Shown: positions 1 to 64,000 of the stretch, one piece after another
Position numbering within the stretch: the first letter of the stretch is position 1
Layout: every line of letters begins with the position of its first letter
From: Sediminibacterium ginsengisoli
Lineage (GTDB): Bacteria > Bacteroidota > Bacteroidia > Chitinophagales > Chitinophagaceae
Assembly (NCBI GenBank): GCA_945873615.1
Contig: CAMCDT010000004.1
Location: 10,137 to 74,136 of the forward strand
Direction: 5' to 3'
Length of the DNA: 64,000 nt
Program-made: the position numbers and the translations under genes
The notes under the pieces: generated by a model
Told to the model about the DNA's origin: nothing
Seen by the model: only the letters and a program-made list of their open reading frames with translations
Databases searched by the model: none

Positions 1-310
1 TTTTACTACCCGCCACACCAGCGAGTACAATACATACAACAGTTGGCGACAATTCAAGTAATAAACCATCACGCACAATTTGTGCAATAGTTGATAATGG
101 TACAAGTGGGCTTACCAACTGATAGGTTGTTTGTACCGTTGTAACAGCACCTAAAAAAACAGAAATAATAACAACAATGGGCAATGAGCCTATGCCAATT
201 TCTACTGCTTGATGGACAAACTCCTTCCAATACATACGCAGGTTTTCGGGCTTTGTAAACATGCCTTTTAACATGAGCAAATAATTCCCGAAATGCGTAA
301 TTAAGTTCAT
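1..310 (-). CDS. mlaE: MlaE-family ABC transporter permease (partial, runs off the left edge; missing from the ORF track)
   Basis: Manual translation from ATG at 310: MNLITHFGNYLLMLKGMFTKPENLRMYWKEFVHQAVEIGIGSLPIVVIISVFLGAVTTVQTTYQLVSPLVPLSTIAQIVRDGLLLELSPTVVCIVLAGVAGSK, open to the edge. The IGxGSLPIV and ELxP...LAGxxGS motifs are typical of MlaE. Confidence 0.9.
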   Translation of the reverse strand, partial: MNLITHFGNYLLMLKGMFTKPENLRMYWKEFVHQAVEIGIGSLPIVVIISVFLGAVTTVQTTYQLVSPLVPLSTIAQIVRDGLLLELSPTVVCIVLAGVAGSK

Positions 311-327
311 ATACTAAAGTAAGGTAA

Positions 328-2670
328 TTATTTATTTTTCTTTTTGAGGCGCTTCCACCAGCTACTGCGCTGAACGGCGTCATCTGTATCTATGCGTGAT
401 TTTAACTGCGCATCCACTACTGCAACAAGTGCCATATTAATAATGCTTCTTACAGAGCTTCCTAATTGAAGTACGTGTACAGGCTTTTTAAGACCTAATA
501 AAATTGGACCAATCGCATCTGCACCACCAATTTCTTTTAATAAATTATAAGCAACATTACCTGAAGTTAAATTAGGGAAAATAAGTACGTTAACGTCCTC
601 GTCCACTAAATCACTAAAGCCATAATTGTCTTTTAATATTTCTTTATTGAAAGCCATACTTGCCTGCATTTCACCATCCACAATTAATGATGGATTACGC
701 TGTTTTAAAATGCGCGTTGCTTCTGCAACTATTTTTGCTTCTTGTGAATCTGAACTACCAAAGTTGCTATAACTTAACATAGCTATGCGCGGTGTGATGT
801 TAAAGTTTCTTACTTCCTTAGCAACCATCATGGCAATGTCAGCTAGCTCCTCTGCATTTGGATTAAAATTAACCGTTGTGTCCGCTAAAAATATAGGGCC
901 GCGTTTGGTTAATAATAAATACATGCCGGCAATTTTTTTAACGCCTTCTTCGGTACCAATAATTTGAAGCGCTGGCCTAATGGCTTCGGCATAATTTTTA
1001 GTAAGTCCAGAAAGCATTGCGTCGGCATCACCGGTTTCAACCATCATACAACCAAAATGGTTGCGGTCTTTCATTATTTTAATACTCTCGTAATGGTTAA
1101 ATCCTTTACGCTGACGTTTCTTAAAGAACAACTCACCATAAAATTCGCGTTTAGCTTCTTGTTCATCACTGCGTGAATCAATAATAGGAATATCTGTAAG
1201 ATCAATATTATGCTCTTCGGCAATCGCTTTAATTTTGATTGGATCACCAAGTAGTATTGGATAAGCAATACCATCATCATAAATAATACTTGCTGCTTTT
1301 AAAACTTTTTGATTGTCTGCTTCTGCAAATACTAAACGCTTAGGATCACGTCTAGCTTTGTTACCAATAACTCGTATGAGTTGATTATCCAGACCTAAAC
1401 GCTTATTTAATTGTAGCGTATATGCATCCCAGTTTTGAATAGGCTTTTGTGCTACGCCAGATTCTACAGCCGCTTTTGCAACTGCAGGCGCTACCGTAGA
1501 AAGCAAACGTGGGTCTAGTGGTTTTGGAATAATATACTCCGGACCAAAACTCATACTGCTTTGGTTATACGCTAAGTTTACGATATCAGGCACTGGAGTT
1601 TTAGCAAGCTCTGCTAAAGCCTTTACAGCTGCCAGTTTCATGGCTTCATTAATTTTTGTAGCGCGCACATCTAGTGCACCTCTAAAAATATAAGGAAACC
1701 CTAATACATTGTTTACTTGGTTTGGATAATCGGTACGGCCCGTTGCCATGATAATGTCTTTACGCACTGCTGTTGCATCTTCGTAAGAGATTTCAGGATC
1801 CGGATTGGCCATGGCAAAAACAATTGGATTTTTGGCCATCGATTTTACCATTTCTTGTGTTACTACACCACCTATACTTAAACCTAAAAAAACATCCGCA
1901 TCACGCATCGCTTTTGCAAGTGTGCTATCAGATTTTTTTACAGCAAACTTTTTACGGGTAGCATCTAAATCGGTACGGCCTTCGTGCAAAACGCCATCTT
2001 TATCAAATAGGATAAAGTTTTCATAACGCGCGCCGAGTGCCACATACAACTGTACACAAGCCATAGCAGCTGCGCCAGCTCCGTTCACTACAAAACGTAC
2101 ACGGTCTATTTTCTTTTTTTGAAGTTCCAATGCATTTAAAAGTGCAGCGCCGCTAATGATCGCTGTTCCGTGCTGATCATCATGCATCACCGGAATTTTC
2201 ATTTGCTCTTTTAGCTGCTGCTCGATGTAAAAACATTCGGGCGCTTTAATATCTTCTAAATTGATGCCACCAAATGTTGGCTCCAATGCTTTTACAATTT
2301 GAACAAACTTTTCGGGATCCTTCTCATTAATTTCAATATCAAAAACGTCAATGTCTGCAAATATTTTAAAGAGTACGCCCTTTCCTTCCATCACAGGCTT
2401 ACTCGCTTCTGGCCCAATATCACCAAGCCCGAGTACTGCGGTTCCGTTAGTAATTACAGCTACTAAATTTCCTTTGGCTGTGTATTTGTATACCTCTTCA
2501 ATGTTTTCGTGAATTTCTTTACAAGGCTCTGCAACCCCTGGACTATATGCAAGCGACAAATCTCGCTGGGTTTTAGCCTCTTTTGTAGGCACTACCTCTA
2601 TCTTACCCGGTCTTCCACTTGCGTGGTATTCGAGGGCTTGTTCTCTGCGGAGGTCATTGTTTTTTGCCAT
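328..2670 (-). CDS. maeB: NADP-dependent malic enzyme fused to a phosphotransacetylase-like domain
   Basis: [64 protein letters not shown]; C-terminal PTA-like domain (FAEAD, DGEMQ, GPILLGL). Confidence 0.97.
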
Positions 2671-2692
2671 CTGTATTGTTTTGTTCGAATTA

Positions 2693-2700
2693 CAAATTTA
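2693..2700 (-). promoter_or_regulatory. Bacteroidota -7 promoter element (TAAATTTG) for maeB
   Basis: Exact TAnnTTTG match on the minus strand, 22 nt upstream of the maeB start. Confidence 0.6.
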
Positions 2701-2749
2701 CCATTAATTCTTAAAGGCTAACACTTGTTTGCCTAAAATACGTAAAACC

Positions 2750-3937
2750 CTATGTATGAGCGGTTGCGCCTAACCAAGCCATCATCCCCATGCCTATTTC
2801 AATGGCATTTTCATCTATATTAAAGTGCGGGGTATGTACATTGTGTATTATGCCAGCAGCCTCATCACGCACACCTAGTCTAAAAAAGCAACCCGGAATT
2901 TGCTGAGTGTAGTAACCAAAATCTTCGGCCCCCATACGCATTTCTGTTTCTAAAACATTTTGGGCACCCATATAATCATCTGCTAATTTCCATGCTGTTT
3001 CAGTAAATGCAGGATCGTTGTCTACGGTTGGGTATCCCACATCAATAAGCACGTCAATAGTTGCTCCCATCGATTCGGCAACACCTTTTGCGGTTTTGGT
3101 AATTAATTCATGTGCCTTATAGCGCCAGGTTTCATCCATGGCTCTAAATGTTCCCATCAGTTTTACTTCTGAAGGAATTACGTTAGTAGTATTACCGCCT
3201 TGCACCGAGCATATAGAAAGTACAGATGGCGAAACAGGATTTCTGTTGCGCGAAATAATTTGTTGTAAACTAATAATGACATGTGATGCAACTAAAATAG
3301 TATCAGCTGCTAAATGCGGTGATGCCGCATGACCTCCCGGACCTTTAATGGTCATATAAATTTCATCGGCACTTGCCATCACTCGGCCTTTTCTAAAACT
3401 TAATTTACCCGTTTCAAGTCCTGGATGCACATGGAGTGCAACAATTGCCTCAGGTGCTGGATTTTGAAGTGCGCCATCTCTAATCATATAACTAGCGCCA
3501 CCCGGATTTTTTTCTTCACCAGGTTGAAAAAATAATTTTACAGTGCCTTCCCAACTATCTTTTGTAGCGAGCAAAATTTTTGCAGCACCAAGCAAAATAG
3601 AGGTATGTACGTCATGGCCACAAGCGTGCATAACGCCTGCTACCGTTGACTTATAGGGCACGTCATTTTCTTCTTGAATAGGTAGCGCGTCCATGTCTGC
3701 GCGAAGCGCCATAACCCTGCTTGAAGGATTTTTTCCTTCAATAATAGCTACAAGCCCAGTGGTTGCTTTTTCTTCGGCAGCAATGCCCATTTCCAATAAC
3801 TGCGCTCTAACATAAGCAGCCGTTTTAAATTCTTGGTAGCTTAACTCGGGGTTTGCATGCAAATGATGACGCACTGCAATTTGTGCAGGCGCAAATTCTT
3901 TTGCTAATGCTTTAATTTTTTCTTGTAATTGACTCAT
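2750..3937 (-). CDS. M20 family metallopeptidase/amidohydrolase (hippuricase-like)
   Basis: HLHANPELS, ALRADMDALPI, MHACGHDVH, FQPGEE, GGHAASPH, AEDF, HTPHF motifs. Confidence 0.93.
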   Translation of the reverse strand: MSQLQEKIKALAKEFAPAQIAVRHHLHANPELSYQEFKTAAYVRAQLLEMGIAAEEKATTGLVAIIEGKNPSSRVMALRADMDALPIQEENDVPYKSTVAGVMHACGHDVHTSILLGAAKILLATKDSWEGTVKLFFQPGEEKNPGGASYMIRDGALQNPAPEAIVALHVHPGLETGKLSFRKGRVMASADEIYMTIKGPGGHAASPHLAADTILVASHVIISLQQIISRNRNPVSPSVLSICSVQGGNTTNVIPSEVKLMGTFRAMDETWRYKAHELITKTAKGVAESMGATIDVLIDVGYPTVDNDPAFTETAWKLADDYMGAQNVLETEMRMGAEDFGYYTQQIPGCFFRLGVRDEAAGIIHNVHTPHFNIDENAIEIGMGMMAWLGATAHT

Positions 3938-3951
3938 ATATAATTTGTCAT

Positions 3952-4386
3952 TTATTGATCGATATCTTCTAAACTTACTTCTATCACATCCTCCACCACA
4001 TACATGCCTGTTGGAAAAATAGCGAGCATTAATTTTCTATACTTTTCGGCGTCATCTCTATTTACAAAATCACCAACACGCACTTTAAATAATGGTGCTT
4101 GATACGTAGTGTACACTTTTTGATCTGAAAATTTTGATTGCACGAGAGCCTTTGCTTTAAATGCTTTATCCCGACTATTGGTACTTGTAATTTGAATTCT
4201 AAAACCTTTTACTTTTCCATTACTAGTCAGTACCGATGTGCGTTTGTTTATAAAGGCTTGCTTTTGGGATAATATATCTAGGCGTGGATCTTTGATAACA
4301 ACAATGGTATCTGCCGCACTAGCCCCCACCGCAAAAAACATGGCGGCGATAAAAAAGGCGAAAGAACAAACATTGTTATTTTTCAT
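3952..4386 (-). CDS. SPOR domain-containing secreted protein
   Basis: Signal peptide, then GFRIQI...YQAPLFKVRVGDF..RDDAEK. The ATG at 4386 is preferred over the TTG at 4395. Confidence 0.8.
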   Translation of the reverse strand: MKNNNVCSFAFFIAAMFFAVGASAADTIVVIKDPRLDILSQKQAFINKRTSVLTSNGKVKGFRIQITSTNSRDKAFKAKALVQSKFSDQKVYTTYQAPLFKVRVGDFVNRDDAEKYRKLMLAIFPTGMYVVEDVIEVSLEDIDQ

Positions 4387-4421
4387 TACAAACAATTTGT
4401 AGTGTTACCTAAGTTACAACA

Positions 4422-5093
4422 TTAATAGTTTCCAGTAGCTGGCGCCCCTGTAACAATAGCTAAACTTGCGCTGCAACCCAGCCTGTTAGCACCCGCAGCA
4501 ACAAGTGCACTTGCAAAAGCATAATCTCTAATGCCGCCAGACGCTTTTATTTGAACATTTGAAGGCAGATGCGCTTTAAATAATTGAACCGCCTCGATGG
4601 TTGCTCCTTTTTCGGCGTAGCCAGTAGATGTTTTTAAATAATCGATGCCTGCTACTCCATATAATTCGCAACATTTAATAATTTCATCGTCTGTTAGTAT
4701 ACCCGATTCAATGATTACTTTAATAACTTTTTCTTTGCTTCTGATAATGGGTAAAATATGACCCAGCTCATTTGCCAGATAGGCCCAATCACCATTTTTT
4801 ATAGCGCTAATATTTGCCACTACATCTAGTTCATCGGCACCATCCACTACTGCTAAAATGATTTCAGCAATCTTTGATTCGACAGCGTTATATCCAAATG
4901 GAAAACCAATAACAGTTGCTACTTTAACAGACGAACCCACCACAAGCGCTTTTGCTGTTTTAACAAAATTAGGTGGTACGCATACGGCTGCAAAACCATA
5001 CTCAACCGCTTCGGCGCATAATTTTTCTATATCTGCAACAAGTGTTGTAGGTTTTAAAATCGTATGGTCGATGTAGGCGTTTAATGTCATCAA
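4422..5093 (-). CDS. deoC: Deoxyribose-phosphate aldolase
   Basis: YIDHTILKP, TVIGFPFG, GADELDVV, KVIIE, YLKTSTG, IKASGGIR, RLGCS. Confidence 0.97.
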   Translation of the reverse strand: MMTLNAYIDHTILKPTTLVADIEKLCAEAVEYGFAAVCVPPNFVKTAKALVVGSSVKVATVIGFPFGYNAVESKIAEIILAVVDGADELDVVANISAIKNGDWAYLANELGHILPIIRSKEKVIKVIIESGILTDDEIIKCCELYGVAGIDYLKTSTGYAEKGATIEAVQLFKAHLPSNVQIKASGGIRDYAFASALVAAGANRLGCSASLAIVTGAPATGNY

Positions 5094-5105
5094 TAAAAAA
5101 TTAAA

Positions 5106-8100
5106 TTAATCGGCGTCTCTACCGTGACAAGCTTTATATTTTTTGCCACTGCCGCAAGGACAAGGATCATTTCTGCCAATTTTTGGACCCACACTAATAG
5201 GCTGTTGCTTTTCTGGTGTTGGATCGTAATAATCATTTTCGGTTGGCGGCGCACCAGCATCTTGCTTGGTAACGCTCATCTTACTCATGTCTGTTTTTTG
5301 TTGGCGACCTTCTTGAACCTGATCCGTTTCTGTTAAAGGAATGGTTGCATGACATAAAAATTCAATGATGTCTTTGTTCACTTCGGTGTCCATTTTTTTG
5401 AACAACTCAAAGGCTTCCATTTTATAAATAACGAGTGGATCTTTTTGTTCGTAAGTAGCCGTTTGTACACTTTGCTTTAAATCATCCATTGCACGCAGGT
5501 GTTCTTTCCATGCATTATCGATATGTGCAAGTGCTATGGTTCTTTCAAGTGCATTTATAAGCGCTGCGCCATTTGTAGCCAAGGTCTTATCCATATTACC
5601 TAACACTTCCATGGCTTTTTTACCATCGGTGAAAGGAACAATTACATTTTCGATATGGTTACCTTGTTGTAAACGAATACGCTTAAATACCGGCATGGCT
5701 TGAGCCATCATATCGGCGCGGCGACGGTTATAATGTGCAATCGCTTCTTGGTATAAAAGTTCGGCAACGTTTTGTGCGCTTTCTTTATTGAGTTGCGCCT
5801 CGGTGATGGCAGTATCGAGTCCAAAGTTTACAATCACGGCTAATTTAAATCCTTCATAATCACTTTGCTCTCTAAAACTAAACACCAATCCTTCTGCAAC
5901 GCCATAAAATGCGTTGTCTAAATCGAGTGCTAGTCTTTCACCAAATAGTGCGTGATGACGTTTTGCATAAATAACGGTACGTTGTTTGTTCATTACATCA
6001 TCGTATTCTAGCAAACGCTTACGAATACCAAAGTTATTTTCTTCTACCTTTTTTTGTGCACGCTCAATAGATTTTGTAATCATGCTATGCTGGATAACTT
6101 CACCTTCTTTGTAGCCTGCAAAGTCCATCACTTTGGCGATACGCTCGCTACCAAACATGCGCATTAAATCGTCTTCTAAAGAAACAAAGAATTGAGAAGA
6201 TCCTGGATCTCCTTGACGTCCCGCTCTACCTCTTAACTGACGGTCTACCCTTCGAGATTCATGACGCTCTGTACCTAATATGGCAAGGCCTCCCGCTTCT
6301 TTAACACCTTCTCCCAATTTAATATCGGTACCTCTACCCGCCATGTTAGTGGCAATGGTAACTGCGCCAGCTAAACCCGCTTCGGTAACAATTTGTGCTT
6401 CACGTGCGTGCTGTTTGGCGTTTAATACGTTGTGTGGAATTTGTTTTTGACGAAGCATACGACCAAGTAATTCACTCACCTCAACACTAGTGGTACCAAC
6501 AAGTACCGGTCTTCCCGCTTCTCTTAATTTTACAATTTCATCAATAACAGCACCAAATTTTTCACGCTTGGTTTTAAACACTAAATCCTGCTCATCAATT
6601 CTAATTGCTGTTACGTTTGTTGGAACAGAAACTACATCTAGTTTATAAATATCCCAAAGCTCTGCTGCTTCTGTTTCGGCAGTACCCGTCATACCACAAA
6701 GCTTGTGGTACATTCTAAAATAGTTTTGTAAAGTAACCGTTGCATAGGTTTGTGTAGCCGCTTCAATTTTTACATTTTCTTTGGCTTCAATGGCTTGGTG
6801 TAAACCATCAGAATATCTACGACCATCAAGTATACGACCTGTTTGCTCATCAACAATTTTAACCGAACCATCCATTACTACATACTCAATATCTTTATCA
6901 AAAAGCGTGTAGGCTTTTAATAATTGTTGAACAGTATGGATGCGGTCTGCTTTTACAGAGTAATCATTAATGATCGCTTCTTTTTGTTGTAGTTTTTCTT
7001 CGGCGGCTAATTCAGCTGATTTATCGATAGAAGAAAGTGACAAACTAATATCAGGTAACACAAAAAACTGTTGGTCTTCACCAGCCTTTGTAATGAGCTG
7101 AATCCCTTTATCCGTAAGCTCTACCGAGTTGCTTTTTTCGTCGATGTAGAAATATAGTTCTTCATCGGCAATAGGCATTTCACGAGACTGATCGGCGAGG
7201 TAATAGTTTTCGGCTTTTTGTAATTTAACACGAATACCAGGCTCACTTAAATATTTAATAAGGGCATTGTTTTTAGGAAGTCCTCTATGTGCTCTAAATA
7301 ATGCAAGGCCACCATCTTTAGGATCGTCGTTGCCTTCTGCAATTTTCTTTTTTGCTTCAATTAAAAATTGATTGGTTGCACGCTTTTGCGCGTCTACTAA
7401 TTTTTCGATGCGTGGCTTTAATTCAAAAAATTGTTGCTCGTTGGTATTGTGTCCTACTGGACCAGAAATAATAAGTGGCGTACGGGCATCATCAATTAAT
7501 ACCGAATCCACTTCATCCACCATGGCAAAATGATGTTTGCGTTGCACCATTTCCTGTGGCGTATGCACCATGTTATCACGCAGGTAATCGAAACCAAATT
7601 CGTTGTTAGTACCGTAAGTGATATCTGCTAAATAAGCGTTTCTGCGCGACTCACTATTTGGATCATGCTTATCAATACAATCTACGCGAAGTCCAAGCCA
7701 TTCAAATATGGTTCCGTTCCATTCACTATCACGTTTTGCGAGGTAATCATTTACTGTTACAATGTGCACACCTTCACCAGCAAGTGCATTTAAATAAGCA
7801 GGAAGTGTAGACACAAGCGTTTTACCTTCTCCGGTAGACATTTCGGCAATTTTACCTTCATGTAATACGCTACCACCAATTAACTGCACGTCATAGTGTA
7901 CCATGTTCCAGGTAACTTTTCCGCCAGCGGCTGTCCATGTATTTTTGAAAACACTTTGTTCGCCTTTAATAGAGATATAATCTTTTTTAACGCTAAACTC
8001 ACGGTCCAGTGGTGTAGCTGTTGCAACAAGTTCTTCATTGGTAGAAAATCTGCGCGCTGTTTCTTTAACCACGGCAAAAGCTTCTGGTTGAATTTCCGCA

Positions 8101-8414
8101 AGTACTTCTTCAATTTTTTGATCGCGCTCTTTATTTAAAACGTCCACCTCTTTATAGATAGCATCGCGCTTATGAATTTCGGTATCGCTTAAGGCATGCG
8201 CAATTTCTTTTTTCTCTGCTATTTGCGCGTCAATGGCTACTAAATGATTTTGTATTCTTTGCTTAAACTCAGCCGTTTTTCCACGAAGTTCGTCGTTGGT
8301 TAAACTAGCGTAAGATGCAAAAAAAGAATTGGCCTTTTCTACAATTGGAAGTATCTTCTGAACATCTTTCTCGCTCTTACTGCTTCCAAATAATTTGGTT
8401 ATAAATTTCAACAT
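5106..8414 (-). CDS. secA: Preprotein translocase subunit SecA
   Basis: [59 protein letters not shown]; C-terminal SEC-C motif [19 protein letters not shown]. Confidence 0.99.
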
Positions 8415-8469
8415 ATTGTTAAATAAACTGTTTTATAAAAAATATATTACTCAAAAAGAGTGCGGCATT

Positions 8470-8477
8470 TAAATTTG
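8470..8477 (+). promoter_or_regulatory. -7 promoter element (TAAATTTG), possibly for the 8558 gene
   Basis: Exact TAnnTTTG on the plus strand. It sits inside the inverted repeat of the secA leader. Confidence 0.4.
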
Positions 8478-8507
8478 CGTCAATTTGGCACTCTATATCA
8501 AGGCCGC

Positions 8508-8515
8508 CAAAGGTA
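8508..8515 (-). promoter_or_regulatory. -7 promoter element (TACCTTTG) for secA
   Basis: Exact TAnnTTTG on the minus strand, about 94 nt upstream of the secA ATG. Confidence 0.6.
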
Positions 8516-8557
8516 AAGATTTTAGAGCGGTTGTAAACGGGTTACAAAGAACTGATT

Positions 8558-9226
8558 ATGAACAAGATTATAGGCAGCAAAACTTGGGCAATGGGGATTT
8601 GGGCATTTTTAGCCATTATTTTGGCTAGCGGGCCCGTTTTTGGTCAAAATAATGCGTCCGACTCGGATCAAACAGTGTCAAACGACAGTATTCAACTGCC
8701 TCTGCCGGAGGCCGTTGCCATGGAACGAATTAACATAACACGTAATTACATGACTGCCCTTGGCGCCTGGGGCCTTGTAAACGTGGTACAAGGTAGCATT
8801 TCAGCTACCAACACTGTAGGCCCAGAGCACTATTTTCACCAAATGAGCTCATATTTTAATGCTGTAAATGTGGGGATCGCAGCAGTAGGGTTTTTGGGCA
8901 TTAAAAAACAGCTTTTAAAAACCAATACCCTGGCCTCAGAAGTTCGGGAACAACAAAAAATTCAAAAAATACTGCTCATTAACAGTGCTTTAGACATTGG
9001 ATACTTTGGCATTGGCCAACTTATGCGAAATAGTGGCATTCGCAACCAAAATGCCAAAATTCAGGGATATGGGGGCAGCATTATGCTACAAGGGGCCTTT
9101 TTACTGGCATACGACCTCTTACAATTTGGAGCACACCGCAAAAATGGCAAAAGATTGGGTCAAAAGTTTGGTATTTGGACCCTTGGCCCAACATCAACCG
9201 GCATGGGGCTTGCCTACCGTTTTTAG
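8558..9226 (+). CDS. Hypothetical membrane/secreted protein, DUF6992-like
   Basis: N-terminal signal and hydrophobic Gly-rich helices. LGAWGLVN, YFHQM...NAVN, NSALDIGY and QGAFLLAYD resemble the DUF6992 family (from memory). Confidence 0.6.
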   Translation: MNKIIGSKTWAMGIWAFLAIILASGPVFGQNNASDSDQTVSNDSIQLPLPEAVAMERINITRNYMTALGAWGLVNVVQGSISATNTVGPEHYFHQMSSYFNAVNVGIAAVGFLGIKKQLLKTNTLASEVREQQKIQKILLINSALDIGYFGIGQLMRNSGIRNQNAKIQGYGGSIMLQGAFLLAYDLLQFGAHRKNGKRLGQKFGIWTLGPTSTGMGLAYRF

Positions 9227-9288
9227 GCCCAAAAGGGAGGTTCATTCTTTCTTGAAAACTTCTTTATGGAATTTCAGCGTCTTTCTGC

Positions 9289-9296
9289 TACTTTTG
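9289..9296 (+). promoter_or_regulatory. -7 promoter element (TACTTTTG) for atpG-scpB
   Basis: Exact TAnnTTTG, 28 nt upstream of the atpG ATG. Confidence 0.65.
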
Positions 9297-9324
9297 CCCC
9301 CGAAAACGTGTAATATTTAATACC

Positions 9325-10206
9325 ATGGCAGGTCAATTAAAAGAGGTTAGAAATAGGATTAAAAGTGTACAAAGTACGCAGCAAATTACCAAGGCAATGA
9401 AAATGGTGAGTGCGGCTAAATTACGCCGTGCGCAAGACGCCATTACGCAAATGCGCCCTTACGCGCAAAAATTGCAGGAAATGCTGAGCAATATTGTGAG
9501 TTCTTCTGAAGGTGATTTGTCTATCAAATTAGCAGAAACAAGAACAGTAGAAAACGTACTATTAATTGTAATCACATCTGATAGAGGTTTGTGCGGAGGT
9601 TATAATGCCAACCTTATTAAACTTGCAAAAAGTACCATCGACGAAAAATATAGCAGCCAACATAAAAAAGGCAATGTAACCATTTGGAACATTGGTAAAA
9701 AAGGATACGAGAGTTTAACCAAAGCAGGTTATACTACCGATCCTACTTTTAAAGATATCTTTTTACAGTTGACTTTTGAAAATGTACAAGCCGCTGCAGC
9801 AGCTGCTATGAAAGCATTTGAAGAAAAAACATTTGATGCAGTAGAAGTTATTTATTCTGAATTTAAAAACGCCGCTTCACAAGAATATAAAGCAGAAGCG
9901 TTTTTACCTATTCCAAAAGTAAAAAACACAGGTGCTGCAAAAAAATCAGACTTTATTTTTGAGCCAGCTAAAGAAGAATTGATAGCAGAGCTCATGCCAA
10001 AAATATTAAACACACAATTATTTAAAGCAGTGCTTGATTGTAATGCAAGTGAGCATGGCGCGCGCATGACCGCAATGGATAAGGCGAGCGAAAACGCAAA
10101 CGAACTCTTAAAGTCGCTTAAAATTAGCTACAACAGAGCACGTCAAGCGGCAATCACCACAGAACTTACAGAAATTGTAAGTGGCGCGGCTGCACTTCAA
10201 GGATAA
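9325..10206 (+). CDS. atpG: ATP synthase F1 subunit gamma
   Basis: RIKSVQSTQQITKAMKMVSAAKLRRAQ, TSDRGLCG, SEHGARMTAMDKASENA, YNRARQAAITTELTEIVSGA. Confidence 0.99.
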   Translation: MAGQLKEVRNRIKSVQSTQQITKAMKMVSAAKLRRAQDAITQMRPYAQKLQEMLSNIVSSSEGDLSIKLAETRTVENVLLIVITSDRGLCGGYNANLIKLAKSTIDEKYSSQHKKGNVTIWNIGKKGYESLTKAGYTTDPTFKDIFLQLTFENVQAAAAAAMKAFEEKTFDAVEVIYSEFKNAASQEYKAEAFLPIPKVKNTGAAKKSDFIFEPAKEELIAELMPKILNTQLFKAVLDCNASEHGARMTAMDKASENANELLKSLKISYNRARQAAITTELTEIVSGAAALQG

Positions 10207-10222
10207 ACCTTAATACCCGTTT

Positions 10223-11056
10223 ATGGAGATTAGCGAAATCATACCTCATATAGAAGTTCTCATTTTTGCAAGTGAAAAACCACTTACATCACCTGATATT
10301 GTTGAATTAATCAACAACACTTTTGGCTTTTTAGAAGAGCGCATTAGTACTGATCAGGTAGATGCAGCAGTAAATGGAATCAAAGAAAAGTATGATTCAG
10401 AATTTTATCCATTTGAAGTAAGAGAAAGCGGCGGTGGCTGGCAGTTTTTAACCAAAAAAGATTACCACCAAACCATTGCACAACTAAATGGTGACAAGTT
10501 TTTAAAACGTCTTTCTAACGCGGCACTTGAAACGCTTGCTATCATTGCTTATAAGCAACCTATCACCAAAGGTGAGATTGAATCTATCAGAGGCGTGAAT
10601 ACCGATTATAGCATTCAAAAATTATTAGAAAAAGAACTTATTTTAATTAGTGGCCGCAGTGAAAACATGCCGGGCAAACCACTTTTATATGTTACTTCTA
10701 AAACATTCATGGATTATTTTGGTATCAATAGCCCAGAAGATCTTCCTAAAATTAAAGAAGTACTAGCCGAGCAGTTAATTGAAGGCACCATCATAAATCC
10801 TGAAGACTTTACAGATCAAAACGTGGCAAACGCCTCTGAATTTGAAGAAGAAAGTTTAATCATTGATACCGAAACCGAATCTAACGAAGACCCTATAGAC
10901 GAACTAGCTGCCGCAGAAGATGAAGCACTAGATACGGAGGATGACGGCAACTTTAGCGAGTCCGATAATTTTGAAGCCTCTGAAGAAGACGCTGACGAAG
11001 ATGGAGACGATGCATCTGAAGACGCTGACGAGAATTCGGACAAGGATCCTGCATAA
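10223..11056 (+). CDS. scpB: SMC-Scp complex subunit ScpB with a long acidic C-terminal tail
   Basis: IEVLIFASEKPL, GGWQFLTK, LSNAALETLAIIAYKQPITKGEIESIRGV, GKPLLYVTSKTFMDYFGI. The last ~80 aa are D/E-rich. Confidence 0.95.
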   Translation: MEISEIIPHIEVLIFASEKPLTSPDIVELINNTFGFLEERISTDQVDAAVNGIKEKYDSEFYPFEVRESGGGWQFLTKKDYHQTIAQLNGDKFLKRLSNAALETLAIIAYKQPITKGEIESIRGVNTDYSIQKLLEKELILISGRSENMPGKPLLYVTSKTFMDYFGINSPEDLPKIKEVLAEQLIEGTIINPEDFTDQNVANASEFEEESLIIDTETESNEDPIDELAAAEDEALDTEDDGNFSESDNFEASEEDADEDGDDASEDADENSDKDPA

Positions 11057-11073
11057 TAAATGCCCCGAAGTGT

Positions 11074-11081
11074 TATCTTCG
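11074..11081 (+). promoter_or_regulatory. -7-like element (TATCTTCG) 7 nt before the lysA ATG
   Basis: One-mismatch variant (TTCG). The same variant occurs upstream of the YebC-family gene. Confidence 0.4.
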
Positions 11082-11088
11082 TGGACCT

Positions 11089-12303
11089 ATGTCACATTCA
11101 CTTTCCAACGAACAACTTGTTGCAGCAGCCAATAATTTTGGCACGCCGCTTTACGTGTATGATGCCGCCAATATTGAGGGGCAGTATAGTGCTTTAACCA
11201 CTGCTTTTGCAGGGCAGCACGTTAAGTTTTTTTACGCGAGTAAAGCACTTACCAATATTAATATTTTAAAACTGATGCTCAATATGGGTTGCGCTGTTGA
11301 TTGTAGTTCAATCAATGAAGCACACCTTGCTATCAAAGCTGGCCACGCACCTAAAAATATTTTATACACCAGTAATGGTATTCATTTTAGTGAAATTGAA
11401 ACGGCAGTGTCACTGGGTATTCATGTAAACATTGATAGCTTATCCAACCTACAAAAGTTTGGTAAAAAATATGGAGGCAGCTACCCTGTTGGTATTAGAC
11501 TGCGTCCAAACATTATGGCTGGCGGCAATTTAAAAATTTCTACAGGTCATGATAAAAGCAAGTTTGGTGTGCCACTAGAACAACTAGAGGAGTTACTTGC
11601 AATAATTGATACCTATCAAATAAATATTGCTGGATTACATATTCACACCGGTAGTGAAATCAAAGACGTGTCTGTGTTTATGAAAGTAACAGATGTGTTT
11701 TTTGATTTGGTTCCTAAATTTCCGCATTTGCAATTTTTAGATTTAGGAGGTGGATTTAAAGTGCCCTACAAAGCAGGTGATCCTTCTACCAATATTTCTG
11801 AACTAGCAGCTGAAATTAAAAAGTTTCAAGAAAAACTACAAAACACCTATGCACGTAATTTTGAATTATGGTTTGAGCCAGGAAAATACATGGTAAGTAA
11901 AGCAGGTTATTTTATTACTGAAGTAAATGTAATCAAACAAACCCCTACCATCACTTTTGCTGGCGTTAACAGCGGCTTCAACCACCTTATTAGACCTATG
12001 TTGTATGAGGCTTACCACGAAATTAAAAACCTATCCAACCCTAACGGAACTTTAGCAACCTATGATATAGTCGGTAATATTTGTGAAACAGACACATTTG
12101 CTTCTGATAGACAAATTGCAACCATATCAGAAGGCGACTTACTTGTTTTTGAAAACGCAGGCGCTTATGGCTTTGAAATGGCGAGTAATTTTAACTCCCG
12201 CTACAAGCCTGCCGAAGTGATGATACTAAAAGGCGAAGCCAAACTAATCAGACAAAGAGATACCTTTGAAGACCTTACCAGAAATCAGGTTGAAGTTTTA
12301 TAA
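11089..12303 (+). CDS. lysA: Diaminopimelate decarboxylase
   Basis: FGTPLYVYD, FYASKALTN (PLP lysine), HIHTGS, LDLGGGF, EPGKY, IVGNICETDTF, GAYG, SNFNSR. Confidence 0.97.
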   Translation: MSHSLSNEQLVAAANNFGTPLYVYDAANIEGQYSALTTAFAGQHVKFFYASKALTNINILKLMLNMGCAVDCSSINEAHLAIKAGHAPKNILYTSNGIHFSEIETAVSLGIHVNIDSLSNLQKFGKKYGGSYPVGIRLRPNIMAGGNLKISTGHDKSKFGVPLEQLEELLAIIDTYQINIAGLHIHTGSEIKDVSVFMKVTDVFFDLVPKFPHLQFLDLGGGFKVPYKAGDPSTNISELAAEIKKFQEKLQNTYARNFELWFEPGKYMVSKAGYFITEVNVIKQTPTITFAGVNSGFNHLIRPMLYEAYHEIKNLSNPNGTLATYDIVGNICETDTFASDRQIATISEGDLLVFENAGAYGFEMASNFNSRYKPAEVMILKGEAKLIRQRDTFEDLTRNQVEVL

Positions 12304-12324
12304 AAGCGTTACGCAAAAATTACC

Positions 12325-13104
12325 ATGATCGAATTAAAAAATATCAGCAAAAGTTTTGGAGAAAAACGCATCATTGAAGACATCAGTGCTACGATGATTG
12401 CTGGTAAATGTAATTTGATTATTGGAACCAGCGGTAGCGGTAAAACGGTACTTACCAAATGCATGGTAGGCCTATTTAAACCAGAAATTGGACAGATATT
12501 ATTTGGCGGCAAAGACATGCTGCTCATGGACAACAATGAGCGCAAAGAATTAAGACAGCAAATTGGCATGCTCTTTCAGGGCACTGCATTATTTGATTCA
12601 ATGACCGTAGAAGAAAATGTGTTGTTCCCGCTTAATATGTTTACCAAATGGCCCCCCGCTGAAAAGAAAAAAAGAGTAGATGAAGTTTTGGCCCGCGTTA
12701 ATTTAGTAGACGCACATAAAAAATACCCTTCCGAAATTAGTGGCGGTATGAAAAAAAGAGTGGGTATTGCGCGCGCCATTGTACTCAATCCTAAATATCT
12801 TTTTTGCGACGAGCCTAACTCTGGTCTTGATCCGCAAACCTCCATGGTAATTGACAAACTGATTCAAGAAATTACTGCTGAATTTAATATTACCACCATT
12901 GTGGTAACCCACGATATGAATAGTGTGATGGAAATTGGTGAGCATATCATGTATTTACATCAAGGAAAAAAACAGTGGGAAGGCACCAACCAAGATATTA
13001 TTTATTCCAAAGATGAGTTACTCAATAAATTCATATTTGCCTCATCGTTTTTACAAGACGCTAAACAAATGCGCATGCTAGAAGACGAGCAAGCAAAAAA
13101 ATAA
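12325..13104 (+). CDS. mlaF: ABC transporter ATP-binding protein, MlaF/Mkl family
   Basis: Walker A GTSGSGKT, signature ISGGMKKRVGIARAI, Walker B LFCDEPNSGLDP, VVTHDM. Confidence 0.85.
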   Translation: MIELKNISKSFGEKRIIEDISATMIAGKCNLIIGTSGSGKTVLTKCMVGLFKPEIGQILFGGKDMLLMDNNERKELRQQIGMLFQGTALFDSMTVEENVLFPLNMFTKWPPAEKKKRVDEVLARVNLVDAHKKYPSEISGGMKKRVGIARAIVLNPKYLFCDEPNSGLDPQTSMVIDKLIQEITAEFNITTIVVTHDMNSVMEIGEHIMYLHQGKKQWEGTNQDIIYSKDELLNKFIFASSFLQDAKQMRMLEDEQAKK

Positions 13105-13114
13105 TCTCCCCAAA

Positions 13115-13633
13115 ATGAAAAAACTAATTTCACTTTTTTTTGTAGCGATATTATTTGGCGCATCTCAAAAGGTAATAGCACAAGACAATACCACAGTAAG
13201 ACCTGATGCCCCTTATTTAACCAATAAAAATATTCCGGCATTTAGCCTTCTACTTGCCGATGGGAAAAATTTTACGCAAAACAATATTCCTACTTCAAAA
13301 TACACCATCATCATTTACTTTAGTCCTGACTGTGGACATTGTCAGCACGAGGCCACAGAAATGGTTAAAAACATAGATAGCCTGAAGCACACCTATATTG
13401 TGTGGGCCGGCAGCAGAAGCATTCCGGAGCTAAAAGCTTTTTCAGAAAAATATGGACTCATCGCCTGCCCAAATATGGTATGCGGTCAAGACCAGCAGTA
13501 TAGCATCCCCTCTTATTACCAGGTAAAATACACCCCATTTGTAGCCGTTTACGATAATCGCAAACAGTTTGTTAAAGCTTATGAAATGGGGGTCGAAATC
13601 CCGGAATTACTCAAATTAATTGGGACGCATTAA
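13115..13633 (+). CDS. Secreted thioredoxin-fold (TlpA/redoxin-like) protein
   Basis: Signal peptide, FSPDCGHC redox motif, and a cis-Pro-like YTP loop. Confidence 0.8.
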   Translation: MKKLISLFFVAILFGASQKVIAQDNTTVRPDAPYLTNKNIPAFSLLLADGKNFTQNNIPTSKYTIIIYFSPDCGHCQHEATEMVKNIDSLKHTYIVWAGSRSIPELKAFSEKYGLIACPNMVCGQDQQYSIPSYYQVKYTPFVAVYDNRKQFVKAYEMGVEIPELLKLIGTH

Positions 13634-13657
13634 GACATTATAATGGTATTCTATACG

Positions 13658-13665
13658 TACCTTTG
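13658..13665 (+). promoter_or_regulatory. -7 promoter element (TACCTTTG) for mdh
   Basis: Exact TAnnTTTG, 37 nt upstream of the ATG at 13703. Confidence 0.7.
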
Positions 13666-13702
13666 CGCCTGAAAATAACATTCACCTTTTAATACATTGT
13701 AT

Positions 13703-14632
13703 ATGAAAATTACGGTAGTGGGCGCTGGAGCAGTAGGTGCAACCTGTGCAGACAATATTGCGCGCAAAGAATTAGCAAGCGAACTTGTTTTATTAGACAT
13801 CAAAGAAGGTTTTGCAGAAGGCAAAGCACAAGACATGATGCAAACAGCTGCATTGCTTGGTTTTGATACTAGAATTTCTGGTAGCACCAACGATTATACT
13901 AAAACAGCAAACTCTGATGTTGTAGTAATCACATCTGGTTTACCACGCAAACCAGGTATGACCCGCGAAGAATTAATTGGCACCAACGCAGGTATCGTAA
14001 AAGGTGTTTGTGAAAACATTTTAAAGCACTCTCCTAACGCCATCATTATTGTGATCAGTAACCCAATGGACACCATGACCTACTTGGCATTACAATCTAC
14101 AGGTTTACCTAAAAACAGAATTATTGGTATGGGTGGAACACTTGATAGCGCTCGTTTCAAATATCAATTAAGCACTACACTTGATTGTAGCCCTGCCGAT
14201 TTAAACGCACTTGTTGTGGGTGGTCATGGCGATACAACGATGATTCCTTTAATCAAGCATGCTACATGGAATAGTATTCCAGTAACTAAGTTTTTATCTG
14301 AAGAGCAACAAGAAAAAATTATAGCTGACACTATGGTTGGCGGTGCAACGCTCACTAAATTATTAGGAACATCTGCGTGGTATGCGCCAGGTGCTGCCGG
14401 TGCTGCATTAGTTGAAAGCATTGTTCGTGATGAGAAAAAATTATTTACATGTTGCGTAAGCCTTAATGGCGAATATGGTCAGAACGATATTTGCTTAGGC
14501 GTTCCTGTTGTAATTGGCAAGAATGGCTGGGAAAAAATTGTTGACATGGATCTTTCTGCAGACGAGCAAGCAGCTTTTAACAAAAGCGCAGATGCTGTTA
14601 GAAGCATGAACGACGTTCTAAAAACTTTATAA
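13703..14632 (+). CDS. mdh: Malate dehydrogenase (LDH-like)
   Basis: KITVVGAGAVG, TSGLPRKPGMTREELI, ISNPMD, GGTLDSARF, GGHGDTTM, SAWYAPG. Start set at ATG 13703. Confidence 0.97.
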   Translation: MKITVVGAGAVGATCADNIARKELASELVLLDIKEGFAEGKAQDMMQTAALLGFDTRISGSTNDYTKTANSDVVVITSGLPRKPGMTREELIGTNAGIVKGVCENILKHSPNAIIIVISNPMDTMTYLALQSTGLPKNRIIGMGGTLDSARFKYQLSTTLDCSPADLNALVVGGHGDTTMIPLIKHATWNSIPVTKFLSEEQQEKIIADTMVGGATLTKLLGTSAWYAPGAAGAALVESIVRDEKKLFTCCVSLNGEYGQNDICLGVPVVIGKNGWEKIVDMDLSADEQAAFNKSADAVRSMNDVLKTL

Positions 14633-15637
14633 ATATTTTTCTACGGCTGCTGCAATCGCAGTAGTGTCTTGTAGCATCATACAATTAAAATGCCCTTTGG
14701 GGCATTTTTTTGTGCCAAAATTGGAACAGGGCTGGCAGGTCAAATGTGGTACTATAAAGTTTTGATACGGTGGCATGCTTAACCCCATTGCAGCAAGGCT
14801 CATCTCGCCATAATAAGGCTCTACCTGCAACATTGGTGACGTGGAGCCCCAAATGGCTAGCACGGGCTTGTTAAAGGCACAAGCAATGTATTGTAACCCC
14901 GTATCATGAGAAATAACCATTCTCGATTTTTGAACAATACTTGCAGATTCATTTAAGCTAAACTTTCCGCAAGCATTATAAATTTTAATAGGGTCAATTG
15001 CGGCCACTGCATCCCCTTCTTTGGCGTCTTCTGGTCCACCCACTAACACAATGGGAAAATTAATTTTTTTACAAAGCTGCTGTAGCTTTAGAAGCGGTAG
15101 TTTTTTGGTAGCATAAGATGCGCCAATAACAAGCGCCACATAACCGGCGCTATGCGCCGTAGGTAAATCCTCTGCTTTAATATGATCCTCGGGAGCAATA
15201 AAATAATCGAGGCCTTTGCCATCATTTTGGACACCAAGTGGTGTGAGTGTGTCGATACACCTGTCTACAATATGACGATTAGGGATTTTATTTTTGATGC
15301 CAAGCTTTGTTAAAAAGAACTTGTGAAGGCTCAATTTTTTATAGGTTAAAGCGGGCACTTTAAGCGCTGTTTTAATGCGCCAGGTTCTAAAGTTTTTATG
15401 TAAATCTATAATCCAATCAAAGTTTTGCGCTTTTAATGCTGCAATGGTTTCATTTAAATCATCTTTTAAATAATGAAACTGCGAAATGTATGGATTATGC
15501 AGTGTTACGGGTTTAAAACTTTCTTTGGTTAAAAAATGAATTTCAGCATCCGGCACCTGCTGTTTTAAACAACGAATAGCAGCCGTTGTTAAAACGATAT
15601 CACCAATGGAAGAAAAGCGGATTACTAAAAATTTCAT
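14627..15637 (-). CDS. Glycosyltransferase family 9 (heptosyltransferase-like)
   Basis: MKFLVIRFSSIGDIVLT, DWIIDLH, ISHDTGLQYIA, CQPCS...CPKGHFNCM. Start moved to 15637 because the upstream extension overlaps the MFS gene. Confidence 0.92.
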   Translation of the reverse strand: MKFLVIRFSSIGDIVLTTAAIRCLKQQVPDAEIHFLTKESFKPVTLHNPYISQFHYLKDDLNETIAALKAQNFDWIIDLHKNFRTWRIKTALKVPALTYKKLSLHKFFLTKLGIKNKIPNRHIVDRCIDTLTPLGVQNDGKGLDYFIAPEDHIKAEDLPTAHSAGYVALVIGASYATKKLPLLKLQQLCKKINFPIVLVGGPEDAKEGDAVAAIDPIKIYNACGKFSLNESASIVQKSRMVISHDTGLQYIACAFNKPVLAIWGSTSPMLQVEPYYGEMSLAAMGLSMPPYQNFIVPHLTCQPCSNFGTKKCPKGHFNCMMLQDTTAIAAAVEKYL

Positions 15638-15653
15638 TTGGGGGAATATTATA

Positions 15654-16895
15654 TTAGTCCAGTTCCATATAATCCAAATCTTTATGGAATGTTTCTTCGG
15701 TAAAAGCATAGGCGATAAAGGCAATACTCATAACAATTACACCAGTAACAATCCCGCTATATACAATGGACCAGTGCCAAGACTTTTGAAACAAATCCAA
15801 AAATAGCATATTCATTAAAGGAAGTGAGCCGCGCACCATATTAGGAATGGTAGTAGCTGCTGTTGCACGTAAATTGGTTCCAAACTGCTCGGCACCCATG
15901 GTAACAAAGATGGCCCAAAAGCCAGTACTAAAACCAAGCCATCCGGCCACCAAATACATGGTGGTATCGGAGTTGTTGTAATTACTATAATAAAATAATA
16001 AGCCAAGCATGGTAAGGCCATAAAATAAAAGGAGCGCTTTTTTACGACTCTTAAAATACTGACTTACAAGGCCAATTAAAATATCACCAACGGCGATACC
16101 TACATAACCAAACATGATGGCTCTACCAGAATCGATGGTGGTGCTATTAAACATGGCTTTACCAAAACGATCACTTTGGTTGAGTAATATTCCAATCACA
16201 TACCAGGTAGGTAACCCAATTAAAATCGCAACAAAATATTTTTTAAAGCGCTTGCCATTATTAATGAGCATGAAAAAATTACCTTTCACAACTTCCGAAG
16301 CTTTTGCAGTAGCAAACATACCAGACTCTGCAACCTTAACACGGAGTAATAATAAACAAATACCAAGCACACCTCCTATTTTATAACATAGGCGCCAGTC
16401 TTGCGTGTACTGATATGTATAGTAAGCAGCCACCGCACCAAAAAGTCCAATGCCGGCCACTAGAGACGTACCTACCCCTCTTTTATTTTTAGGAAGGAGT
16501 TCACTTACAAGTGTGATGCCTGCACCAAGCTCACCGGCAAGGCCAAGGCCACCAATAAATCTAGCCCATGCATACTGGTCAACAGTGGTTACAAACCCTG
16601 TTGCAAAATTTGCGGTAGAATATAAAATGATAGAACCAAAAAGCACACTTAACCTTCCTTTTTTATCGGCAAGCACACCCCAAATAATGCCCCCTAATAA
16701 AAGGCCTGTCATTTGCCAATTAATTACACGCGTACTATCTACAAGCATTGTGGCTTCTGTAGCACCCACGCCTAGCATACTTGTTTTTTTAACAATCGTA
16801 AATAATAGTAAATCGTAGATGTCTACAAAATAACCTAGCGCCGCCACAATTACTGGAAGCGAAAAAATAGATATCTTTTTTTCTGTTACGTCCAT
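15654..16895 (-). CDS. MFS transporter
   Basis: About 12 hydrophobic segments; GYFVDIYDL, GVLADKKGR (motif A), GLAGELG, AEQFGTNLRATA. Confidence 0.92.
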   Translation of the reverse strand: MDVTEKKISIFSLPVIVAALGYFVDIYDLLLFTIVKKTSMLGVGATEATMLVDSTRVINWQMTGLLLGGIIWGVLADKKGRLSVLFGSIILYSTANFATGFVTTVDQYAWARFIGGLGLAGELGAGITLVSELLPKNKRGVGTSLVAGIGLFGAVAAYYTYQYTQDWRLCYKIGGVLGICLLLLRVKVAESGMFATAKASEVVKGNFFMLINNGKRFKKYFVAILIGLPTWYVIGILLNQSDRFGKAMFNSTTIDSGRAIMFGYVGIAVGDILIGLVSQYFKSRKKALLLFYGLTMLGLLFYYSNYNNSDTTMYLVAGWLGFSTGFWAIFVTMGAEQFGTNLRATAATTIPNMVRGSLPLMNMLFLDLFQKSWHWSIVYSGIVTGVIVMSIAFIAYAFTEETFHKDLDYMELD

Positions 16896-16897
16896 AA

Positions 16898-17569
16898 CTA
16901 CGCTTTCTTAGATTTTCCAAAAAATAGCTTAATAATAACAGGTGCTGTTGTAAAAAATACAATGCCGAGTACAATGACTTCTAAATGATTTTTTAAATCA
17001 AAACCAAACTCACTCAAAATCCATTTCTGTAAAAAGTGACCAGAAAATAACATACTAAATACCCAAGCAATAGACCCAATAACGTTGAAGCTGACAAACT
17101 TTTTTTGATTCATCCCTACAATGCCAGCAACAATGGGCGCAAAGGTTCTTACAATTGGGATAAACCTAGCTACAATGATAGCGCCACCGCCGTGTTTATC
17201 GTAAAACTCTTGTGCTTGAACTAAATATTTTCTTTTAAACAATAAATTTTCTTTCCAGCTAAACATAGCAGGTCCAACTTTTTTACCAAACCAATAACCC
17301 GTTGCATTACCTGCAATACCTGCAGCTGCAATAAGGCTCATGAGTAAAAACAAATCAGTAAACTCATTGCCTGTCGACCAAAGTTGAGCTGCTAAATTGG
17401 TGCTATAAATACCTGCTACAAAAAGTAAACTATCGCCTGGTAAAAAAAATCCTGCAAAGAGTCCTGTTTCAGCAAATACCACTAATAAAATAAGCCAAAG
17501 CCCACCATGCTCAATATAAAACTGTGGCTGCAATAATTGACTCCAATGAAAAGCATCTAATAAGAACAT
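16898..17569 (-). CDS. dedA: DedA family membrane protein
   Basis: VFAETGLFAGFFLPGDSLLFVAG, ARFIPIVRTFAPIVAG. Confidence 0.93.
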   Translation of the reverse strand: MFLLDAFHWSQLLQPQFYIEHGGLWLILLVVFAETGLFAGFFLPGDSLLFVAGIYSTNLAAQLWSTGNEFTDLFLLMSLIAAAGIAGNATGYWFGKKVGPAMFSWKENLLFKRKYLVQAQEFYDKHGGGAIIVARFIPIVRTFAPIVAGIVGMNQKKFVSFNVIGSIAWVFSMLFSGHFLQKWILSEFGFDLKNHLEVIVLGIVFFTTAPVIIKLFFGKSKKA

Positions 17570-17590
17570 GGTAATATTTTTATCTTTTAG

Positions 17591-18844
17591 TTACGCTACA
17601 ACTTCTGTTGGATTTTCTAAGGAACCCTCCCACTTGCTAACTGCACTTGTTGCAAGCGCATTACCTAATACGTTGGTAGCGGTTCTAAACATGTCACAAA
17701 AATGATCGATCGGTAAAATAAGTGCAATACCTTCTGGCGGAATATTAAACATGGCACAGGTAGCTGTAACCACCACAAGTGATGCACGAGGTACGCCAGC
17801 AATACCTTTACTGGTAAGCATGAGTACAATTAACATGGTTAGCTGCGTACCAATATCGATATGAATACCATAGGCCTGCGCAATTGCAAGGCTTGCAAAT
17901 GTCATATACATCATACTGCCATCTAAATTAAAAGAGTAACCAAGCGGTAATATGAAAGAAACAATTTTGTCTTTACAACCAAATTTTTCGAGCTCTTCAG
18001 TAAGCTTAGGAAATACCGCTTCGCTACTGGTGGTACTAAATGCAATGATAAGCGGCGGGAAAATGGCTTTTAATAAACCTGGCAAACGCTTGCCTAAAAT
18101 TAAAAACCCAACCAATAAAAGCACCGCCCACAAAGTTGCGATACCCATAATAAAATAGAGTAGATATTTTCCGTAAAAAACAAATACGTCAAGTCCTTTG
18201 GTAGCGATTACTGCAGCAATGGCACCAAACACACCAAGTGGCGCAAAATTCATGACGTAACCAACCATTTTTAAAATCACATGTGCTACAGCGTCTAGTG
18301 CTTTAACCACAACGTTTGCTTTTTCACCCATTGAAGCGGTGGCCACACCAAAAAAGATACTAAAAATAACAAGTTGTAAAATTTCGTTATTGGCCATGGC
18401 GTCAACAACGCTTTTAGGAAACACGTGTTCTATAAATTTTTGTATGCTAAACTCCTGCGTTTTGCCCACAAGGTCTTGCGCGCCACTCATATCAGCATTG
18501 CTTAAATTTATACCCGCACCTGGCTGAAATACATTTACCAGCACAAGTCCAATGAGTAAACTAACGAGTGAGGCAGTTAAAAACCATAATAGTGCTTTAG
18601 CCCCTACGCGTCCTACCGTTTTTAAATCACCGAGCTTGGCAATACCCACAACAAGGGTAGAAAACACAAGTGGCGCAATAATCATTTGAACCAGCCTTAA
18701 AAATATAGTGGTTAGTAGCTTTAAATTTTTAGAGAAAGATTGAATAAACGCAGGCTCACTATTTTGATGTACAAAATAACCAAGAATGACCCCTGCTATC
18801 ATTGCAATAACAATGTAGAGGGTTAATTTATTAGATTTTTTCAT
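17591..18844 (-). CDS. Dicarboxylate/amino acid:cation symporter (DAACS, GltP/DctA-like)
   Basis: FLRLVQMIIAPLVFSTLVVGIA, AFSTTSSEA, PLGYSFNLDG, SKGIAGVPRAS, DMFRTATNVLGN. Confidence 0.95.
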   Translation of the reverse strand: MKKSNKLTLYIVIAMIAGVILGYFVHQNSEPAFIQSFSKNLKLLTTIFLRLVQMIIAPLVFSTLVVGIAKLGDLKTVGRVGAKALLWFLTASLVSLLIGLVLVNVFQPGAGINLSNADMSGAQDLVGKTQEFSIQKFIEHVFPKSVVDAMANNEILQLVIFSIFFGVATASMGEKANVVVKALDAVAHVILKMVGYVMNFAPLGVFGAIAAVIATKGLDVFVFYGKYLLYFIMGIATLWAVLLLVGFLILGKRLPGLLKAIFPPLIIAFSTTSSEAVFPKLTEELEKFGCKDKIVSFILPLGYSFNLDGSMMYMTFASLAIAQAYGIHIDIGTQLTMLIVLMLTSKGIAGVPRASLVVVTATCAMFNIPPEGIALILPIDHFCDMFRTATNVLGNALATSAVSKWEGSLENPTEVVA

Positions 18845-18989
18845 AAGGTATATAAGTATTGCAATATAAGACTTAAGTACTAAAAAAAGGCAGGCGGCCG
18901 GTTCATGATTTTTGTAAAAAACAAGGGTGATTTTGAGAAAAAAGTACTATTTTCCGACATCAATTGATTAGTAATCAAACCCAAAAATT

Positions 18990-20480
18990 ATGAGTTTATT
19001 CAGAAAAAAGGATTTGTCTTTAATGCTAGCACAAGCAGAAGATGGTGGTAAGGGCCTTAAACGCACCCTAGGTGCAGGTAACCTTGTTGCTTTAGGCGTT
19101 GGTGCTATTATTGGAGCAGGTTTATTTGTGAGAACAGCTGCCGCTGCTGGACAAGCTGCGGGACCAGCCGTTACATTATCATTTATCATTGCAGCCATTG
19201 GTTGTGCTTTTGCAGGTTTATGTTACGCAGAATTTGCTGCCATGATTCCTATATCAGGTAGTGCATATGCTTATTCTTATGTAACTATGGGAGAAACGGT
19301 TGCATGGATTATTGGTTGGGCTTTAATTATGGAATATGCATTAGGAGCTGCTACTGTTTCTATTGCTTGGAGTGAATATTTAAACAAGCTGTTAGGAGGA
19401 GGCATACCTTACGAATGGAGCCACTCTCCCTTTGAAAGCATCACTGATACAGCAGGTGTAGTACACCATGGTATCATGAATGCTCCATCTCTAGTGATTT
19501 TATTGTTACTTACCCTTTTACTTATTAAAGGAACGCAAGAATCTGCAATTGTAAATGCGATTATCGTATTTATTAAAGTAGCTATTGTAATTATATTTAT
19601 TGTTTTAGGTTGGCAGTTTATTAAACCTGAAAACCATACCCCTTATTTTATTCCTGCCGATCAGCCTCCATTACTTGATGCTTCAGGTAAAATAGTTGCC
19701 GATTACTCAGGCGTGTTCAAGCATGGTTGGGGTGGCGTATTAGGTGGTGCAGCTATTGTGTTTTTTGCCTTTATTGGTTTTGACGCGGTATCTACTGCAG
19801 CTCAAGAAGCAAAAAATCCTAAAAGAGATATGCCTATTGGAATTTTAGGATCACTTGTAGTATGTACTATTTTATACATTTTATTTGGTCATGTATTAAC
19901 GGGTGTTGCAAATTGGAAAGACTTTGTGGATCCTTTAAAAGGTCGTGAAGCTTCTGTTGCCTATGCAATTTCAAATTATATGACTGGCTACGGATGGTTG
20001 GCTACAGCTGTAACCGTTGCAATTTTAGCGGGTTTTAGCTCGGTAATTTTAGTGATGTTAATGGGTCAATCTCGTGTGTTCTTTTCAATGGCAAACGATG
20101 GCTTATTACCTAAAGTATTCTCTGACCTTCACCCTAAATACCGCACGCCATACAAATCTAACTGGATCTTATTTGCATTTGTAGGGGGTTTTGCTGCTTT
20201 TGTACCAGGAAGTGTTGCCGGTGATTTAACAAGTTTTGGAACTCTATTTGCCTTCGTACTTGTAAGTGCGGGCATATGGATATTACGTGTTAAGTCTCCA
20301 GAAATGGAAAGGCCATTTAAAACGCCATTAGTACCACTCGTTCCAATTTTAGGTGCTGTTATATGCCTAGCTATGATTTTTGCACTTGATGCACAAACAC
20401 TAAAAGTAGCATTTGGCTGGATGATTTTAGGCCTAGTTGTATACTTTGTATACAGCCGCAAACACAGTAAGTTAAATTAA
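18990..20480 (+). CDS. APC-family amino acid permease
   Basis: LKRTLG, GAIIGAGLF, GLCYAEFAAMIPISGSAYAY, FFAFIGFDAVSTAAQEAKNP, RPFKTP. Confidence 0.95.
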   Translation: MSLFRKKDLSLMLAQAEDGGKGLKRTLGAGNLVALGVGAIIGAGLFVRTAAAAGQAAGPAVTLSFIIAAIGCAFAGLCYAEFAAMIPISGSAYAYSYVTMGETVAWIIGWALIMEYALGAATVSIAWSEYLNKLLGGGIPYEWSHSPFESITDTAGVVHHGIMNAPSLVILLLLTLLLIKGTQESAIVNAIIVFIKVAIVIIFIVLGWQFIKPENHTPYFIPADQPPLLDASGKIVADYSGVFKHGWGGVLGGAAIVFFAFIGFDAVSTAAQEAKNPKRDMPIGILGSLVVCTILYILFGHVLTGVANWKDFVDPLKGREASVAYAISNYMTGYGWLATAVTVAILAGFSSVILVMLMGQSRVFFSMANDGLLPKVFSDLHPKYRTPYKSNWILFAFVGGFAAFVPGSVAGDLTSFGTLFAFVLVSAGIWILRVKSPEMERPFKTPLVPLVPILGAVICLAMIFALDAQTLKVAFGWMILGLVVYFVYSRKHSKLN

Positions 20481-20498
20481 CCCTTTACTTATATAATT

Positions 20499-20535
20499 AA
20501 AAAAAATAGTCCCGACCTTCGGGACTATTTTTTTT
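20499..20535. terminator. Intrinsic (likely bidirectional) terminator after the permease
   Basis: Perfect inverted repeat AAAAAAAATAGTCCCGA-cct-TCGGGACTATTTTTTTT. Confidence 0.9.
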
Positions 20536-20539
20536 GCCG

Positions 20540-20547
20540 TATTTTCG
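20540..20547 (+). promoter_or_regulatory. -7-like element (TATTTTCG) for the YebC-family gene
   Basis: One-mismatch variant just after the terminator, 19 nt before the ATG. Confidence 0.45.
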
Positions 20548-20566
20548 CATCTCTTAAACAATCATT

Positions 20567-21289
20567 ATGGGAAGGATTTTTGAAGTTCGTAAAGCAACCA
20601 TGTTCAAGCGTTTTGACCGCATGGCAAAACAATTTACCCGCATCGGTAAAGAAATTGTAATCGCAGTTAAATCAGGCGGCCCCAACCCCGATGATAACCC
20701 TGCTTTAAGAAGATGCTATCAAAATGCCCGTAGTGCTGGTATGCCCAAAGACAGAGTGGAAGCCGCTATTAAGCGTGCAATGGGCAAAGACACTTCTAAC
20801 TACGAAGAAATCCTTTATGAAGGCTACGCACCTCATGGTGTGGCCTTACTTGTTGAAACAGCAACTGACAACCACGTAAGAACCGTTGCCAATGTAAAAA
20901 GTCATTTTAATAAAGGTGGTGGCGCGATGGGTAATAGCGGAAGCGTAAGTTTTCAATTTAAAAAAATGGGTGTGTTTAAATTAAATCCAGAAGGCATAGT
21001 GATGGACGATTTAGAATTAGAACTTATAGATCACGGCCTTGATGAACTTGGAGATAGCAACGACGATAATGGCAATCCAATTATTGTTTTAAGATGTGCG
21101 TTTACTGATTTTGGTAATTTGCAAAAAGAATTAGAAGCTAAAAAATTAAACGTTATCAGCGCCGAGTTTGAATGGATTCCATCAACAACGGTACCCGTAA
21201 CGGATGAACAAGCAGAAGACATTAGTAAACTTATTGAGCGTTTAGAAGAAGACGAAGACGTGAATAAGGTTTTCCATAATATGGGATAA
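20567..21289 (+). CDS. YebC/PmpR family protein
   Basis: MGRIFE...K...[63 protein letters not shown]. Confidence 0.95.
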
Positions 21290-21304
21290 AATATTTACCC
21301 AATT

Positions 21305-23689
21305 TTACTCTGCCATAACAGCTCTCACAGCTTCAATAACATCTTCGGTGTTGGGCTTACTAAAGTAATCGCCATCACTACCATAACCTGGCCTATGCGC
21401 TTTTGCAGCAAGGGTTCTAGGACTTGCGTCTAACCACTTGTAACCACCTTGCTCTTCCATAACCTGCGTAAACATATATGCAGTAGCCCCACCCGGAACA
21501 TCTTCATCAACAAATAAAATGCGGTTGGTTTTTTGTAATGATTTTACAATGCTGTGGTTGATATCAAAAGGAAGTAATGTTTGAACGTCAATGAGTTCTA
21601 CCGAAATTCCTTCATGTGCTAAACGAACAATGGCCTCTTCAATAATACGTAGCGTAGAGCCATATGAAACAATGGTGATATCAGTTCCTTCATTGATAAT
21701 TTCTGGAATACCTAATGGCACAGAAAATTCAAGTAAATTATTAGGTAATTTTTCTTTGAGTCTATATCCGTTTAAACACTCAATTACAATTGCCGGATCG
21801 TTAGATTGCAAAAGTGTATTGTACATGCCTGCCGCTTGCACCATATTGCGCGGTACACAAACATACATGCCACGAAGTGCATTTACAATCATACCCATGG
21901 GTGATCCACTATGCCAAATTCCTTCAAGACGGTGCCCTCTTGTTCTAATAATGACAGGGCAACTTTGCTGACCATTGGTTCTATAATGCGTAGTTGCAAC
22001 ATCATCACTTAAAGGCTGCAAGCCATAGAGTAAATAGTCGAGATATTGAATTTCGGCAATAGGCCTTAAACCTCTAACAGCCATACCCACGGCTTGTCCT
22101 ACAATAGTAAGCTCTCTAATACCGGTATCAGAAATTCGGTCAGCACCATGCTTTTCTTGCAGTCCAGCAAACCCCTGATTTACGTCTCCAATATATCCAA
22201 CGTCTTCACCAAAAGCATATACTTTATTGTTGCTAGCAAATAATGCATCAAAATATTTATTGAGTACCTCGTAAGCGTTTACAGTGGGTGCATCAGGCGC
22301 ATAGGTAACCTGAACGGCAGGTACTCGAAGTGCCGATTTTGGACCTTCGTTGTATAAGAAAGTATTAAATAATTTGGCTGCTTCCGTTTTTAACACCGAT
22401 GCATACTGCGTTACTTTTTCTACGCCTTTAACACCAACAGCTGCTTCACTAACTTTAGCAAGCGCTTTTAAAACATCTCTTCTAAGGGGTTCTTTATTAG
22501 CCGATAGCTCAGCAACTATTTGCTGCACAGCAGGACTCATCACTTGTAATCCGCCAATAATTTGAACTGCTTGTTCTGCTTGTTTTTGAATAGGACCAAT
22601 AAACTTGTCCCAGGCATTTGCTTTTGCCTCTTTCACAAATTCTTTTGCTTCAACCTCAACACTATTTAACTCGGTTGTTGTTGCGAGGCCGGACGCTAAC
22701 ATCCACTCACGCATTTTTTTGATGCAATCCCAGTTTTTTTCCCACTCTAAACGCTCTGCTGATTTGTAACGCTCGTGGCTACCACTTGTAGAATGGCCCT
22801 GGGGTTGCGTTACCTCTTCGATATGAAAAAGAGCGGGTGTATGCGTATCTCTAATTTTTTGTAAGCCCTCTTCAAACACTTCACACATACCGGCGTAATC
22901 CCAGGCCTTTGCTTTATATATTTCGATACCATTGGTGTCTGCTAATTTTTGCATACCCGCAAGTGCGTCAGAAATTGAATTTTTTGTTGTTTGTAAATTT
23001 TTAGGAACAGAAATACCATAACCATCATCCCAAACAAAAACAGCTAGTGGAACTTGTAATACAGCTGCTGCGTTAATGGATTCCCAAAAATGACCTTCCG
23101 ATGTACTGGCATCTCCAATGGTACAAAAACAAATTTCGTTACCATGGTTACTCAAATTTGTATGTAAGGCTTGATTTTTTTGTTGTGCTTCTCTAAAACA
23201 TTTAGATGCAAAGGCAAGTCCAACAGCGCGAGGCATTTGACCTGCTGTAGGCGCCATGTCAGCAGAAGAATTTTTTTGATTAACTACATCGAGCCAATTA
23301 CCATTTATATCTACCGTGGGTGTAACAAAGTGAGAACTCATTTGTCTACCCGCACAAAAAATATCATGGTTGCTATCAGGGTCTGCAAATAATTGAGAAA
23401 AATATTGTTCTACAGTTGCGATACCTGCCGCAAACATAAAAGTTTGATCTCTGTAATATCCAGATCTGAAATCTCCGTTTTTAAAATATTTTGCAAGCGC
23501 TACTTGCGCTACTTCTTTACCGTCACCAAAAATGCCAAACTTGGCTTTCCCTGTTAATACTTCTCTTCTACCCAGCAAACTAACTTCCCTACTAATGAGC
23601 GAAATCTTGTAATCCTGAATCACCGTATTACGAAATCCCTCAAAGGATAACATCTCGGTTTGCGGTGCTGGCGAAGCAATTAATTCCAT
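21305..23689 (-). CDS. 2-oxoacid dehydrogenase E1, fused alpha/beta (branched-chain type likely)
   Basis: GKAKFGIFGDGKE, TPP motif GDASTSEGHFWES, FGEDVG, IRELTI, AEIQYLDY, VELIDVQTLLP. Start set at 23689 (MELIASP). Confidence 0.93.
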   Translation of the reverse strand: MELIASPAPQTEMLSFEGFRNTVIQDYKISLISREVSLLGRREVLTGKAKFGIFGDGKEVAQVALAKYFKNGDFRSGYYRDQTFMFAAGIATVEQYFSQLFADPDSNHDIFCAGRQMSSHFVTPTVDINGNWLDVVNQKNSSADMAPTAGQMPRAVGLAFASKCFREAQQKNQALHTNLSNHGNEICFCTIGDASTSEGHFWESINAAAVLQVPLAVFVWDDGYGISVPKNLQTTKNSISDALAGMQKLADTNGIEIYKAKAWDYAGMCEVFEEGLQKIRDTHTPALFHIEEVTQPQGHSTSGSHERYKSAERLEWEKNWDCIKKMREWMLASGLATTTELNSVEVEAKEFVKEAKANAWDKFIGPIQKQAEQAVQIIGGLQVMSPAVQQIVAELSANKEPLRRDVLKALAKVSEAAVGVKGVEKVTQYASVLKTEAAKLFNTFLYNEGPKSALRVPAVQVTYAPDAPTVNAYEVLNKYFDALFASNNKVYAFGEDVGYIGDVNQGFAGLQEKHGADRISDTGIRELTIVGQAVGMAVRGLRPIAEIQYLDYLLYGLQPLSDDVATTHYRTNGQQSCPVIIRTRGHRLEGIWHSGSPMGMIVNALRGMYVCVPRNMVQAAGMYNTLLQSNDPAIVIECLNGYRLKEKLPNNLLEFSVPLGIPEIINEGTDITIVSYGSTLRIIEEAIVRLAHEGISVELIDVQTLLPFDINHSIVKSLQKTNRILFVDEDVPGGATAYMFTQVMEEQGGYKWLDASPRTLAAKAHRPGYGSDGDYFSKPNTEDVIEAVRAVMAE

Positions 23690-23693
23690 GTCA

Positions 23694-23701
23694 CAAAAAT
23701 A
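23694..23701 (-). promoter_or_regulatory. -7 element (TATTTTTG) 4 nt before the E1 ATG (leaderless-type)
   Basis: Minus strand reads TATTTTTG-TGAC-ATG. Confidence 0.55.
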
Positions 23702-23867
23702 GCATTCGAGAGGCATTAGAAAAGGGTTGTTTATGAATTTGGGGATAAATGTCAGCCATCCTTAACAAAGCCTATTTTTAACAATTTAGCCTTTTTTTAA
23801 GCCTATTTTGACAGAAAATTGAACTATAAATGATACTTTTACAGGGCATTTTAAACAAAGCACTTAT

Positions 23868-24245
23868 ATGAAAAAGATTTTAGCACTCACTTTATCAGCC
23901 ATTATTGTCTCAATGAGCGTTTTTGCGCAACAAGACATCAAATTTGTTGAAGGCTCATTTAATTTTGGAAAAATTGCTCAAGGCACTCCAGTAACCCACG
24001 TTTTTACCTTTAAAAACGCAGGTGCAAAGCCAGCAGTTGTTGAATATTGCACTGCAGAATGTGGCTGTACCACTCCTGAAGTTACCAAAGAACCTATTTT
24101 ACCAGGTAAATCAAGTACTGTTAAAGTAACTTACAATGCTGCTAGCATGGGTAACTTTACCAAGCGTGTTACCGTTAAATTAGTAGGCGTTGCCGAGCCA
24201 ATCATCTTAACCATCAATGGTGAAGTTGTTGTTCCTAAAAAATAA
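23868..24245 (+). CDS. DUF1573 domain secreted protein
   Basis: Signal peptide; FNFGKI..G..VTHVFTFKNAG, CGCTTPE, PILPGKS..VKVTYN, FTKRVTV. Confidence 0.9.
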   Translation: MKKILALTLSAIIVSMSVFAQQDIKFVEGSFNFGKIAQGTPVTHVFTFKNAGAKPAVVEYCTAECGCTTPEVTKEPILPGKSSTVKVTYNAASMGNFTKRVTVKLVGVAEPIILTINGEVVVPKK

Positions 24246-24270
24246 TTGTTAAGATTCTGATAATGATCTT

Positions 24271-24300
24271 ACCAGCCTCCTTCGGAGGCTGGTTTTTTTT
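24271..24300 (+). terminator. Intrinsic terminator after the DUF1573 gene
   Basis: ACCAGCCTC-CTTCG-GAGGCTGGT followed by a T run. Confidence 0.9.
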
Positions 24301-24323
24301 GCCCCTGCCTCAAATTGTAAACT

Positions 24324-24331
24324 TATATTTG
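24324..24331 (+). promoter_or_regulatory. -7 element (TATATTTG) 4 nt before the aminotransferase ATG (leaderless-type)
   Basis: TATATTTG-CAAC-ATG, directly after a terminator, so a new transcript is expected here. Confidence 0.65.
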
Positions 24332-24335
24332 CAAC

Positions 24336-25532
24336 ATGTTACAAATCAGCAAACGTGGCATAGAAATGCCTGCCTCACCAATCAGAAAACTAGTTCCCTT
24401 TGCAGAAGCTGCAAAAAAAAGAGGAACAAAAGTATACCACCTCAATATTGGTCAGCCAGATATCGAAACACCTAAAATGGTGCTCGATGCGGTAAGACAT
24501 AGTGATTTTAAAGTACTAGAATATAGCCATAGTGCAGGTAATGAAAGTTACCGTAAAAAATTAGTGGGTTATTATAAAAGTGTGGGCATCGATGTCAACG
24601 AAAAACAAATCATTATTACCACGGGTGGTAGTGAAGCCATTTTGTTTGGCTTTATGGCTTGCCTCGATGCAGGTGACGAAGTAATTATCCCAGAACCTTT
24701 TTATGCCAACTACAATGGTTTTGCAGTAGAAGCTGGCGTAACGGTTGTACCGATCACATCGCATATCGAAAATGGTTTTGCATTACCTCCTATTGAGGCT
24801 ATTGAAGCAAAAATTACGCCGCGCACCAAAGCCATTGTAATTTGTAACCCTAACAATCCAACAGGTTACTTATACAGTGCTGCCGAAATGGAGCAACTAA
24901 AAAGTATTATTCTAAAACACAACTTGTATTTATTTTCTGACGAAGCTTACAGAGAGTTTTGTTACGAAGGCACTCAAATTAGTGCACTGCATTTAACGGG
25001 TGTAGATGATCATGTTGTAATTATGGATACCATCAGTAAAAGATATAGTGCATGTGGTGGTCGAATTGGTGCTTTTATTACTAAAAACCAAGCGTTACTT
25101 GACGCTACCATGAAATTTGCGCAGGCCCGTTTAAGCCCACCAAGTTTTGCGCAAATTGCTGGTGAAGCTGCCATCGATTTACCTGCCAATTATTTTGATG
25201 ATACCAAGGCCGAATACAAATCAAGAAGAGACCTTATTGTTACAAGACTAAATGCGATGGAAGGCGTTTTTTGTCCAAATCCGGGCGGCGCTTTTTATGC
25301 CATGGCTAAATTACCCATTGACGATGCCGACAAATTTTGCCAGTGGTTACTCGAAGACTTTGCTTTTGAAAACCAAACCGTAATGCTTGCGCCTGCTACA
25401 GGATTTTATGGCACGCCAGGTCTTGGCAAACAAGAAGTAAGACTTGCCTATGTTTTAAATTTGGAAGACATCAATAAAGCAATGGACTGTTTAGAAGCAG
25501 CATTAAAAGTATATCCGGGTCTTATAAAATAA
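24336..25532 (+). CDS. Class I/II PLP-dependent aminotransferase (aspartate aminotransferase-like)
   Basis: LNIGQPD, TTGGSEA, ICNPNNPTG, SDEAY, TISKRYSACGGRIG (PLP lysine), PGGAFY. Confidence 0.95.
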   Translation: MLQISKRGIEMPASPIRKLVPFAEAAKKRGTKVYHLNIGQPDIETPKMVLDAVRHSDFKVLEYSHSAGNESYRKKLVGYYKSVGIDVNEKQIIITTGGSEAILFGFMACLDAGDEVIIPEPFYANYNGFAVEAGVTVVPITSHIENGFALPPIEAIEAKITPRTKAIVICNPNNPTGYLYSAAEMEQLKSIILKHNLYLFSDEAYREFCYEGTQISALHLTGVDDHVVIMDTISKRYSACGGRIGAFITKNQALLDATMKFAQARLSPPSFAQIAGEAAIDLPANYFDDTKAEYKSRRDLIVTRLNAMEGVFCPNPGGAFYAMAKLPIDDADKFCQWLLEDFAFENQTVMLAPATGFYGTPGLGKQEVRLAYVLNLEDINKAMDCLEAALKVYPGLIK

Positions 25533-25536
25533 ATGC

Positions 25537-26976
25537 ATGCAAGCAACCCCAAAGCAAACCCTATTTATAAGCGCGTTTTTGGTAGCTGTGGTTACTTTGG
25601 GATCAGTATGTTTTGGCAGCAGCCTTTTTGCGCAAAGCTACAAACCTACGTATGGATCTGCATTTGCCGGAAGCACGAGTATTTTTAATAATCCTGCTTC
25701 TAGTGTAAATCAATCTTTTAAATGGGAGGCTACTATACTCAGTGCTCAAGCCAATATCAATAGCAATGCATTTTATATTCGAAATGATTCAATTGGCATT
25801 CATGAAAGTATGTCTCCAAAATATTTTCATGGTAATGTAGATGTTAATTTATTGAACCTTTTATACAAGCCAAATAACAAACAAGCTTTTAGTGTTGGCA
25901 TTAGAGGAAGAACTTTTAACCATATCAAAACAGAGCCGCTGGTTGCCAAAAATGGCATACAAAGTATGCATGATTTTTTTATGATTAATAGACAAACGCC
26001 TTACTTAGAAGCTTTTCTTACGCACAGTGGCTGGATTGAAGGTAATTTTAATTATTCTCAAGAGATATTTAGAAACCAGAAAAGCACATTAACAGCAGGG
26101 CTTACTTTACAAATCAATAAAAATATTTCTGGCGCATTCGCCACCATTAACAAATTAAGTTATTTAGAAAGCACAAATGGTATAGACACATTGTATACGC
26201 TCACTGCTGGGGGATCTTCATTTGGGTATAGTTCCAATTATGATGAAAATGTAACAGGAGTTCCCAATACCGCCTCCGACTTTATTAAACAAGGTAAAAC
26301 TAATATGGGAATAAGCATTGGTGCAGAGTATTTACTCTACAATACCGAGGCCCATAGCTTTCAAACAAACCATGCTTTAAACTATGCATTAAAAATTGGT
26401 GTTTCCATTATGGACATTGGTGGCTTGTCTTATAAAAACAGTGTTACAAGCAGTGTGTTTAATGGTGTACGTCTAAATATGAATGACCCTCTAATATCAC
26501 GCAAAACCACAGGGATTCAAAATAGTGACCAGTTAAGAGATTCGCTTGCTACCATATTTGCAAGCACAACTCAAATGCCAGAAACATTTACTGTTGCAAA
26601 ACCTACTAGGTTTAATCTAAATATTGACAAGCCCCTTGGCAATGACTTTTATATCAACGCAGACCTTACTGTTAATATGCATGCTAGTGCAGGGCTTACC
26701 AAACGCCGCGTTCGTGACCTCAATTTAATTACGGTTACGCCCCGTTACGAAACCTTACACTTAGGGGTTTATATTCCAGTGCAATACAATACCCAAGGCC
26801 AATTAATGGTGGGTGGCGCTGTTAAACTTGGCCCACTCACGGTTGGCGTTCACCGTTTAAGATGGCTCACTAATTCCAGTAATATGGATAATATATCGGG
26901 AGGTGGTTATGTGATGTTAAGCGTTCACCCAATTAGTCTTAAAAAAATTAAGACCATTATTGACTGCCCAGAATAA
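25537..26976 (+). CDS. Predicted outer-membrane beta-barrel protein, DUF5723-like
   Basis: Signal peptide, SIFNNPAS, amphipathic strands, LKIGVSIMDIG, PTRFNLNID, ITVTPRYE, GGAVKLGPLTVG. Family assigned from memory. Confidence 0.6.
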   Translation: MQATPKQTLFISAFLVAVVTLGSVCFGSSLFAQSYKPTYGSAFAGSTSIFNNPASSVNQSFKWEATILSAQANINSNAFYIRNDSIGIHESMSPKYFHGNVDVNLLNLLYKPNNKQAFSVGIRGRTFNHIKTEPLVAKNGIQSMHDFFMINRQTPYLEAFLTHSGWIEGNFNYSQEIFRNQKSTLTAGLTLQINKNISGAFATINKLSYLESTNGIDTLYTLTAGGSSFGYSSNYDENVTGVPNTASDFIKQGKTNMGISIGAEYLLYNTEAHSFQTNHALNYALKIGVSIMDIGGLSYKNSVTSSVFNGVRLNMNDPLISRKTTGIQNSDQLRDSLATIFASTTQMPETFTVAKPTRFNLNIDKPLGNDFYINADLTVNMHASAGLTKRRVRDLNLITVTPRYETLHLGVYIPVQYNTQGQLMVGGAVKLGPLTVGVHRLRWLTNSSNMDNISGGGYVMLSVHPISLKKIKTIIDCPE

Positions 26977-27008
26977 ATTAACTTTTCCTACCAATCAAAT
27001 TACTAGAT

Positions 27009-28487
27009 ATGGGTATTTATTTTTCTAGCACGCGTATACAAAGGGCTTTTATTGTATTGTGTCTGATTTTTTCAACTGCATGCCGCGAGTCTAGAGAGCT
27101 ATTTGCAGAAGTGGCCCCTCCTAAAAAAATTCAAAGAGTAGTACCTACTCCCATTTATAAAAAAACATTTAAACCAAGGCCTGGCTTCGAACCCTTTGAT
27201 GCTATTGACCGGGTACCGGCTAATTATACTTTTATGTATGAGCCAACTTTTGTAACACAAAAACCGGTTATTAAAAAAAGAATTGGCGAAACCTATGTTC
27301 CAGAAAAATTAACCATCAACACCTATGCTTTTTCAAAAAGCAAAAAAGAAATAAAATTTAGAATGAGCTACCCTACCAATTTAAAAGGGAGCTACCATAA
27401 AATTAATAACGCTGACACCACCAACGCTTTTAGATTTATCAATAAATACAACGATACCTGTTACGTTACTAAATACACATTACAAGAAATACGTGACACC
27501 AGCATTTATCATATTGGCATTATACTAGACCATAGTGGTTCGATGGGCGACGAACGTTGCACCGAATTACAAGACGCGTTATCAGCAAGTTTAAAAAAAA
27601 TGAGTAAGCGTAATTTAGTAAGCTTATGGAAATTTGATTCGGACATTTCTTATGAAGGCACTGCTTACGATAGCGCTACCATCCAAAAAATGTTGTATCG
27701 CAAAAGAGGCATGGATGGATTTGGCGGTGGAACTGCCATAAACGATGCCCTAGACCGTGGCCTAGACACGATGGCCAAATACAATAAATACAAACCCGTA
27801 TTACTTTTATTTACAGACGGATTTGAAAATTCTTCTAAAAATAAAAACACAAAATCTATTGTAGAAAAAGCACTCGTAAATAATATACCAGTTTTTACCA
27901 TCGCCTATAGCGGTGGTGCCGACTCTGTAAATTTAAGGGCCATCGCCAACGAAACAAACGGTATGTATTTTCAGTGCTACGATAGATCGGAATTTGAAGA
28001 AGTATTTAACAATCAACTTTTTTCATTGAACCGCTATTACGAAGTAAGTATGATGCCATGCATGTTTGATTATGAAAAATTAAGCATTAGTGCAGGAACC
28101 GTTAGTGAACAAAAAGCGACTGGCGAAAAAACGTTTAAAGGCATAAGAGAAATAATTTCACTGAATGTGAATTTTGAATTAGACAAACATGATATCATGC
28201 CAAGGTACGTTCAAGAAATTGAGCAGATGGCTGCTTACTTAACTAAAAATAGTACCCTCAGTATTATCATTAGCGGGCACACAGATAACCTTGGTGAAGA
28301 CAACTACAATATTATTTTATCCAACAAAAGAGCCGAAGCCGTTAAAGCAGCGCTTGTTAAATTAGGTATTGCAGCAGGGCGCATTGCCACTATTGGCAAA
28401 GGAGAATCGGATCCATTAACCGCAAACGATACAGACAGTAACCGTTTTAGAAACAGAAGAATTGAAGTTGAAATCGTAAACAATTAA
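27009..28487 (+). CDS. Lipoprotein with a vWA domain and a C-terminal OmpA-like peptidoglycan-binding domain
   Basis: Lipobox FSTA-C; MIDAS DHSGS...GGGTAINDAL...LFTDG; OmpA C-terminus VNFELDK, ISGHTDNLG, NIILSNKRAEAV, GKGESDP, NRRIEV. Confidence 0.85.
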   Translation: MGIYFSSTRIQRAFIVLCLIFSTACRESRELFAEVAPPKKIQRVVPTPIYKKTFKPRPGFEPFDAIDRVPANYTFMYEPTFVTQKPVIKKRIGETYVPEKLTINTYAFSKSKKEIKFRMSYPTNLKGSYHKINNADTTNAFRFINKYNDTCYVTKYTLQEIRDTSIYHIGIILDHSGSMGDERCTELQDALSASLKKMSKRNLVSLWKFDSDISYEGTAYDSATIQKMLYRKRGMDGFGGGTAINDALDRGLDTMAKYNKYKPVLLLFTDGFENSSKNKNTKSIVEKALVNNIPVFTIAYSGGADSVNLRAIANETNGMYFQCYDRSEFEEVFNNQLFSLNRYYEVSMMPCMFDYEKLSISAGTVSEQKATGEKTFKGIREIISLNVNFELDKHDIMPRYVQEIEQMAAYLTKNSTLSIIISGHTDNLGEDNYNIILSNKRAEAVKAALVKLGIAAGRIATIGKGESDPLTANDTDSNRFRNRRIEVEIVNN

Positions 28488-29338
28488 TCTAGCTTATAAA
28501 AAGCGGCGGCATTGCCTTCAAATATTTTTTGTTGATTTTGTGGCGCTACTAACTTTTCAATAACAGCTTGATACTGATGATGTGTTGTTACATAATCGCC
28601 TGCTAGTAAAGACACGGGCCAGTCTCCACCTATCATACATTTATCTTCTCCAAAATGCTCTAAAACATAGGCCACATAAGGCTCGATGGTAGTAGCAGAC
28701 CAATCATTAAAGTTTGTACAGCAAGTGCCAAGCCCCGAAATTTTAGCATAAAAATTAGGCATAGCAGCAGCTTCGGCTATAGCGTCTCCCCAAGCACCAA
28801 ACCGCTCATTAGTAGCAATGGGCGGATGGTTTAAGTGGTCAAATACCATTTTTAAATGAGGTACTTGTTTAGCTACCTGTATGGCCGCTTTAATGTGCTC
28901 GGTTTTTACACCCACCACATCAAAAGGAACTCCATGATTGGCAAGTATCTCTAAGCTTTTAATCACATCTCGTTGCAGTAGCCAGCTACTGTCCGGTTCG
29001 TCGTGGATTAAATGTCTAATCCCTTTAAAATATTTATTTTGAAGATGCACCTCTAATTGCTTTTTAGCAGTTTCAGGATTTAACAAATCAACCCAACCCA
29101 CAACCCCAATAATCCATGGATACTGCTCAGCACAATCAAACATAAAGGCAGTATCTTCTATACTATTTGCTGCTTGCACCATAATGGCTGCACTAACATT
29201 TGCTGCAGACAACTGTGCCTCAATACCCGATGGATAATAATTTTGCGCTAGTATAGACGTATCGCCATCCAGCCAACTATACCTAACTTTTTGCAAGTCC
29301 CAACTGTGCATGTGGGTATCAATTATTTTTGCCATCAT
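28484..29338 (-). CDS. Amidohydrolase_2 family protein (sugar lactonase-like)
   Basis: IIDTHMHSWD, GVVGWVDL, KGIRHLIH, VFDHLNHPP, KISGL, GGDWPV resemble L-fucono/L-rhamnono-lactonases. Start set at 29338. Confidence 0.8.
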   Translation of the reverse strand: MMAKIIDTHMHSWDLQKVRYSWLDGDTSILAQNYYPSGIEAQLSAANVSAAIMVQAANSIEDTAFMFDCAEQYPWIIGVVGWVDLLNPETAKKQLEVHLQNKYFKGIRHLIHDEPDSSWLLQRDVIKSLEILANHGVPFDVVGVKTEHIKAAIQVAKQVPHLKMVFDHLNHPPIATNERFGAWGDAIAEAAAMPNFYAKISGLGTCCTNFNDWSATTIEPYVAYVLEHFGEDKCMIGGDWPVSLLAGDYVTTHHQYQAVIEKLVAPQNQQKIFEGNAAAFYKLD

Positions 29339-29360
29339 ATTTATTTTATAATGAGTCAGG

Positions 29361-30542
29361 TCAATAATACAAACTCTTAATAATCCCAAGTTCTAACCCT
29401 CTTAACTCCGCAAGGCCACGTAATCTTCCAATAGCAGAATAACCTGGGTTGGTTATTTTATTTAAATCATCTAACATTTGATGTCCATGATCGGGCCTCA
29501 TTGGAATTGAAAGGTTTCGCTTACGCATCACTTCAATAATTTCTTTGACCACCCGGTACATATCTACATCGCCTTCTAAATGATTATCTTCAAAAAAGTC
29601 GCCTTTGTCATTTCGTTTGGTACTACGCAAATGAATAAAGTTGATACGGTCACCAAAATTACTAACCATACCTGGCAAATTATTATCGGGCCTTACACCA
29701 AATGATCCTGTACAAAAACAAAGCCCATTAGACATAGAAGGTACAGCTTCAAATAATGCCTGAATGTCTGCAGCTGTGCTCACCACCCTTGGCAATCCTA
29801 AAATAGAATACGGTGGATCGTCTGGGTGAATCACCATTTTAACGCCACAAGACTCGGCTATTGGAATAATTTGATCTAAAAAATAAATAAGATGTGCTCT
29901 TAATTTTTTGGCATCAATATGATCATATGCAGCAAGTGCATTTCTAAACGCTTCCATGGTAAAACTTTCTTCACTACCCGGAAGCCCCTTAATCATATTG
30001 TGCTGGAGTTCTAATTTTTGAGCATCCGTCATTTTTGAGAAGCGCTGTTTAGCAAGTTCCAATTCAGCAGGCGAATAATCCTTTGTTGCATTTTTTCTTT
30101 CCAAAATATATACATCAAAAGCGGCAACGGCTGCCTTTTCATAAAGTAGCGCCAAAGATTTATCCGGCATTTCGTACTTTAAATTGGTACGCGTCCAATC
30201 CATCACAGGCATAAAATTATAGGTCACAATTTTAATGCCGCAGCTACTTAAATTTTGTATGGTTTGCTTATAGTTGGCAATGTATTTTTCAAACCCAACT
30301 ACCTGCGTTTTAACCGCTTCATGCACCGGTACGCTTTCAACAACATCCCAGGTCAGTCCGGCAGCTTCAATGATATTAATGCGCTCCTGAATAGCACCGA
30401 TACTCCATACTTCACCATTTGGAATTTGATGCAGTGCAGAAACTACACCCGTGCAACCAGCTTGACGTATATCCCATAAACCAACAGGATCGTTAGGACC
30501 ATACCAGCGCATGGTTTGAATCATTTTGGGTTGCTCTTGCAT
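29361..30542 (-). CDS. uxuA: Mannonate dehydratase
   Basis: [82 protein letters not shown]. Confidence 0.97.
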
Positions 30543-30551
30543 AATCAGTTA

Positions 30552-31865
30552 TTATTCTAAATCTTCGGCAGCAATTACGCTTACTTTAGGAACGAGTAAA
30601 TGCATGATTAGCCAAGCTAATAAATAAGCAGAGCCGCATACGATAAACATGATATAATAAGCCGTTTCAATTTGATTTATAGCACGGTAATGCACAAACA
30701 AATTCTTTTGCACAGCCATCGATAAGAAAATACCGCCAATCGCTCCAAACATACCTCCAATACCGGTTACAGAGCCTACCGCGCGTTTTGGAAACATATC
30801 ACTTACGGTCGTAAATATATTAGCACTCCAGGCCTGATGCGCTGAAGCGGCAATTCCAATTACAAAAACAGCCAACCACATATTTAATCCGCCAAGCAAC
30901 TGTGCAAATAAAATAGGCAATACTAAAAATGCATAGAGTAACATAGATGATTTACGCGCCTTAAACACAGACCAATTTTTTTTGATAAAATACATAGGAA
31001 GCCATCCACCAAAAACACTACCCACTGCAGACATCGTATATACGGCCGCCACTGGAAGTGCTATAGCCGTGCCTTTAATTCCATACTGACTTTCTAAAAA
31101 ATCAGGTAGCCAGAAAAGATAAAACCACCAAATAGGATCGGTTAATAATTTACCTATCGCAAAAGCCCAGGTTTGTTTATACTTTAATAAAGATCCCCAT
31201 CCAAAAGGTTTTGTTTGTAATGCATCGCCTTCAGCTATTGCATCGGCATCGCTATTGATATAAGCAAGTTCTGCAGCAGATAACTTAGGATGCTCAGATG
31301 GTTTATAATAATGCTTGTTCCAAAAAATAAGCCAAATAAATCCAAGTAAGCCAGTAGCAATAAATGCCCACTGCCAACCATATGCAGCTGCAATAAATGG
31401 AACAGTTAGAGGGGCAACAATGGCGCCAATATTAGCTCCAGAATTAAAAAGCCCAGTGGCTAAAGCACGCTCTTTACGCGGAAACCATTCTGCTACAGTT
31501 TTAATAGCAGCCGGAAAATTTCCTGCCTCGGTAACACCTAATGCTGCCCTAGCTGTTGCAAAACCAAAAACACTTTTTGCGGCCGCATGTAAAACGGCTG
31601 CAACGCTCCAAAGTCCAGTTGCCCATGCATACCCTTTTTTAGTGCCTACCTTGTCTATAAACCTACCAGCTAACAATAATCCGATTGCGTAGGAAACTTT
31701 AAATGCAACTTCTACATCTGCGTAATCGCCATCATTCCAATTTAATTCGGTAGTAAGGGTAGATTTTAGTAAACTTATTACAGCTCTATCTAAATAATTA
31801 ATTGTGGTAGCAAAAAAAACCAGACCACAAATAGTCCAGCGGTAACGTCCAATATTTTGTTCCAT
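30552..31865 (-). CDS. exuT: MFS hexuronate transporter (ExuT-like)
   Basis: RYRWTIC, TINYLDR, EAGNFPAAIKTVAEWFP.KERALATGLFNSGANIGA, DPIWWFYLFWLP, AHQAWSAN. Confidence 0.88.
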   Translation of the reverse strand: MEQNIGRYRWTICGLVFFATTINYLDRAVISLLKSTLTTELNWNDGDYADVEVAFKVSYAIGLLLAGRFIDKVGTKKGYAWATGLWSVAAVLHAAAKSVFGFATARAALGVTEAGNFPAAIKTVAEWFPRKERALATGLFNSGANIGAIVAPLTVPFIAAAYGWQWAFIATGLLGFIWLIFWNKHYYKPSEHPKLSAAELAYINSDADAIAEGDALQTKPFGWGSLLKYKQTWAFAIGKLLTDPIWWFYLFWLPDFLESQYGIKGTAIALPVAAVYTMSAVGSVFGGWLPMYFIKKNWSVFKARKSSMLLYAFLVLPILFAQLLGGLNMWLAVFVIGIAASAHQAWSANIFTTVSDMFPKRAVGSVTGIGGMFGAIGGIFLSMAVQKNLFVHYRAINQIETAYYIMFIVCGSAYLLAWLIMHLLVPKVSVIAAEDLE

Positions 31866-31887
31866 ATGGGTAAACTTTAAATCGTAA

Positions 31888-32544
31888 TTATTGTACTTTT
31901 TTTATGAGCTTTACAAGTTCTTTTGTTTGGGCTTCTAAATCCTTATAATTTTTATTCGCTAAAATATCTTTGGTAATTAGTTTACTTCCAAGCCCCACGC
32001 CTGACACACCTGCTTTAAACCAGGCACCAATATTTTGCTCGGTTGGCTCTACACCACCTGTTACTAAAAAGTCGACCCCTGTAAATAATGTTTTAATGGC
32101 TTCTACAAAACCAGGACCTAATACATTACCCGGAAATAATTTTACAAGTGTAGCGCCAGATTTTTGCGCCACATGAATTTCTGTGGGGGTCATACAACCT
32201 GGTATCCATAGCACTTTGTGCATGTATGCAACGTCTGCAACACTCGCATCAAAACAAGGACTGATTAAAAAATCAGCACCAGCTTCAATAAATGCGGTAG
32301 CATCTTGCGGTGATTTAATGGTACCAATGCCAAGTATCAAACCAGGCATCGTAGATTTTAAGGAAATAAGGTGCTTAAAATTTGGAAGTGCATGCACACC
32401 CCTATTGGTAAATTCAACACATCTAACGCCGCCATTGTATAGTGCTTGAAGCACATTTTCACAAACAGTAACGTCATCATGATAAAACAAAGGCAACATA
32501 CCTTCATTTTTTATTTGATTGATTAAAGCCGCTTCTCTTTCCAT
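31888..32544 (-). CDS. eda: KDPG/KHG aldolase
   Basis: VEFTNR, GIGTI, GADFLISP, PGCMTPTEI, VKLFPG, TGGV; located in the hexuronate operon. Confidence 0.92.
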   Translation of the reverse strand: MEREAALINQIKNEGMLPLFYHDDVTVCENVLQALYNGGVRCVEFTNRGVHALPNFKHLISLKSTMPGLILGIGTIKSPQDATAFIEAGADFLISPCFDASVADVAYMHKVLWIPGCMTPTEIHVAQKSGATLVKLFPGNVLGPGFVEAIKTLFTGVDFLVTGGVEPTEQNIGAWFKAGVSGVGLGSKLITKDILANKNYKDLEAQTKELVKLIKKVQ

Positions 32545-33555
32545 TTAATACCTTGATTTAATTTGACTAACGGTTTGTTTGGTACTATCACCCAGTTCTT
32601 GCAATTTACCAAAAGCTGCCGAAGCTGCATAATTTATCGTTTCCTGATGTTTATGTCCATTATGGATACCATATATAAGTCCTGCCATAAAACAGTCTCC
32701 ACTACCCACTTTATCAATCACAGAATTTGCATCAAAACTTACTGATACCGCCTGCTCCTCTCTTGTATCAAGTGCCGCATAATAATGCACGCCCGCTCCT
32801 TCTGGTGTAAATCTAAAGGTATTGGCTACTACCTTGCAAGACGTGTTTTGTGCAAATAGTACAGCAGCCGTTTCCTTAGCACATGCAGCGAACTCCTCTT
32901 TGCTACTAGCGCTTTCTGCACTAGCTGGAACATGAATACCCATGAGATCTCTAGCGCTCCAGATATTCCCCATAATTACATCGGCGTAAGCAACAAGTTC
33001 TGGCATTACCTGTGCAGGTTGCTTACCATACTTCCAAAGTTTAGCACGGTAATTTAAATCTACAGAAATAGTAAGCCCTAAACGCTTTGCAGCTTTTAAT
33101 GCATCCAAACAAAGTTCCGCAGCTTGTTCTGTTAAAGCCGGACTGATGGCACTAAAATGAAACCAATCAGAACCTTCAAGTAATGCATCCCAATTTATTT
33201 TTCCCGGGAATAAAGCCGTTGAAAATGAAGCATGTGCACGGTCGTAAATAACACCGGCATTTTTTAAATCGGCACCTTGTGGTAAAAAATAAATACCTAT
33301 ACGGTCGCCACAATATTGCATGGCTTCTACGCCAATATGACTAGCAGCAATTGACGCTGCAATTTCTTTAGATAAATAATTATCTGGCATTGCAGACATA
33401 TACGTAACGGGTTGCTGCCATCCAGCCAAAGCCTTTGCTACATTGAGTTCTGCGCCACCCAAATGCACTGGCATAGAAGCACTGTTAATCCATCCCTGAT
33501 CTAATACGGGTGACATTCGAAGTAAAATTTCCCCAAAACAAAATACTTTTTTCAT
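32545..33555 (-). CDS. kdgK: 2-keto-3-deoxygluconate kinase (PfkB)
   Basis: FGEILLRMSP, GGAELNVA, VIYDRAHASF, SVDLNYRAKLW, DKVGSGDCFMAG. Confidence 0.92.
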   Translation of the reverse strand: MKKVFCFGEILLRMSPVLDQGWINSASMPVHLGGAELNVAKALAGWQQPVTYMSAMPDNYLSKEIAASIAASHIGVEAMQYCGDRIGIYFLPQGADLKNAGVIYDRAHASFSTALFPGKINWDALLEGSDWFHFSAISPALTEQAAELCLDALKAAKRLGLTISVDLNYRAKLWKYGKQPAQVMPELVAYADVIMGNIWSARDLMGIHVPASAESASSKEEFAACAKETAAVLFAQNTSCKVVANTFRFTPEGAGVHYYAALDTREEQAVSVSFDANSVIDKVGSGDCFMAGLIYGIHNGHKHQETINYAASAAFGKLQELGDSTKQTVSQIKSRY

Positions 33556-33612
33556 ACCTATTTCTTACCCGTTTGATTTACAAGATAATATGAAATGAAA
33601 TAAAAAAGTAGA

Positions 33613-35025
33613 TTATTTATCATTCCAGCCAAAATAGGTATTGGCATTGTTGTAACAGATATCCTGAATAATTTGACCTACCCATTTTGTATCGTTAGGC
33701 AATTCACCATTTTCAATTTCGTCGCCAAACAAATTACACAAGATGCGTCTAAAATATTCGTGTCTTGGAAAAGATAAAAAACTTCGTGAATCGGTGAGCA
33801 TGCCTACAAACCTGCTAACTAGACCCATATTACTAAGGGCATTTAACTGTTTAATGATACCATCTTTTTGATCTAAAAACCACCAGCCACTTCCAAACTG
33901 AATTTTGCCAGCTACCGATCCGTCATTAAAATTACCAATCATGGATGCCATAAGCTCATTATCTGCAGGATTCAGATTGTAAATGATGGTTTTAGCCAAT
34001 TTGTCTTCACTATCTAGTTTATTTAAAAATTTAGAAAGCGCTGCTGCTTGCGAAAAATCTCCAATACTATCCCATCCAGTGTCTGGGCCTAATTTAGACA
34101 GCATGCGTGAATTGTTATTGCGCAGTGCACCAAGGTGATATTGTTGCACCCAGCCTTTTTTCCAATCCCATTCTGCAAAGTGAAGCAACATGCAGCTTTT
34201 AAATTTGCGCTGCTCAATAAGACTTAAATCTTTGCCTGCATAAACTTTTGTAAAGATGGCTTCAATTTCTTGACCCGTAAAATCTTCTACATAAATTTCT
34301 TCTAATCCATGATCACTTACAGAACATCCCATTGATGCAAAAAAGTCGTGTCTATTTTGAAGTGCAAATAAATAATCGTTGAATGTAGAAACCGACAAAT
34401 TAGTAACGGCTTCCAGTTTTTTAACATACGCTGTAAAGTTGGCCGCACTTGACACTTCCATGGCTTTATCAGGTCTAAAAGCTGGCTTTATTTTTACTTC
34501 AAAATCACTCTCAGCAAGCGTTTTGTGGTATTCTAATGAATCGATAGGATCATCTGTGGTGCAAATGACTTTTACATTCATTTTTCGAATTAAATTTTTG
34601 ATACTAAAAGCATCCGTTTGAATTTGCGCACTGGCATTATCATACACCGCTTTTGCTGTTGATGGATTTAGTATCTCTTCTATACCAAAATATCTTTTTA
34701 ACTCTAAGTGTGTCCAGTGGTAAAGTGGGTTACGCATGGTATAAGGTACTGTAGCAGCCCACTTCTCAAATTTTTCATAATCGGATTTATTACCCGTGCA
34801 ATAAGATTCATCTACACCACTTGTACGCATGGCTCTCCACTTATAATGATCGCCATATAACCACGCCTGCGTTAAGTTTTCGAACTTAATATCTTCGGCA
34901 ATTTGTTGTGGCGATAAATGACAATGGTAATCGATAATTGGCATCTGTTTTGCATAATCCTCATACAACAACTGCGCTGTTTTAGTTTGCAACAAAAAAT
35001 CTTCACCCATAAATAACTTACTCAT
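33613..35025 (-). CDS. uxaC: Glucuronate/uronate isomerase
   Basis: PIIDYHCHL, GDHYKWRAMR, NPLYHWTHLEL, TTDDPID, FGSGWWFLDQK, GMLTDSRSFLSFPRHEYFRRILC. Confidence 0.98.
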   Translation of the reverse strand: MSKLFMGEDFLLQTKTAQLLYEDYAKQMPIIDYHCHLSPQQIAEDIKFENLTQAWLYGDHYKWRAMRTSGVDESYCTGNKSDYEKFEKWAATVPYTMRNPLYHWTHLELKRYFGIEEILNPSTAKAVYDNASAQIQTDAFSIKNLIRKMNVKVICTTDDPIDSLEYHKTLAESDFEVKIKPAFRPDKAMEVSSAANFTAYVKKLEAVTNLSVSTFNDYLFALQNRHDFFASMGCSVSDHGLEEIYVEDFTGQEIEAIFTKVYAGKDLSLIEQRKFKSCMLLHFAEWDWKKGWVQQYHLGALRNNNSRMLSKLGPDTGWDSIGDFSQAAALSKFLNKLDSEDKLAKTIIYNLNPADNELMASMIGNFNDGSVAGKIQFGSGWWFLDQKDGIIKQLNALSNMGLVSRFVGMLTDSRSFLSFPRHEYFRRILCNLFGDEIENGELPNDTKWVGQIIQDICYNNANTYFGWNDK

Positions 35026-35041
35026 CTCTTCAAATTTTTAT

Positions 35042-36694
35042 TTATAAACTCACTCCACGTTTCCATGGAATAAAATCGTCTTGATTTAACAATACTGCTT
35101 TAGGCGTAATTTCACCACTAGCAGCTTTAATACAATAGTCCAATATTAATTCCCCCATTTCTGCAATCGTTTTTTCACCAGCAATAATTGGACTTGTATC
35201 AATATCAATGATGTCATTCATCCTTTTCGTTAAAGCAGCATTGGTAGATACTTTAATGGTAGGACATACTGGGTTGCCTGTTGGCGTACCAAGCCCTGTG
35301 GTAAATAAAATTAGCGTTGCGCCACTTGCCGCTTTACCTGTTGTAGCTTCAACATCATTACCGGGTGTACATACTAGATTTAAACCCGGCTTGGTAGCAG
35401 GCTCTGTATAATCTAACACATCTACTACTGGAGAGGACCCTCCTTTTTTGGCAGCACCCGCAGACTTAATCGCATCGGTAATTAATCCATCTTTAATATT
35501 TCCGGGAGATGGATTCATATGAAAACCAGAACCAGCCGCTATTGCAGCAGCACTATATGCACCCATAAGATCAATGAACTTATGTGCAGCATCCGGATTA
35601 ACGGTACGATCAATTAATTCTTGTTCTACCCCACACAGTTCTGGAAACTCAGCAAGTAATACTTTAGCACCTAATGCTACGAGTAAATCACTACAATAAC
35701 CTACTGCTGGATTTGCAGAAATACCACTAAATCCATCACTACCGCCACACTTAACACCTACTGTTAATTTATCAAGCCCAGCAGGATGTCTTTCTATTTT
35801 ATTGGCCTCAATAAGTCCTTCAAATGTTTTTTTGATGGCTTCGCAAATCAAATCTTCTTCACTAACAGATTGTTGTTGCTCGAAAATATAAAGTGGCTTA
35901 TCAAATGTTGGATTGCGCAGCTTGATGTCATTTTCTAAATCTTGTAACTGCAAATTTTGACAGCCCAAACTTAAAACGGTAATACCTGCAACATTTGGAT
36001 GATCGGCGTAGGCAGCAAGGAGCTTACTTAATATAGCAGCGTCTCCTCTAGTTCCACCACAACCACCCTGATGATTTAAAAATTTAATGCCATCAATATT
36101 TTTAAACTTACGATTCTCTTTTGGCTCTGCCATTAATGAGGCTGGAGAAAAATCATGGATCGAACTACCCGCTTCATACGCAGACAATAATTGTTTTGTG
36201 AAAGATTTATACTTATGAGTCACTGCGTAACCAAGCTCGTTATGCAGCGCTTCACGGATTACATCTAAATTTCTGTTTTCACAAAATACAGTTGGTATAA
36301 ACAACCAATAATTGGCAGTACCCACCCTCCCATCTGCGCGGTGGTATCCTAAAAATGTTTTGTTTTTATAGGCGTCTACATTTGGGGGTGTCCAGCTATA
36401 ATTATAAGGCCTAAATGCATAAGGCTCTGCTGCGTGATGCAAATTAGTAGTTGTCATACGCATACCCATCGTAACTGGCACTTGTACTTTTCCAACAAGT
36501 ACACCATACATTGTAACCGTATCGCCTGCTTGCATATTTGCTTCATAAAACTTATGCTTAGCTGCAACTTCGTCCACTATTTTGTAGGTTACATTTTCAT
36601 ACATGACAGTAGCACCAGCAGGAATATCTTCAAGCGCAACAATCACATTGTCACTAGGGTGTACTTTAATTACTTTATAATTCTCTTTCATCAT
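35042..36694 (-). CDS. uxaA: Altronate dehydratase (SAF + GD_AH)
   Basis: VHPSDNVIVAL, GYHRADGRVGTANY, HQGGCG, KCGGSDGFSGISANPAVG, NPSPGNIKDG, TPGNDVE, FTTGLGTP. Confidence 0.95.
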   Translation of the reverse strand: MMKENYKVIKVHPSDNVIVALEDIPAGATVMYENVTYKIVDEVAAKHKFYEANMQAGDTVTMYGVLVGKVQVPVTMGMRMTTTNLHHAAEPYAFRPYNYSWTPPNVDAYKNKTFLGYHRADGRVGTANYWLFIPTVFCENRNLDVIREALHNELGYAVTHKYKSFTKQLLSAYEAGSSIHDFSPASLMAEPKENRKFKNIDGIKFLNHQGGCGGTRGDAAILSKLLAAYADHPNVAGITVLSLGCQNLQLQDLENDIKLRNPTFDKPLYIFEQQQSVSEEDLICEAIKKTFEGLIEANKIERHPAGLDKLTVGVKCGGSDGFSGISANPAVGYCSDLLVALGAKVLLAEFPELCGVEQELIDRTVNPDAAHKFIDLMGAYSAAAIAAGSGFHMNPSPGNIKDGLITDAIKSAGAAKKGGSSPVVDVLDYTEPATKPGLNLVCTPGNDVEATTGKAASGATLILFTTGLGTPTGNPVCPTIKVSTNAALTKRMNDIIDIDTSPIIAGEKTIAEMGELILDYCIKAASGEITPKAVLLNQDDFIPWKRGVSL

Positions 36695-36698
36695 TTCT

Positions 36699-38147
36699 TT
36701 ATTTTTTTACTACCGATGCCAAAATTTCTTTTACAGAACCAGCTTCAATAGCATCCACATAATCAAAAACCTGTTCATTAAAAACCTTCGACGCTACAAA
36801 TGTGTTTTTAGAAGCCCAAGCAGTAGACATTTCTGCAGCTTTATCATCTTTGATTTCATAACTAAGGCCTGCATAAGTACCCATATACTTTTGAGGAGCT
36901 TCTTCTTTAGATTTCATAAATACTAAAAACGCAGCAAACCCAAACGACATCAGTTTAGGTGCCATTCCATGTTGTTTCACATATTTTTCTACTAAAGGCA
37001 CTACGCGCATTTGCATTTTAGACGTGTATTGCACCGAAATGTTTAACCATAAGTGTTCAATACTCTGATTGGAAAAACGGTCAATAACTTGAAGTGCAAA
37101 AGCGTTCGCTTCCTCTAATGAAATATCTCCTTCAGCAACAAGTGGCACAATTTCTTCAAGTAACATTGCCGATATAAAAGACCTAAATGTACTTTCTTTT
37201 AAAGCGTCTCTCACGGTTACAAAACCACTCAAATGTGCCACACCGCAGCAAAGCGAATGTGTGGCATTTAAAAGTCTCAATTTAATTTCTTTATACTTAT
37301 TAATGCTAGGCGCTAAAATAACTCGGGCATCAGCACCTGCAAAAGATAGTATGGCTGCCGTTTTTTCACTTGCTGTTTCGATAGCCCACAGCCTGTAAGG
37401 TTCAGACATAATGGCAAGATCATCTGTGTAACCAGCATTTAATTCAAAAGCGCTCTTTTCTGTATCAGGTAATTTACCAGGCACAATACAATCAACCAAT
37501 GAACTACAAAAATCATTGGCGTTATTAACCCACGTAACAAAAGATGCATCAAGCCCTTTTAGTGCTGCTAATGCTAATACAATTTCTTTTAATTTAATCC
37601 CATTATCACTTATGAGCTCGGTTGGAATGATAACCATACCCGCATCTTCCGAACCGCCAAAAACTCGGTAACGCTCCATCAAAAAATGTAGTAGTTTACC
37701 CGGAAACGATGCTGGAAAAAAGGCAGTAGCATCGGAAGGGACTAGTGTAATACCCACTTCGGTGGTGTTTGAAATAATTACTTGTACATCCTTACTAGCT
37801 GCACATTTTAATACCTCATCCCACTCAGATTTTGCTGACACCACCCTATTGATAGAAGCATTAATTGTAGTACGCTCTATTGGAGATCCATTTTCAATGC
37901 CTTTTTCAAGTATGGTATACAAACTATCCTGCACGCCATAAGCATCCGTGCCACCTTGATCTGTAGATTTTACAACCACTACCCTTCCATTAAATAAACC
38001 CTGTTTATTGGCTTTATCAATAAAGTAATCAGGCAAACCACGAAGCAATACGCCAGTTCCAAACTGCAACACTTTTTCCGGTAGCGCAAACAATGCATCC
38101 ACATTTTCAGAAGCGTTACTCGCGTATGTTTTTTTATTCAACATCAT
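36699..38147 (-). CDS. uxaB: Tagaturonate reductase (altronate oxidoreductase)
   Basis: PEKVLQFGTGVLLRG, IISNTTEVGI, SFPGKL, IPTELI, SLVDCIVPG, EPYRLWAIE, KLRLLNATH, DRFSN. Confidence 0.93.
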   Translation of the reverse strand: MMLNKKTYASNASENVDALFALPEKVLQFGTGVLLRGLPDYFIDKANKQGLFNGRVVVVKSTDQGGTDAYGVQDSLYTILEKGIENGSPIERTTINASINRVVSAKSEWDEVLKCAASKDVQVIISNTTEVGITLVPSDATAFFPASFPGKLLHFLMERYRVFGGSEDAGMVIIPTELISDNGIKLKEIVLALAALKGLDASFVTWVNNANDFCSSLVDCIVPGKLPDTEKSAFELNAGYTDDLAIMSEPYRLWAIETASEKTAAILSFAGADARVILAPSINKYKEIKLRLLNATHSLCCGVAHLSGFVTVRDALKESTFRSFISAMLLEEIVPLVAEGDISLEEANAFALQVIDRFSNQSIEHLWLNISVQYTSKMQMRVVPLVEKYVKQHGMAPKLMSFGFAAFLVFMKSKEEAPQKYMGTYAGLSYEIKDDKAAEMSTAWASKNTFVASKVFNEQVFDYVDAIEAGSVKEILASVVKK

Positions 38148-38151
38148 ACAA

Positions 38152-40215
38152 TCAATTATTCTTGTTTATTTTTTGTAACCATTTTGGATAATTTACGAGC
38201 AGTAATGTTGCTGGCCAAGTTCCATACCAACCATACCCTGTTCGGCGTTCAACATCAATTTGGCGTAAATCATATTTTTTATCGCTATCTCGTCCACTAA
38301 AAAAAGGACGGTTGGTTCCTATTTCATAAAACCTTGCCCAGATAGTGCTATTAATATCTGGTGCAATGATTCTATCTTTTCCTTTTGGCTCGTTTGGAGC
38401 ATCAACATCTACATATTTGAAGCCTTTAATTTTTACCGATTCAAACCATTCTATACCAGCTTTAATAGCAGCAATAATTTCTGGTGACGGATTTTTTTGG
38501 CGCATTAAAAACTTAAGAATCCCCACCGACTCTTGCCCACTAATAGACACTAGCTCAAACTTTCTAGCCATTTCTGGTTGCAAAGTATTTTTATTGTACT
38601 GCGCACACCAGCCAGTCAAAACGCCATTTACTTTTATTTGTGTTCTTACAATACATCCTATCCCCAATTCAATTGCAAGTTTTGCTTTTGGAACAAATTC
38701 CGCATTAACTACCTCAAAGTTTTTAGCGCCTTCTACAATGTCTTGCATTATATTCAGCACATTTACTATGGCATCATCATTAAAAGTTATTTGACTTCTA
38801 TAAGAAGATGCATCAGGATAGTATTGTGGCCATCCACCTGTTGCATATTGCGCTTTTAATAAATAAGCAATTCCTTTTTCGGCAGCATTTAGATACTTTT
38901 CATTTTTTGTTTTTTTAAACGCTGCCACCAGGTACCTAATTTCTTTTGTTGTTGCACCATTGTCAATGGTTGGATCATTTTTAAGCGAGTCCGCAATAAT
39001 TAATTTTCGCTCCGCCGGCGTAAGCGTTTTTTTGTAATCAACTTTAATATCATTGATTGCTTTTGGCCAACCACCAATAGCACGCTGATACACAAGCATA
39101 TTTTCGGCTACAGCATCAACCGCTGATACTTGATTTGCTGCTGATAATTTAAATGTAGTTGTGTCAGGCATCCATTTGCCACCAAATAACCAGTTAAGTG
39201 TTATGTTTTCTGGCTTGATATTTCCTTTTGCGGTTTCTAGGTTATTTTTTAGCCAAGTAAATGCTGCACCTTCTTTTACTGCATTATAAAAATAAACGCG
39301 CTGCCCCCAATTAATTTGGTTTTGAGGATTAGAAGGATTTAAATAAATAGGAGCATCGGCCATCTCTTTGGCGAACCAACCATTGATAATATAAAACTGC
39401 GCGTCTCTATGGTAACGCCCAAGTTTAAATCCAGGATCACCTGTAAATGAACAGTTAATGAGCACCGTATTAGCGTCTTCATTTTTAGATCCATCATGCC
39501 ATATTGCGGCGGTATTTCCGTGCGCAATAAAACTGCAGTTTTCTGCCCATGCCCAACCCCTAGGACAATAAAAATCTACGCCGCCTTCCATGATGCAGTC
39601 TTTGAAATAAAAAAAGCCTGCTTCTGCATTCCAAGGGCTTACCGTATCGCCACCATAGGCCCTAAAAATGCAATTTTTAGCGACCAGTCTTGTGGTGGCA
39701 AAGCTTCTAAGCGCCATTTGATGACCACTATTTCTAACCTCCTTATTTGGGTGTAATGAATCTTTGGGGCAATTGATAAGTGCCGGCGTTGCGTTATTCT
39801 GATTTTCAAAACCATAGGTATTGGTAATCGTTAGGTTTTCGAGTACAATATCATTTGATTTTAAATTGATGGTGGCCACACCCCAATCATCATCATTTTC
39901 GCAGCGCCAAATATCTCTTGCTAATGAAATAGTAAGTATGGTTGTGTTTTTATCTTCTCCAATTAAGCTGACAAAATCCTTTTCTACAAAAATCTTTTCT
40001 TTATAGACGCCCGCTTTTATATATATGATTCGGGGTGCAGAAGCTATGTCAGATAAACTATTAATAGCATCCTGTATTGAAACAAAATCGGCTCCTCCGC
40101 GTTGATCCACCACAATCATTGACTTACTTGAGGCTTGCGCATAAAGTTTTGTATCACTGAAAAATCCAATGATGGTCATCAAAAAAGCGAAAAAATAATA
40201 GCTTGTTTTTTTCAA
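38152..40215 (-). CDS. Bimodular pectin methylesterase (CE8) / pectate lyase (PL10)
   Basis: CE8: GVYKEK, QMALR, GDTV, DFYCPRG, LGRY. PL10: TIDNGAT, GGWPQYYP, ITFNDDA, WCAQY, ARKFE, RRTGYGW. Has an SPI-type signal peptide. Confidence 0.88.
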   Translation of the reverse strand: MKKTSYYFFAFLMTIIGFFSDTKLYAQASSKSMIVVDQRGGADFVSIQDAINSLSDIASAPRIIYIKAGVYKEKIFVEKDFVSLIGEDKNTTILTISLARDIWRCENDDDWGVATINLKSNDIVLENLTITNTYGFENQNNATPALINCPKDSLHPNKEVRNSGHQMALRSFATTRLVAKNCIFRAYGGDTVSPWNAEAGFFYFKDCIMEGGVDFYCPRGWAWAENCSFIAHGNTAAIWHDGSKNEDANTVLINCSFTGDPGFKLGRYHRDAQFYIINGWFAKEMADAPIYLNPSNPQNQINWGQRVYFYNAVKEGAAFTWLKNNLETAKGNIKPENITLNWLFGGKWMPDTTTFKLSAANQVSAVDAVAENMLVYQRAIGGWPKAINDIKVDYKKTLTPAERKLIIADSLKNDPTIDNGATTKEIRYLVAAFKKTKNEKYLNAAEKGIAYLLKAQYATGGWPQYYPDASSYRSQITFNDDAIVNVLNIMQDIVEGAKNFEVVNAEFVPKAKLAIELGIGCIVRTQIKVNGVLTGWCAQYNKNTLQPEMARKFELVSISGQESVGILKFLMRQKNPSPEIIAAIKAGIEWFESVKIKGFKYVDVDAPNEPKGKDRIIAPDINSTIWARFYEIGTNRPFFSGRDSDKKYDLRQIDVERRTGYGWYGTWPATLLLVNYPKWLQKINKNN

Positions 40216-40219
40216 TACA

Positions 40220-42139
40220 TTATTTTTTAATTGGAATTTGTTGAATCAGCCACTGCACTAAATCTTTTGCCGCCTGCGCATTTTGATACATAACTGGAAG
40301 CTTTCGTCCATCGGTGTATTCGTTATAAAGCCAAGGATCGCCAGTTGCAAACACAGTGCCCTTTCCTAATTTAGCCGTTGCAAAAACAACCAAATCTCCT
40401 TTTGACAGCAATTTTTGAGCGGGCGCCTTAACCGTTATAGAACAAACTTCTTTTTGATAAATGGTTTGCACATTTTTAAGAATTTTATTTCCGGTAGGCA
40501 CTTCAATTTTACCGCCCACATAATCATTTCCAATTACTCTATTATGCGTATCCTCATTAAAATGAATACCAAATAAATCAGATAATTTATTGATAGCAGT
40601 AAAATCGGCATTGGGTTTGTCATTGTGAAATAAAACAAGCACCCCACCTGCTTTTACCCAATTATAAATCTCCGTCGCATCTTTATCACTCATGTAATTT
40701 GGAGTAGGGGTATCTCCTACATTATCTGCATCTACAATCATGTATATAGATGCATTTTTTAAATTACTTAGTGTTGGCGCTTCAGACAGTGTTTTAGTTT
40801 GCAATCCATTAGCGGTTATTACATTTCCTAAAAATGAAAAACCATTGTTATACATTTCAGGCCATTTGTAATGGTATGCATATTCTACACCTTTGATATC
40901 CTTTTTCTTTTCAGCATTGTAATAGTCGTCTAATAAAAAAACTTGCTTCTTGCCAAGTTTTGGTGCCGTATGCCACTCCATTTCATTAGCAGCTTGTATA
41001 AATGCCCCAACACCTTTTGGATCATTTACAACCACTTTTTCAGACATATAATATGCATAGCTACCATCACGGTAGGGCTTACCGCCAAGTCCACTCACAC
41101 TTACGGTTCCTTCAAGGTTGGCATACCCCTTATCGTCTTTTCTAATAAACTGTTTTACAATACCATCATATCCTTTTGTAGCAAACGCTAAATAACTTGT
41201 TGGCAATAACCCTAAACGTACCGCTTTAGCCGTCGCGCATACAAACATGGCGCTTGCAGAAGCCTCTACATAATTTCCTTTTTCTTTAGGCAGGTTTAAA
41301 ATGTCATACCAAAGGCCCGTTACTGGATCCTGTACTTTTTTGATAGCATCAACTAACCTTTTTAAAATAGCTACAAGTGCTTCCCGTTTTGGGTGTGACT
41401 CAGGAAAGTTTTCCAACACATCTACAAGTGCCATTTGGTACCAACCCATGGCCCTGCCCCAAAAATGAGGAGAGCAACCCGTTACTGGATTGGCCCATTT
41501 TTGTTCTTTACTTTCATCCCACCCATGGTATAACAAACCTGTTTTAGCATCTCTTGCGTGCTGCTCCATCCAAATAAATTGATTAGCAATGTCATCAAAT
41601 GCTTCCGGCTCATGAAACTGTTTGGCATAAGCCGTATAAAATGGCTGACCCATATAAAGTCCGTCAAGCCACATTTGGTTTGGATATATTTTTTTATGCC
41701 AAAACCCACCTTCCTTTGTGCGAGGCTGACCTTTTAACTGATCTCTTAATAAAGATGCTGCTTTATAATATTTGGTTTGGCCTGTTACATTGTATAGCGT
41801 TAGTAAAATTCTGCCACATAAGATATTATCAATGTTATAGTCCTGTGCTTTATAAAATTTAATGTCACCGTTATCGGAAACAAAATAATCCATACTTTTT
41901 TGCATGTATGAAAAATATTCAGGATTGGCCGTTTGTATCCATAAACGCTCGATACCAAGTAGTACCACACCCTGATCGTAGGTCCATTTTGTTGGCTTTG
42001 CAGTGTCTGCACCAGCTTTTTCTTTCCATAAAGTAGCCATTGCCGTTGCCGCTACTTCTGCTGCTAAAGATTTGTTTTGCGCAAATGCAAACTGCATGTT
42101 CACACAAACCACCAATACGATCAAAATTATTTTTTTCAT
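40220..42139 (-). CDS. GH105 unsaturated rhamnogalacturonyl hydrolase with a C-terminal DUF4350-like domain
   Basis: WTYDQG, IDNILCGR, RTKEGGFWHK, MWLDGLYM, LLYHGWDES, FWGRAMGW, EASASAMF; extra ~250 aa GATase-like C-terminal domain. Confidence 0.9.
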   Translation of the reverse strand: MKKIILIVLVVCVNMQFAFAQNKSLAAEVAATAMATLWKEKAGADTAKPTKWTYDQGVVLLGIERLWIQTANPEYFSYMQKSMDYFVSDNGDIKFYKAQDYNIDNILCGRILLTLYNVTGQTKYYKAASLLRDQLKGQPRTKEGGFWHKKIYPNQMWLDGLYMGQPFYTAYAKQFHEPEAFDDIANQFIWMEQHARDAKTGLLYHGWDESKEQKWANPVTGCSPHFWGRAMGWYQMALVDVLENFPESHPKREALVAILKRLVDAIKKVQDPVTGLWYDILNLPKEKGNYVEASASAMFVCATAKAVRLGLLPTSYLAFATKGYDGIVKQFIRKDDKGYANLEGTVSVSGLGGKPYRDGSYAYYMSEKVVVNDPKGVGAFIQAANEMEWHTAPKLGKKQVFLLDDYYNAEKKKDIKGVEYAYHYKWPEMYNNGFSFLGNVITANGLQTKTLSEAPTLSNLKNASIYMIVDADNVGDTPTPNYMSDKDATEIYNWVKAGGVLVLFHNDKPNADFTAINKLSDLFGIHFNEDTHNRVIGNDYVGGKIEVPTGNKILKNVQTIYQKEVCSITVKAPAQKLLSKGDLVVFATAKLGKGTVFATGDPWLYNEYTDGRKLPVMYQNAQAAKDLVQWLIQQIPIKK

Positions 42140-42144
42140 GCTTT

Positions 42145-44487
42145 TTATTGTTGATAGGTGATGCTATTTGATTTTGCGCCAAATAAAAACTCATCTTTTT
42201 TAATAGCTGCACTTGTGTTTGTGGATGTTACTTTAATTGCATTTGAACCGTCACCATTAACACTAAATAGCAAAGGGATATTTGGCTCAATCCCTAAACG
42301 GTTAAAGCTAAGCTTGCTGCTATTTTGGATATACACCAGCGGACTGGCTTGTTCCGTAATAAGTTTAACATTGTTAAACTCAATATTTGAACCCTCCGTA
42401 ATTTCAATTCCCTTACGGGTAGCAAATACCATATCACTTAATACTAAATTGGAAATATTCATTTCAGGAATACCTCTTACAAATACCGCTTTATCGGCAC
42501 CATTGCAATAGACATTGTTAAAATAGAAGTTTCTAAAAATAGGCGTTGCTTCTGTTACCGGCAGTGTTTGAATAACAGGCATGTCCTTTTTTTCGCCCTC
42601 AAGCGTTATAGGATCCTTAGCAGCGTAATACATGTCAAACAAAACAGCTTCACCTACAATATCTCGCATGGTTATGTTGGAAGCATAAATATTTTCTACA
42701 ACACCCCCTCTCCCTCTAGTTGTTTTAAAACGAAGTCCAATATCAGTTCCAATAAATGTACAGTTAGAAACAAAAATATTATTAGCACCACCACTCATTT
42801 CGCTTCCAATCACAAAACCGCCGTGGGCATGATACACTGTTGTATTAATTGCAATAATGTCTTTGGTTGGCATACCTCTTTTGCGTCCTTCTTCATCTCT
42901 ACCAGATTTAATACAGATACCATCATCACCGGTGTCAAAATTACAACCATCAATAAGCGCGTTGGTGCAAGACTCTAGATCTAGGGCGTCTGTGTTTTGT
43001 CCATACCATGGATTTTTAACATTCACTTTTCTGATGGTGATATGCTTACTCATAAGTATGTGCATAGTCCACGCAGGAGAGTTTTCAAAAGTGACGCCTT
43101 CTAATAACACATTAGAACAACCCGTAAAACGGATCATATTGGGTCGTAAAAAATCACGGATCGGCTCAAAATCTTGAAGCGCTGCACCATTGATGAGCTT
43201 TCCAATATTGTTGGTAAGCGAACCTTTTAATGCGCCCGCCGATGGATACCAGTTTGATTTGTCTTCACTTAAAACGCCACCCGTTTTGATCAATCGCTTC
43301 CATTCTGATTCTGTAACCTTTCCTTTTTTTAACGGGCGCCAGGCTTCACCACCGCCATTAAAAATACCTTGTCCTGTAATGGCAATATTAACAGCGTCTG
43401 TTGCCGAAATAGGAGACTGACATCTTGCTGCTTCAACGCCTTCAAAAGAAGCCACTTTTAAAGGATATTGAGTTCTGTCCTTTGTAAATATAACTAGTGC
43501 ACCTCTTGCTGTATTAAGTTCTACATTGTTATGTAGCACAATAGGGCCTGTTAACCAAAGACCGGCAGGAATATATACAATACCGCCACCAGCTTTATTT
43601 GCTGCAACAATAGCGTTATTAATGGCTACTGTATTAAGTGTAATACCATCTTTTACTGCACCAAAATCAACTACGTTAAATGTGTCTTTTTTAAAATGAG
43701 GCTCGTATATTTTTGGAAGCTCAAAAGCATATTTCTCTTTGTGTGCAGAGCGCAGTAAATATTTTTCTATTACGAAATGTTTTTCTAAAATTTCGGCACA
43801 TACGAGTGACGCTATTTGCGACGCACCGTATTCAGAAAAATGGGTATCATCTTTTTTACCAAACGGCATCACTTTAAAATGATTGGAATCAATCCATAAA
43901 AACATTTTTTTTGATCCTTCAACTCCTTCTTTCTCAATTAATTTTTTACTAGACGCGTGAAGGTCAATGAGTGGAACATGCATAGAGTCCGCTAAAAAAC
44001 GAACAACGCCCGGGTAGTTGCCATGCTGGTCAACAAAAACACCTGAGCCATTAAATTTGCGGCGCATTACGGGCGTCATTAAAATTGGATTGCCCCCTTT
44101 TTTCCTAGTATCTGTAATAAACCTAATTAAGTTTTGTTTGTAAAGCGTATTTGCAGGTGCAGATCTAATGGAATCATCGAGTTTTGAATCGTTATGACCG
44201 AACTGAATAAACACATAGTCGCCTTCTTTCATGTATTTCATTACGGTATCCCATCTTCCTTCTTTGATAAAACTTTTAGTACTCCTGCCGTTAACAGCAA
44301 GGTTTTTTATTTCAACAGCACTAGAAATATATTGAGGGAATAATTGTCCCCAACCTCTTTCTGGATTATCGGCAAGTGGTTTATCTGCCATAGTAGAATC
44401 ACCAATCATAAAAAAAACAACCTTTTTTTCAGGTGCCATAAACCCTACTAAAATAATAGCAGCGAATAAGTATACAATTCTTTTCAT
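42145..44487 (-). CDS. Bimodular CE12 (rhamnogalacturonan/pectin acetylesterase, SGNH) / GH28 polygalacturonase
   Basis: SGNH blocks GDST, NGRST, QFGHND, DTHF. GH28 motifs NTDALD, GDDGICIKSG, HGGFVIGSE, GLRFKT. Confidence 0.9.
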   Translation of the reverse strand: MKRIVYLFAAIILVGFMAPEKKVVFFMIGDSTMADKPLADNPERGWGQLFPQYISSAVEIKNLAVNGRSTKSFIKEGRWDTVMKYMKEGDYVFIQFGHNDSKLDDSIRSAPANTLYKQNLIRFITDTRKKGGNPILMTPVMRRKFNGSGVFVDQHGNYPGVVRFLADSMHVPLIDLHASSKKLIEKEGVEGSKKMFLWIDSNHFKVMPFGKKDDTHFSEYGASQIASLVCAEILEKHFVIEKYLLRSAHKEKYAFELPKIYEPHFKKDTFNVVDFGAVKDGITLNTVAINNAIVAANKAGGGIVYIPAGLWLTGPIVLHNNVELNTARGALVIFTKDRTQYPLKVASFEGVEAARCQSPISATDAVNIAITGQGIFNGGGEAWRPLKKGKVTESEWKRLIKTGGVLSEDKSNWYPSAGALKGSLTNNIGKLINGAALQDFEPIRDFLRPNMIRFTGCSNVLLEGVTFENSPAWTMHILMSKHITIRKVNVKNPWYGQNTDALDLESCTNALIDGCNFDTGDDGICIKSGRDEEGRKRGMPTKDIIAINTTVYHAHGGFVIGSEMSGGANNIFVSNCTFIGTDIGLRFKTTRGRGGVVENIYASNITMRDIVGEAVLFDMYYAAKDPITLEGEKKDMPVIQTLPVTEATPIFRNFYFNNVYCNGADKAVFVRGIPEMNISNLVLSDMVFATRKGIEITEGSNIEFNNVKLITEQASPLVYIQNSSKLSFNRLGIEPNIPLLFSVNGDGSNAIKVTSTNTSAAIKKDEFLFGAKSNSITYQQ

Positions 44488-44510
44488 ATGCGTTGATTGT
44501 GAAGCGTTTC

Positions 44511-44527
44511 TCGTAGCTCAAGACTAC
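44511..44527. promoter_or_regulatory. Conserved element A, copy 1: TCGTAGCTCAAGACTAC
   Basis: 15 of 17 nt identical to 51374-51390; contains the inverted repeat GTAG-N7-CTAC. Confidence 0.7.
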
Positions 44528-44569
44528 TCAAATAATGATGAAAAATAGGCATAATTTTAGACTTTATTT

Positions 44570-44586
44570 ATGCAATCGTTCCCGGT
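44570..44586. promoter_or_regulatory. LacI-type operator, copy 1: ATGCAATCGTTCCCGGT
   Basis: Central-CG pseudo-palindrome resembling PurR/LacI operators. The 15-bp core is identical at 51435-51449, and the site lies next to the LacI gene. Confidence 0.8.
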
Positions 44587-44669
44587 TTTTAGGCCTACTT
44601 TTTAAGTCTTTGATAATTATCGTATTTTTATGCTTTAGGACAATTTTGAGTCACTTTTTTGATTTTTCT

Positions 44670-45713
44670 ATGAAATACGAAGCGGTTACCATTAAAGACA
44701 TTGCCAAGGCCCTAGGCCTTTCGACGTCTACCGTTTCACGGGCATTAAGGGATAGTTATGAAATTAGCACCGAAACCAAAAAAATAGTCATAGAATATGC
44801 CCAACAAATCAACTACAGGCCCAATCCTATTGCGCTTAGTTTAAAAGAAAAAAGGAGTAGGTCCATTGGTATTATTGTTTGTGAAATCGCCAATAGTTTT
44901 TTTTCACAAGCCATCAACGGCATCGAGTCTATTGCTTATGACAAAGGCTATAACGTAATCATTGCGCAAAGCCACGAATCCTATGAAAGAGAAATTTTAA
45001 ACCTCCAATATTTAGCCTCTAGGTCTATAGATGGCCTTCTTATTTCGGTTTCGTCTGAAACAGAAAATTTAGACCACTTAATCAATTTACACAAGCGCGG
45101 ATTTCCAATTGTGTTTTTTGACAGAGTTGTTGAAGATTTAGCCACACACAAAGTAGGTGTAGATAATTATAAAGGAGCTTACGATGCTACTACTGAACTT
45201 ATCAAAAACGGCCACCAAAATATTGCAATGGTTGCAGGTTCAGAATTTTTATCTATCACCAAAGAAAGAGTAGCGGGTTATCATCAAGCACTTTCTGACC
45301 ATCAAATACCTTTTGACGCCAATCAAATTGAGTACTGTTTACATGGTGGCATGCTTTACGAAGAAGTTGAAAAAGCACTTGGAAAGCTATTATACCAAAA
45401 TACCAATACCCCTAGCGCAGTAATTGCTTCTGCCGACAAACTCACTACCAATTGCCTTCGTTACTTTAAGTCCAAAAACTTACAAGTGCCTAGCGATATT
45501 GCTATGATTGGCTTTTCAAACCTAGATTTAACCGATTTACTCTCGCCATCACTTTCCGTAATTAGACAACCTGCCTTCGAAATTGGACAGGTAGCTATTG
45601 AATTACTCATCAAGCAAATTGAAAACAAAAGACCTACCACCGAGTTTGAAAAAATTATTTTACCCCCTCAAATGATTATTAGAGAATCAAGTGGTGCCAA
45701 AAAAATTAGGTAG
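44670..45713 (+). CDS. LacI family transcriptional regulator of the pectin locus
   Basis: VTIKDIAKALGLSTSTVSRAL, YRPNPIALSLK, IDGLLIS, PIVFFDRV, IAMIGFSN, PSLSVIRQP. Start set at ATG 44670. Confidence 0.95.
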   Translation: MKYEAVTIKDIAKALGLSTSTVSRALRDSYEISTETKKIVIEYAQQINYRPNPIALSLKEKRSRSIGIIVCEIANSFFSQAINGIESIAYDKGYNVIIAQSHESYEREILNLQYLASRSIDGLLISVSSETENLDHLINLHKRGFPIVFFDRVVEDLATHKVGVDNYKGAYDATTELIKNGHQNIAMVAGSEFLSITKERVAGYHQALSDHQIPFDANQIEYCLHGGMLYEEVEKALGKLLYQNTNTPSAVIASADKLTTNCLRYFKSKNLQVPSDIAMIGFSNLDLTDLLSPSLSVIRQPAFEIGQVAIELLIKQIENKRPTTEFEKIILPPQMIIRESSGAKKIR

Positions 45714-46134
45714 ATTTTACTGCTTGGCGTGCTAATAATTTCCAATCTTTTCCAACCTTTTTGAATACGAGGAGGATTTTTAGTTTTACTTCACCAGGCT
45801 TTCCGTTATCGTTGTTTGTTGCAAACAATTGATGTCTTATAACCGCTACATTACCTGTAATTGAAATTTTTTGATCGGTATTATTTATAGTTAAAAAGTC
45901 TGATTTTCCAGAAGCGATTTTTTCTACAAACTCGGATTTGTTCTCAACCGCTCCACTAGAATGACCATAGCTTAAACTTTCATCTGTAATATATTCAAGA
46001 TCTTCCCTAACCCCACTAATCATGGCAAGTCTGAGTTTTTCTAGCGCTGCTTCCACACGCGCATACTCTTTTGATTGAGAAAATCCGGCGTTAGCAATCA
46101 ATAGCGTTACACATAAAATGATGCACTTTTTCAT
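45706..46134 (-). CDS. Secreted NTF2-like (DUF4440) protein
   Basis: Signal peptide; LSYGHSSGAVENKSEFVEKI, GNVAVIRH, WKLLARQA. Confidence 0.8.
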   Translation of the reverse strand: MKKCIILCVTLLIANAGFSQSKEYARVEAALEKLRLAMISGVREDLEYITDESLSYGHSSGAVENKSEFVEKIASGKSDFLTINNTDQKISITGNVAVIRHQLFATNNDNGKPGEVKLKILLVFKKVGKDWKLLARQAVKST

Positions 46135-46190
46135 ACAATAAATTCTTTATTTTATAACTGAAATTAAGCATTAGAAACCTATTCGCCAAC

Positions 46191-46222
46191 AAAAAAGGCT
46201 ACTCATCTGAGTAGCCTTTTTT
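46191..46222. terminator. Bidirectional intrinsic terminator after susD
   Basis: AAAAAAGGCTACTCA-tc-TGAGTAGCCTTTTTT, a perfect inverted repeat. Confidence 0.9.
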
Positions 46223-46242
46223 ACTTACTAACTTATTAGTTG

Positions 46243-48066
46243 TTAATAGCCAGGGTTCTGTGAAAGATTGCGGTTAGCATCTCTTGCAGGCTGGGGTATG
46301 GGTAGCAATTCAGATTTGCCACTAACAAATCCTGTAGCATATCTTGAAAGAGCTGTTGTGTTGATAGCCGCACTTAACCAAACTACTTTTGTTGTACCAG
46401 AAGGTGTTGCAGTTGGCGCTGCCTTGTAAAATGAATTCGCCCAAAGACCTCCAGCACCAAATCTATTGTCATCACTCGTATTTTTATTTTTGTAAAACAT
46501 AGAAGTTGGCAGTGTATTATATGGAGCTGATAAAGTTGACATTGCTAGAAGAGCCGCCTTAGTTTCGGCAATTTTTGATGCGAGCATATTCCATCTAATC
46601 AAATCGTATTTACGAACTCCTTCACCACCTAATTCTAATGAACGCTCTTTTACAATTGCTGTAAAGAAACTTGCTTTACTTAAGCCCGCTGGTAAATCAA
46701 CAGCTGCATTAGGCGCTGTTATAGATTGACCATACCCTCTTCTTCTAACTTGATTTACAGCATTGTAAGCAGCTGTTGTAGGGCCATTTAATTCATTTTC
46801 AGCTTCAGCAAACATGAGCATCACATCCGCATAGCGAAGTATTTGCCATTTTAAACTAAAATATTGGATTTTATCTGTTGGAGAAACCGTTGGATTTGAG
46901 ATCCAATCTCTACGATATTTTCCATCGCAAATGGCTGTAATGGCTTGACCTAATTTAATTTTACCATCCGTATCAACATTATAAATGGCGCAGGTTACAT
47001 CACGTCTTAAATCGGTAGAATCAAATGCATAAAAGTATGTTGGCAGCACATTGATGCTTTTATTTCCAAGCTTATTAACAGAAGGTCCGTTATAATAGGC
47101 AAGCTTAGTGTCTCCTGCACCAACACCACCAATACCACTTGCCTGGAACATCAATTCGCCATTTGGATCAGCCACCGCTCTTGCATTCACTTGATCTTTC
47201 CATAATGCCTTATAACTTGGATTTAAACTGTGTTGATTTGAGGCCATTACTTCTGCAGCTTCATCTCTGGCAATTTGATAGTATTTTAAATAATCCGCAG
47301 TACGTTTTACAACTCCATCTTGGCGTAATGAAAATCCGCCTCTATAAAGTGCGATTCTTGCACGAAGTCCTTTAACGGTTCCTTTGGTAATTCTTTCATC
47401 AGCACCATCGCCAATAGCAGACAATTCATTTCTCCAAGGCACAAGTGTTGCAGCTAATTTTAAATCTTCTAGTAAGCGATCATAGAGCGTGTCTCTGTTT
47501 GTTCGAGCAGGAAAAGGATTACTTGTTGCTAATGTAGATGCAGGTGCAAAATTAGCCGGCAAATCGCCCCAGTTTCTGATAGCTTCCGTATAAAACTGAG
47601 CTCTTAAAGTTAAAGCCTCACCATACATTCTTTGTAATTTCTTTTTTTCCTGGTCTGTTCCATTTGAGTACATCGCCATTTTAGGAATATTGGCGATACA
47701 AATATTTGCATACTCGATTCCTGTAAACATTTGGTTAAACGGATTGGTGATTTGTGCATTACCTGGCGTTGCATTATAACGTGCAATATCTCTACGATCG
47801 TTATCACCAGATCCAGTTGGACCCTGCATCTCATCCGTATCTAGCGGATAATAGAGGCTTACGCGAATACCATAGCCTGCATCACCTACCATTCTACTAT
47901 ACACGCCAGCTAATGCTTTTAGTGCGCTAGGAACGTCACTAAATACAACCTCTGTACTAACATCAGTAATTGGCTTTTGATCTAGAAATTTATTACAACT
48001 ATTAAATGACAACAAAACAATTGCTGCAACCGATAGCGTTAATTTATATAAGTTTTTCGTTTTCAT
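46243..48066 (-). CDS. susD: SusD/RagB family surface lipoprotein
   Basis: Lipobox FNS-C, then FLDQKP; GEALTLRAQFY, WGDLP, LRYADVMLMFAEAENE, NQVRRR, ERSLELGGEGVRKYDLIRW, QNPGY; follows susC. Confidence 0.95.
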   Translation of the reverse strand: MKTKNLYKLTLSVAAIVLLSFNSCNKFLDQKPITDVSTEVVFSDVPSALKALAGVYSRMVGDAGYGIRVSLYYPLDTDEMQGPTGSGDNDRRDIARYNATPGNAQITNPFNQMFTGIEYANICIANIPKMAMYSNGTDQEKKKLQRMYGEALTLRAQFYTEAIRNWGDLPANFAPASTLATSNPFPARTNRDTLYDRLLEDLKLAATLVPWRNELSAIGDGADERITKGTVKGLRARIALYRGGFSLRQDGVVKRTADYLKYYQIARDEAAEVMASNQHSLNPSYKALWKDQVNARAVADPNGELMFQASGIGGVGAGDTKLAYYNGPSVNKLGNKSINVLPTYFYAFDSTDLRRDVTCAIYNVDTDGKIKLGQAITAICDGKYRRDWISNPTVSPTDKIQYFSLKWQILRYADVMLMFAEAENELNGPTTAAYNAVNQVRRRGYGQSITAPNAAVDLPAGLSKASFFTAIVKERSLELGGEGVRKYDLIRWNMLASKIAETKAALLAMSTLSAPYNTLPTSMFYKNKNTSDDNRFGAGGLWANSFYKAAPTATPSGTTKVVWLSAAINTTALSRYATGFVSGKSELLPIPQPARDANRNLSQNPGY

Positions 48067-48084
48067 ATATTTAGCATTATAAAA

Positions 48085-51000
48085 TTAAAAGTTAGCATTT
48101 ACACCAAAAATAAAACTGCGACTTTTTGGATATGCAGAATAATCTAAACCAGGTGTTAGAGGACTATTACGTACACTAACTTCTGGGTCATATCCTGTGT
48201 AATTAGTGAATACAGCTAAATTATTGGCAGTGAAATAAAATCTTAGTTTAGAGATTTTCATTTTAACTAAGTTTTTTATTGGCAAACTATAACCCACCGT
48301 TAAGTTGTTGACACGTAAAAAAGAGCCGTCTTCAATAGCCCATGAACTTGGGAAAAATGCACCCGCCGATTTAATAGGTTGCCATATAGTTGCATTTGCA
48401 TTTAATGCCTGTAATGCTCCAGGCGCGATGCCCATAACTTGTCCTGTAGAACTTATCCACTGTGCTGTTTGGCCTTGAGGTGTTACTACTTTCCAACGGT
48501 TAGTCATGATGTCCAACATGTTTGAATTTGGCGTATAACCATTTGTGAATTCTACTTTGTTAGCATTGTATATATCATTACCATAGCTAAAGTTTAAAAA
48601 CAAGCTCATGTCCCAGTTTTTGTAGGTAAACTGCTGTGCTAAACCACCTGTAAATTTAGGAGTAGGATTTCCTATGATGGTTCTATCCTTATCCATATTT
48701 ATCACACCATCTCCATCTAAATCTTTAAACTTGATAGATCCTGGTTGCACCGTTCCAATAACACCAGAAGCATTAGCAACGCCTGGCTTAAGCGTATAAA
48801 CACTTGTTGCGGTATTGTAATCAAAATCATTGATGCCATAAAAACCATCATTGATTAAACCCCACATAGCACCAACTGGATCTCCAATTCTTACGATATA
48901 GTCGGTGGGCTGACCAGAAACGCCCCAACTAGCAGCGGGGAAAAATAAATTTTGATTTTGGCCCAACGCTTCAACACGGTTGGTGTTGAAAGAGATATTG
49001 AAGTTTGCATTCCAAGTAAAATCTTTTTTCTTGGCAATTAAAGCACCCAATTGCAGCTCCACCCCTTTGTTAGAAGTTTTACCAATGTTTTGCAACTGCG
49101 AACTGTAACCATAGGTCGATGCAATTGGCACATTGAGTAACAAGTTTTTCGCTTGGTTGTTATATACATCTAAAGAGAAAGTGACACGATCGTTTAAGAC
49201 ACTCAAATCCACACCAAAGTTTTTACTTTCGTTGGATTCCCATTGAAGTGCTTCATTAACGAGTCCCGCAGAGTAATATGCATTGATGGGCTGGTTATTG
49301 ATTCCATAATAAAAACGACCATCGTTACTAAAGGTTGTTAAAAATAAATAGTCGTTAATTCGGTTGTTTCCAACATTACCATACCCTGCTCTAAACTTAA
49401 GGTCAGAAATGAAACTAACATCTTTTAAGAAATTTTCATTTTTAGCTCTCCAAGCAACAGAGCCTGAAGGAAATATACCCCACTGCTTACCTGGCGCAAA
49501 TTTTGAAGCCCCATCAGCTCTTGCATTAAGTGTTACGTAATATTTATTTTGGTAAGCATAGTTAATTCTGCTAAAGAATGACATATTGGTATATCTCGTC
49601 TTATTTACTCGAGGATACCCAGTAAAAGTGATGCCACTACTAAGATTTCCAAATGCATCGTCTGGACTGATGAAATTTGCAAATCCTCTTACTAGTTGGG
49701 TGTAAGACTCCGTTCTGAAATCAAAAGTTTCTTGCCCCAATAAAAAGTCAAAATCGTGTTTTCCTTTAAACTTGTTAATTGAATAGGTTAATACATTAGA
49801 ATTTGTAATTGTTTTACGAATAGCTGTATCTAACTGCGCAATTGGTTTTCTAGAACCAGATATCATTGAATATGGCGTAATAGAATCACTAAATTGTCTA
49901 TCCACTAGCTTAAACTGATCAACACCAACGGTAGATTTAAAAGTTAAATTTTTAGCAATATTATAAGTTACACTTAGTGCAATATTTCCAACTGTTGTTG
50001 ACTTTCTTCTATACTCAGCATCCGCAAGCGTAATTGGATTAATAAGATTAAGACCATTACCAACGTTTGGATCAGCTAAAGGATCAGGATCTTCGATTTC
50101 TTGGTTGCTAGATAAAAAAGGTCTATACTTTACAGCATTTCGAAGTCTTGAAAATGAAGACCCTTGATTAGATGAAACCCCTGCACCATTCACTTCTGTT
50201 TGAGTGTATCTGGTAGTTAAGGCAGCTTTTAATTTTTTACTGAATTTATAATCTGCACTTAAATTTAATAAGTCTCTTTTGTACGTTGAATTTAAAATAA
50301 CTGCCTTGTCATCATTTCTTGTATATCCAAAGTTGTATGTCAAGTTTTTAACACCTCCTGCAGCAGTGATATTATGCGTTTGGGCAATACCCGTACGACC
50401 CATCAATTCATCTTGCCAATCAACAACACCAACACTATTATAGTTTTTTAAAGTATCCCATGTAGTTCCAAAATTTCTAATAAAATTTAAACTATCGGTA
50501 TTTGATCCTCGAGATCTTTCCGACTGATACATAACAAAATCAGCTGGTGACAAAACACCTAGTTTTTTAGCGAGTTGTTTAACGCCAACAAAACCATTAT
50601 AGCTTACTTGTAGTTTTCCGGGCTTCCCTCTTTTTGTTGTAATTACAATTACTCCATTTGCGCCACGTGCACCATAAATGGCAGTTGCAGCAGCATCTTT
50701 TAAAACGTCAATATTTTGAATATTTTGAGGCGCAATGGCTGACAATCCATTTTCTACCTGAATTCCATCAACAATATATAATGGAGAGTTGTCACCAGTA
50801 ATTGACATGCCACCTCTTACCCTTACAGTCACATCTGCATCTGGAGCACCTTCGGCAGTTGTTGCAGTAACACCCGCTAAACGTCCGTTTAAAGCTTCGG
50901 CTGCAGAGTTTACAGGGATATCTTTTAAATCTTTTGCACTCACACTGGCAATAGATGCAAGTACGTTTTTACGCTTTACCGTTTGATAACCAATTACCAC

Positions 51001-51336
51001 CACTTCTTCTGTTTCTGTTGCAGATGAAACTAATGAAACATTGATGGTTGTTTTATTATTGACAGCAATGGTTTGATCAGTATACCCCACATAAGAAAAG
51101 GTTAAAATACTTTTGCCATTTTGCAATAAAATTTTAAATTGACCATTTTTGTCTGTAACGGTACCTGCTTCTTTTCCGTCTTTAACCCTAACGCTTACGC
51201 CTTCTAGTGGAAGGTCGTTTGAAGTAACTTTACCTTTTACTTCAAGCTTATCAGTTTGAGCAAAAGAAACATTAGGATGTAAATTTAGTAACCCTACCAG
51301 TAATAACAGGTACAGGCATACACTTTTCATACGCAT
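48085..51336 (-). CDS. susC: SusC-like TonB-dependent transporter
   Basis: Carboxypeptidase-like N domain, [63 protein letters not shown], C-terminal [15 protein letters not shown]. Start could be 51330. Confidence 0.97.
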   Translation of the reverse strand: [1083 protein letters not shown]

Positions 51337-51373
51337 ACGTAATTGAATTTAGCAATCATTAAAATGTTAAAAA

Positions 51374-51390
51374 TCGTAGCTCAATGCTAC
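51374..51390. promoter_or_regulatory. Conserved element A, copy 2: TCGTAGCTCAATGCTAC
   Basis: Matches 44511-44527 and lies at the same distance from the operator. Confidence 0.7.
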
Positions 51391-51432
51391 ACCCATCTAG
51401 ACAATCTTTACGCCAAAAACGATTATTTTTCT

Positions 51433-51449
51433 ACGCAATCGTTCCCGGT
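51433..51449. promoter_or_regulatory. LacI-type operator, copy 2: ACGCAATCGTTCCCGGT upstream of susC
   Basis: 15-bp core identical to 44572-44586. Confidence 0.8.
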
Positions 51450-51471
51450 AAATCAAGGGTATTAGGTGAAT

Positions 51472-53595
51472 TTACAGGGGGAGTATCCTGATATTTCTGA
51501 AACGAACTACGTCTCCATGGCCTAAAAAGCCAATATGACCTGAAGTTCGCTTTAATCCAGGGTGATCATTGTGGTCCATCGTCCCGTTTATTGAAGCCTC
51601 CCTAATATCAGCATCTGTAATCGTTTCGCCATTTAAGACCACTTTTACACGGGTTCCCTTTACCACAACAACTTCCTCATTCCACTCGCCGGTAGGCCTT
51701 AGAAAGCCCCTTCTAGCCGGCACAACGCCATATATAGAGCCGTGGTACTGGTAAGGCTTCAAGTTCTTATAGATGTCCGCCTCATTATCCAGTATTTGTA
51801 GTTCCATACCAACATAAGCGGCATCGCCAGTTAGTGGCGCTCGAATGCCAAGCCCATTATTTGCCCCAGGGGTTAATTGGAACTCAAAACGGTATTCAAA
51901 ATCGGAATACTGCTCTTTGGTATATAAATTTCCGCCGCCTGCACTTTTTGGATTCACCATAATGGACCCGTCTTGCAAAAGATAGCCGGCTTTATTGCCT
52001 ACCCAGTTGTCTAAATGTGTGCCGTCAAATAATTGCTTAAAACCTTGCTGCTTTTCCAAATCCGAAAGTTTGGTTGGCTCGTTACTAGGAAGCTCTCTAA
52101 TATAAATATTACGGTAAGCTACATAAGTACCATGCGCCTGTAATTCAATTTGCTCTTTTACAAAAATGGGAAGCGTGCGGTCCCAGTAATTTTCTAACGC
52201 CACTTTATCTGTTACAAGCACACCATTTAAATAAACCGTTACCTGCGCTCCGCGCATGATAATGTGAAAAGTATTCCAACTACCAATTTTATTATCTGCT
52301 ACCACTTTTGGATGGCGCTCATTTTTTTGATTATTGTAGAGTCCACCAGAACCCACCTGCGCGCCTACTTCACGTCTACTGGTATCCCAAATTTGTACTT
52401 GTGGTGTGCCGCGCAAATAAATACCAGCATCTCCTTTTTCGGTGATTTTCCAATCCACAAAAAGTTCAAAATCGCCAAACTGTTTTTGTGTACATAAATT
52501 ATCGCCATGCCCTGTAAAAACAAGAAGGCCATCTTTTACCACCCAGTCGGACTTTATTTTTTCATCGGCTTTTTTTTGCGCATCAATAAGTTGTTGCGCA
52601 GTCATTTTTGAGCGCGCAATAGGATTGGCAACAAGGCCTTTCCATCCGGTTAAATCTGTTCCGTTAAATAAATTTTCGAAACCATAATCATAAGGCATGG
52701 CCTTAATATGATAAGCCAACTTACCAGCTACAATAGCACTATCCTCCCCTCTTAATAAAGCAAGTGCTTTTTGTACAACAGGTCTTATCATCGGACCTTT
52801 AAAATCCGGATTGGCAAGTGCTAGCTTAGCAACTACAAGCGCTGCATCAGATTGTAGCGCTGGCGTTTCTAAATATTTAGCAGCAAACATGAGCGCACCT
52901 AGTTTGTTTACTTTGCCAGCTTCTATAATAATTTCTTTTTGAGCCGTTGGGCTTTTTGCCGTTTCCATTTGATCTTGCAAATCCAACAACCTCTGCGCGG
53001 GATGAACTTCTTTAGCGGGCGTTAATGCAACTGCCTGTAATGCGGGCAACACAAGCTTTGCGTGTTTGATTGCTGCTTCAATGGCAGGCTTTGCAGCAGG
53101 CGTTGCTTTTGCTAAAGCAGCATCTAGTGCAGCTAATGATTTTTTTGCATGAAGCGTAGCAAGTGACATAGCCGCTGCATCAGAAAGTGCAGGAACCTCA
53201 ATATAACTTGCAATTGTTTTAACGGCTTTATCAGACCCTAAATAACCAAGTCTTTCAATTAAATATGAGCGTACTAAAATATTTTTTTCTTGTACATCTT
53301 TTAATTGCTCAAGCGCACCAATTAAAACATTAGCTGCTTTATTTGCCAACGCTTTGTCAGTAGCGGCTGCATGCAAATATGCATCTAGCTCATACATCGC
53401 TTTTACGTGAGGTGCATTAGTGCCAGCTTCTGTACTATTAAATACATTAAAAAACGATGTCCAGTCTGCTTTTTGCCAAGCCTGCATTTTTGTAACAGTG
53501 GCCGCTACAGAAGCAGTATTGCCTTGCGCAAATGCACTGCTTGTAATAACTAAAAAAAAGGCTGCTATAATAAAAGCTGAAAATATTTTTTTCAT
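51472..53595 (-). CDS. Helical (HEAT-like) N-terminus plus two DUF1080 (3-keto-disaccharide hydrolase family) domains
   Basis: Signal peptide, Ala-rich helical region, then two repeats LFNGTDLTGW...FGDFEL...WNTFHI...ELQAHG...YRNIYI and LFDGTHLDNW...YSDFEY...EWNEE...GFLGHG...FRNIRI. Confidence 0.85.
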   Translation of the reverse strand: MKKIFSAFIIAAFFLVITSSAFAQGNTASVAATVTKMQAWQKADWTSFFNVFNSTEAGTNAPHVKAMYELDAYLHAAATDKALANKAANVLIGALEQLKDVQEKNILVRSYLIERLGYLGSDKAVKTIASYIEVPALSDAAAMSLATLHAKKSLAALDAALAKATPAAKPAIEAAIKHAKLVLPALQAVALTPAKEVHPAQRLLDLQDQMETAKSPTAQKEIIIEAGKVNKLGALMFAAKYLETPALQSDAALVVAKLALANPDFKGPMIRPVVQKALALLRGEDSAIVAGKLAYHIKAMPYDYGFENLFNGTDLTGWKGLVANPIARSKMTAQQLIDAQKKADEKIKSDWVVKDGLLVFTGHGDNLCTQKQFGDFELFVDWKITEKGDAGIYLRGTPQVQIWDTSRREVGAQVGSGGLYNNQKNERHPKVVADNKIGSWNTFHIIMRGAQVTVYLNGVLVTDKVALENYWDRTLPIFVKEQIELQAHGTYVAYRNIYIRELPSNEPTKLSDLEKQQGFKQLFDGTHLDNWVGNKAGYLLQDGSIMVNPKSAGGGNLYTKEQYSDFEYRFEFQLTPGANNGLGIRAPLTGDAAYVGMELQILDNEADIYKNLKPYQYHGSIYGVVPARRGFLRPTGEWNEEVVVVKGTRVKVVLNGETITDADIREASINGTMDHNDHPGLKRTSGHIGFLGHGDVVRFRNIRILPL

Positions 53596-53624
53596 GGTGG
53601 TTGATTTGTCAATAATTTAAAATA

Positions 53625-54887
53625 CTATATGCCCCATGGTGCACGCATAGGCGGGTTAATCATTTTATTGGCTTCGTCATCACCAATAAATTCTTGTGTT
53701 TCAGGATTAAAATTTAATGTGCGTCCTAACTGCAACGCAATTTTACCCAGGTTAATTATGGTGCAAGACCTATGCCCATTGGACTCATTCAGCGCAAATG
53801 GTGTTCTGTATTTTACGGATTCTAAAAAGTCAGTTACTTGTGGAACAGGGTCTGGTAGTAACGCTAATTTCTCTTTTAAATTAGGAATGGTTGATTTAAA
53901 TCCAGCAAACAACTTACCCTCTGGACCTTCAATGTATGCCACCGATTCATCTTTGGCTTCACCATCTAAAATTATTTTACAACCATCGGCATAGGTGTAA
54001 ATAATTTTTCGGAATGTGCCGCAAGCATCTGGGTGTTGTTGATCTGCATCTACCTCTACTTTTACTGGGCTGGTATGGTCTTTACCTAAGAAATATTGAA
54101 TAGGATCTAAATAGTGCTGACCCATATCTCCAAGACCACCCCCATCATAATCCCAATAACCTCTAAATGTTCCATGCACGCGGTGTGCGTTGTAAGGCTT
54201 ATAGGGTGCAGGACCTAGCCATCTGTCATAATCTAATGTTTGCGGAACAGGCTGCGCTTCAAGTCCTGTTTTTCCTACCCAATAAAATTTCCAGTCAAAG
54301 CCTGTATGCTTGCTAACCGTTACTGTTAATGGCCAACCGAGCATGCCAGATTCTACTAGTTTTTTTATGGGCTTCACGGTTGTTTTCATACCATAAAACT
54401 CATCTTGAAACCTGAACCATGTATTTAAACGAAACATTCTACCATGTTGCTTTACTGCTTCAACCACACGCTTACCTTCGCCAATGGTTCTGGTCATTGG
54501 CTTTTCACACCAGATATCTTTGCCGGCTTTAGCCGCTTCAATTGACATAATCCCATGCCAGTGAGGAGGCGTTGCAATATGCACGATATCAACTTCAGGC
54601 ATTGCAATAAGTTCATGATAATCTAGCATTGTTTTTACACCACTACCTACCATTTTAGCGGCTGCTGCTAAATGCGTTTGGTCTACATCACATAACGCAA
54701 CCACCCTGGTACCTGCAAGTCCTATATGACCTCTACCCATACCGCCAAGGCCTATAATGCCTTTGGTTAATTGATCACTAGGGGCTATAAACCCTCTACC
54801 TAAAACTTGTCTTGGAATAATTGTTACCCCTGCAGCTATGGCAGCGGTACTGCGTAAAAACCTACGTCTTGAATTGGATTGTGACAT
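53625..54887 (-). CDS. Tat-exported Gfo/Idh/MocA family oxidoreductase
   Basis: SRRRFL twin-arginine signal, GIIGLGGMG, VALCDVD, ATPPHWH, WCEKPM, GLGDMGQHYLD. Start set at 54887. Confidence 0.92.
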   Translation of the reverse strand: MSQSNSRRRFLRSTAAIAAGVTIIPRQVLGRGFIAPSDQLTKGIIGLGGMGRGHIGLAGTRVVALCDVDQTHLAAAAKMVGSGVKTMLDYHELIAMPEVDIVHIATPPHWHGIMSIEAAKAGKDIWCEKPMTRTIGEGKRVVEAVKQHGRMFRLNTWFRFQDEFYGMKTTVKPIKKLVESGMLGWPLTVTVSKHTGFDWKFYWVGKTGLEAQPVPQTLDYDRWLGPAPYKPYNAHRVHGTFRGYWDYDGGGLGDMGQHYLDPIQYFLGKDHTSPVKVEVDADQQHPDACGTFRKIIYTYADGCKIILDGEAKDESVAYIEGPEGKLFAGFKSTIPNLKEKLALLPDPVPQVTDFLESVKYRTPFALNESNGHRSCTIINLGKIALQLGRTLNFNPETQEFIGDDEANKMINPPMRAPWGI

Positions 54888-55013
54888 GGCAAGTATCTTA
54901 ATGTACTTAAAGATATAGAAGTCAGCCAATACTATAACAGCAGTTATTAGCTAATTTTACCCATAAATACACTTGTATTGGCAAGTCTTGTTATACTTTA
55001 CCCAATGATTATG

Positions 55014-55940
55014 CTATTTAAAGTCATTGCCAATAATCATTTTATTGACTTGCATCCAAGCGGTAACTCTATCAAACCAACTATCGGAGGTAGTGGCATT
55101 TTGCAATCCAAATCCATGACCACCATTTTGGTAAATGTGCATTTCCGTTTTTACGTTATTTTTTAAAAGGGCCTGGTAAAACCGAATGCTGTTTTCTACA
55201 GGTACTGATTTATCATCAGATGCGTGCACTAAAAAAGTAGGCGGCGTTTGAGCAGTTACTTGAAGCTCCGATGAAAACAATTTAATTTTTGCAGCGGCCG
55301 CGTTTTTACCGAGTAAATTATCTCTTGAGCCTTTATGGCAAATTGTGGAGTCCATGCTAATAACAGGGTATACTAAAATGCCAAAGTCAGGTCGTAAATT
55401 AGTGAGGCTCGTATTTTCGATATAAGATTCAGAAAATTTTGTAATGCCTGTGCTCGCTAAATGACCCCCTGCCGAAAACCCAAGCACACCAAGCATATTA
55501 GGATTGATATCAAAACTAGCTGCCCTATCTCTTACGAGTTTAATGGTTTGTTGCAAATCTTGAAGTGGTACAATTTCTTTATTTGTCATGCAGCTATCAA
55601 AGGGTAAGCGGTACTTTACAACAAAAACGGTAACACCTATTTTATTAAACGCTTCAGCCACTTCTATACCTTCATGTCCAGTAGCAAGTCTTGCATAACC
55701 ACCGCCTGGACACACAATTAAAGCCGTTTTACTCGGATCTTGCTTAGCTGGCTTAAACACAGTAACTGACGGACTTGTGACATTTGCAATAACCGTTTTA
55801 CCAGTAGCATTTTTGCTAACCGCTTCTTCTTTATTACATGGAAGTGCATTGGGTACAGGGCCTTCATAAATAGAAAACTCTTGCTGTGCCATGGTTAAAG
55901 AAGATGCAGACATAAAAAGGATGATTAGCAAATAGCGCAT
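55014..55940 (-). CDS. Secreted alpha/beta-hydrolase esterase (BD-FAE/PaeX-like carbohydrate acetylesterase candidate)
   Basis: CPGGGY, GFSAGGHLA (GxSxG), TPPTFLVHASDD, GGHGFG; signal peptide. Substrate inferred from the pectin-locus context. Confidence 0.8.
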   Translation of the reverse strand: MRYLLIILFMSASSLTMAQQEFSIYEGPVPNALPCNKEEAVSKNATGKTVIANVTSPSVTVFKPAKQDPSKTALIVCPGGGYARLATGHEGIEVAEAFNKIGVTVFVVKYRLPFDSCMTNKEIVPLQDLQQTIKLVRDRAASFDINPNMLGVLGFSAGGHLASTGITKFSESYIENTSLTNLRPDFGILVYPVISMDSTICHKGSRDNLLGKNAAAAKIKLFSSELQVTAQTPPTFLVHASDDKSVPVENSIRFYQALLKNNVKTEMHIYQNGGHGFGLQNATTSDSWFDRVTAWMQVNKMIIGNDFK

Positions 55941-56018
55941 TATAGTTTTATTTTTTCTATTCTTCCACTGAAGATAAATAAAAGTTTAATTTGCAGTACA
56001 TATCATTAATAAATCAAC

Positions 56019-56852
56019 ATGAAAATTATTCACCAAGTACATCCCGAAGATTTTGTAAAATATACAACCGAGCAAATTAGAGCTAAATTTTTACTAGACA
56101 ATTTAGTAGAGCCGGGCGCTATCAATTTTGTGTATACGCATTATGATAGAATGGTGGTGGGCGCCGCAACCCCTACTACTGCCGCCATTCAGCTTGGCAC
56201 CTACGACGCTTTAAAGTCAGAAAACTTTTTGGATAGAAGAGAAATAGGTATCGTAAACATTGGCGCCACAGGAAGCGTAACCGTAGAAGGTCAAATTTAC
56301 ACCCTAGATAAAATTGATTGCTTGTATATTGGTATGGGTAATAAAGAAGTTACTTTTCATGCGAGCACCGACCCGAGCAACCCTTCTAAATTTATTTTAT
56401 TCTCTTGCCCAGCGCACGCGAACCATCCTACACAGCTTATGCAAAGTAAAGATGCAACGCCTGCCGAAATGGGAAGCGCAGAAACAGCGAATCACCGTAC
56501 CATTAATAAATATATTCATGCAGATGGCTTAAAAAGTTGTCAACTTGTACTTGGTGTAACCAATTTTAAACCAGGTAGCATTTGGAATACCATGCCAGCG
56601 CACCTGCACGACCGCCGTATGGAAGCATACTTCTATTTTGATTTACCTGAAACACAACGTGTCATTCATTTCATGGGTGAGCCACACGAAACAAGACATC
56701 TATTCTTAAACAATGAACAAGGTATTGTGTCTCCATCATGGAGTATTCATAGTGGTGTAGCAACGGCTTCTTACTCCTTTATTTGGGCAATGGCTGGTGA
56801 AAATATGTCGTTTGCTGATATGGATTTTGTAAACATTCAGTTATTAAAATAA
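56019..56852 (+). CDS. kduI: 5-dehydro-4-deoxy-D-glucuronate isomerase
   Basis: YTHYDRM, FLDRREIGIVNIG, SCPAH, NHRTINKYI, SCQLVLG, WNTMPAHLHDRRMEAYFYF, SPSWSIHSG, WAMAGEN. Confidence 0.97.
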   Translation: MKIIHQVHPEDFVKYTTEQIRAKFLLDNLVEPGAINFVYTHYDRMVVGAATPTTAAIQLGTYDALKSENFLDRREIGIVNIGATGSVTVEGQIYTLDKIDCLYIGMGNKEVTFHASTDPSNPSKFILFSCPAHANHPTQLMQSKDATPAEMGSAETANHRTINKYIHADGLKSCQLVLGVTNFKPGSIWNTMPAHLHDRRMEAYFYFDLPETQRVIHFMGEPHETRHLFLNNEQGIVSPSWSIHSGVATASYSFIWAMAGENMSFADMDFVNIQLLK

Positions 56853-56857
56853 TTCCT

Positions 56858-57619
56858 ATGCTAAATTTTAGAGTAGATAATAAAGTTGCTTTAGTAACGG
56901 GTTGCAGTAAAGGTATTGGCATGGCCATCGCCATCGAACTTGCTAATAGCGGCGCCGATATTATTGGTGTGAGTGGCTCTATGCCAGCATCCGGAAGCGA
57001 TGTAGAAAAAGCAGTACTTGCTGCAGGTAAAAAGTATTATGCATACCAAGCCGATTTTTCAAATAGAGATTCGATTTATGCATTTTTAGATGCGGTAATC
57101 AAAAATCATCCAAAAATTGATATCCTCATTAACAATGCGGGAAGTATTCAAAGAAGTCCTGCCGCCGAGCATTCTGACGAATTTTGGGATAATATCATTG
57201 ACATCAATTTAAATGCTCAATTTATTATCACCCGAGAAATTGGAAAACAAATGATTGCCAATGGCGCTGGAAAAATAGTGTTTACGGCCTCTCTTTTAAG
57301 CTTCCAAGGCGGTATCAACGTACCTGGCTACGCTGCTAGTAAAGGAGCTGTTGCCTCCTTAATTAAGGCATTTGCCAACGAATGGGCTAGTAAAGGCATT
57401 ACCGTAAATGGTGTTGCCCCTGGATATATATCCACAGACAATACGGCACAGTTAAGGGCCGATCCGGACAGAAATGCCTCTATTTTGGCCAGAATACCAG
57501 CAAATAGATGGGGGACTCCTCAGGATTTAACCGGAGCTTTCGTTTTTTTATCCTCTCCTGCTTCAGACTATGTCAACGGCACCATCTTAACCGTAGATGG
57601 CGGCTGGATGGGTAGATAA
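56858..57619 (+). CDS. kduD: 2-dehydro-3-deoxy-D-gluconate 5-dehydrogenase (SDR)
   Basis: ALVTGCSKGIG, IDILINNAG, ASLLSFQGGINVPGYAASKG, NEWASKGITVNGVAPGYI, RIPANRWG, VDGGWMGR; adjacent to kduI. Confidence 0.93.
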   Translation: MLNFRVDNKVALVTGCSKGIGMAIAIELANSGADIIGVSGSMPASGSDVEKAVLAAGKKYYAYQADFSNRDSIYAFLDAVIKNHPKIDILINNAGSIQRSPAAEHSDEFWDNIIDINLNAQFIITREIGKQMIANGAGKIVFTASLLSFQGGINVPGYAASKGAVASLIKAFANEWASKGITVNGVAPGYISTDNTAQLRADPDRNASILARIPANRWGTPQDLTGAFVFLSSPASDYVNGTILTVDGGWMGR

Positions 57620-57634
57620 CTATATTTCAATACT

Positions 57635-57686
57635 AAGGCGTCATTCGTAAGTAATTATTAAATTTAGGCTTACGAATGATGCCTTA
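57635..57686. repeat. Long inverted repeat between kduD and the cytochrome/DUF1553 gene, reaching the start codon
   Basis: AAGGCGTCATTCGTAAG (57635-57651) pairs with CTTACGAATGATGCCTT (57669-57685) with one G-T wobble; 17-nt AT-rich loop; ATG at 57686. Confidence 0.9.
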
Positions 57687-60409
57687 TGTTTTTAAAGCCT
57701 AGCAAAAAACTTTTTTACAGTTCTGCAGTACTCATTGTGCTTGCCATTACCGCTGTTATAATTTATCCTTCCGATCCTATCGATTATAACACAGAAGTAA
57801 AACCCATTTTAAATAAAAAGTGTATCACCTGTCATGGTGGTGTAAAACAAGAGGGCGGGTTTAGTTTGCTTTTTGAAGAAGAAGCATTTGCGCCTACCAA
57901 ATCTGGTAAGCCTGCCATTATAAAATTTAAACCAGAAGAAAGTGAACTGATCAGAAGACTGCATTTAACAGATCCTGAAGAACGCATGCCGTATAAGCAC
58001 GATCCGTTAACCAAAGAAGAAATTAAAATTTTAACAACTTGGGTTAAAGAAGGTGCTAAATGGGGATCACACTGGGCGTATCAAAAAGTAAATGAACCTA
58101 AAGTTCCTAGCATTAATGACGATTGGGTAAAAAATAATATTGATAAATACATTGTAGAAAAATTAGAAGCAGAAAAATTAAGTCCTTCCAAAGAAGCAGA
58201 CAAAGCAACACTGTTAAGACGTGTTAGTTTAGATATCACAGGCCTTCCTGCAAATAAAAAAATTGCGGCAAAATATTTAAACGACCAATCAGACAAAGCC
58301 TACGAAAATTTAGTCAATGATTTAATGGCCACTCCCGCCTATGGCGAAAAATGGGCCGCACTTTGGCTAGACCTTGCCAGATACGCAGACACCAAAGGCT
58401 TTGAAGCAGACCGCGGAAGAAACATTTACAAATACAGAGACTGGCTTATAAGTGCATTTAACACAGACAAACCTTACAACGATTTTTTAACCGAGCAAAT
58501 TGCAGGCGACCTATTACCCAACCCTTCTGATGCACAGTACATCGCTACTGCGTTTCATAGGAACACCATGAACAATGATGAAGGCGGTACCGACAATGAA
58601 GAGTTTAGAACCGCTGCTGTACTTGACCGCGTTAATACTACATGGAGCGCCGTTATGGGCACTAGTTTTAATTGCGTACAGTGTCATAGCCATCCGTATG
58701 ATCCTTTCAAGCATGACGAGTATTATAAGTTCATGGCGTTTTTTAACAATACTAGAGACGAAGATTCTCCTTTTGAAAACCCTGTACTCCGTCAATACCA
58801 AGGTGCCGACAATGTAAAATTTGAATCGGTAAAAAAATGGTTGCAACAAAATGCGGCACCAACATCTGCTAATTATTGGATTACTTTTTTACGCACGCTT
58901 CAACCAAGTATCAATGCATTTCAGTGCGATAAATTTGTTAACGGCGCCAACGGTTGGTATGCAACACTGCGCAACAACGGAACTTGTAATTTAAAAAATG
59001 TGGTACTCACTGGAAAATCGGAACTTTTGTTTAAATACGCTTCAAGGGTAGACAAAGGCGTGTGGCGCATTTATTTAGATAGTTTAACTGGACCACTTGT
59101 AAAAGAAGTGCCTGTTAAAAACACAGGCGGTGGTTTTGTACATACCACCACTAGCCTTCCAGACATTAAGGGCACGCACACTTTATATTTCAAGTACTAT
59201 TCTCCTAAAATAAAAAACAGTACCGACGATGGTATTTTATTTGAGTGGTTTTCATTTGGCAATCCATTTCCTGCCAAAGAAAAACCTGGTTACGATAGCG
59301 CTTACAAATATTTTAATGACTTAATAATGGCGGGTGCAGAAACAACACCCATTATGATGGACGCCAACGAAGACCTTTTTAGACCCACGCATGTTTTTGA
59401 AAGAGGCAGCTGGCTTTCTAAGGGAAAACTTGTTGCACCTGATGTACCAGCTGTGCTACCTGGCCTTCCAAAAAATGCACCCAAAAATAGACTCGGCCTT
59501 GCAATGTGGTTAACAGATAAAAACAATCCACTTGTTTCACGTACACTTGTTAATAGACTTTGGGAACAGTTATTTGGAACCGGCATAGTAGAAACCCTCG
59601 AAGATTTAGGCACGCAGGGATTATCGCCAACACACCAAACACTGCTAGATTATTTGGCATGGCAACACATGCACACGCACAATTGGAGTATTAAAAAAAC
59701 ACTGAAAGAAATTTTACTTTCTGCAACCTACAGGCAGCAATCGATGTTTACCAAAGAACTCCTTAAAAAAGATCCGTACAATAAATTATATGCAAGAGGC
59801 CCAAGGGTAAGACTTTCGGCAGAGCAAATTAGAGATCAAACACTTGCGGTAAGTACTTTGTTAAGTCCAAAAATGTATGGCAAAAGTGTAATGCCGTATC
59901 AGCCAGATGGTATTTGGCGTTCACCCTATAATGGCGATGTATGGAAATTATCTGAAGGTGAAGATCAGTATAGACGTTCACTCTATACATACTTTAAAAG
60001 AACAGCTCCTTACCCATCGATGCTCACATTTGATGGCGGTGCTAGAGAAGTATGTGTAATTAGACGCATTAGAACCAATACGCCACTTCAAGCGCTTACC
60101 TCATTAAACGATTCGTCTTATATTATTATGGCCCGCTCTTTTGCAAAAAGTATGGACAAAGTAAATGGCTCTATTGAGGCAAAAATAAATACGGGTTACG
60201 AAGAGATGATGTACAAACCTATTGCTCCTGCTAAATTGAATGTACTTACTAATTTATACCAGTCGAGTTTGTCAAAATATCAAAACAATAAAAAAGCAGC
60301 AACAGTATTAGTGAGCGATAGCACACTTGCATCACCCACCAATAGAGCAGCCCTTGTTGTAGTAGCCAACGCCATGCTTAATTTAGACGAATGGCTCAAT
60401 AAAAATTAA
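57686..60409 (+). CDS. Planctomycete-type cytochrome c / DUF1549 / CBM6-like insert / DUF1553 (PSD1) protein
   Basis: N-terminal hydrophobic anchor; CITCH at 57821-57835; IDKYI, LLRRVSLDITGLP, YGEKWAALWLDLARYADT, CVQCHSHPYDP at 58673; NRLGLAMWL, NRLWEQLFG, PTHQTLLDYLA, RLSAEQIRD, RTNTPLQAL. Confidence 0.88.
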   Translation: MFLKPSKKLFYSSAVLIVLAITAVIIYPSDPIDYNTEVKPILNKKCITCHGGVKQEGGFSLLFEEEAFAPTKSGKPAIIKFKPEESELIRRLHLTDPEERMPYKHDPLTKEEIKILTTWVKEGAKWGSHWAYQKVNEPKVPSINDDWVKNNIDKYIVEKLEAEKLSPSKEADKATLLRRVSLDITGLPANKKIAAKYLNDQSDKAYENLVNDLMATPAYGEKWAALWLDLARYADTKGFEADRGRNIYKYRDWLISAFNTDKPYNDFLTEQIAGDLLPNPSDAQYIATAFHRNTMNNDEGGTDNEEFRTAAVLDRVNTTWSAVMGTSFNCVQCHSHPYDPFKHDEYYKFMAFFNNTRDEDSPFENPVLRQYQGADNVKFESVKKWLQQNAAPTSANYWITFLRTLQPSINAFQCDKFVNGANGWYATLRNNGTCNLKNVVLTGKSELLFKYASRVDKGVWRIYLDSLTGPLVKEVPVKNTGGGFVHTTTSLPDIKGTHTLYFKYYSPKIKNSTDDGILFEWFSFGNPFPAKEKPGYDSAYKYFNDLIMAGAETTPIMMDANEDLFRPTHVFERGSWLSKGKLVAPDVPAVLPGLPKNAPKNRLGLAMWLTDKNNPLVSRTLVNRLWEQLFGTGIVETLEDLGTQGLSPTHQTLLDYLAWQHMHTHNWSIKKTLKEILLSATYRQQSMFTKELLKKDPYNKLYARGPRVRLSAEQIRDQTLAVSTLLSPKMYGKSVMPYQPDGIWRSPYNGDVWKLSEGEDQYRRSLYTYFKRTAPYPSMLTFDGGAREVCVIRRIRTNTPLQALTSLNDSSYIIMARSFAKSMDKVNGSIEAKINTGYEEMMYKPIAPAKLNVLTNLYQSSLSKYQNNKKAATVLVSDSTLASPTNRAALVVVANAMLNLDEWLNKN

Positions 60410-60414
60410 TTCCC

Positions 60415-61911
60415 ATGACGCAAAAAGAATTACATAACCAGCGCCTAGTAAGAGAAGCCCAAAAAGTGGTGATGCAACAGCATACACGCAGGCATTTTAT
60501 TAAAGAAAGCGCCATGGGTCTAGGCGCCCTTGCACTTGGCAATCTATTAGGTGGTTGCAGCACCGGAAGTAATAATGTATTTGATGCTACCAATCCATTA
60601 GCGCCAAAAGCGGCTCCGTTTTTAGGAAAAGCCAAGTCCGTTATTTATTTACACATGGCAGGTGCGCCTTCTCAATTAGAAATGTTTAGCTACAAGCCTG
60701 AGCTTGCAAAATTAGACGGTCAAGATTGTCCGCCTTCATTACTCAATGGTAAAAAGTTTGCATTTATTAGAGGCGTTCCTAAAATGCTAGGCCCACAAGC
60801 AAGTTTTAATAGATATGGCCAGAGTGGTACTTGGGTTTCAGAAAACCTTCCACACTTATCTACTGTTATTGATGACATGGCCGTGCTTCAGGCCGTTACT
60901 ACCGATCAGTTCAACCACGCGCCTGCGCAATTACTCATGCATACAGGAACGCCTCGTTTAGGCAGGCCTAGTATGGGTTCTTGGGTAACCTATGGACTTG
61001 GTACCGAAAATAAAAATCTTCCAGGATTTGTGGTACTTACTTCGGGCGGTAACAATCCGGATGCTGGAAAAAGTGTTTGGGGAAGTGGATTTTTACCAAG
61101 TGTGTATCAAGGTGTGCAGTGCCGCAGCGAAGGCGATCCTGTTTTATTTATTAAAGATCCTGCGGGCATGGACCGCGATATTAGAAAAGCAAGTATCGAC
61201 GCTATTAATAAAGTCAATGAAGAATCTTATACCGAGTATCAAGATCCAGAAACCTTGTCTCGTATTTCTCAATATGAACTTGCCTACAAAATGCAAATTT
61301 CTGTACCGGGTGTTATGGATATTAGCACCGAGCCGGAATATATTCATGAAATGTATGGCACCAAACCAGGCGAATCATGTTTTGCCAACAACGTTTTACT
61401 CGCGCGCAAGCTGGTAGAAAAAGGTGTTCGCTTTGTGCAATTATTTGATTGGGGTTGGGATACACATGGCGACTCTGCGGGCAACGCCGTAGACATTGGA
61501 TTAAAAAATAAATGTCGAAAAATTGATAGACCTATTACCGCGCTTTTACAAGATTTAAAACAAAGAGGTTTACTGGATGAAACACTGGTTGTGTGGGGTT
61601 CTGAATTTGGCAGAACGCCAATGCAAGAAAATAGAGATGGTAAAACCATGCCATTTAAAGGTCGTGATCATCATGGCGAAGCGTTTTCGATGTGGATGGC
61701 TGGCGGTGGCATTAAAGGTGGAACTACCTATGGAGAAACAGATGAAATTGGCTACAATATTGTAAGCGGTAAAGTAGAAACATTTGATGTGCAGGCTACT
61801 ATTTTAAATCAATTAGGTTTTGACCACGAAAAATTCACCTACGAATCACAGGGTCGTAATTTTAGACTTACAGATTTAAGTGGTAAAGTTATTCATGATA
61901 TTATAGCTTAA
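60415..61911 (+). CDS. DUF1501 family protein with a twin-arginine-like signal
   Basis: TRRHFIKES; AKSVIYLHMAGAPSQLE, NHAPAQ, PSMGSWVTYGLG, GFLPSVYQG, ARKLVEKGVRFVQL, GWDTHG, SEFGRTP, GRDHH, FRLTD. Confidence 0.92.
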   Translation: MTQKELHNQRLVREAQKVVMQQHTRRHFIKESAMGLGALALGNLLGGCSTGSNNVFDATNPLAPKAAPFLGKAKSVIYLHMAGAPSQLEMFSYKPELAKLDGQDCPPSLLNGKKFAFIRGVPKMLGPQASFNRYGQSGTWVSENLPHLSTVIDDMAVLQAVTTDQFNHAPAQLLMHTGTPRLGRPSMGSWVTYGLGTENKNLPGFVVLTSGGNNPDAGKSVWGSGFLPSVYQGVQCRSEGDPVLFIKDPAGMDRDIRKASIDAINKVNEESYTEYQDPETLSRISQYELAYKMQISVPGVMDISTEPEYIHEMYGTKPGESCFANNVLLARKLVEKGVRFVQLFDWGWDTHGDSAGNAVDIGLKNKCRKIDRPITALLQDLKQRGLLDETLVVWGSEFGRTPMQENRDGKTMPFKGRDHHGEAFSMWMAGGGIKGGTTYGETDEIGYNIVSGKVETFDVQATILNQLGFDHEKFTYESQGRNFRLTDLSGKVIHDIIA

Positions 61912-61922
61912 AAAAGATACAA

Positions 61923-63335
61923 ATGATTAGTGCTGGTATTGGAAGATTACACCCTGTTTTTGTTCACTTGCCTATTGGCATTTTACTCTTTGCTGCCTTT
62001 TTATTTTTTGCATCAAAAAAACAAAGGTTTGCAAATATGTCTTTGGCGGTAGCGCCAGCACTGGCTATTGGTTCGTTTTTTTCGATCCTATCCTGCATTA
62101 CCGGTTATTTACTTTCTATTTCAGATGCGTATAACGAGGATATTATTTTTAAACACCAGTGGCTGGGTATTGCAACGGCCGTTACAAGTGTTGTATGTTA
62201 TTTCGTTTATCAAAAAAAACAAGGACTGTTTGGCATATTCATTACGCTTTTAACTACACTTATTATGGTTACCGGACATTACGGTGGTAGCCTAACGCAT
62301 GGAGCAGATTATTTAACGGCTTCCTTTAATAAAAGTACAAGTGATGCTAAAAAAGTAATAGCCAATATAGATGAAGCAGTTGTATACACAGATATTATTG
62401 AGCCCATCCTCGCAACAAAATGTTATAGTTGCCATGGCGAAAGCAAACAAAAAGGAAAATTAAGACTTGATCTTCCCAATTATATTTTACAAGGTGGCGA
62501 AGAAGGAAAAGTATTAACCCCCTATCAGCCTGGTAGTAGTGAAATCATAAACCGCTTATTACTGCCTACATCTAACGAAGAACATATGCCACCCAAAGAA
62601 AAACCACAGCTTACAAAAGATGAGGTTGCTTTACTACACTGGTGGATAGAATCCGGCGCTAATTTTACGGCAGCTGTAAAAAACACAAAACAAACAGCCG
62701 CAATTAAAGGACTCTTGGCATCGTTTTCAAATGGTGCAGGTGGTGAAAACGATGGCGCAGATGCCTCTTCAGGAGCAAGCATCCTCCCAACTAAAAACGC
62801 AAGCTCAATATCTGCAGATCTATTAACGCAGTTAAACAAAGAAGGCATTGTAGTAGTGCCCGTTGTAAATGGATCTAATTATGTACGCGCCAATTTAATT
62901 GGTGTCGAAAATCTAAGCGTGCAAACCTTTCAACTATTATCTAAAATATCAGATCAGCTATTACAATTAAACGCATCCTTTACAGCTGTTAAAGACGAAC
63001 ATTTATTGGCCTTATCTAACTGCAAACAGCTTAAACAACTTGAATTAAACGGCACTGCAATAACCAATAAAGGACTTGCATCACTTACTGCATTAGAAAA
63101 TTTAGAAAGTTTAAGCATCACGCAAACAAAAGTTACCGCTGATGGGATTGGCAATGTAAGCGCGCTAAAAAAATTAAAAAAAGTATACCTCTATGGTACT
63201 GGTTTTACAAATGCTGCTATTGCAGGGTTAAAACAAAAAATGCCAGGGTTACTAATAGATACGGGAGGTTATAAATTACCGATTTTAGAAACAGACACTA
63301 CAGAAGCTAAAGCACCAGAGGTAAAAACCAATTAA
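61923..63335 (+). CDS. Membrane DUF2231-like domain + cytochrome c + leucine-rich repeats
   Basis: GRLHPVFVHLPIG, HQWLG, GHYGGSLTHG within transmembrane helices; IEPILATKCYSCHG (heme motif 62421-62435) with axial-ligand-like HMPP; LRR units such as LKQLELNGTAITNKGL and LESLSITQTKVTADGI. Confidence 0.85.
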   Translation: MISAGIGRLHPVFVHLPIGILLFAAFLFFASKKQRFANMSLAVAPALAIGSFFSILSCITGYLLSISDAYNEDIIFKHQWLGIATAVTSVVCYFVYQKKQGLFGIFITLLTTLIMVTGHYGGSLTHGADYLTASFNKSTSDAKKVIANIDEAVVYTDIIEPILATKCYSCHGESKQKGKLRLDLPNYILQGGEEGKVLTPYQPGSSEIINRLLLPTSNEEHMPPKEKPQLTKDEVALLHWWIESGANFTAAVKNTKQTAAIKGLLASFSNGAGGENDGADASSGASILPTKNASSISADLLTQLNKEGIVVVPVVNGSNYVRANLIGVENLSVQTFQLLSKISDQLLQLNASFTAVKDEHLLALSNCKQLKQLELNGTAITNKGLASLTALENLESLSITQTKVTADGIGNVSALKKLKKVYLYGTGFTNAAIAGLKQKMPGLLIDTGGYKLPILETDTTEAKAPEVKTN

Positions 63336-63377
63336 CTGAAAATAAATTTCGGTATTATGCTAACTATATGCCGTTTA

Positions 63378-63596
63378 TTACCCTTTAATCATGCGCACAT
63401 ATAAATCCTCTACCTTTTTACGCGCCCATGGGGTTTTGCGTAAAAACTTAAGGCTCGATTGAATGCTTGGATTATCATTAAAACAATTGATAGGGATATG
63501 CTGCCCCAAATCTTCCCATCCAAAATAAGCAACCAGTTCAGTTACTATTTTTTCGAGGGTTTTACCGTGTAAGGGGTCATTTGACACTTGTTGCAT
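63378..63596 (-). CDS. VF530 (DUF2132) family small DNA-binding protein
   Basis: MQQVSNDPLHGKTLEKIVTELVAYFGWEDLG...INCFNDNPSIQSSLKFLRKTPWARKKVEDLY. Start moved to 63596 because the longer ORF overlaps the next gene. Confidence 0.9.
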   Translation of the reverse strand: MQQVSNDPLHGKTLEKIVTELVAYFGWEDLGQHIPINCFNDNPSIQSSLKFLRKTPWARKKVEDLYVRMIKG

Positions 63597-63621
63597 ATGC
63601 AATATTAAGTAATTTGCTGCC

Positions 63622-64000
63622 ATGACAGCGCACCGATACTTTGTAGTACATAAACCAGTAAACATGGTTTCTCAATTTATCAGCTCTCATGATGTTAATT
63701 TACTAGGCAGTTTAAATTTTGATTTTCCGGAGGGCACCCATGCCATTGGCAGGTTGGACAATCATTCTGAAGGCCTGTTATTAATAACCACCAATAAAAA
63801 AGTAACCAAGCTTTTATTTCAAGGCCATAAGCCGCATACTAGAACCTACCTGGTTCAAGTAAAAAATAAAATAACCCCTGCCACGGTAAATGCACTAGCT
63901 AATGGCATCCAAATTAGTGCACCAGGTGGAAGCGCTTATCTAACAAGCCCATGCACCGTTAACATTGTCGAGAATCCGGCAGTGTATAGTCATTTATTTG
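63622..64000 (+). CDS. Pseudouridine synthase, RsuA/RluE family (partial, runs off the right edge; missing from the ORF track)
   Basis: Manual translation: MTAHRYFVVHKPVNMVSQFISSHDVNLLGSLNFDFPEGTHAIGRLDNHSEGLLLITTNKKVTKLLFQGHKPHTRTYLVQV..., with the catalytic GRLD motif. Confidence 0.9.
   Translation, partial: MTAHRYFVVHKPVNMVSQFISSHDVNLLGSLNFDFPEGTHAIGRLDNHSEGLLLITTNKKVTKLLFQGHKPHTRTYLVQVKNKITPATVNALANGIQISAPGGSAYLTSPCTVNIVENPAVYSHLF

Follow-up and report, generated by a model that had tools for sequence, protein, structure and literature searches.

A common layout of predicted LacI-type operator and likely -7 box at two promoters of a pectin-utilisation locus in a freshwater Chitinophagaceae bacterium

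The pectin-utilisation locus of a freshwater Chitinophagaceae bacterium described here contains two promoters with a common layout, in which a LacI-type site is followed by a short box. The locus lies in a window of 64,000 nucleotides, by which we mean the whole stretch of DNA that was analysed. The only regulator gene of the locus, lacI, is found on the plus strand at 44670-45713. Pfam, NCBIfam, PDB and the N-termini of homologs identify its product as a CcpA/PurR/RbsR-like protein of the LacI family, with CcpA, PurR, RbsR and CytR as its nearest relatives in NCBIfam and PDB. The homolog N-termini also place the true start at 44670 (MKYEAVTIKD) rather than at 44535, where a longer open reading frame begins. 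Divergent from lacI is the GH28 operon (28484-44487, minus strand), a series of 11 pectinase and hexuronate genes that were assigned by Pfam and are separated by short gaps: GDSL-GH28, GH88/105, pectinesterase-pectate lyase, uxaB, uxaA, uxaC, kdgK, eda, an MFS transporter, uxuA and an amidohydrolase. GDSL-GH28 is the first gene, with its ATG at 44487 on the minus strand and a predicted operon leader of 27 nt. The second putatively controlled unit (46243-51336, minus strand; Pfam and NCBIfam) consists of susC at 48085-51336, with its ATG at 51336, and susD at 46243-48066.

Upstream of each of the two minus-strand genes GDSL-GH28 and susC stands a pair of short elements, which a sequence-only reading of this DNA had pointed out and which we find to be exact. 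Element 1, GCAATCGTTCCCGGT, occurs at 44572-44586 and 51435-51449 in plus-strand coordinates, and element 2, TCGTAGCTCAAnnCTAC, at 44511-44527 and 51374-51390. For element 2 the chance expectation is 0.07 matches even at two mismatches, and none of 100 shuffles gave two. The copies lie 6863 nt apart and the gap between the elements is 44 nt in both pairs. These 44 nt had been called unrelated, which is largely true: without gaps 19 of 44 positions are identical, and the two spacers share a (G/A)TA and an A-rich start. Because the window contains at least 60 short repeat families (12-nt seeds), the repeated 15-mer alone is unremarkable, and the significance of the pair comes from the identical spacing of two elements together with cross-species conservation. 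The idea of a duplicated cassette had to be given up. A dispersed repeat or mobile cassette is rejected on the grounds that the spacers agree at so few positions, that only two copies exist and that each window promoter has its orthologs among promoters of its own type in other genera. The spacing of 44 nt reflects a constraint of long standing that has been conserved, rather than recent copying, and the two copies are two ancient promoters of a single local pectin regulon.

Element 1 is the promoter-proximal and best-conserved part of a longer site, aCCGGGAACGWTTGCGTA, an 18-bp conserved block with a central CG; the conserved core within element 1 is CGGGAACGWTTGCGTA. At the GH28 operon this putative operator (O1, ACCGGGAACGATTGCATA; 44569-44586, minus strand) is marked by the exact repeat, by the weight matrix and by conservation beside LacI orthologs. 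It is predicted to span -72 to -55, with its centre between AAC and GAT near -63.5, and scores 28.7 bits against a maximum of 34.2. The susC O1 (ACCGGGAACGATTGCGTA; 51432-51449, minus strand) has the same predicted position of -72 to -55, scores the full 34.2/34.2 bits and has orthologous sites before susC in relatives. An 18-mer weight matrix run over the 64-kb window found no operator site beyond these two, and none upstream of kduI or the Gfo gene; element 2 likewise has no further copy in the window, as had been stated for the regions before these two genes. Directly 3' of the GH28 operator follows the A-rich tract AATAAAG (44562-44568, minus strand; predicted -54 to -48), and the post-operator consensus GTAaAaAAA is strongly conserved over 58 non-redundant sites. 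Two sigma-factor promoters were tried for element 1 and rejected: sigma-54 (GG-N10-GC, -24/-12), since GG and GC are 8 nt apart here, and ECF-sigma (GGAAC-N16/17-CGT), since GGAAC and CGT are 5 nt apart.

The window site shares its length of 16-18 bp and its central CpG with known LacI/GalR operators such as the PurR box, the CcpA cre and GalR OE (GTGTAAACGATTCCAC), and like these it adjoins the gene of a regulator whose closest relatives are CcpA, PurR and RbsR. Its left half CCGGGAAC and right half GATTGCGT together match 12 of the 16 positions of the PurR box consensus, ACGCAAACGTTTGCGT. The right half is identical to the PurR half-site save one base, and the core AACGATT is common to the window operator and gal OE. 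In contrast to these operators the window site is strongly asymmetric, with dyad symmetry at 4 of 8 positions, and its orientation and promoter distance are fixed. The best dyad of the relatives, ATCGTTnCCGGnAACGAT, reaches 7/8; its centre lies another 6 bp upstream, and the window clade has lost its distal half. The relatives' operator is part of a row of four hexamers (AWCGWT, nyCGGn, AACGWT and TGCGTA) in which a CG recurs at 6-nt intervals.

Across 80 Chitinophagaceae loci with a LacI ortholog (63-97% identity) element 1 is present in 71 when up to two mismatches are allowed; three matches (L006 +, L059 + and L069) were set aside as non-sites. The element usually stands between lacI and the gene divergent from it, and often a further copy is found 6-10 kb away. 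Among the other matches, wherever the downstream open reading frame could be called, it was that of a GH28 or susC ortholog, and element 1 stood before it in a single orientation. Sediminibacterium ginsengisoli DSM 22335 (L025) and S. goheungense DSM 28323 (L031) are cultured relatives with this module. The DNA-binding domain of LacI and the operator core show essentially no variation, so regulator-operator covariation left nothing to exploit. Together with the CcpA/PurR-like nature of the protein, these data support the prediction that the neighbouring LacI-family protein has element 1 as its operator, as the sequence-only reading had proposed.

Of 92 sites, 77 have a box of the form TA[G]nnTTG downstream of element 1, at a start distance of 45 nt in 66 of them and 46 nt in the other 11. 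This distance is kept despite diverged spacer sequences between operator and box, and the leaders are anywhere between 84 and 450 nt long. A third promoter type carries TA(A/C)TTTG at the same offset from element 1, and the operator-box distance of the regulated promoters is rigid in all three types. Statistics on promoters in general, drawn from the same 80 loci, were discarded as too biased towards PUL genes. The cross-species scan at 44-nt spacing that had been suggested thus finds element 1 and the 5' half of element 2 conserved, while the 3' half is seen in the window clade only.

Judged by motif and register, the 5' half of element 2 is likely a Bacteroidota sigma-A -7 box (TAGTCTTG at 44519-44526 in the GH28 promoter, TAGCATTG at 51382-51389 in the susC promoter, both on the minus strand). 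The -7 box of Bacteroidota sigma-A promoters is TAnnTTTG at -12 to -5 (PMC9723704, PMC7366714), and the same interval is given by the start-site map of F. psychrophilum (PMC9723704). The window boxes share TA and TTG with it in register, and between (G)TAGnnTTG and TAnnTTTG five of six specified bases match. Their starts lie 39 nt (GH28) and 53 nt (susC) before the ATG, a distance comparable with the canonical boxes of the window, where housekeeping genes have TAnnTTTG 30-39 nt before the ATG. In the 22-mer around the box T4, A5, T9, T10 and G11 are invariant over 55 distinct sites, and GTAGCATTG is kept in the susC-type promoters of other genera. Differences from the sigma-A consensus are that the window boxes have no T at position 5 and that two of the three promoter types almost always carry a G at position 3. 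Bacteroidota sigma-A promoters also have a -33 element, TTTG, some 19 nt before the -7 box; a TTG that could serve as such was seen at a spacer of 17-21 nt in only 4 of 39 sites. The window's five canonical housekeeping promoters are equally without it, and we therefore dropped the argument that promoters lacking a -33 box depend on an activator. We consider it quite probable that the anatomy at both sites is that of an operator plus a core promoter.

The 3' half of element 2 is the 8-mer AGCTACGA at 44511-44518 in the GH28 promoter and at 51374-51381 in the susC promoter, both on the minus strand. It is predicted to cover -4 to +4, with the start at A 44514 and A 51377, respectively; in Bacteroidota sigma-A promoters transcripts begin some 5 nt past the box. 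The 8-mer occurs in the window clade only, within which the GC at -3/-2 varies and TACGA is kept; at the GH28 site TACGAG is an operator-like hexamer. Element 2 had been interpreted as the site of a second regulator. It would then be a palindromic operator (GTAGY-N5-GCTAC or TCGTAGC...) that was acquired by the clade and coincides in part with the -7 box and the start. The same 8-mer after the box in both promoters, with a chance of ~1.5e-5 at fixed register, fits a second transcription factor, as do the inverted repeat that it completes with the box and its retention in several clade members. However, two stem positions are changed in the close relative L204 and one in L201, other genera have no such dyad, and the window has neither a further copy of element 2 nor, in the locus, a gene for a second regulator. 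In a metagenome scan for GTAGNNTTGAGCTACGA almost all of the matches listed (at least 120 loci) were chance hits in unrelated DNA; five loci of the window lineage among them (L096, L134, L141, L171 and L185) all have element 1 too, so that in this lineage the motif appears, among the matches listed, only together with element 1. Since the 5' arm is the family-wide TAGnnTTG at the -7 box position and the 3' arm is confined to the clade, a dedicated second factor seems improbable.

The other earlier interpretation was a conserved hairpin in the 5'-UTR, folding as GUAGY-N5-GCUAC. If element 2 is transcribed, it may form a small leader hairpin with post-transcriptional control, and at susC possibly a mini-attenuator with a U-run. 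The stem can indeed form in both copies, where U.G against C-G keeps the pairing, L201 has a U-A pair, and relatives' leaders of the same promoters carry real terminator hairpins, which would leave a terminated leader of roughly 200 nt. Conservation of the fold did not hold up: L204 loses two of the five pairs, and 56% of cells pair over the 55 distinct sites, while shuffles give 50.7% and slid controls 41-51%. The folds are weak (-4.0 and -6.5 kcal/mol), in context they are no better than shuffles (z = +0.83 and -0.55), there is no Rfam match, and the GH28 site is without a U-run. RNAalifold on the susC-type leaders of relatives gave no consensus structure. Moreover, the 5' arm is the box that all genera have without a complementary 3' arm, and should this box indeed be the -7 element, the arm precedes the start and stays outside the transcript of its own promoter. 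Contigs assembled from public RNA runs (metatranscriptomes) at a depth of 2-7 bear on the same question. Some extend across element 2, and even across element 1 (X28, 51163-51397; X30, 51332-51452; X29, 51384-51634; depth ~2), which favours a transcribed element and counts against the predicted starts, but they could stem from DNA carry-over, read-through or a start further upstream. No transcription start emerged from these contigs. Altogether a functional hairpin appears very improbable.

At the susC site TTTTT follows directly after AGCTACGA, and with the box this sequence fits a loose terminator pattern. A scan flags TGTAGCATTGAGCTACG plus ATTTTT as terminator-like, and no other such candidate is found between the stop at 51472 and susC. 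Element 2 might accordingly serve to end transcription of the 3-keto-disaccharide-hydrolase/Gfo operon upstream, as its intrinsic terminator. Against this, the GH28 site has the same element with neither a co-directional upstream gene nor a U-run, element 2 lies downstream of the operator, the stem has 6 bp and -6.5 kcal/mol at best, and terminator-like matches are about as frequent in the region as by chance (7 vs 5.6 expected). A terminator role has in our view hardly any probability. For the GH28 site we also rejected AGCTACGA as a remnant of an ancestral leader terminator, as alignment of the leader with relatives is limited to the 30 nt next to the ATG.

Further operator-like hexamers are found around these promoters. 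The susC promoter has an inverted one, AATCGTT (51418-51424, minus strand), with its CG at -44. WWCGWW hexamers cluster at this position in susC-type promoters, with the CG only partly conserved, and in other lineages they are seen at +1/+2 (8 vs 0.9 expected, p = 5e-6). The susC leader contains a degenerate second operator half-site, AATGATTGC (51352-51360, minus strand; predicted +18 to +26), 83 bp from the O1 centre. This half-site is polymorphic at the CG and reads AACGATTGCTAAAT in L003 and L204, matching the right half of O1. In relatives AACGATT is found 21 times in the 200 nt downstream of the box where 1.7 are expected (12-fold), and in reverse orientation it shows no enrichment in the same 200 nt. 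The auxiliary hexamers score badly with a half-site weight matrix, and TACGA of element 2 very poorly; this matrix is too strict, since its training sites are nearly invariant.

The best explanation as a whole is that of an operator and core promoter under a GalR-like repressor, and we give it an even chance. The assignment of the LacI protein as such a repressor is a prediction that we place at even or slightly below. A hexuronate metabolite derived from pectin would release the repressor. Anchored upstream at about -63.5, the regulator would hinder RNA polymerase on the DNA upstream of the core promoter, and the weak operator-like hexamers (TACGA on the start site, the -44 hexamer and the half-site of the susC leader) may assist. 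The A-tract follows the operator, and the distance from operator to -7 box is held fixed. In the E. coli gal operon GalR acts from OE at -60.5 and OI at +53.5. The promoters described here resemble it in having O1 at about -63.5 plus weaker AACGATT-type sites between about +2 and about +90, but the downstream sites are weak and their positions vary between lineages. An operator at -63.5 is atypical for a repressor and argues against this reading, as do the poor dyad of the operator, the departures of the box from TAnnTTTG, the low half-site scores of the auxiliary hexamers and the presence of one and the same 8-mer at both promoters. The rigid spacing fits an activator that contacts RNA polymerase at least as well as a repressor.

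The same anatomy may thus work with the opposite sign. LacI with a pectin-derived co-effector would then be a class-I-type activator at about -63.5 that recruits RNA polymerase, probably via the alpha subunit on the A-tract, to a sub-optimal -7 box. The operator-box distance of 45 or 46 nt over three promoter types and diverged spacers speaks for this, as do the fixed orientation of the operator, the conserved A-tract where the alpha C-terminal domain would sit and a -7 box that, unlike those of the housekeeping promoters, has no T at position 5. CRP class I sites are located at -61.5, and CcpA also activates from cre sites. O1 is close to the position of both, and like a CRP class I site it lies upstream at a strictly kept distance from the core promoter; the protein family is a different one, and activation is a proposal here. 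Most LacI-family proteins, however, are repressors, and AACGATT and WWCGWW are over-represented at the start site and beyond it, where an activator has no need of them. The absent -33 element is uninformative, as the housekeeping promoters of the window are alike in this respect. We regard activation as possible but rather doubtful. A broader proposal, which is equally tentative, sees the LacI protein as a stereospecific partner of RNA polymerase, either as class-I-type activator or as GalR-like trap of the alpha subunit. It would act from an asymmetric operator at about -63.5 beside an A-tract on PUL promoters family-wide, with leader terminators coupled to it in most genera and deleted in the window clade. 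An RB-TnSeq paper on plant Bacteroidota contains no data on the LacI regulator.

Bacteroidota promoters are built differently from those of E. coli. Should the constant geometry at -63.5 be due to a contact between LacI and RNA polymerase, this would be a rare documented case of the way in which LacI-type regulators act on Bacteroidota promoters; in other respects the arrangement of putative repressor, operator and promoter is of a familiar kind. For Bacteroides, LacI-family hexuronate regulons of KdgR, UxaR and UxuR have been predicted by comparative genomics from palindromic sites (Ravcheev et al. 2013, PMC3878776). Set side by side for regulator type and targets, the systems have in common a local LacI-type control of galacturonate/glucuronate catabolism, sometimes with susC/susD (PMC3878776). 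They differ in that here the host belongs to the Chitinophagaceae, the targets are PUL pectinases and susCD, and the upstream position is rigid. The locus provides a concrete model of how the abundant Chitinophagaceae of fresh water and soil use pectin, with operator, box, targets and a candidate regulator, and the pectinases, the hexuronate pathway and susCD are testable targets of the regulon. For genome scanning in Chitinophagaceae the motif aCCGGGAACGWTTGCGTA-N42/43-TAGnnTTG can be used.

Two short motifs lie paired ahead of two minus-strand transcription units of the locus. Element 1 (GCAATCGTTCCCGGT) is found exactly at 44572-44586 and 51435-51449 and element 2 (TCGTAGCTCAAnnCTAC) exactly at 44511-44527 and 51374-51390; the elements are 44 nt apart in both pairs, just as the sequence-only reading had described them. 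Downstream of the first pair (site 1) is the GH28 operon (28484-44487, minus strand), which encodes a GDSL-esterase/GH28 protein, GH88/105, a pectinesterase-pectate lyase fusion, uxaB, uxaA, uxaC, kdgK, eda, an MFS transporter, uxuA and an amidohydrolase. Downstream of the second (site 2) are susC-susD, also on the minus strand. A repeated 15-mer means little by itself, because short repeats seeded at 12 nt form at least 60 families in the window. What is not due to chance is that the two elements recur together with the same spacing; for the element 2 pattern shuffles give 0.07 expected matches, even allowing two mismatches. The spacers had been called unrelated. They are identical at 19/44 positions, most of this identity lying in a common start of (G/A)TA plus an A-rich run, and the description holds mainly for what follows that start.

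The sole regulator in the locus is a LacI-family gene (44670-45713), divergent from the GH28 operon, whose product is most similar to CcpA, PurR, RbsR and CytR. The organism belongs to the Chitinophagaceae, near Sediminibacterium, and is present in freshwater metagenomes. A mechanical ORF call starts lacI at 44535 and would cross element 1; homologs place the real start at 44670 (MKYEAVTIKD). A near-canonical -7 box, CAATTTTG (44642-44649), lies ahead of this start. In the first gene of the operon (42145-44487; 780 aa) a GDSL/SGNH esterase is fused to a GH28 polygalacturonase. Many relatives keep the fusion; in some genera the protein consists of the GH28 part only (~550 aa).

Comparison of 80 loci around LacI orthologs (63-97% identity) supports the earlier proposal that element 1 is a LacI-family operator. 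With up to two mismatches element 1 is present in 71 of these loci, mostly within the intergenic region that separates lacI from the divergent gene, and often with a second copy 6-10 kb away. Three matches were set aside as non-sites, two being opposite-strand halves of palindromic forms (L006, L059) and one lying inside a coding sequence (L069). All others with a callable downstream ORF precede a GH28 or susC ortholog in one orientation, and scanning the 64-kb window with an operator weight matrix gives no site beyond the two. From 58 non-redundant sites comes the consensus cAtCGTTaCCGGGAACGATTGCGTAaAaAAA, which may be divided into four hexamers, CG recurring every 6 nt (AWCGWT / nyCGGn / AACGWT / TGCGTA). 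Its near-invariant block CGGGAACGWTTGCGTA, centered on AA/CG/AT, equals the PurR box at 12/16 positions and shares AACGATT with the gal OE operator. Since the first 60 residues of the regulator are essentially invariant across all loci, the sequence common to all sites is the best candidate for its target. A good dyad, ATCGTTnCCGGnAACGAT, is present in most genera, where the distal hexamer AWCGWT completes it to 7/8. In the clade of the window this hexamer is absent from both sites, being replaced by T-rich or A-rich sequence (44587-44595 and 51450-51458), with the DNA-binding domain of the regulator unchanged.

Element 2 as a whole 17-mer occurs only in loci L001-L005 (LacI identity ≥94%); the 5' half has a much broader distribution. 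Of 92 matches to element 1, 66 have a TA[G]nnTTG box beginning 45 nt after the element and 11 have one at 46 nt, while the spacers have diverged and leaders range from 84 to 450 nt. A third promoter type, ahead of another susC, carries TA(A/C)TTTG at the same offset. The sigma-A -7 box of Bacteroidota is TAnnTTTG, at -12..-5 (PMC9723704). In the window, housekeeping genes (atpG, mdh, maeB and others) have this box 30-39 nt before their start codons, and the element 2 boxes lie 39 and 53 nt ahead of theirs. On the grounds of this match and these distances, we consider the 5' half of element 2 a putative -7 box. Predicted starts would then be 44514 and 51377 and the leaders 27 and 41 nt long. 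Element 1 would fall at -72..-58, the operator center at about -63.5 and an A-tract at -54..-48.

The 3' half of element 2, AGCTACGA, would cover -4 to +4. It had been proposed that element 2 is either a conserved 5'-UTR RNA hairpin or the site of a second regulator, and neither proposal survives the comparison. Two same-clade relatives, which were found via protein and hence carry no motif bias, vary at -3/-2 of site 1 (GAACTACGA in L201, GACATACGA in L204), so that the L204 stem is short of 2/5 pairs; at the susC site -4 alone varies (A or G). Over 55 distinct sites, 56% of cells pair, compared to 50.7% in shuffles and 41-51% in slid controls. The element 2 20-mers fold with a predicted -4.0 and -6.5 kcal/mol, no better than shuffles in sequence context, and have no match in Rfam. 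Thus, neither the hairpin nor the DNA dyad is the conserved feature. TACGA is retained in both relatives and may be an operator-type hexamer. In the promoters of other lineages WWCGWW clusters with the C of CG at +1/+2 (8/64 sites, 0.9 expected, p = 5e-6) and also at -44 (5 sites). In the 200 nt after the box AACGATT in element 1 orientation occurs 21 times against 1.7 expected, a count that takes in a few coding matches (ATGAAACGATT...); the reversed motif is not enriched there. The window susC promoter has AATCGTT at -44, TACGAT at +2 and AATGATTGC at +18..+26. The last of these, 83 bp from the operator center, reads AACGATTGCTAAAT in L003 and L204, the sequence of the operator's right half. 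These auxiliary sites are weak, and a strict matrix gives them low scores.

Sequence comparison links a candidate operator to the LacI gene and places a promoter-like box at a constant distance from this operator; the start site, binding of the regulator and the sign of control are inferred. The fixed distance implies that one complex reads operator and core promoter. A center near -63.5 lies where GalR acts from OE (-60.5), and equally where class I activators act (-61.5). Activation by the LacI-family protein is a serious rival, albeit the less likely one. We lean towards a GalR-like repressor, which would act on both promoters, because repression is the rule in the LacI family and because sequences resembling the operator turn up again at the start and downstream of it. 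Absence of a -33 TTG is void as an argument, as canonical window promoters also lack it. Metatranscriptome contigs of depth ~2 run across element 2 (X28, 51163-51397; X30, 51332-51452; X29, 51384-51634) and those of two runs extend to element 1 or past it. They may stem from DNA carry-over, or the upstream gene may be read through, there being no clear terminator upstream of the susC site. In Bacteroides, hexuronate regulons under LacI-family control have been predicted (PMC3878776). The present system is alike in kind and adds a further case, set apart by an upstream operator whose position is unusually rigid.

As far as the box, both window promoters have orthologs of their respective types in other genera. 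Leaders are long in those genera, that of GH28 measuring ~220-280 nt between box and start (minus strand; L009:1660-1940, L014:9460-9740, L062, L013, L012, L025, L027, L030). The long leader has been deleted in the window clade, where only the ~30 ATG-proximal nt still align, and both shortened promoters bear the identical AGCTACGA. The relatives' GH28 leader contains the motif AAAyTGCyTGCCATG and a terminal terminator hairpin with compensatory changes at 4/12 pairs; the hairpin has no Rfam match, and the leader could be an attenuator or a small RNA. In Sediminibacterium-type relatives with the same LacI-controlled promoter, a canonical hairpin and U-run lie ~40-60 nt before the GH28 ATG. AAAyTGCyTGCCATG, not found in the window, lies 50-100 nt past the box in leaders of relatives, of the GH28 type as well as the susC type (minus strand; L019:~18998, L062:~19641 and ~9680, L014:~9682), and also at a few sites lacking element 1.

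Between susD and a DUF4440 gene (46135-46242) lies a strong hairpin with a T-run (aaaaaggctactca..tgagtagcctttttt), and DUF4440 may therefore be transcribed separately; a weak Rfam match to STnc320 there (E = 0.39) is probably chance. Directly upstream of susC (51472-54929) are a gene whose product has two 3-keto-disaccharide-hydrolase (DUF1080) domains and one for a Gfo/Idh/MocA oxidoreductase. Neither has an operator of its own, and their presence in a pectin locus hints at an oxidative (3-keto) glycoside route. After kduI-kduD this Chitinophagaceae genome carries, at 57686-63335, a Planctomycetes-typical set of PSCyt1/PSCyt2/PSD1 (DUF1549/DUF1553), DUF1501 and one more PSCyt1 protein.

Follow-up and report, generated by a model that had tools for sequence, protein, structure and literature searches.

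A CBM6-derived domain without canonical sugar-binding residues in a two-haem cytochrome subfamily of Bacteroidota

Introduction

Between the DUF1549 and DUF1553 regions of a cytochrome from Sediminibacterium ginsengisoli lies a real beta-sandwich of CBM6 ancestry, kept under purifying selection and in a conserved operon, from which the residues that bind sugars in canonical CBM6 modules have disappeared, as they have from every member of the subfamily examined. The reading that I consider probable is that this domain is no longer a tethered polysaccharide anchor and serves instead as a non-canonical recognition or docking surface inside an enzyme complex. Few unexplained gene families are as abundant in Planctomycetes, Verrucomicrobia and many Bacteroidota as the PSCyt2/PSD1 proteins with their DUF1501 partners, and an intrinsic clue to their substrates would be valuable; the CBM6-like insert is real, yet to take it for a plain sugar anchor would be mistaken.

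PSCyt1/PSCyt2/PSD1 cytochromes paired with DUF1501 proteins were described in Planctomycetes and Verrucomicrobia, some of them with CBM or lectin-like domains (PMC3542564, PMC5615132), and the step from such a CBM to a sugar-directed PSCyt protein has already been published (Kamneva 2012, PMC3542564; He 2017, PMC5615132), with pfam03422 (CBM_6) among the CBMs of PSCyt genes in He et al. (PMC5615132). The degeneracy of the binding site in PSCyt CBM6 domains was not noted in either paper.

The cytochrome and its inserted domain

The following features were located in the window, by which I mean the whole 64,000-nucleotide stretch of DNA that was analysed:

57686..60409, + strand: cytochrome gene, 907 aa, PSCyt1 / PSCyt2 (DUF1549) / CBM6-like / PSD1 (DUF1553); open reading frame list and Pfam
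57821..57835, + strand: first c-type haem motif, C46-I-T-C49-H50, within PSCyt1; invariance in homologues
58136..58756, + strand: PSCyt2 (DUF1549), aa 151-357; Pfam E 7.6e-79
58673-58687, + strand: second haem motif, C330-V-Q-C333-H334, within PSCyt2; invariance in homologues
58802..58897, + strand: two helices, aa 373-404, running into the beta-sandwich; DSSP of the full-length model, pLDDT 84-97
58910..59263, + strand: CBM6-like beta-sandwich of eight strands, aa 409-526; Pfam, hhalign, AlphaFold2, Foldseek and dN/dS
59486..60256, + strand: PSD1 (DUF1553), aa 601-857; Pfam E 1.1e-85

The product is a two-haem periplasmic cytochrome and an ordinary member of a known, uncharacterised family. 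Its N-terminus carries a hydrophobic helix (aa 7-26) predicted to be a signal or anchor, followed by PSCyt1 at aa 46-102 (Pfam, E 6e-13), and an alignment of 66 homologues shows no variation at the haem-motif residues C46, C49, H50, C330, C333 and H334. The helices ahead of the sandwich contain the near-invariant motif F-L-K/R-T-x-Q-P-x-I-N, and conservation is higher in the two motifs that flank the domain, FLKTWQPxIN and FPGKG, than within it. A whole-protein PDB sequence search matched only CBM6, Foldseek with the full-length model matched neither the DUF1549 nor the DUF1553 part to any solved fold, and an NCBIfam search assigned no family.

The initial annotation had proposed a CBM6-like module at 58880-59260, and much of this description was right: the quoted peptide is identical to the frame 1 translation and lies inside the cytochrome reading frame, its limits agree with the modelled beta-sandwich to about 10 codons, and the segment is indeed flanked by PSCyt2 on one side and PSD1 on the other.

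Ancestry of the domain

At the level of sequence, CBM6 homology is clear and formal Pfam membership borderline: the isolated segment matches CBM_6 (PF03422) at E 1.8e-6 with 28.7 bits against a gathering cut-off of 28.9, the match covers only positions 44-109 of the 125 in the profile, a precomputed PF03422 match exists for 29 of 120 listed homologues, and the profile also finds 40 of 41 family members at E<=0.01 (best 1.9e-8). With phmmer, an exhaustive comparison against 1.8 billion proteins returned 104 matches, including multi-CBM6 glycosidases with E down to 7e-18 (a word-indexed search with the linker alone, aa 358-600, gave 8 fragments, and the homologues used here came from the whole-protein and exhaustive searches). 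The fold check that had been proposed with the initial annotation, by profile-profile comparison and Foldseek, agrees with a CBM6-type jelly roll: hhalign against 113 canonical CBM6 repeats returned a probability of 99.1 % (E 1.5e-17), the AlphaFold2 model of aa 396-532 (pLDDT 92.7) has eight strands, and the best Foldseek PDB matches to the domain are all CBM6 (TM 0.73-0.79, probability 1.0; among them 2v4v, 1gmm, 1uxx, 1nae, 1w9s and 8hcj). Each of the top 15 PDB matches is either a CBM6 structure or the CBM6 domain of a GH43 enzyme (TM 0.62-0.76), and 2v4v aligns with the full-length model at TMt 0.79 and rmsd 2.3 A.

Chance or compositional resemblance, with no true CBM6-related domain beneath it, might appeal to the Pfam score marginally below threshold and to a single-sequence PDB search that reached only E 0.13; the profile-profile probability, the phmmer match to genuine CBM6 repeats among 1.8 billion proteins, and the confident model with CBM6 as its top structural matches refute it, and its likelihood is negligible. 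The further idea that the domain is a decaying remnant was rejected on its dN/dS of 0.07-0.12 within the window's own clade, which denotes purifying selection.

With CBM6 (PF03422; CtCBM6 of C. thermocellum Xyn11A, 1gmm/1uxx; CcCBM6, 2v4v; CsCBM6-3, 1nae; BhCBM6, 1w9s) the domain has in common a jelly-roll of ~120 residues and the motifs R-x-x-S...G-x-I-x-[IVL]-x-LDS-x-x-G-x-L, G-x-H-x-L-Y-[FL] and [DEN]-W-F-x-F. The module had been annotated as CBM6/35, and only the CBM6 part of that name survives. The CBM35 profile PF16990 (Pfam CBM_35) matched 0 of 41 members and CBM_35_2 (PF18099) matched one of 41 (E 0.0057), and neither matches the window at E<=1. The CBM35 modules that bind delta-4,5-anhydrogalacturonate or glucuronate (2w47, 2w1w) belong to the same fold superfamily, at a Foldseek probability of 1.0, but the domain is structurally less similar to them than to CBM6: CBM35 structures give TM 0.58-0.60 against 0.73-0.76 for CBM6, and the delta-4,5-GalA complex 2w47 stands at rank 43 with TM 0.58. 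The domain is nearer CBM6 than CBM35, and membership of the latter was rejected.

Loss of the canonical sugar-binding sites

The aromatic residue of CBM6 cleft B, on the concave face, is the Trp of the G-D-W motif, as in CmCBM6-2; in its column canonical modules have W (53 %) or Y (34 %), and the cytochrome subfamily has Thr (78 %) or Ser (21 %). In cleft A the ligand is held by the stacking aromatics Tyr34 and Trp92 together with Asn120 and Glu20 (CtCBM6 / CmCBM6-2 numbering; PMC10284105). Here the Glu column (72 % Glu in CBM6) is Leu or Phe, the Tyr34 column is Gly or Thr, the Asn120 column (77 % Asn in canonical modules) is Leu, Met or Gln, with Asn in 0 of 117 sequences, and the loop with Trp92 is shorter by 2 aa. 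The canonical ligand residues are replaced or deleted in each of the 117 homologues, close and distant alike, so that, judged from aligned columns, both canonical sugar sites, cleft A and cleft B, are dismantled across the subfamily. The initial annotation had offered the module as intrinsic evidence, independent of gene context, that the cytochrome targets a glycan; since the canonical ligand residues are lost, the fold alone does not show glycan binding, and that argument is not supported.

It had also remarked that the Trp of a TGGW motif is replaced by Phe, and this is correct insofar as more distant relatives have Trp at this position (98 of 98); orthologues with the Trp occur, for example, in Daejeonella rubra and Ferruginibacter paludis. 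The residue concerned, however, is probably not the ligand-stacking Trp92. In a profile alignment anchored on both flanks, on which the placement rests, Phe484 falls in register with the second aromatic of GGWxx[WYF] (Tyr95), and HMMER pairs residue 484 with the first Trp in 2v4v and with the second aromatic in 3c7e, 1w9s and 1gmm. The structural calcium site of CBM6 is built from strand 1 acidic residues and the C-terminal [DN]-W-F. In the aligned columns of this site the C-terminal Asp/Glu is kept (D 50 %, E 42 %), the first Glu has become Asn in 92 % and the second Leu.

Where the old cleft A was, the loops now hold a conserved set found only in this family, namely the Cys414/Cys434 pair, Asp415, Arg429 and Arg435 (the last being Asn in the Sediminibacterium clade); in having this Cys pair and two Arg the domain differs from CBM6. 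Carbohydrate binding by the domain is unproven; it is nevertheless compatible with the loss of canonical residues, because atypical CBM6 modules lacking them are found in active xylanases (PMC10284105). HhXyn5A is such a case, having a CBM6 fold in which, as in this domain, the cleft A aromatics and Asn are not conserved (PMC10284105).

Recognition surface or structural spacer

CBM6 modules are appended to glycosidases, whereas this domain is embedded in a periplasmic cytochrome with no flexible linker around it: pLDDT is 84-97 across aa 361-570 of the full-length model (907 aa, pLDDT 84.4, pTM 0.85), and from these pLDDT and pTM values the domain appears to be packed rigidly into its host. 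A conserved loop at aa 770-808 is unmodelled. Such an arrangement of the inserted domain would also suit a purely architectural part that binds no small molecule, either a spacer or a protein-protein interface, which might dock the DUF1501 protein or the cytochrome-LRR protein encoded downstream, or fix the geometry between the haem domains and PSD1. The lost sugar sites, the high pTM, and the lower identity of the domain (45-55 %, against 62-66 % for the remainder of the cytochrome) all speak for this, as does the presence among the top Foldseek matches of the integral C-terminal CBM6-like domains of GH43 enzymes (8hcj, 3c7e). Those domains are packed against the catalytic domain in both entries. 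The hosts in the GH43 and HhXyn5A cases are glycoside hydrolases with known substrates, whereas here the host is a redox protein. Conserved charged and polar residues in the former cleft A loops (Asp415, Arg429, Arg435) look more like a site than a spacer, and the wider PSCyt2/PSD1 family carries inserts of the Laminin_G_3, F5_F8_type_C, PA14 and NPCBM types according to the literature. A ligand role is favoured over a purely structural one because these varied lectin-like inserts resemble interchangeable modules of ligand specificity, and I would treat the architectural explanation as a possible but somewhat unlikely one.

The pectin neighbourhood

Three features upstream of the cytochrome gene bear on the question of pectin, the first two being context outside the conserved module:

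56019-56852, + strand: kduI-like gene; Pfam
56858-57619, + strand: kduD-like SDR gene; Pfam
57629..57690, + strand: terminator-like hairpin between the kduD stop and the cytochrome ATG; RNA fold -28.5 kcal/mol, z -6.2

The initial annotation held that binding of unsaturated uronates would fit this locus, and the explanation that follows from it is a working CBM6/35-type module that recognises pectin-derived unsaturated galacturonate or glucuronate, with the cytochrome/DUF1501 system as part of a pectin utilisation locus. The CBM6 fold and homology are in keeping with this, and the gene order is suggestive at first sight: the cytochrome gene begins 66 bp behind kduI-kduD on the same strand, SusC/D, the nearest genes of the pectin PUL, lie within ~6 kb, GH28, GH88/105-like, PL10-CE8 and uxaABC genes lie 13-24 kb upstream, and the kduI-kduD adjacency is kept in every Sediminibacterium-clade locus long enough to reveal it. 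This clade alone also has R435N, R450K and W484F at otherwise conserved positions and has lost a TIM-barrel gene present in most other lineages, which could mark a change of substrate.

Beyond the clade this fit is not supported. Among the 80 related loci compared, only the nine of the Sediminibacterium clade have the kduI, kduD, SusC, GFO and 3-keto hydrolase genes next to the cytochrome operon, and no pectin gene was found within ~9 kb on either side at the other 71. Even in the window, the hairpin has a main stem of 19 bp followed by UGUUUUU, and contigs of two metatranscriptome runs stop at 57702 and 57703, where depth falls; one junction-crossing contig occurs in a run of ambiguous type, and all of these data are assembled contigs from strains ~94 % identical. 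The hairpin and transcript ends are suggestive of a separation between kduD and the cytochrome gene. (A scan for sigma-70 promoters and simple terminators gave counts below shuffled expectation; Bacteroidota promoters fall outside its model and it missed the long hairpin.) Together with the missing CBM35 signal, the poorer CBM35 structural matches and the absence of every canonical cleft residue, these observations weigh against the pectin explanation, as does location: the cytochrome is periplasmic and therefore cannot reach polymeric pectin. Since the domain is found in hundreds of related bacteria with or without pectin genes nearby, it says little about pectin; pectin targeting is unsupported, and I would give a pectin-binding module a very small chance. 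The pectin neighbours are a lineage-specific accident of gene order, and recognising them as such guards against a pectin-related annotation of the whole system.

A related proposal is that the domain is the substrate-specificity module of a periplasmic redox system, made up of the two-haem cytochrome and the DUF1501 protein, that acts on imported sugars, with a site rebuilt in cleft A (the Cys pair, Asp415, Arg429 and Arg435) and retuned in the Sediminibacterium clade towards a uronate-derived substrate, the retuning (R435N, W484F, R450K) coinciding with TIM-barrel loss and with operon placement behind kduI-kduD. I consider this improbable.

A conserved operon and its likely work

Downstream of the cytochrome gene, the window contains two operon partners:

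60415..61911, + strand: DUF1501 protein, 498 aa, twin-arginine signal TRRHFIK; Pfam E 2.4e-147
61923..63335, + strand: membrane protein with DUF2231, a PSCyt1 cytochrome c domain and leucine-rich repeats; Pfam

The DUF1501 gene starts 6 bp past the end of the cytochrome gene and adjoins it in 66 of the 80 related loci (most of the others lie on truncated contigs), and the gene for the membrane cytochrome-LRR protein, the third conserved member, lies downstream in 58 of the 80. Across these sampled Bacteroidota genomes the order cytochrome, DUF1501, (TIM barrel), membrane cytochrome-LRR is conserved, and the four operon genes are the only gene families common to more than 26 loci. TAT signals are present on both the DUF1501 protein and the xylose-isomerase-like TIM-barrel protein; a homologue of the TIM-barrel gene was sought in the window and none was found. 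A PDB sequence search with DUF1501 gave only choline sulfatase, at E 0.35.

With its PSCyt1, PSCyt2 and PSD1 domains in one protein, its CxxCH motifs kept and a TAT-signalled DUF1501 gene adjacent, the cytochrome belongs to the PSCyt1/PSCyt2/PSD1 + DUF1501 module (group II of He 2017), and the operon shares this domain set and neighbour with the Planctomycetes and Verrucomicrobia systems. It differs from them in adding the cytochrome-LRR membrane protein and usually a TIM-barrel gene, and in the constancy of its CBM6-like domain, which is carried by 272 species-level genomes and occupies the same position in Chitinophagaceae, Sphingobacteriaceae, Cyclobacteriaceae, Haliscomenobacter, Emticicia and Flectobacillus. 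The region between the two DUFs had been called a variable insertion site, which the literature bears out for the wider PVC family (PMC3542564, PMC5615132) but which does not hold for the Bacteroidota subfamily, where the insert is constant.

In the recognition or docking reading that I prefer, one Bacteroidota subfamily of two-haem cytochromes would have taken in a sandwich of CBM6 ancestry as a permanent, rigidly packed component. The cytochrome would be exported, because attachment of c-type haem requires export, and then anchored at the inner membrane through its N-terminal helix, where it may work with the TAT-exported DUF1501 protein encoded alongside (predicted to have an alkaline-phosphatase/sulfatase-superfamily fold) and, in most lineages, with the TAT-exported TIM-barrel protein and the membrane-anchored cytochrome c / LRR protein as further partners. 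The system would presumably act on small molecules in the periplasm, and the domain would bind a small imported substrate or a partner protein, with a specificity directed at neither pectin nor unsaturated uronates.

The Bacteroidota subfamily is well suited to biochemical and structural work: each locus has one copy, the four-gene operon is constant, the models are confident, and there are cultured hosts such as Daejeonella, Ferruginibacter, Limnovirga, Emticicia and Haliscomenobacter. In some Chitinophagaceae GH95, GH29, ROK and SIS genes lie near the operon, so that a link between the operon and sugars may still exist.

A CBM6-derived domain within a two-haem cytochrome

The peptide that the initial annotation quoted as a carbohydrate-binding module between DUF1549 and DUF1553 is the exact frame 1 translation of window 58880-59260, and it lies within a cytochrome for which Pfam gives the following layout (aa numbers refer to this protein).

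57686-60409, + strand: two-haem cytochrome gene, an ORF of 907 aa containing the quoted segment
aa 46-102: PSCyt1
aa 151-357: PSCyt2/DUF1549
aa 442-505: CBM_6, sub-threshold
aa 601-857: PSD1/DUF1553

The two CxxCH haem motifs, C46/C49/H50 and C330/C333/H334, show no variation across 66 homologues. Pfam CBM_6 matches the isolated segment at E 1.8e-6 with 28.7 bits (curated cut-off 28.9). The likeness of the segment to CBM6 is real, and four independent lines concur. An exhaustive phmmer search of 1.84 billion representative proteins with aa 399-531 as query yielded 104 matches at E<=1e-3, comprising proteins of the same architecture, aligned over about aa 405-545 of 900-930, and proteins with 3-9 bona fide CBM6 repeats (E down to 7e-18), several of them joined to GH30, GH5 or beta-helix/GH141-like modules. 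When a profile of 41 members of the family (Bacteroidota cytochromes sharing this architecture) was compared by hhalign with 113 canonical CBM6 repeats cut from the phmmer matches, the probability was 99.1 % (E 1.5e-17, 122 columns); AlphaFold2 on the domain alignment predicted eight strands (pLDDT 92.7, pTM 0.85); and when Foldseek compared this model with the PDB, each of the first 15 places went to a CBM6 structure or to the CBM6 domain of a GH43 enzyme (TM 0.62-0.76; among them 8hcj, 3c7e, 2v4v, 1uxx, 1gmm, 1o8s, 1uy2, 1nae, 5fui and 1w9s). CBM35 structures, in contrast, rank below CBM6 (2w1w at TM 0.60, the delta-4,5-GalA complex 2w47 at 0.58), and across the 41 members Pfam assigns CBM_6 to 40, CBM_35_2 to one and CBM_35 to none; of the CBM6/35 assignment first proposed, the fold stands, and the module resembles CBM6, not CBM35.

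The domain sits at the same position in more than 100 full-length homologues (61-66 % identity), and 272 genomes encode it when each species is represented by a single genome. The nearest relatives are Sediminibacterium, 87 % identical across the domain and 91 % across the whole protein, with further hosts among other Chitinophagaceae, Daejeonella, Pedobacter, Sphingobacterium, Cyclobacteriaceae and Ohtaekwangia, and more divergent members in Haliscomenobacter, Emticicia and Flectobacillus; NCBI labels the homologues only as 'DUF1553 domain-containing protein'.

Degenerate sugar sites in a constrained domain

Cleft A of CBM6 is formed by Tyr34, Trp92 and Asn120 (CtCBM6 numbering) and Glu20 (CmCBM6-2) (PMC10284105). 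These positions were compared in a merged profile alignment and in full-length homologues, 19 of them close and 98 more distant.

Canonical ligand-site residues and their counterparts in the family
Glu20: 72 % of canonical repeats; Leu in the family, Phe in the window
Tyr of E-A-E-x-Y: 68 % of canonical repeats; Cys in the family
Tyr34 column: variable among canonical repeats; Gly/Thr in the family
Trp/Tyr of G-D-W (cleft B): 87 % of canonical repeats; Thr/Ser in the family
Asn120: 77 % of canonical repeats; Leu, Met or Gln in the family, never Asn

The T-G-G-W-x-x-W loop is 2 residues shorter in the family, and its sole remaining aromatic (Trp in 98/98 distant homologues, Phe in the window's clade) falls, with both conserved flanks anchored, at the motif's second aromatic (Tyr95 in 1gmm) and not at Trp92; but HMMER pairwise alignments conflict over this register, and so no more than one cleft A residue out of four is retained, and probably none. 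What the family conserves instead, in the same loops, is a Cys414/Cys434 pair, Asp415, Arg429 (invariant in 117 homologues, conserved in 90 % or more of the wider set of 66 aligned sequences) and Arg435 (97/98 distant homologues). Within the window's clade, purifying selection acts on the domain (dN/dS 0.07-0.12, versus 0.03-0.06 for the other domains), and therefore it is no decaying remnant. R435N, R450K and W484F (window 58988-59137) occur in the Sediminibacterium clade only (L001-L009 of the 80 retrieved loci), the three positions being Arg, Arg and Trp in 96-98 of 98 other homologues.

A full-length model built from 66 sequences (pLDDT 84.4, pTM 0.85) shows two helices (aa 373-404) leading into the sandwich (aa 409-526), which is followed by a helix and then by a small sheet, with pLDDT 84-97 throughout aa 361-570 and, over that range, no low-confidence linker around the sandwich of the kind that tethers the CBMs of glycosidases. 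Conservation is higher in the flanks F-L-K-T-W-Q-P-x-I-N and F-P-G-K-G than in the sandwich, and Foldseek with this model returned CBM6-type matches only (2v4v, TMt 0.79, rmsd 2.3 A). In the model, then, the domain looks rigidly integrated, and because both canonical sugar sites are gone as well, we read it as a putative non-canonical recognition or docking surface inside a complex: most likely, a CBM6-derived sandwich would have been built permanently into a periplasmic two-haem cytochrome, whose partner would be the TAT-exported DUF1501 protein. Such a surface may be a ligand site or a protein interface: some carbohydrate-type ligand is conceivable if somewhat doubtful, and a purely structural or docking role, to which the same lost sites and apparent rigidity might be put down, seems unlikely.

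The DUF1549 and DUF1553 parts (window 57686-58756 and 59486-60256) are confidently modelled (pTM 0.85), with no PDB match at E<1e-3 in Foldseek and no relative in PDB sequence searches; by these searches, two very abundant domains are without any representative solved structure. The lowest confidence of the full-length model (pLDDT 31-47) falls within PSD1 at aa 770-808 (window 59993-60109), a stretch with many invariant residues (R772, P777, D783, R787, C790, R794, T797, T799, P800, L801, Q802), which makes it a candidate partner- or cofactor-binding loop, ordered only in complex.

A conserved operon and a local pectin neighbourhood

Two genes follow that of the cytochrome.

60415-61911: DUF1501 protein with a twin-arginine signal
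61923-63335: membrane protein with DUF2231, a PSCyt1 cytochrome domain and leucine-rich repeats

DUF1501 is a predicted member of the alkaline-phosphatase/sulfatase superfamily, backed by weak Phosphodiest and choline-sulfatase similarity. The cytochrome-LRR protein, which has a low-complexity Gly/Ala/Ser linker before C-terminal repeats and is 37-53 % identical across families, may be a membrane electron-transfer partner. In 80 loci encoding the domain (flanks up to 10 kb per side, searched with the window's proteins), the three genes co-occur in essentially all loci long enough to show them, and ORF clustering over all loci found only operon genes among families common to >26 loci. A 311-aa, xylose-isomerase-like TIM-barrel protein (AP_endonuc_2) with a TAT signal is encoded between the DUF1501 and LRR genes in 53/80 loci (for example L029:3592-4527, among loci L010-L080) and is missing from the window and its clade; among the contextual hints that sugars are handled, the best is this periplasmic enzyme, whose fold is of a sugar isomerase/dehydratase type. 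The remaining neighbours differ between lineages: Ppx, Maf, an ABC exporter, HAD and DnaJ in Sphingobacteriaceae, and ROK, SIS, GH95 and GH29 in some Chitinophagaceae.

The initial annotation pointed to CBM35 relatives that bind unsaturated uronates, a specificity that would fit the pectin locus (the window's SusC/D and pectin-enzyme genes). Yet kduI, kduD, SusC, the GFO oxidoreductase and the 3-keto-disaccharide hydrolase are confined to the nine Sediminibacterium-clade loci, and we regard a pectin or uronate role as very improbable, even with the clade-specific coincidence of kduID adjacency, TIM-barrel gene loss and R435N/R450K/W484F, which may reflect a change of substrate. That the domain is CBM6-derived, non-canonical and not pectin-specific is, taken together, a reasonably probable account.

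The module of DUF1501 with PSCyt1/PSCyt2/PSD1 proteins bearing added carbohydrate-binding-type domains was described by Kamneva et al. 2012 (PMC3542564), who proposed that sugars or proteins receive electrons from the cytochromes; in He et al. 2017 (PMC5615132), pfam03422 (CBM_6) is one of the CBMs given for PSCyt genes, and the authors drew the same inference and noted that PSCyt proteins are not extracellular, so that their substrates, if any, would be mono- or oligomers. CBM6-bearing PSCyt proteins and the sugar inference are thus already known; what this analysis adds is that the binding site is degenerate, that the insert is constant within one Bacteroidota subfamily, that a four-gene operon is conserved and that the pectin context is not.

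The kduD-cytochrome junction and the pectin genes

Between the kduD stop and the cytochrome ATG lies a 66-bp spacer with a hairpin (57629-57690; 19-bp main stem, -28.5 kcal/mol, z -6.2), whose 3' arm covers the start codon and which is followed by UGUUUUU overlapping the first cytochrome codons; termination is one possible function, and attenuation combined with a block on translation initiation is another. In two metatranscriptomes from closely related strains, where contigs are weak data, kduI-kduD contigs stop at 57702 or 57703 and depth drops (~19 to 9-12 for one, 20-48 to 0-11 for the other); a contig does span the junction in a run of ambiguous type. Transcription of the cytochrome operon does occur, but probably not merely as an extension of the kduID transcript.

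Within the pectin locus, a 707-aa protein with two 3-keto-disaccharide hydrolase (DUF1080) domains and a GFO/IDH/MocA oxidoreductase (51472-54929, - strand), placed between SusC and the kduI side, hint at an oxidative (3-keto sugar) step. Two fusions are also encoded there, with a 639-aa GH88-family protein between them (38152-44487, - strand).

38152-40215, - strand: Pec_lyase (PL10-type) fused to an N-terminal pectinesterase fragment
42145-44487, - strand: GH28 fused to an N-terminal GDSL esterase domain
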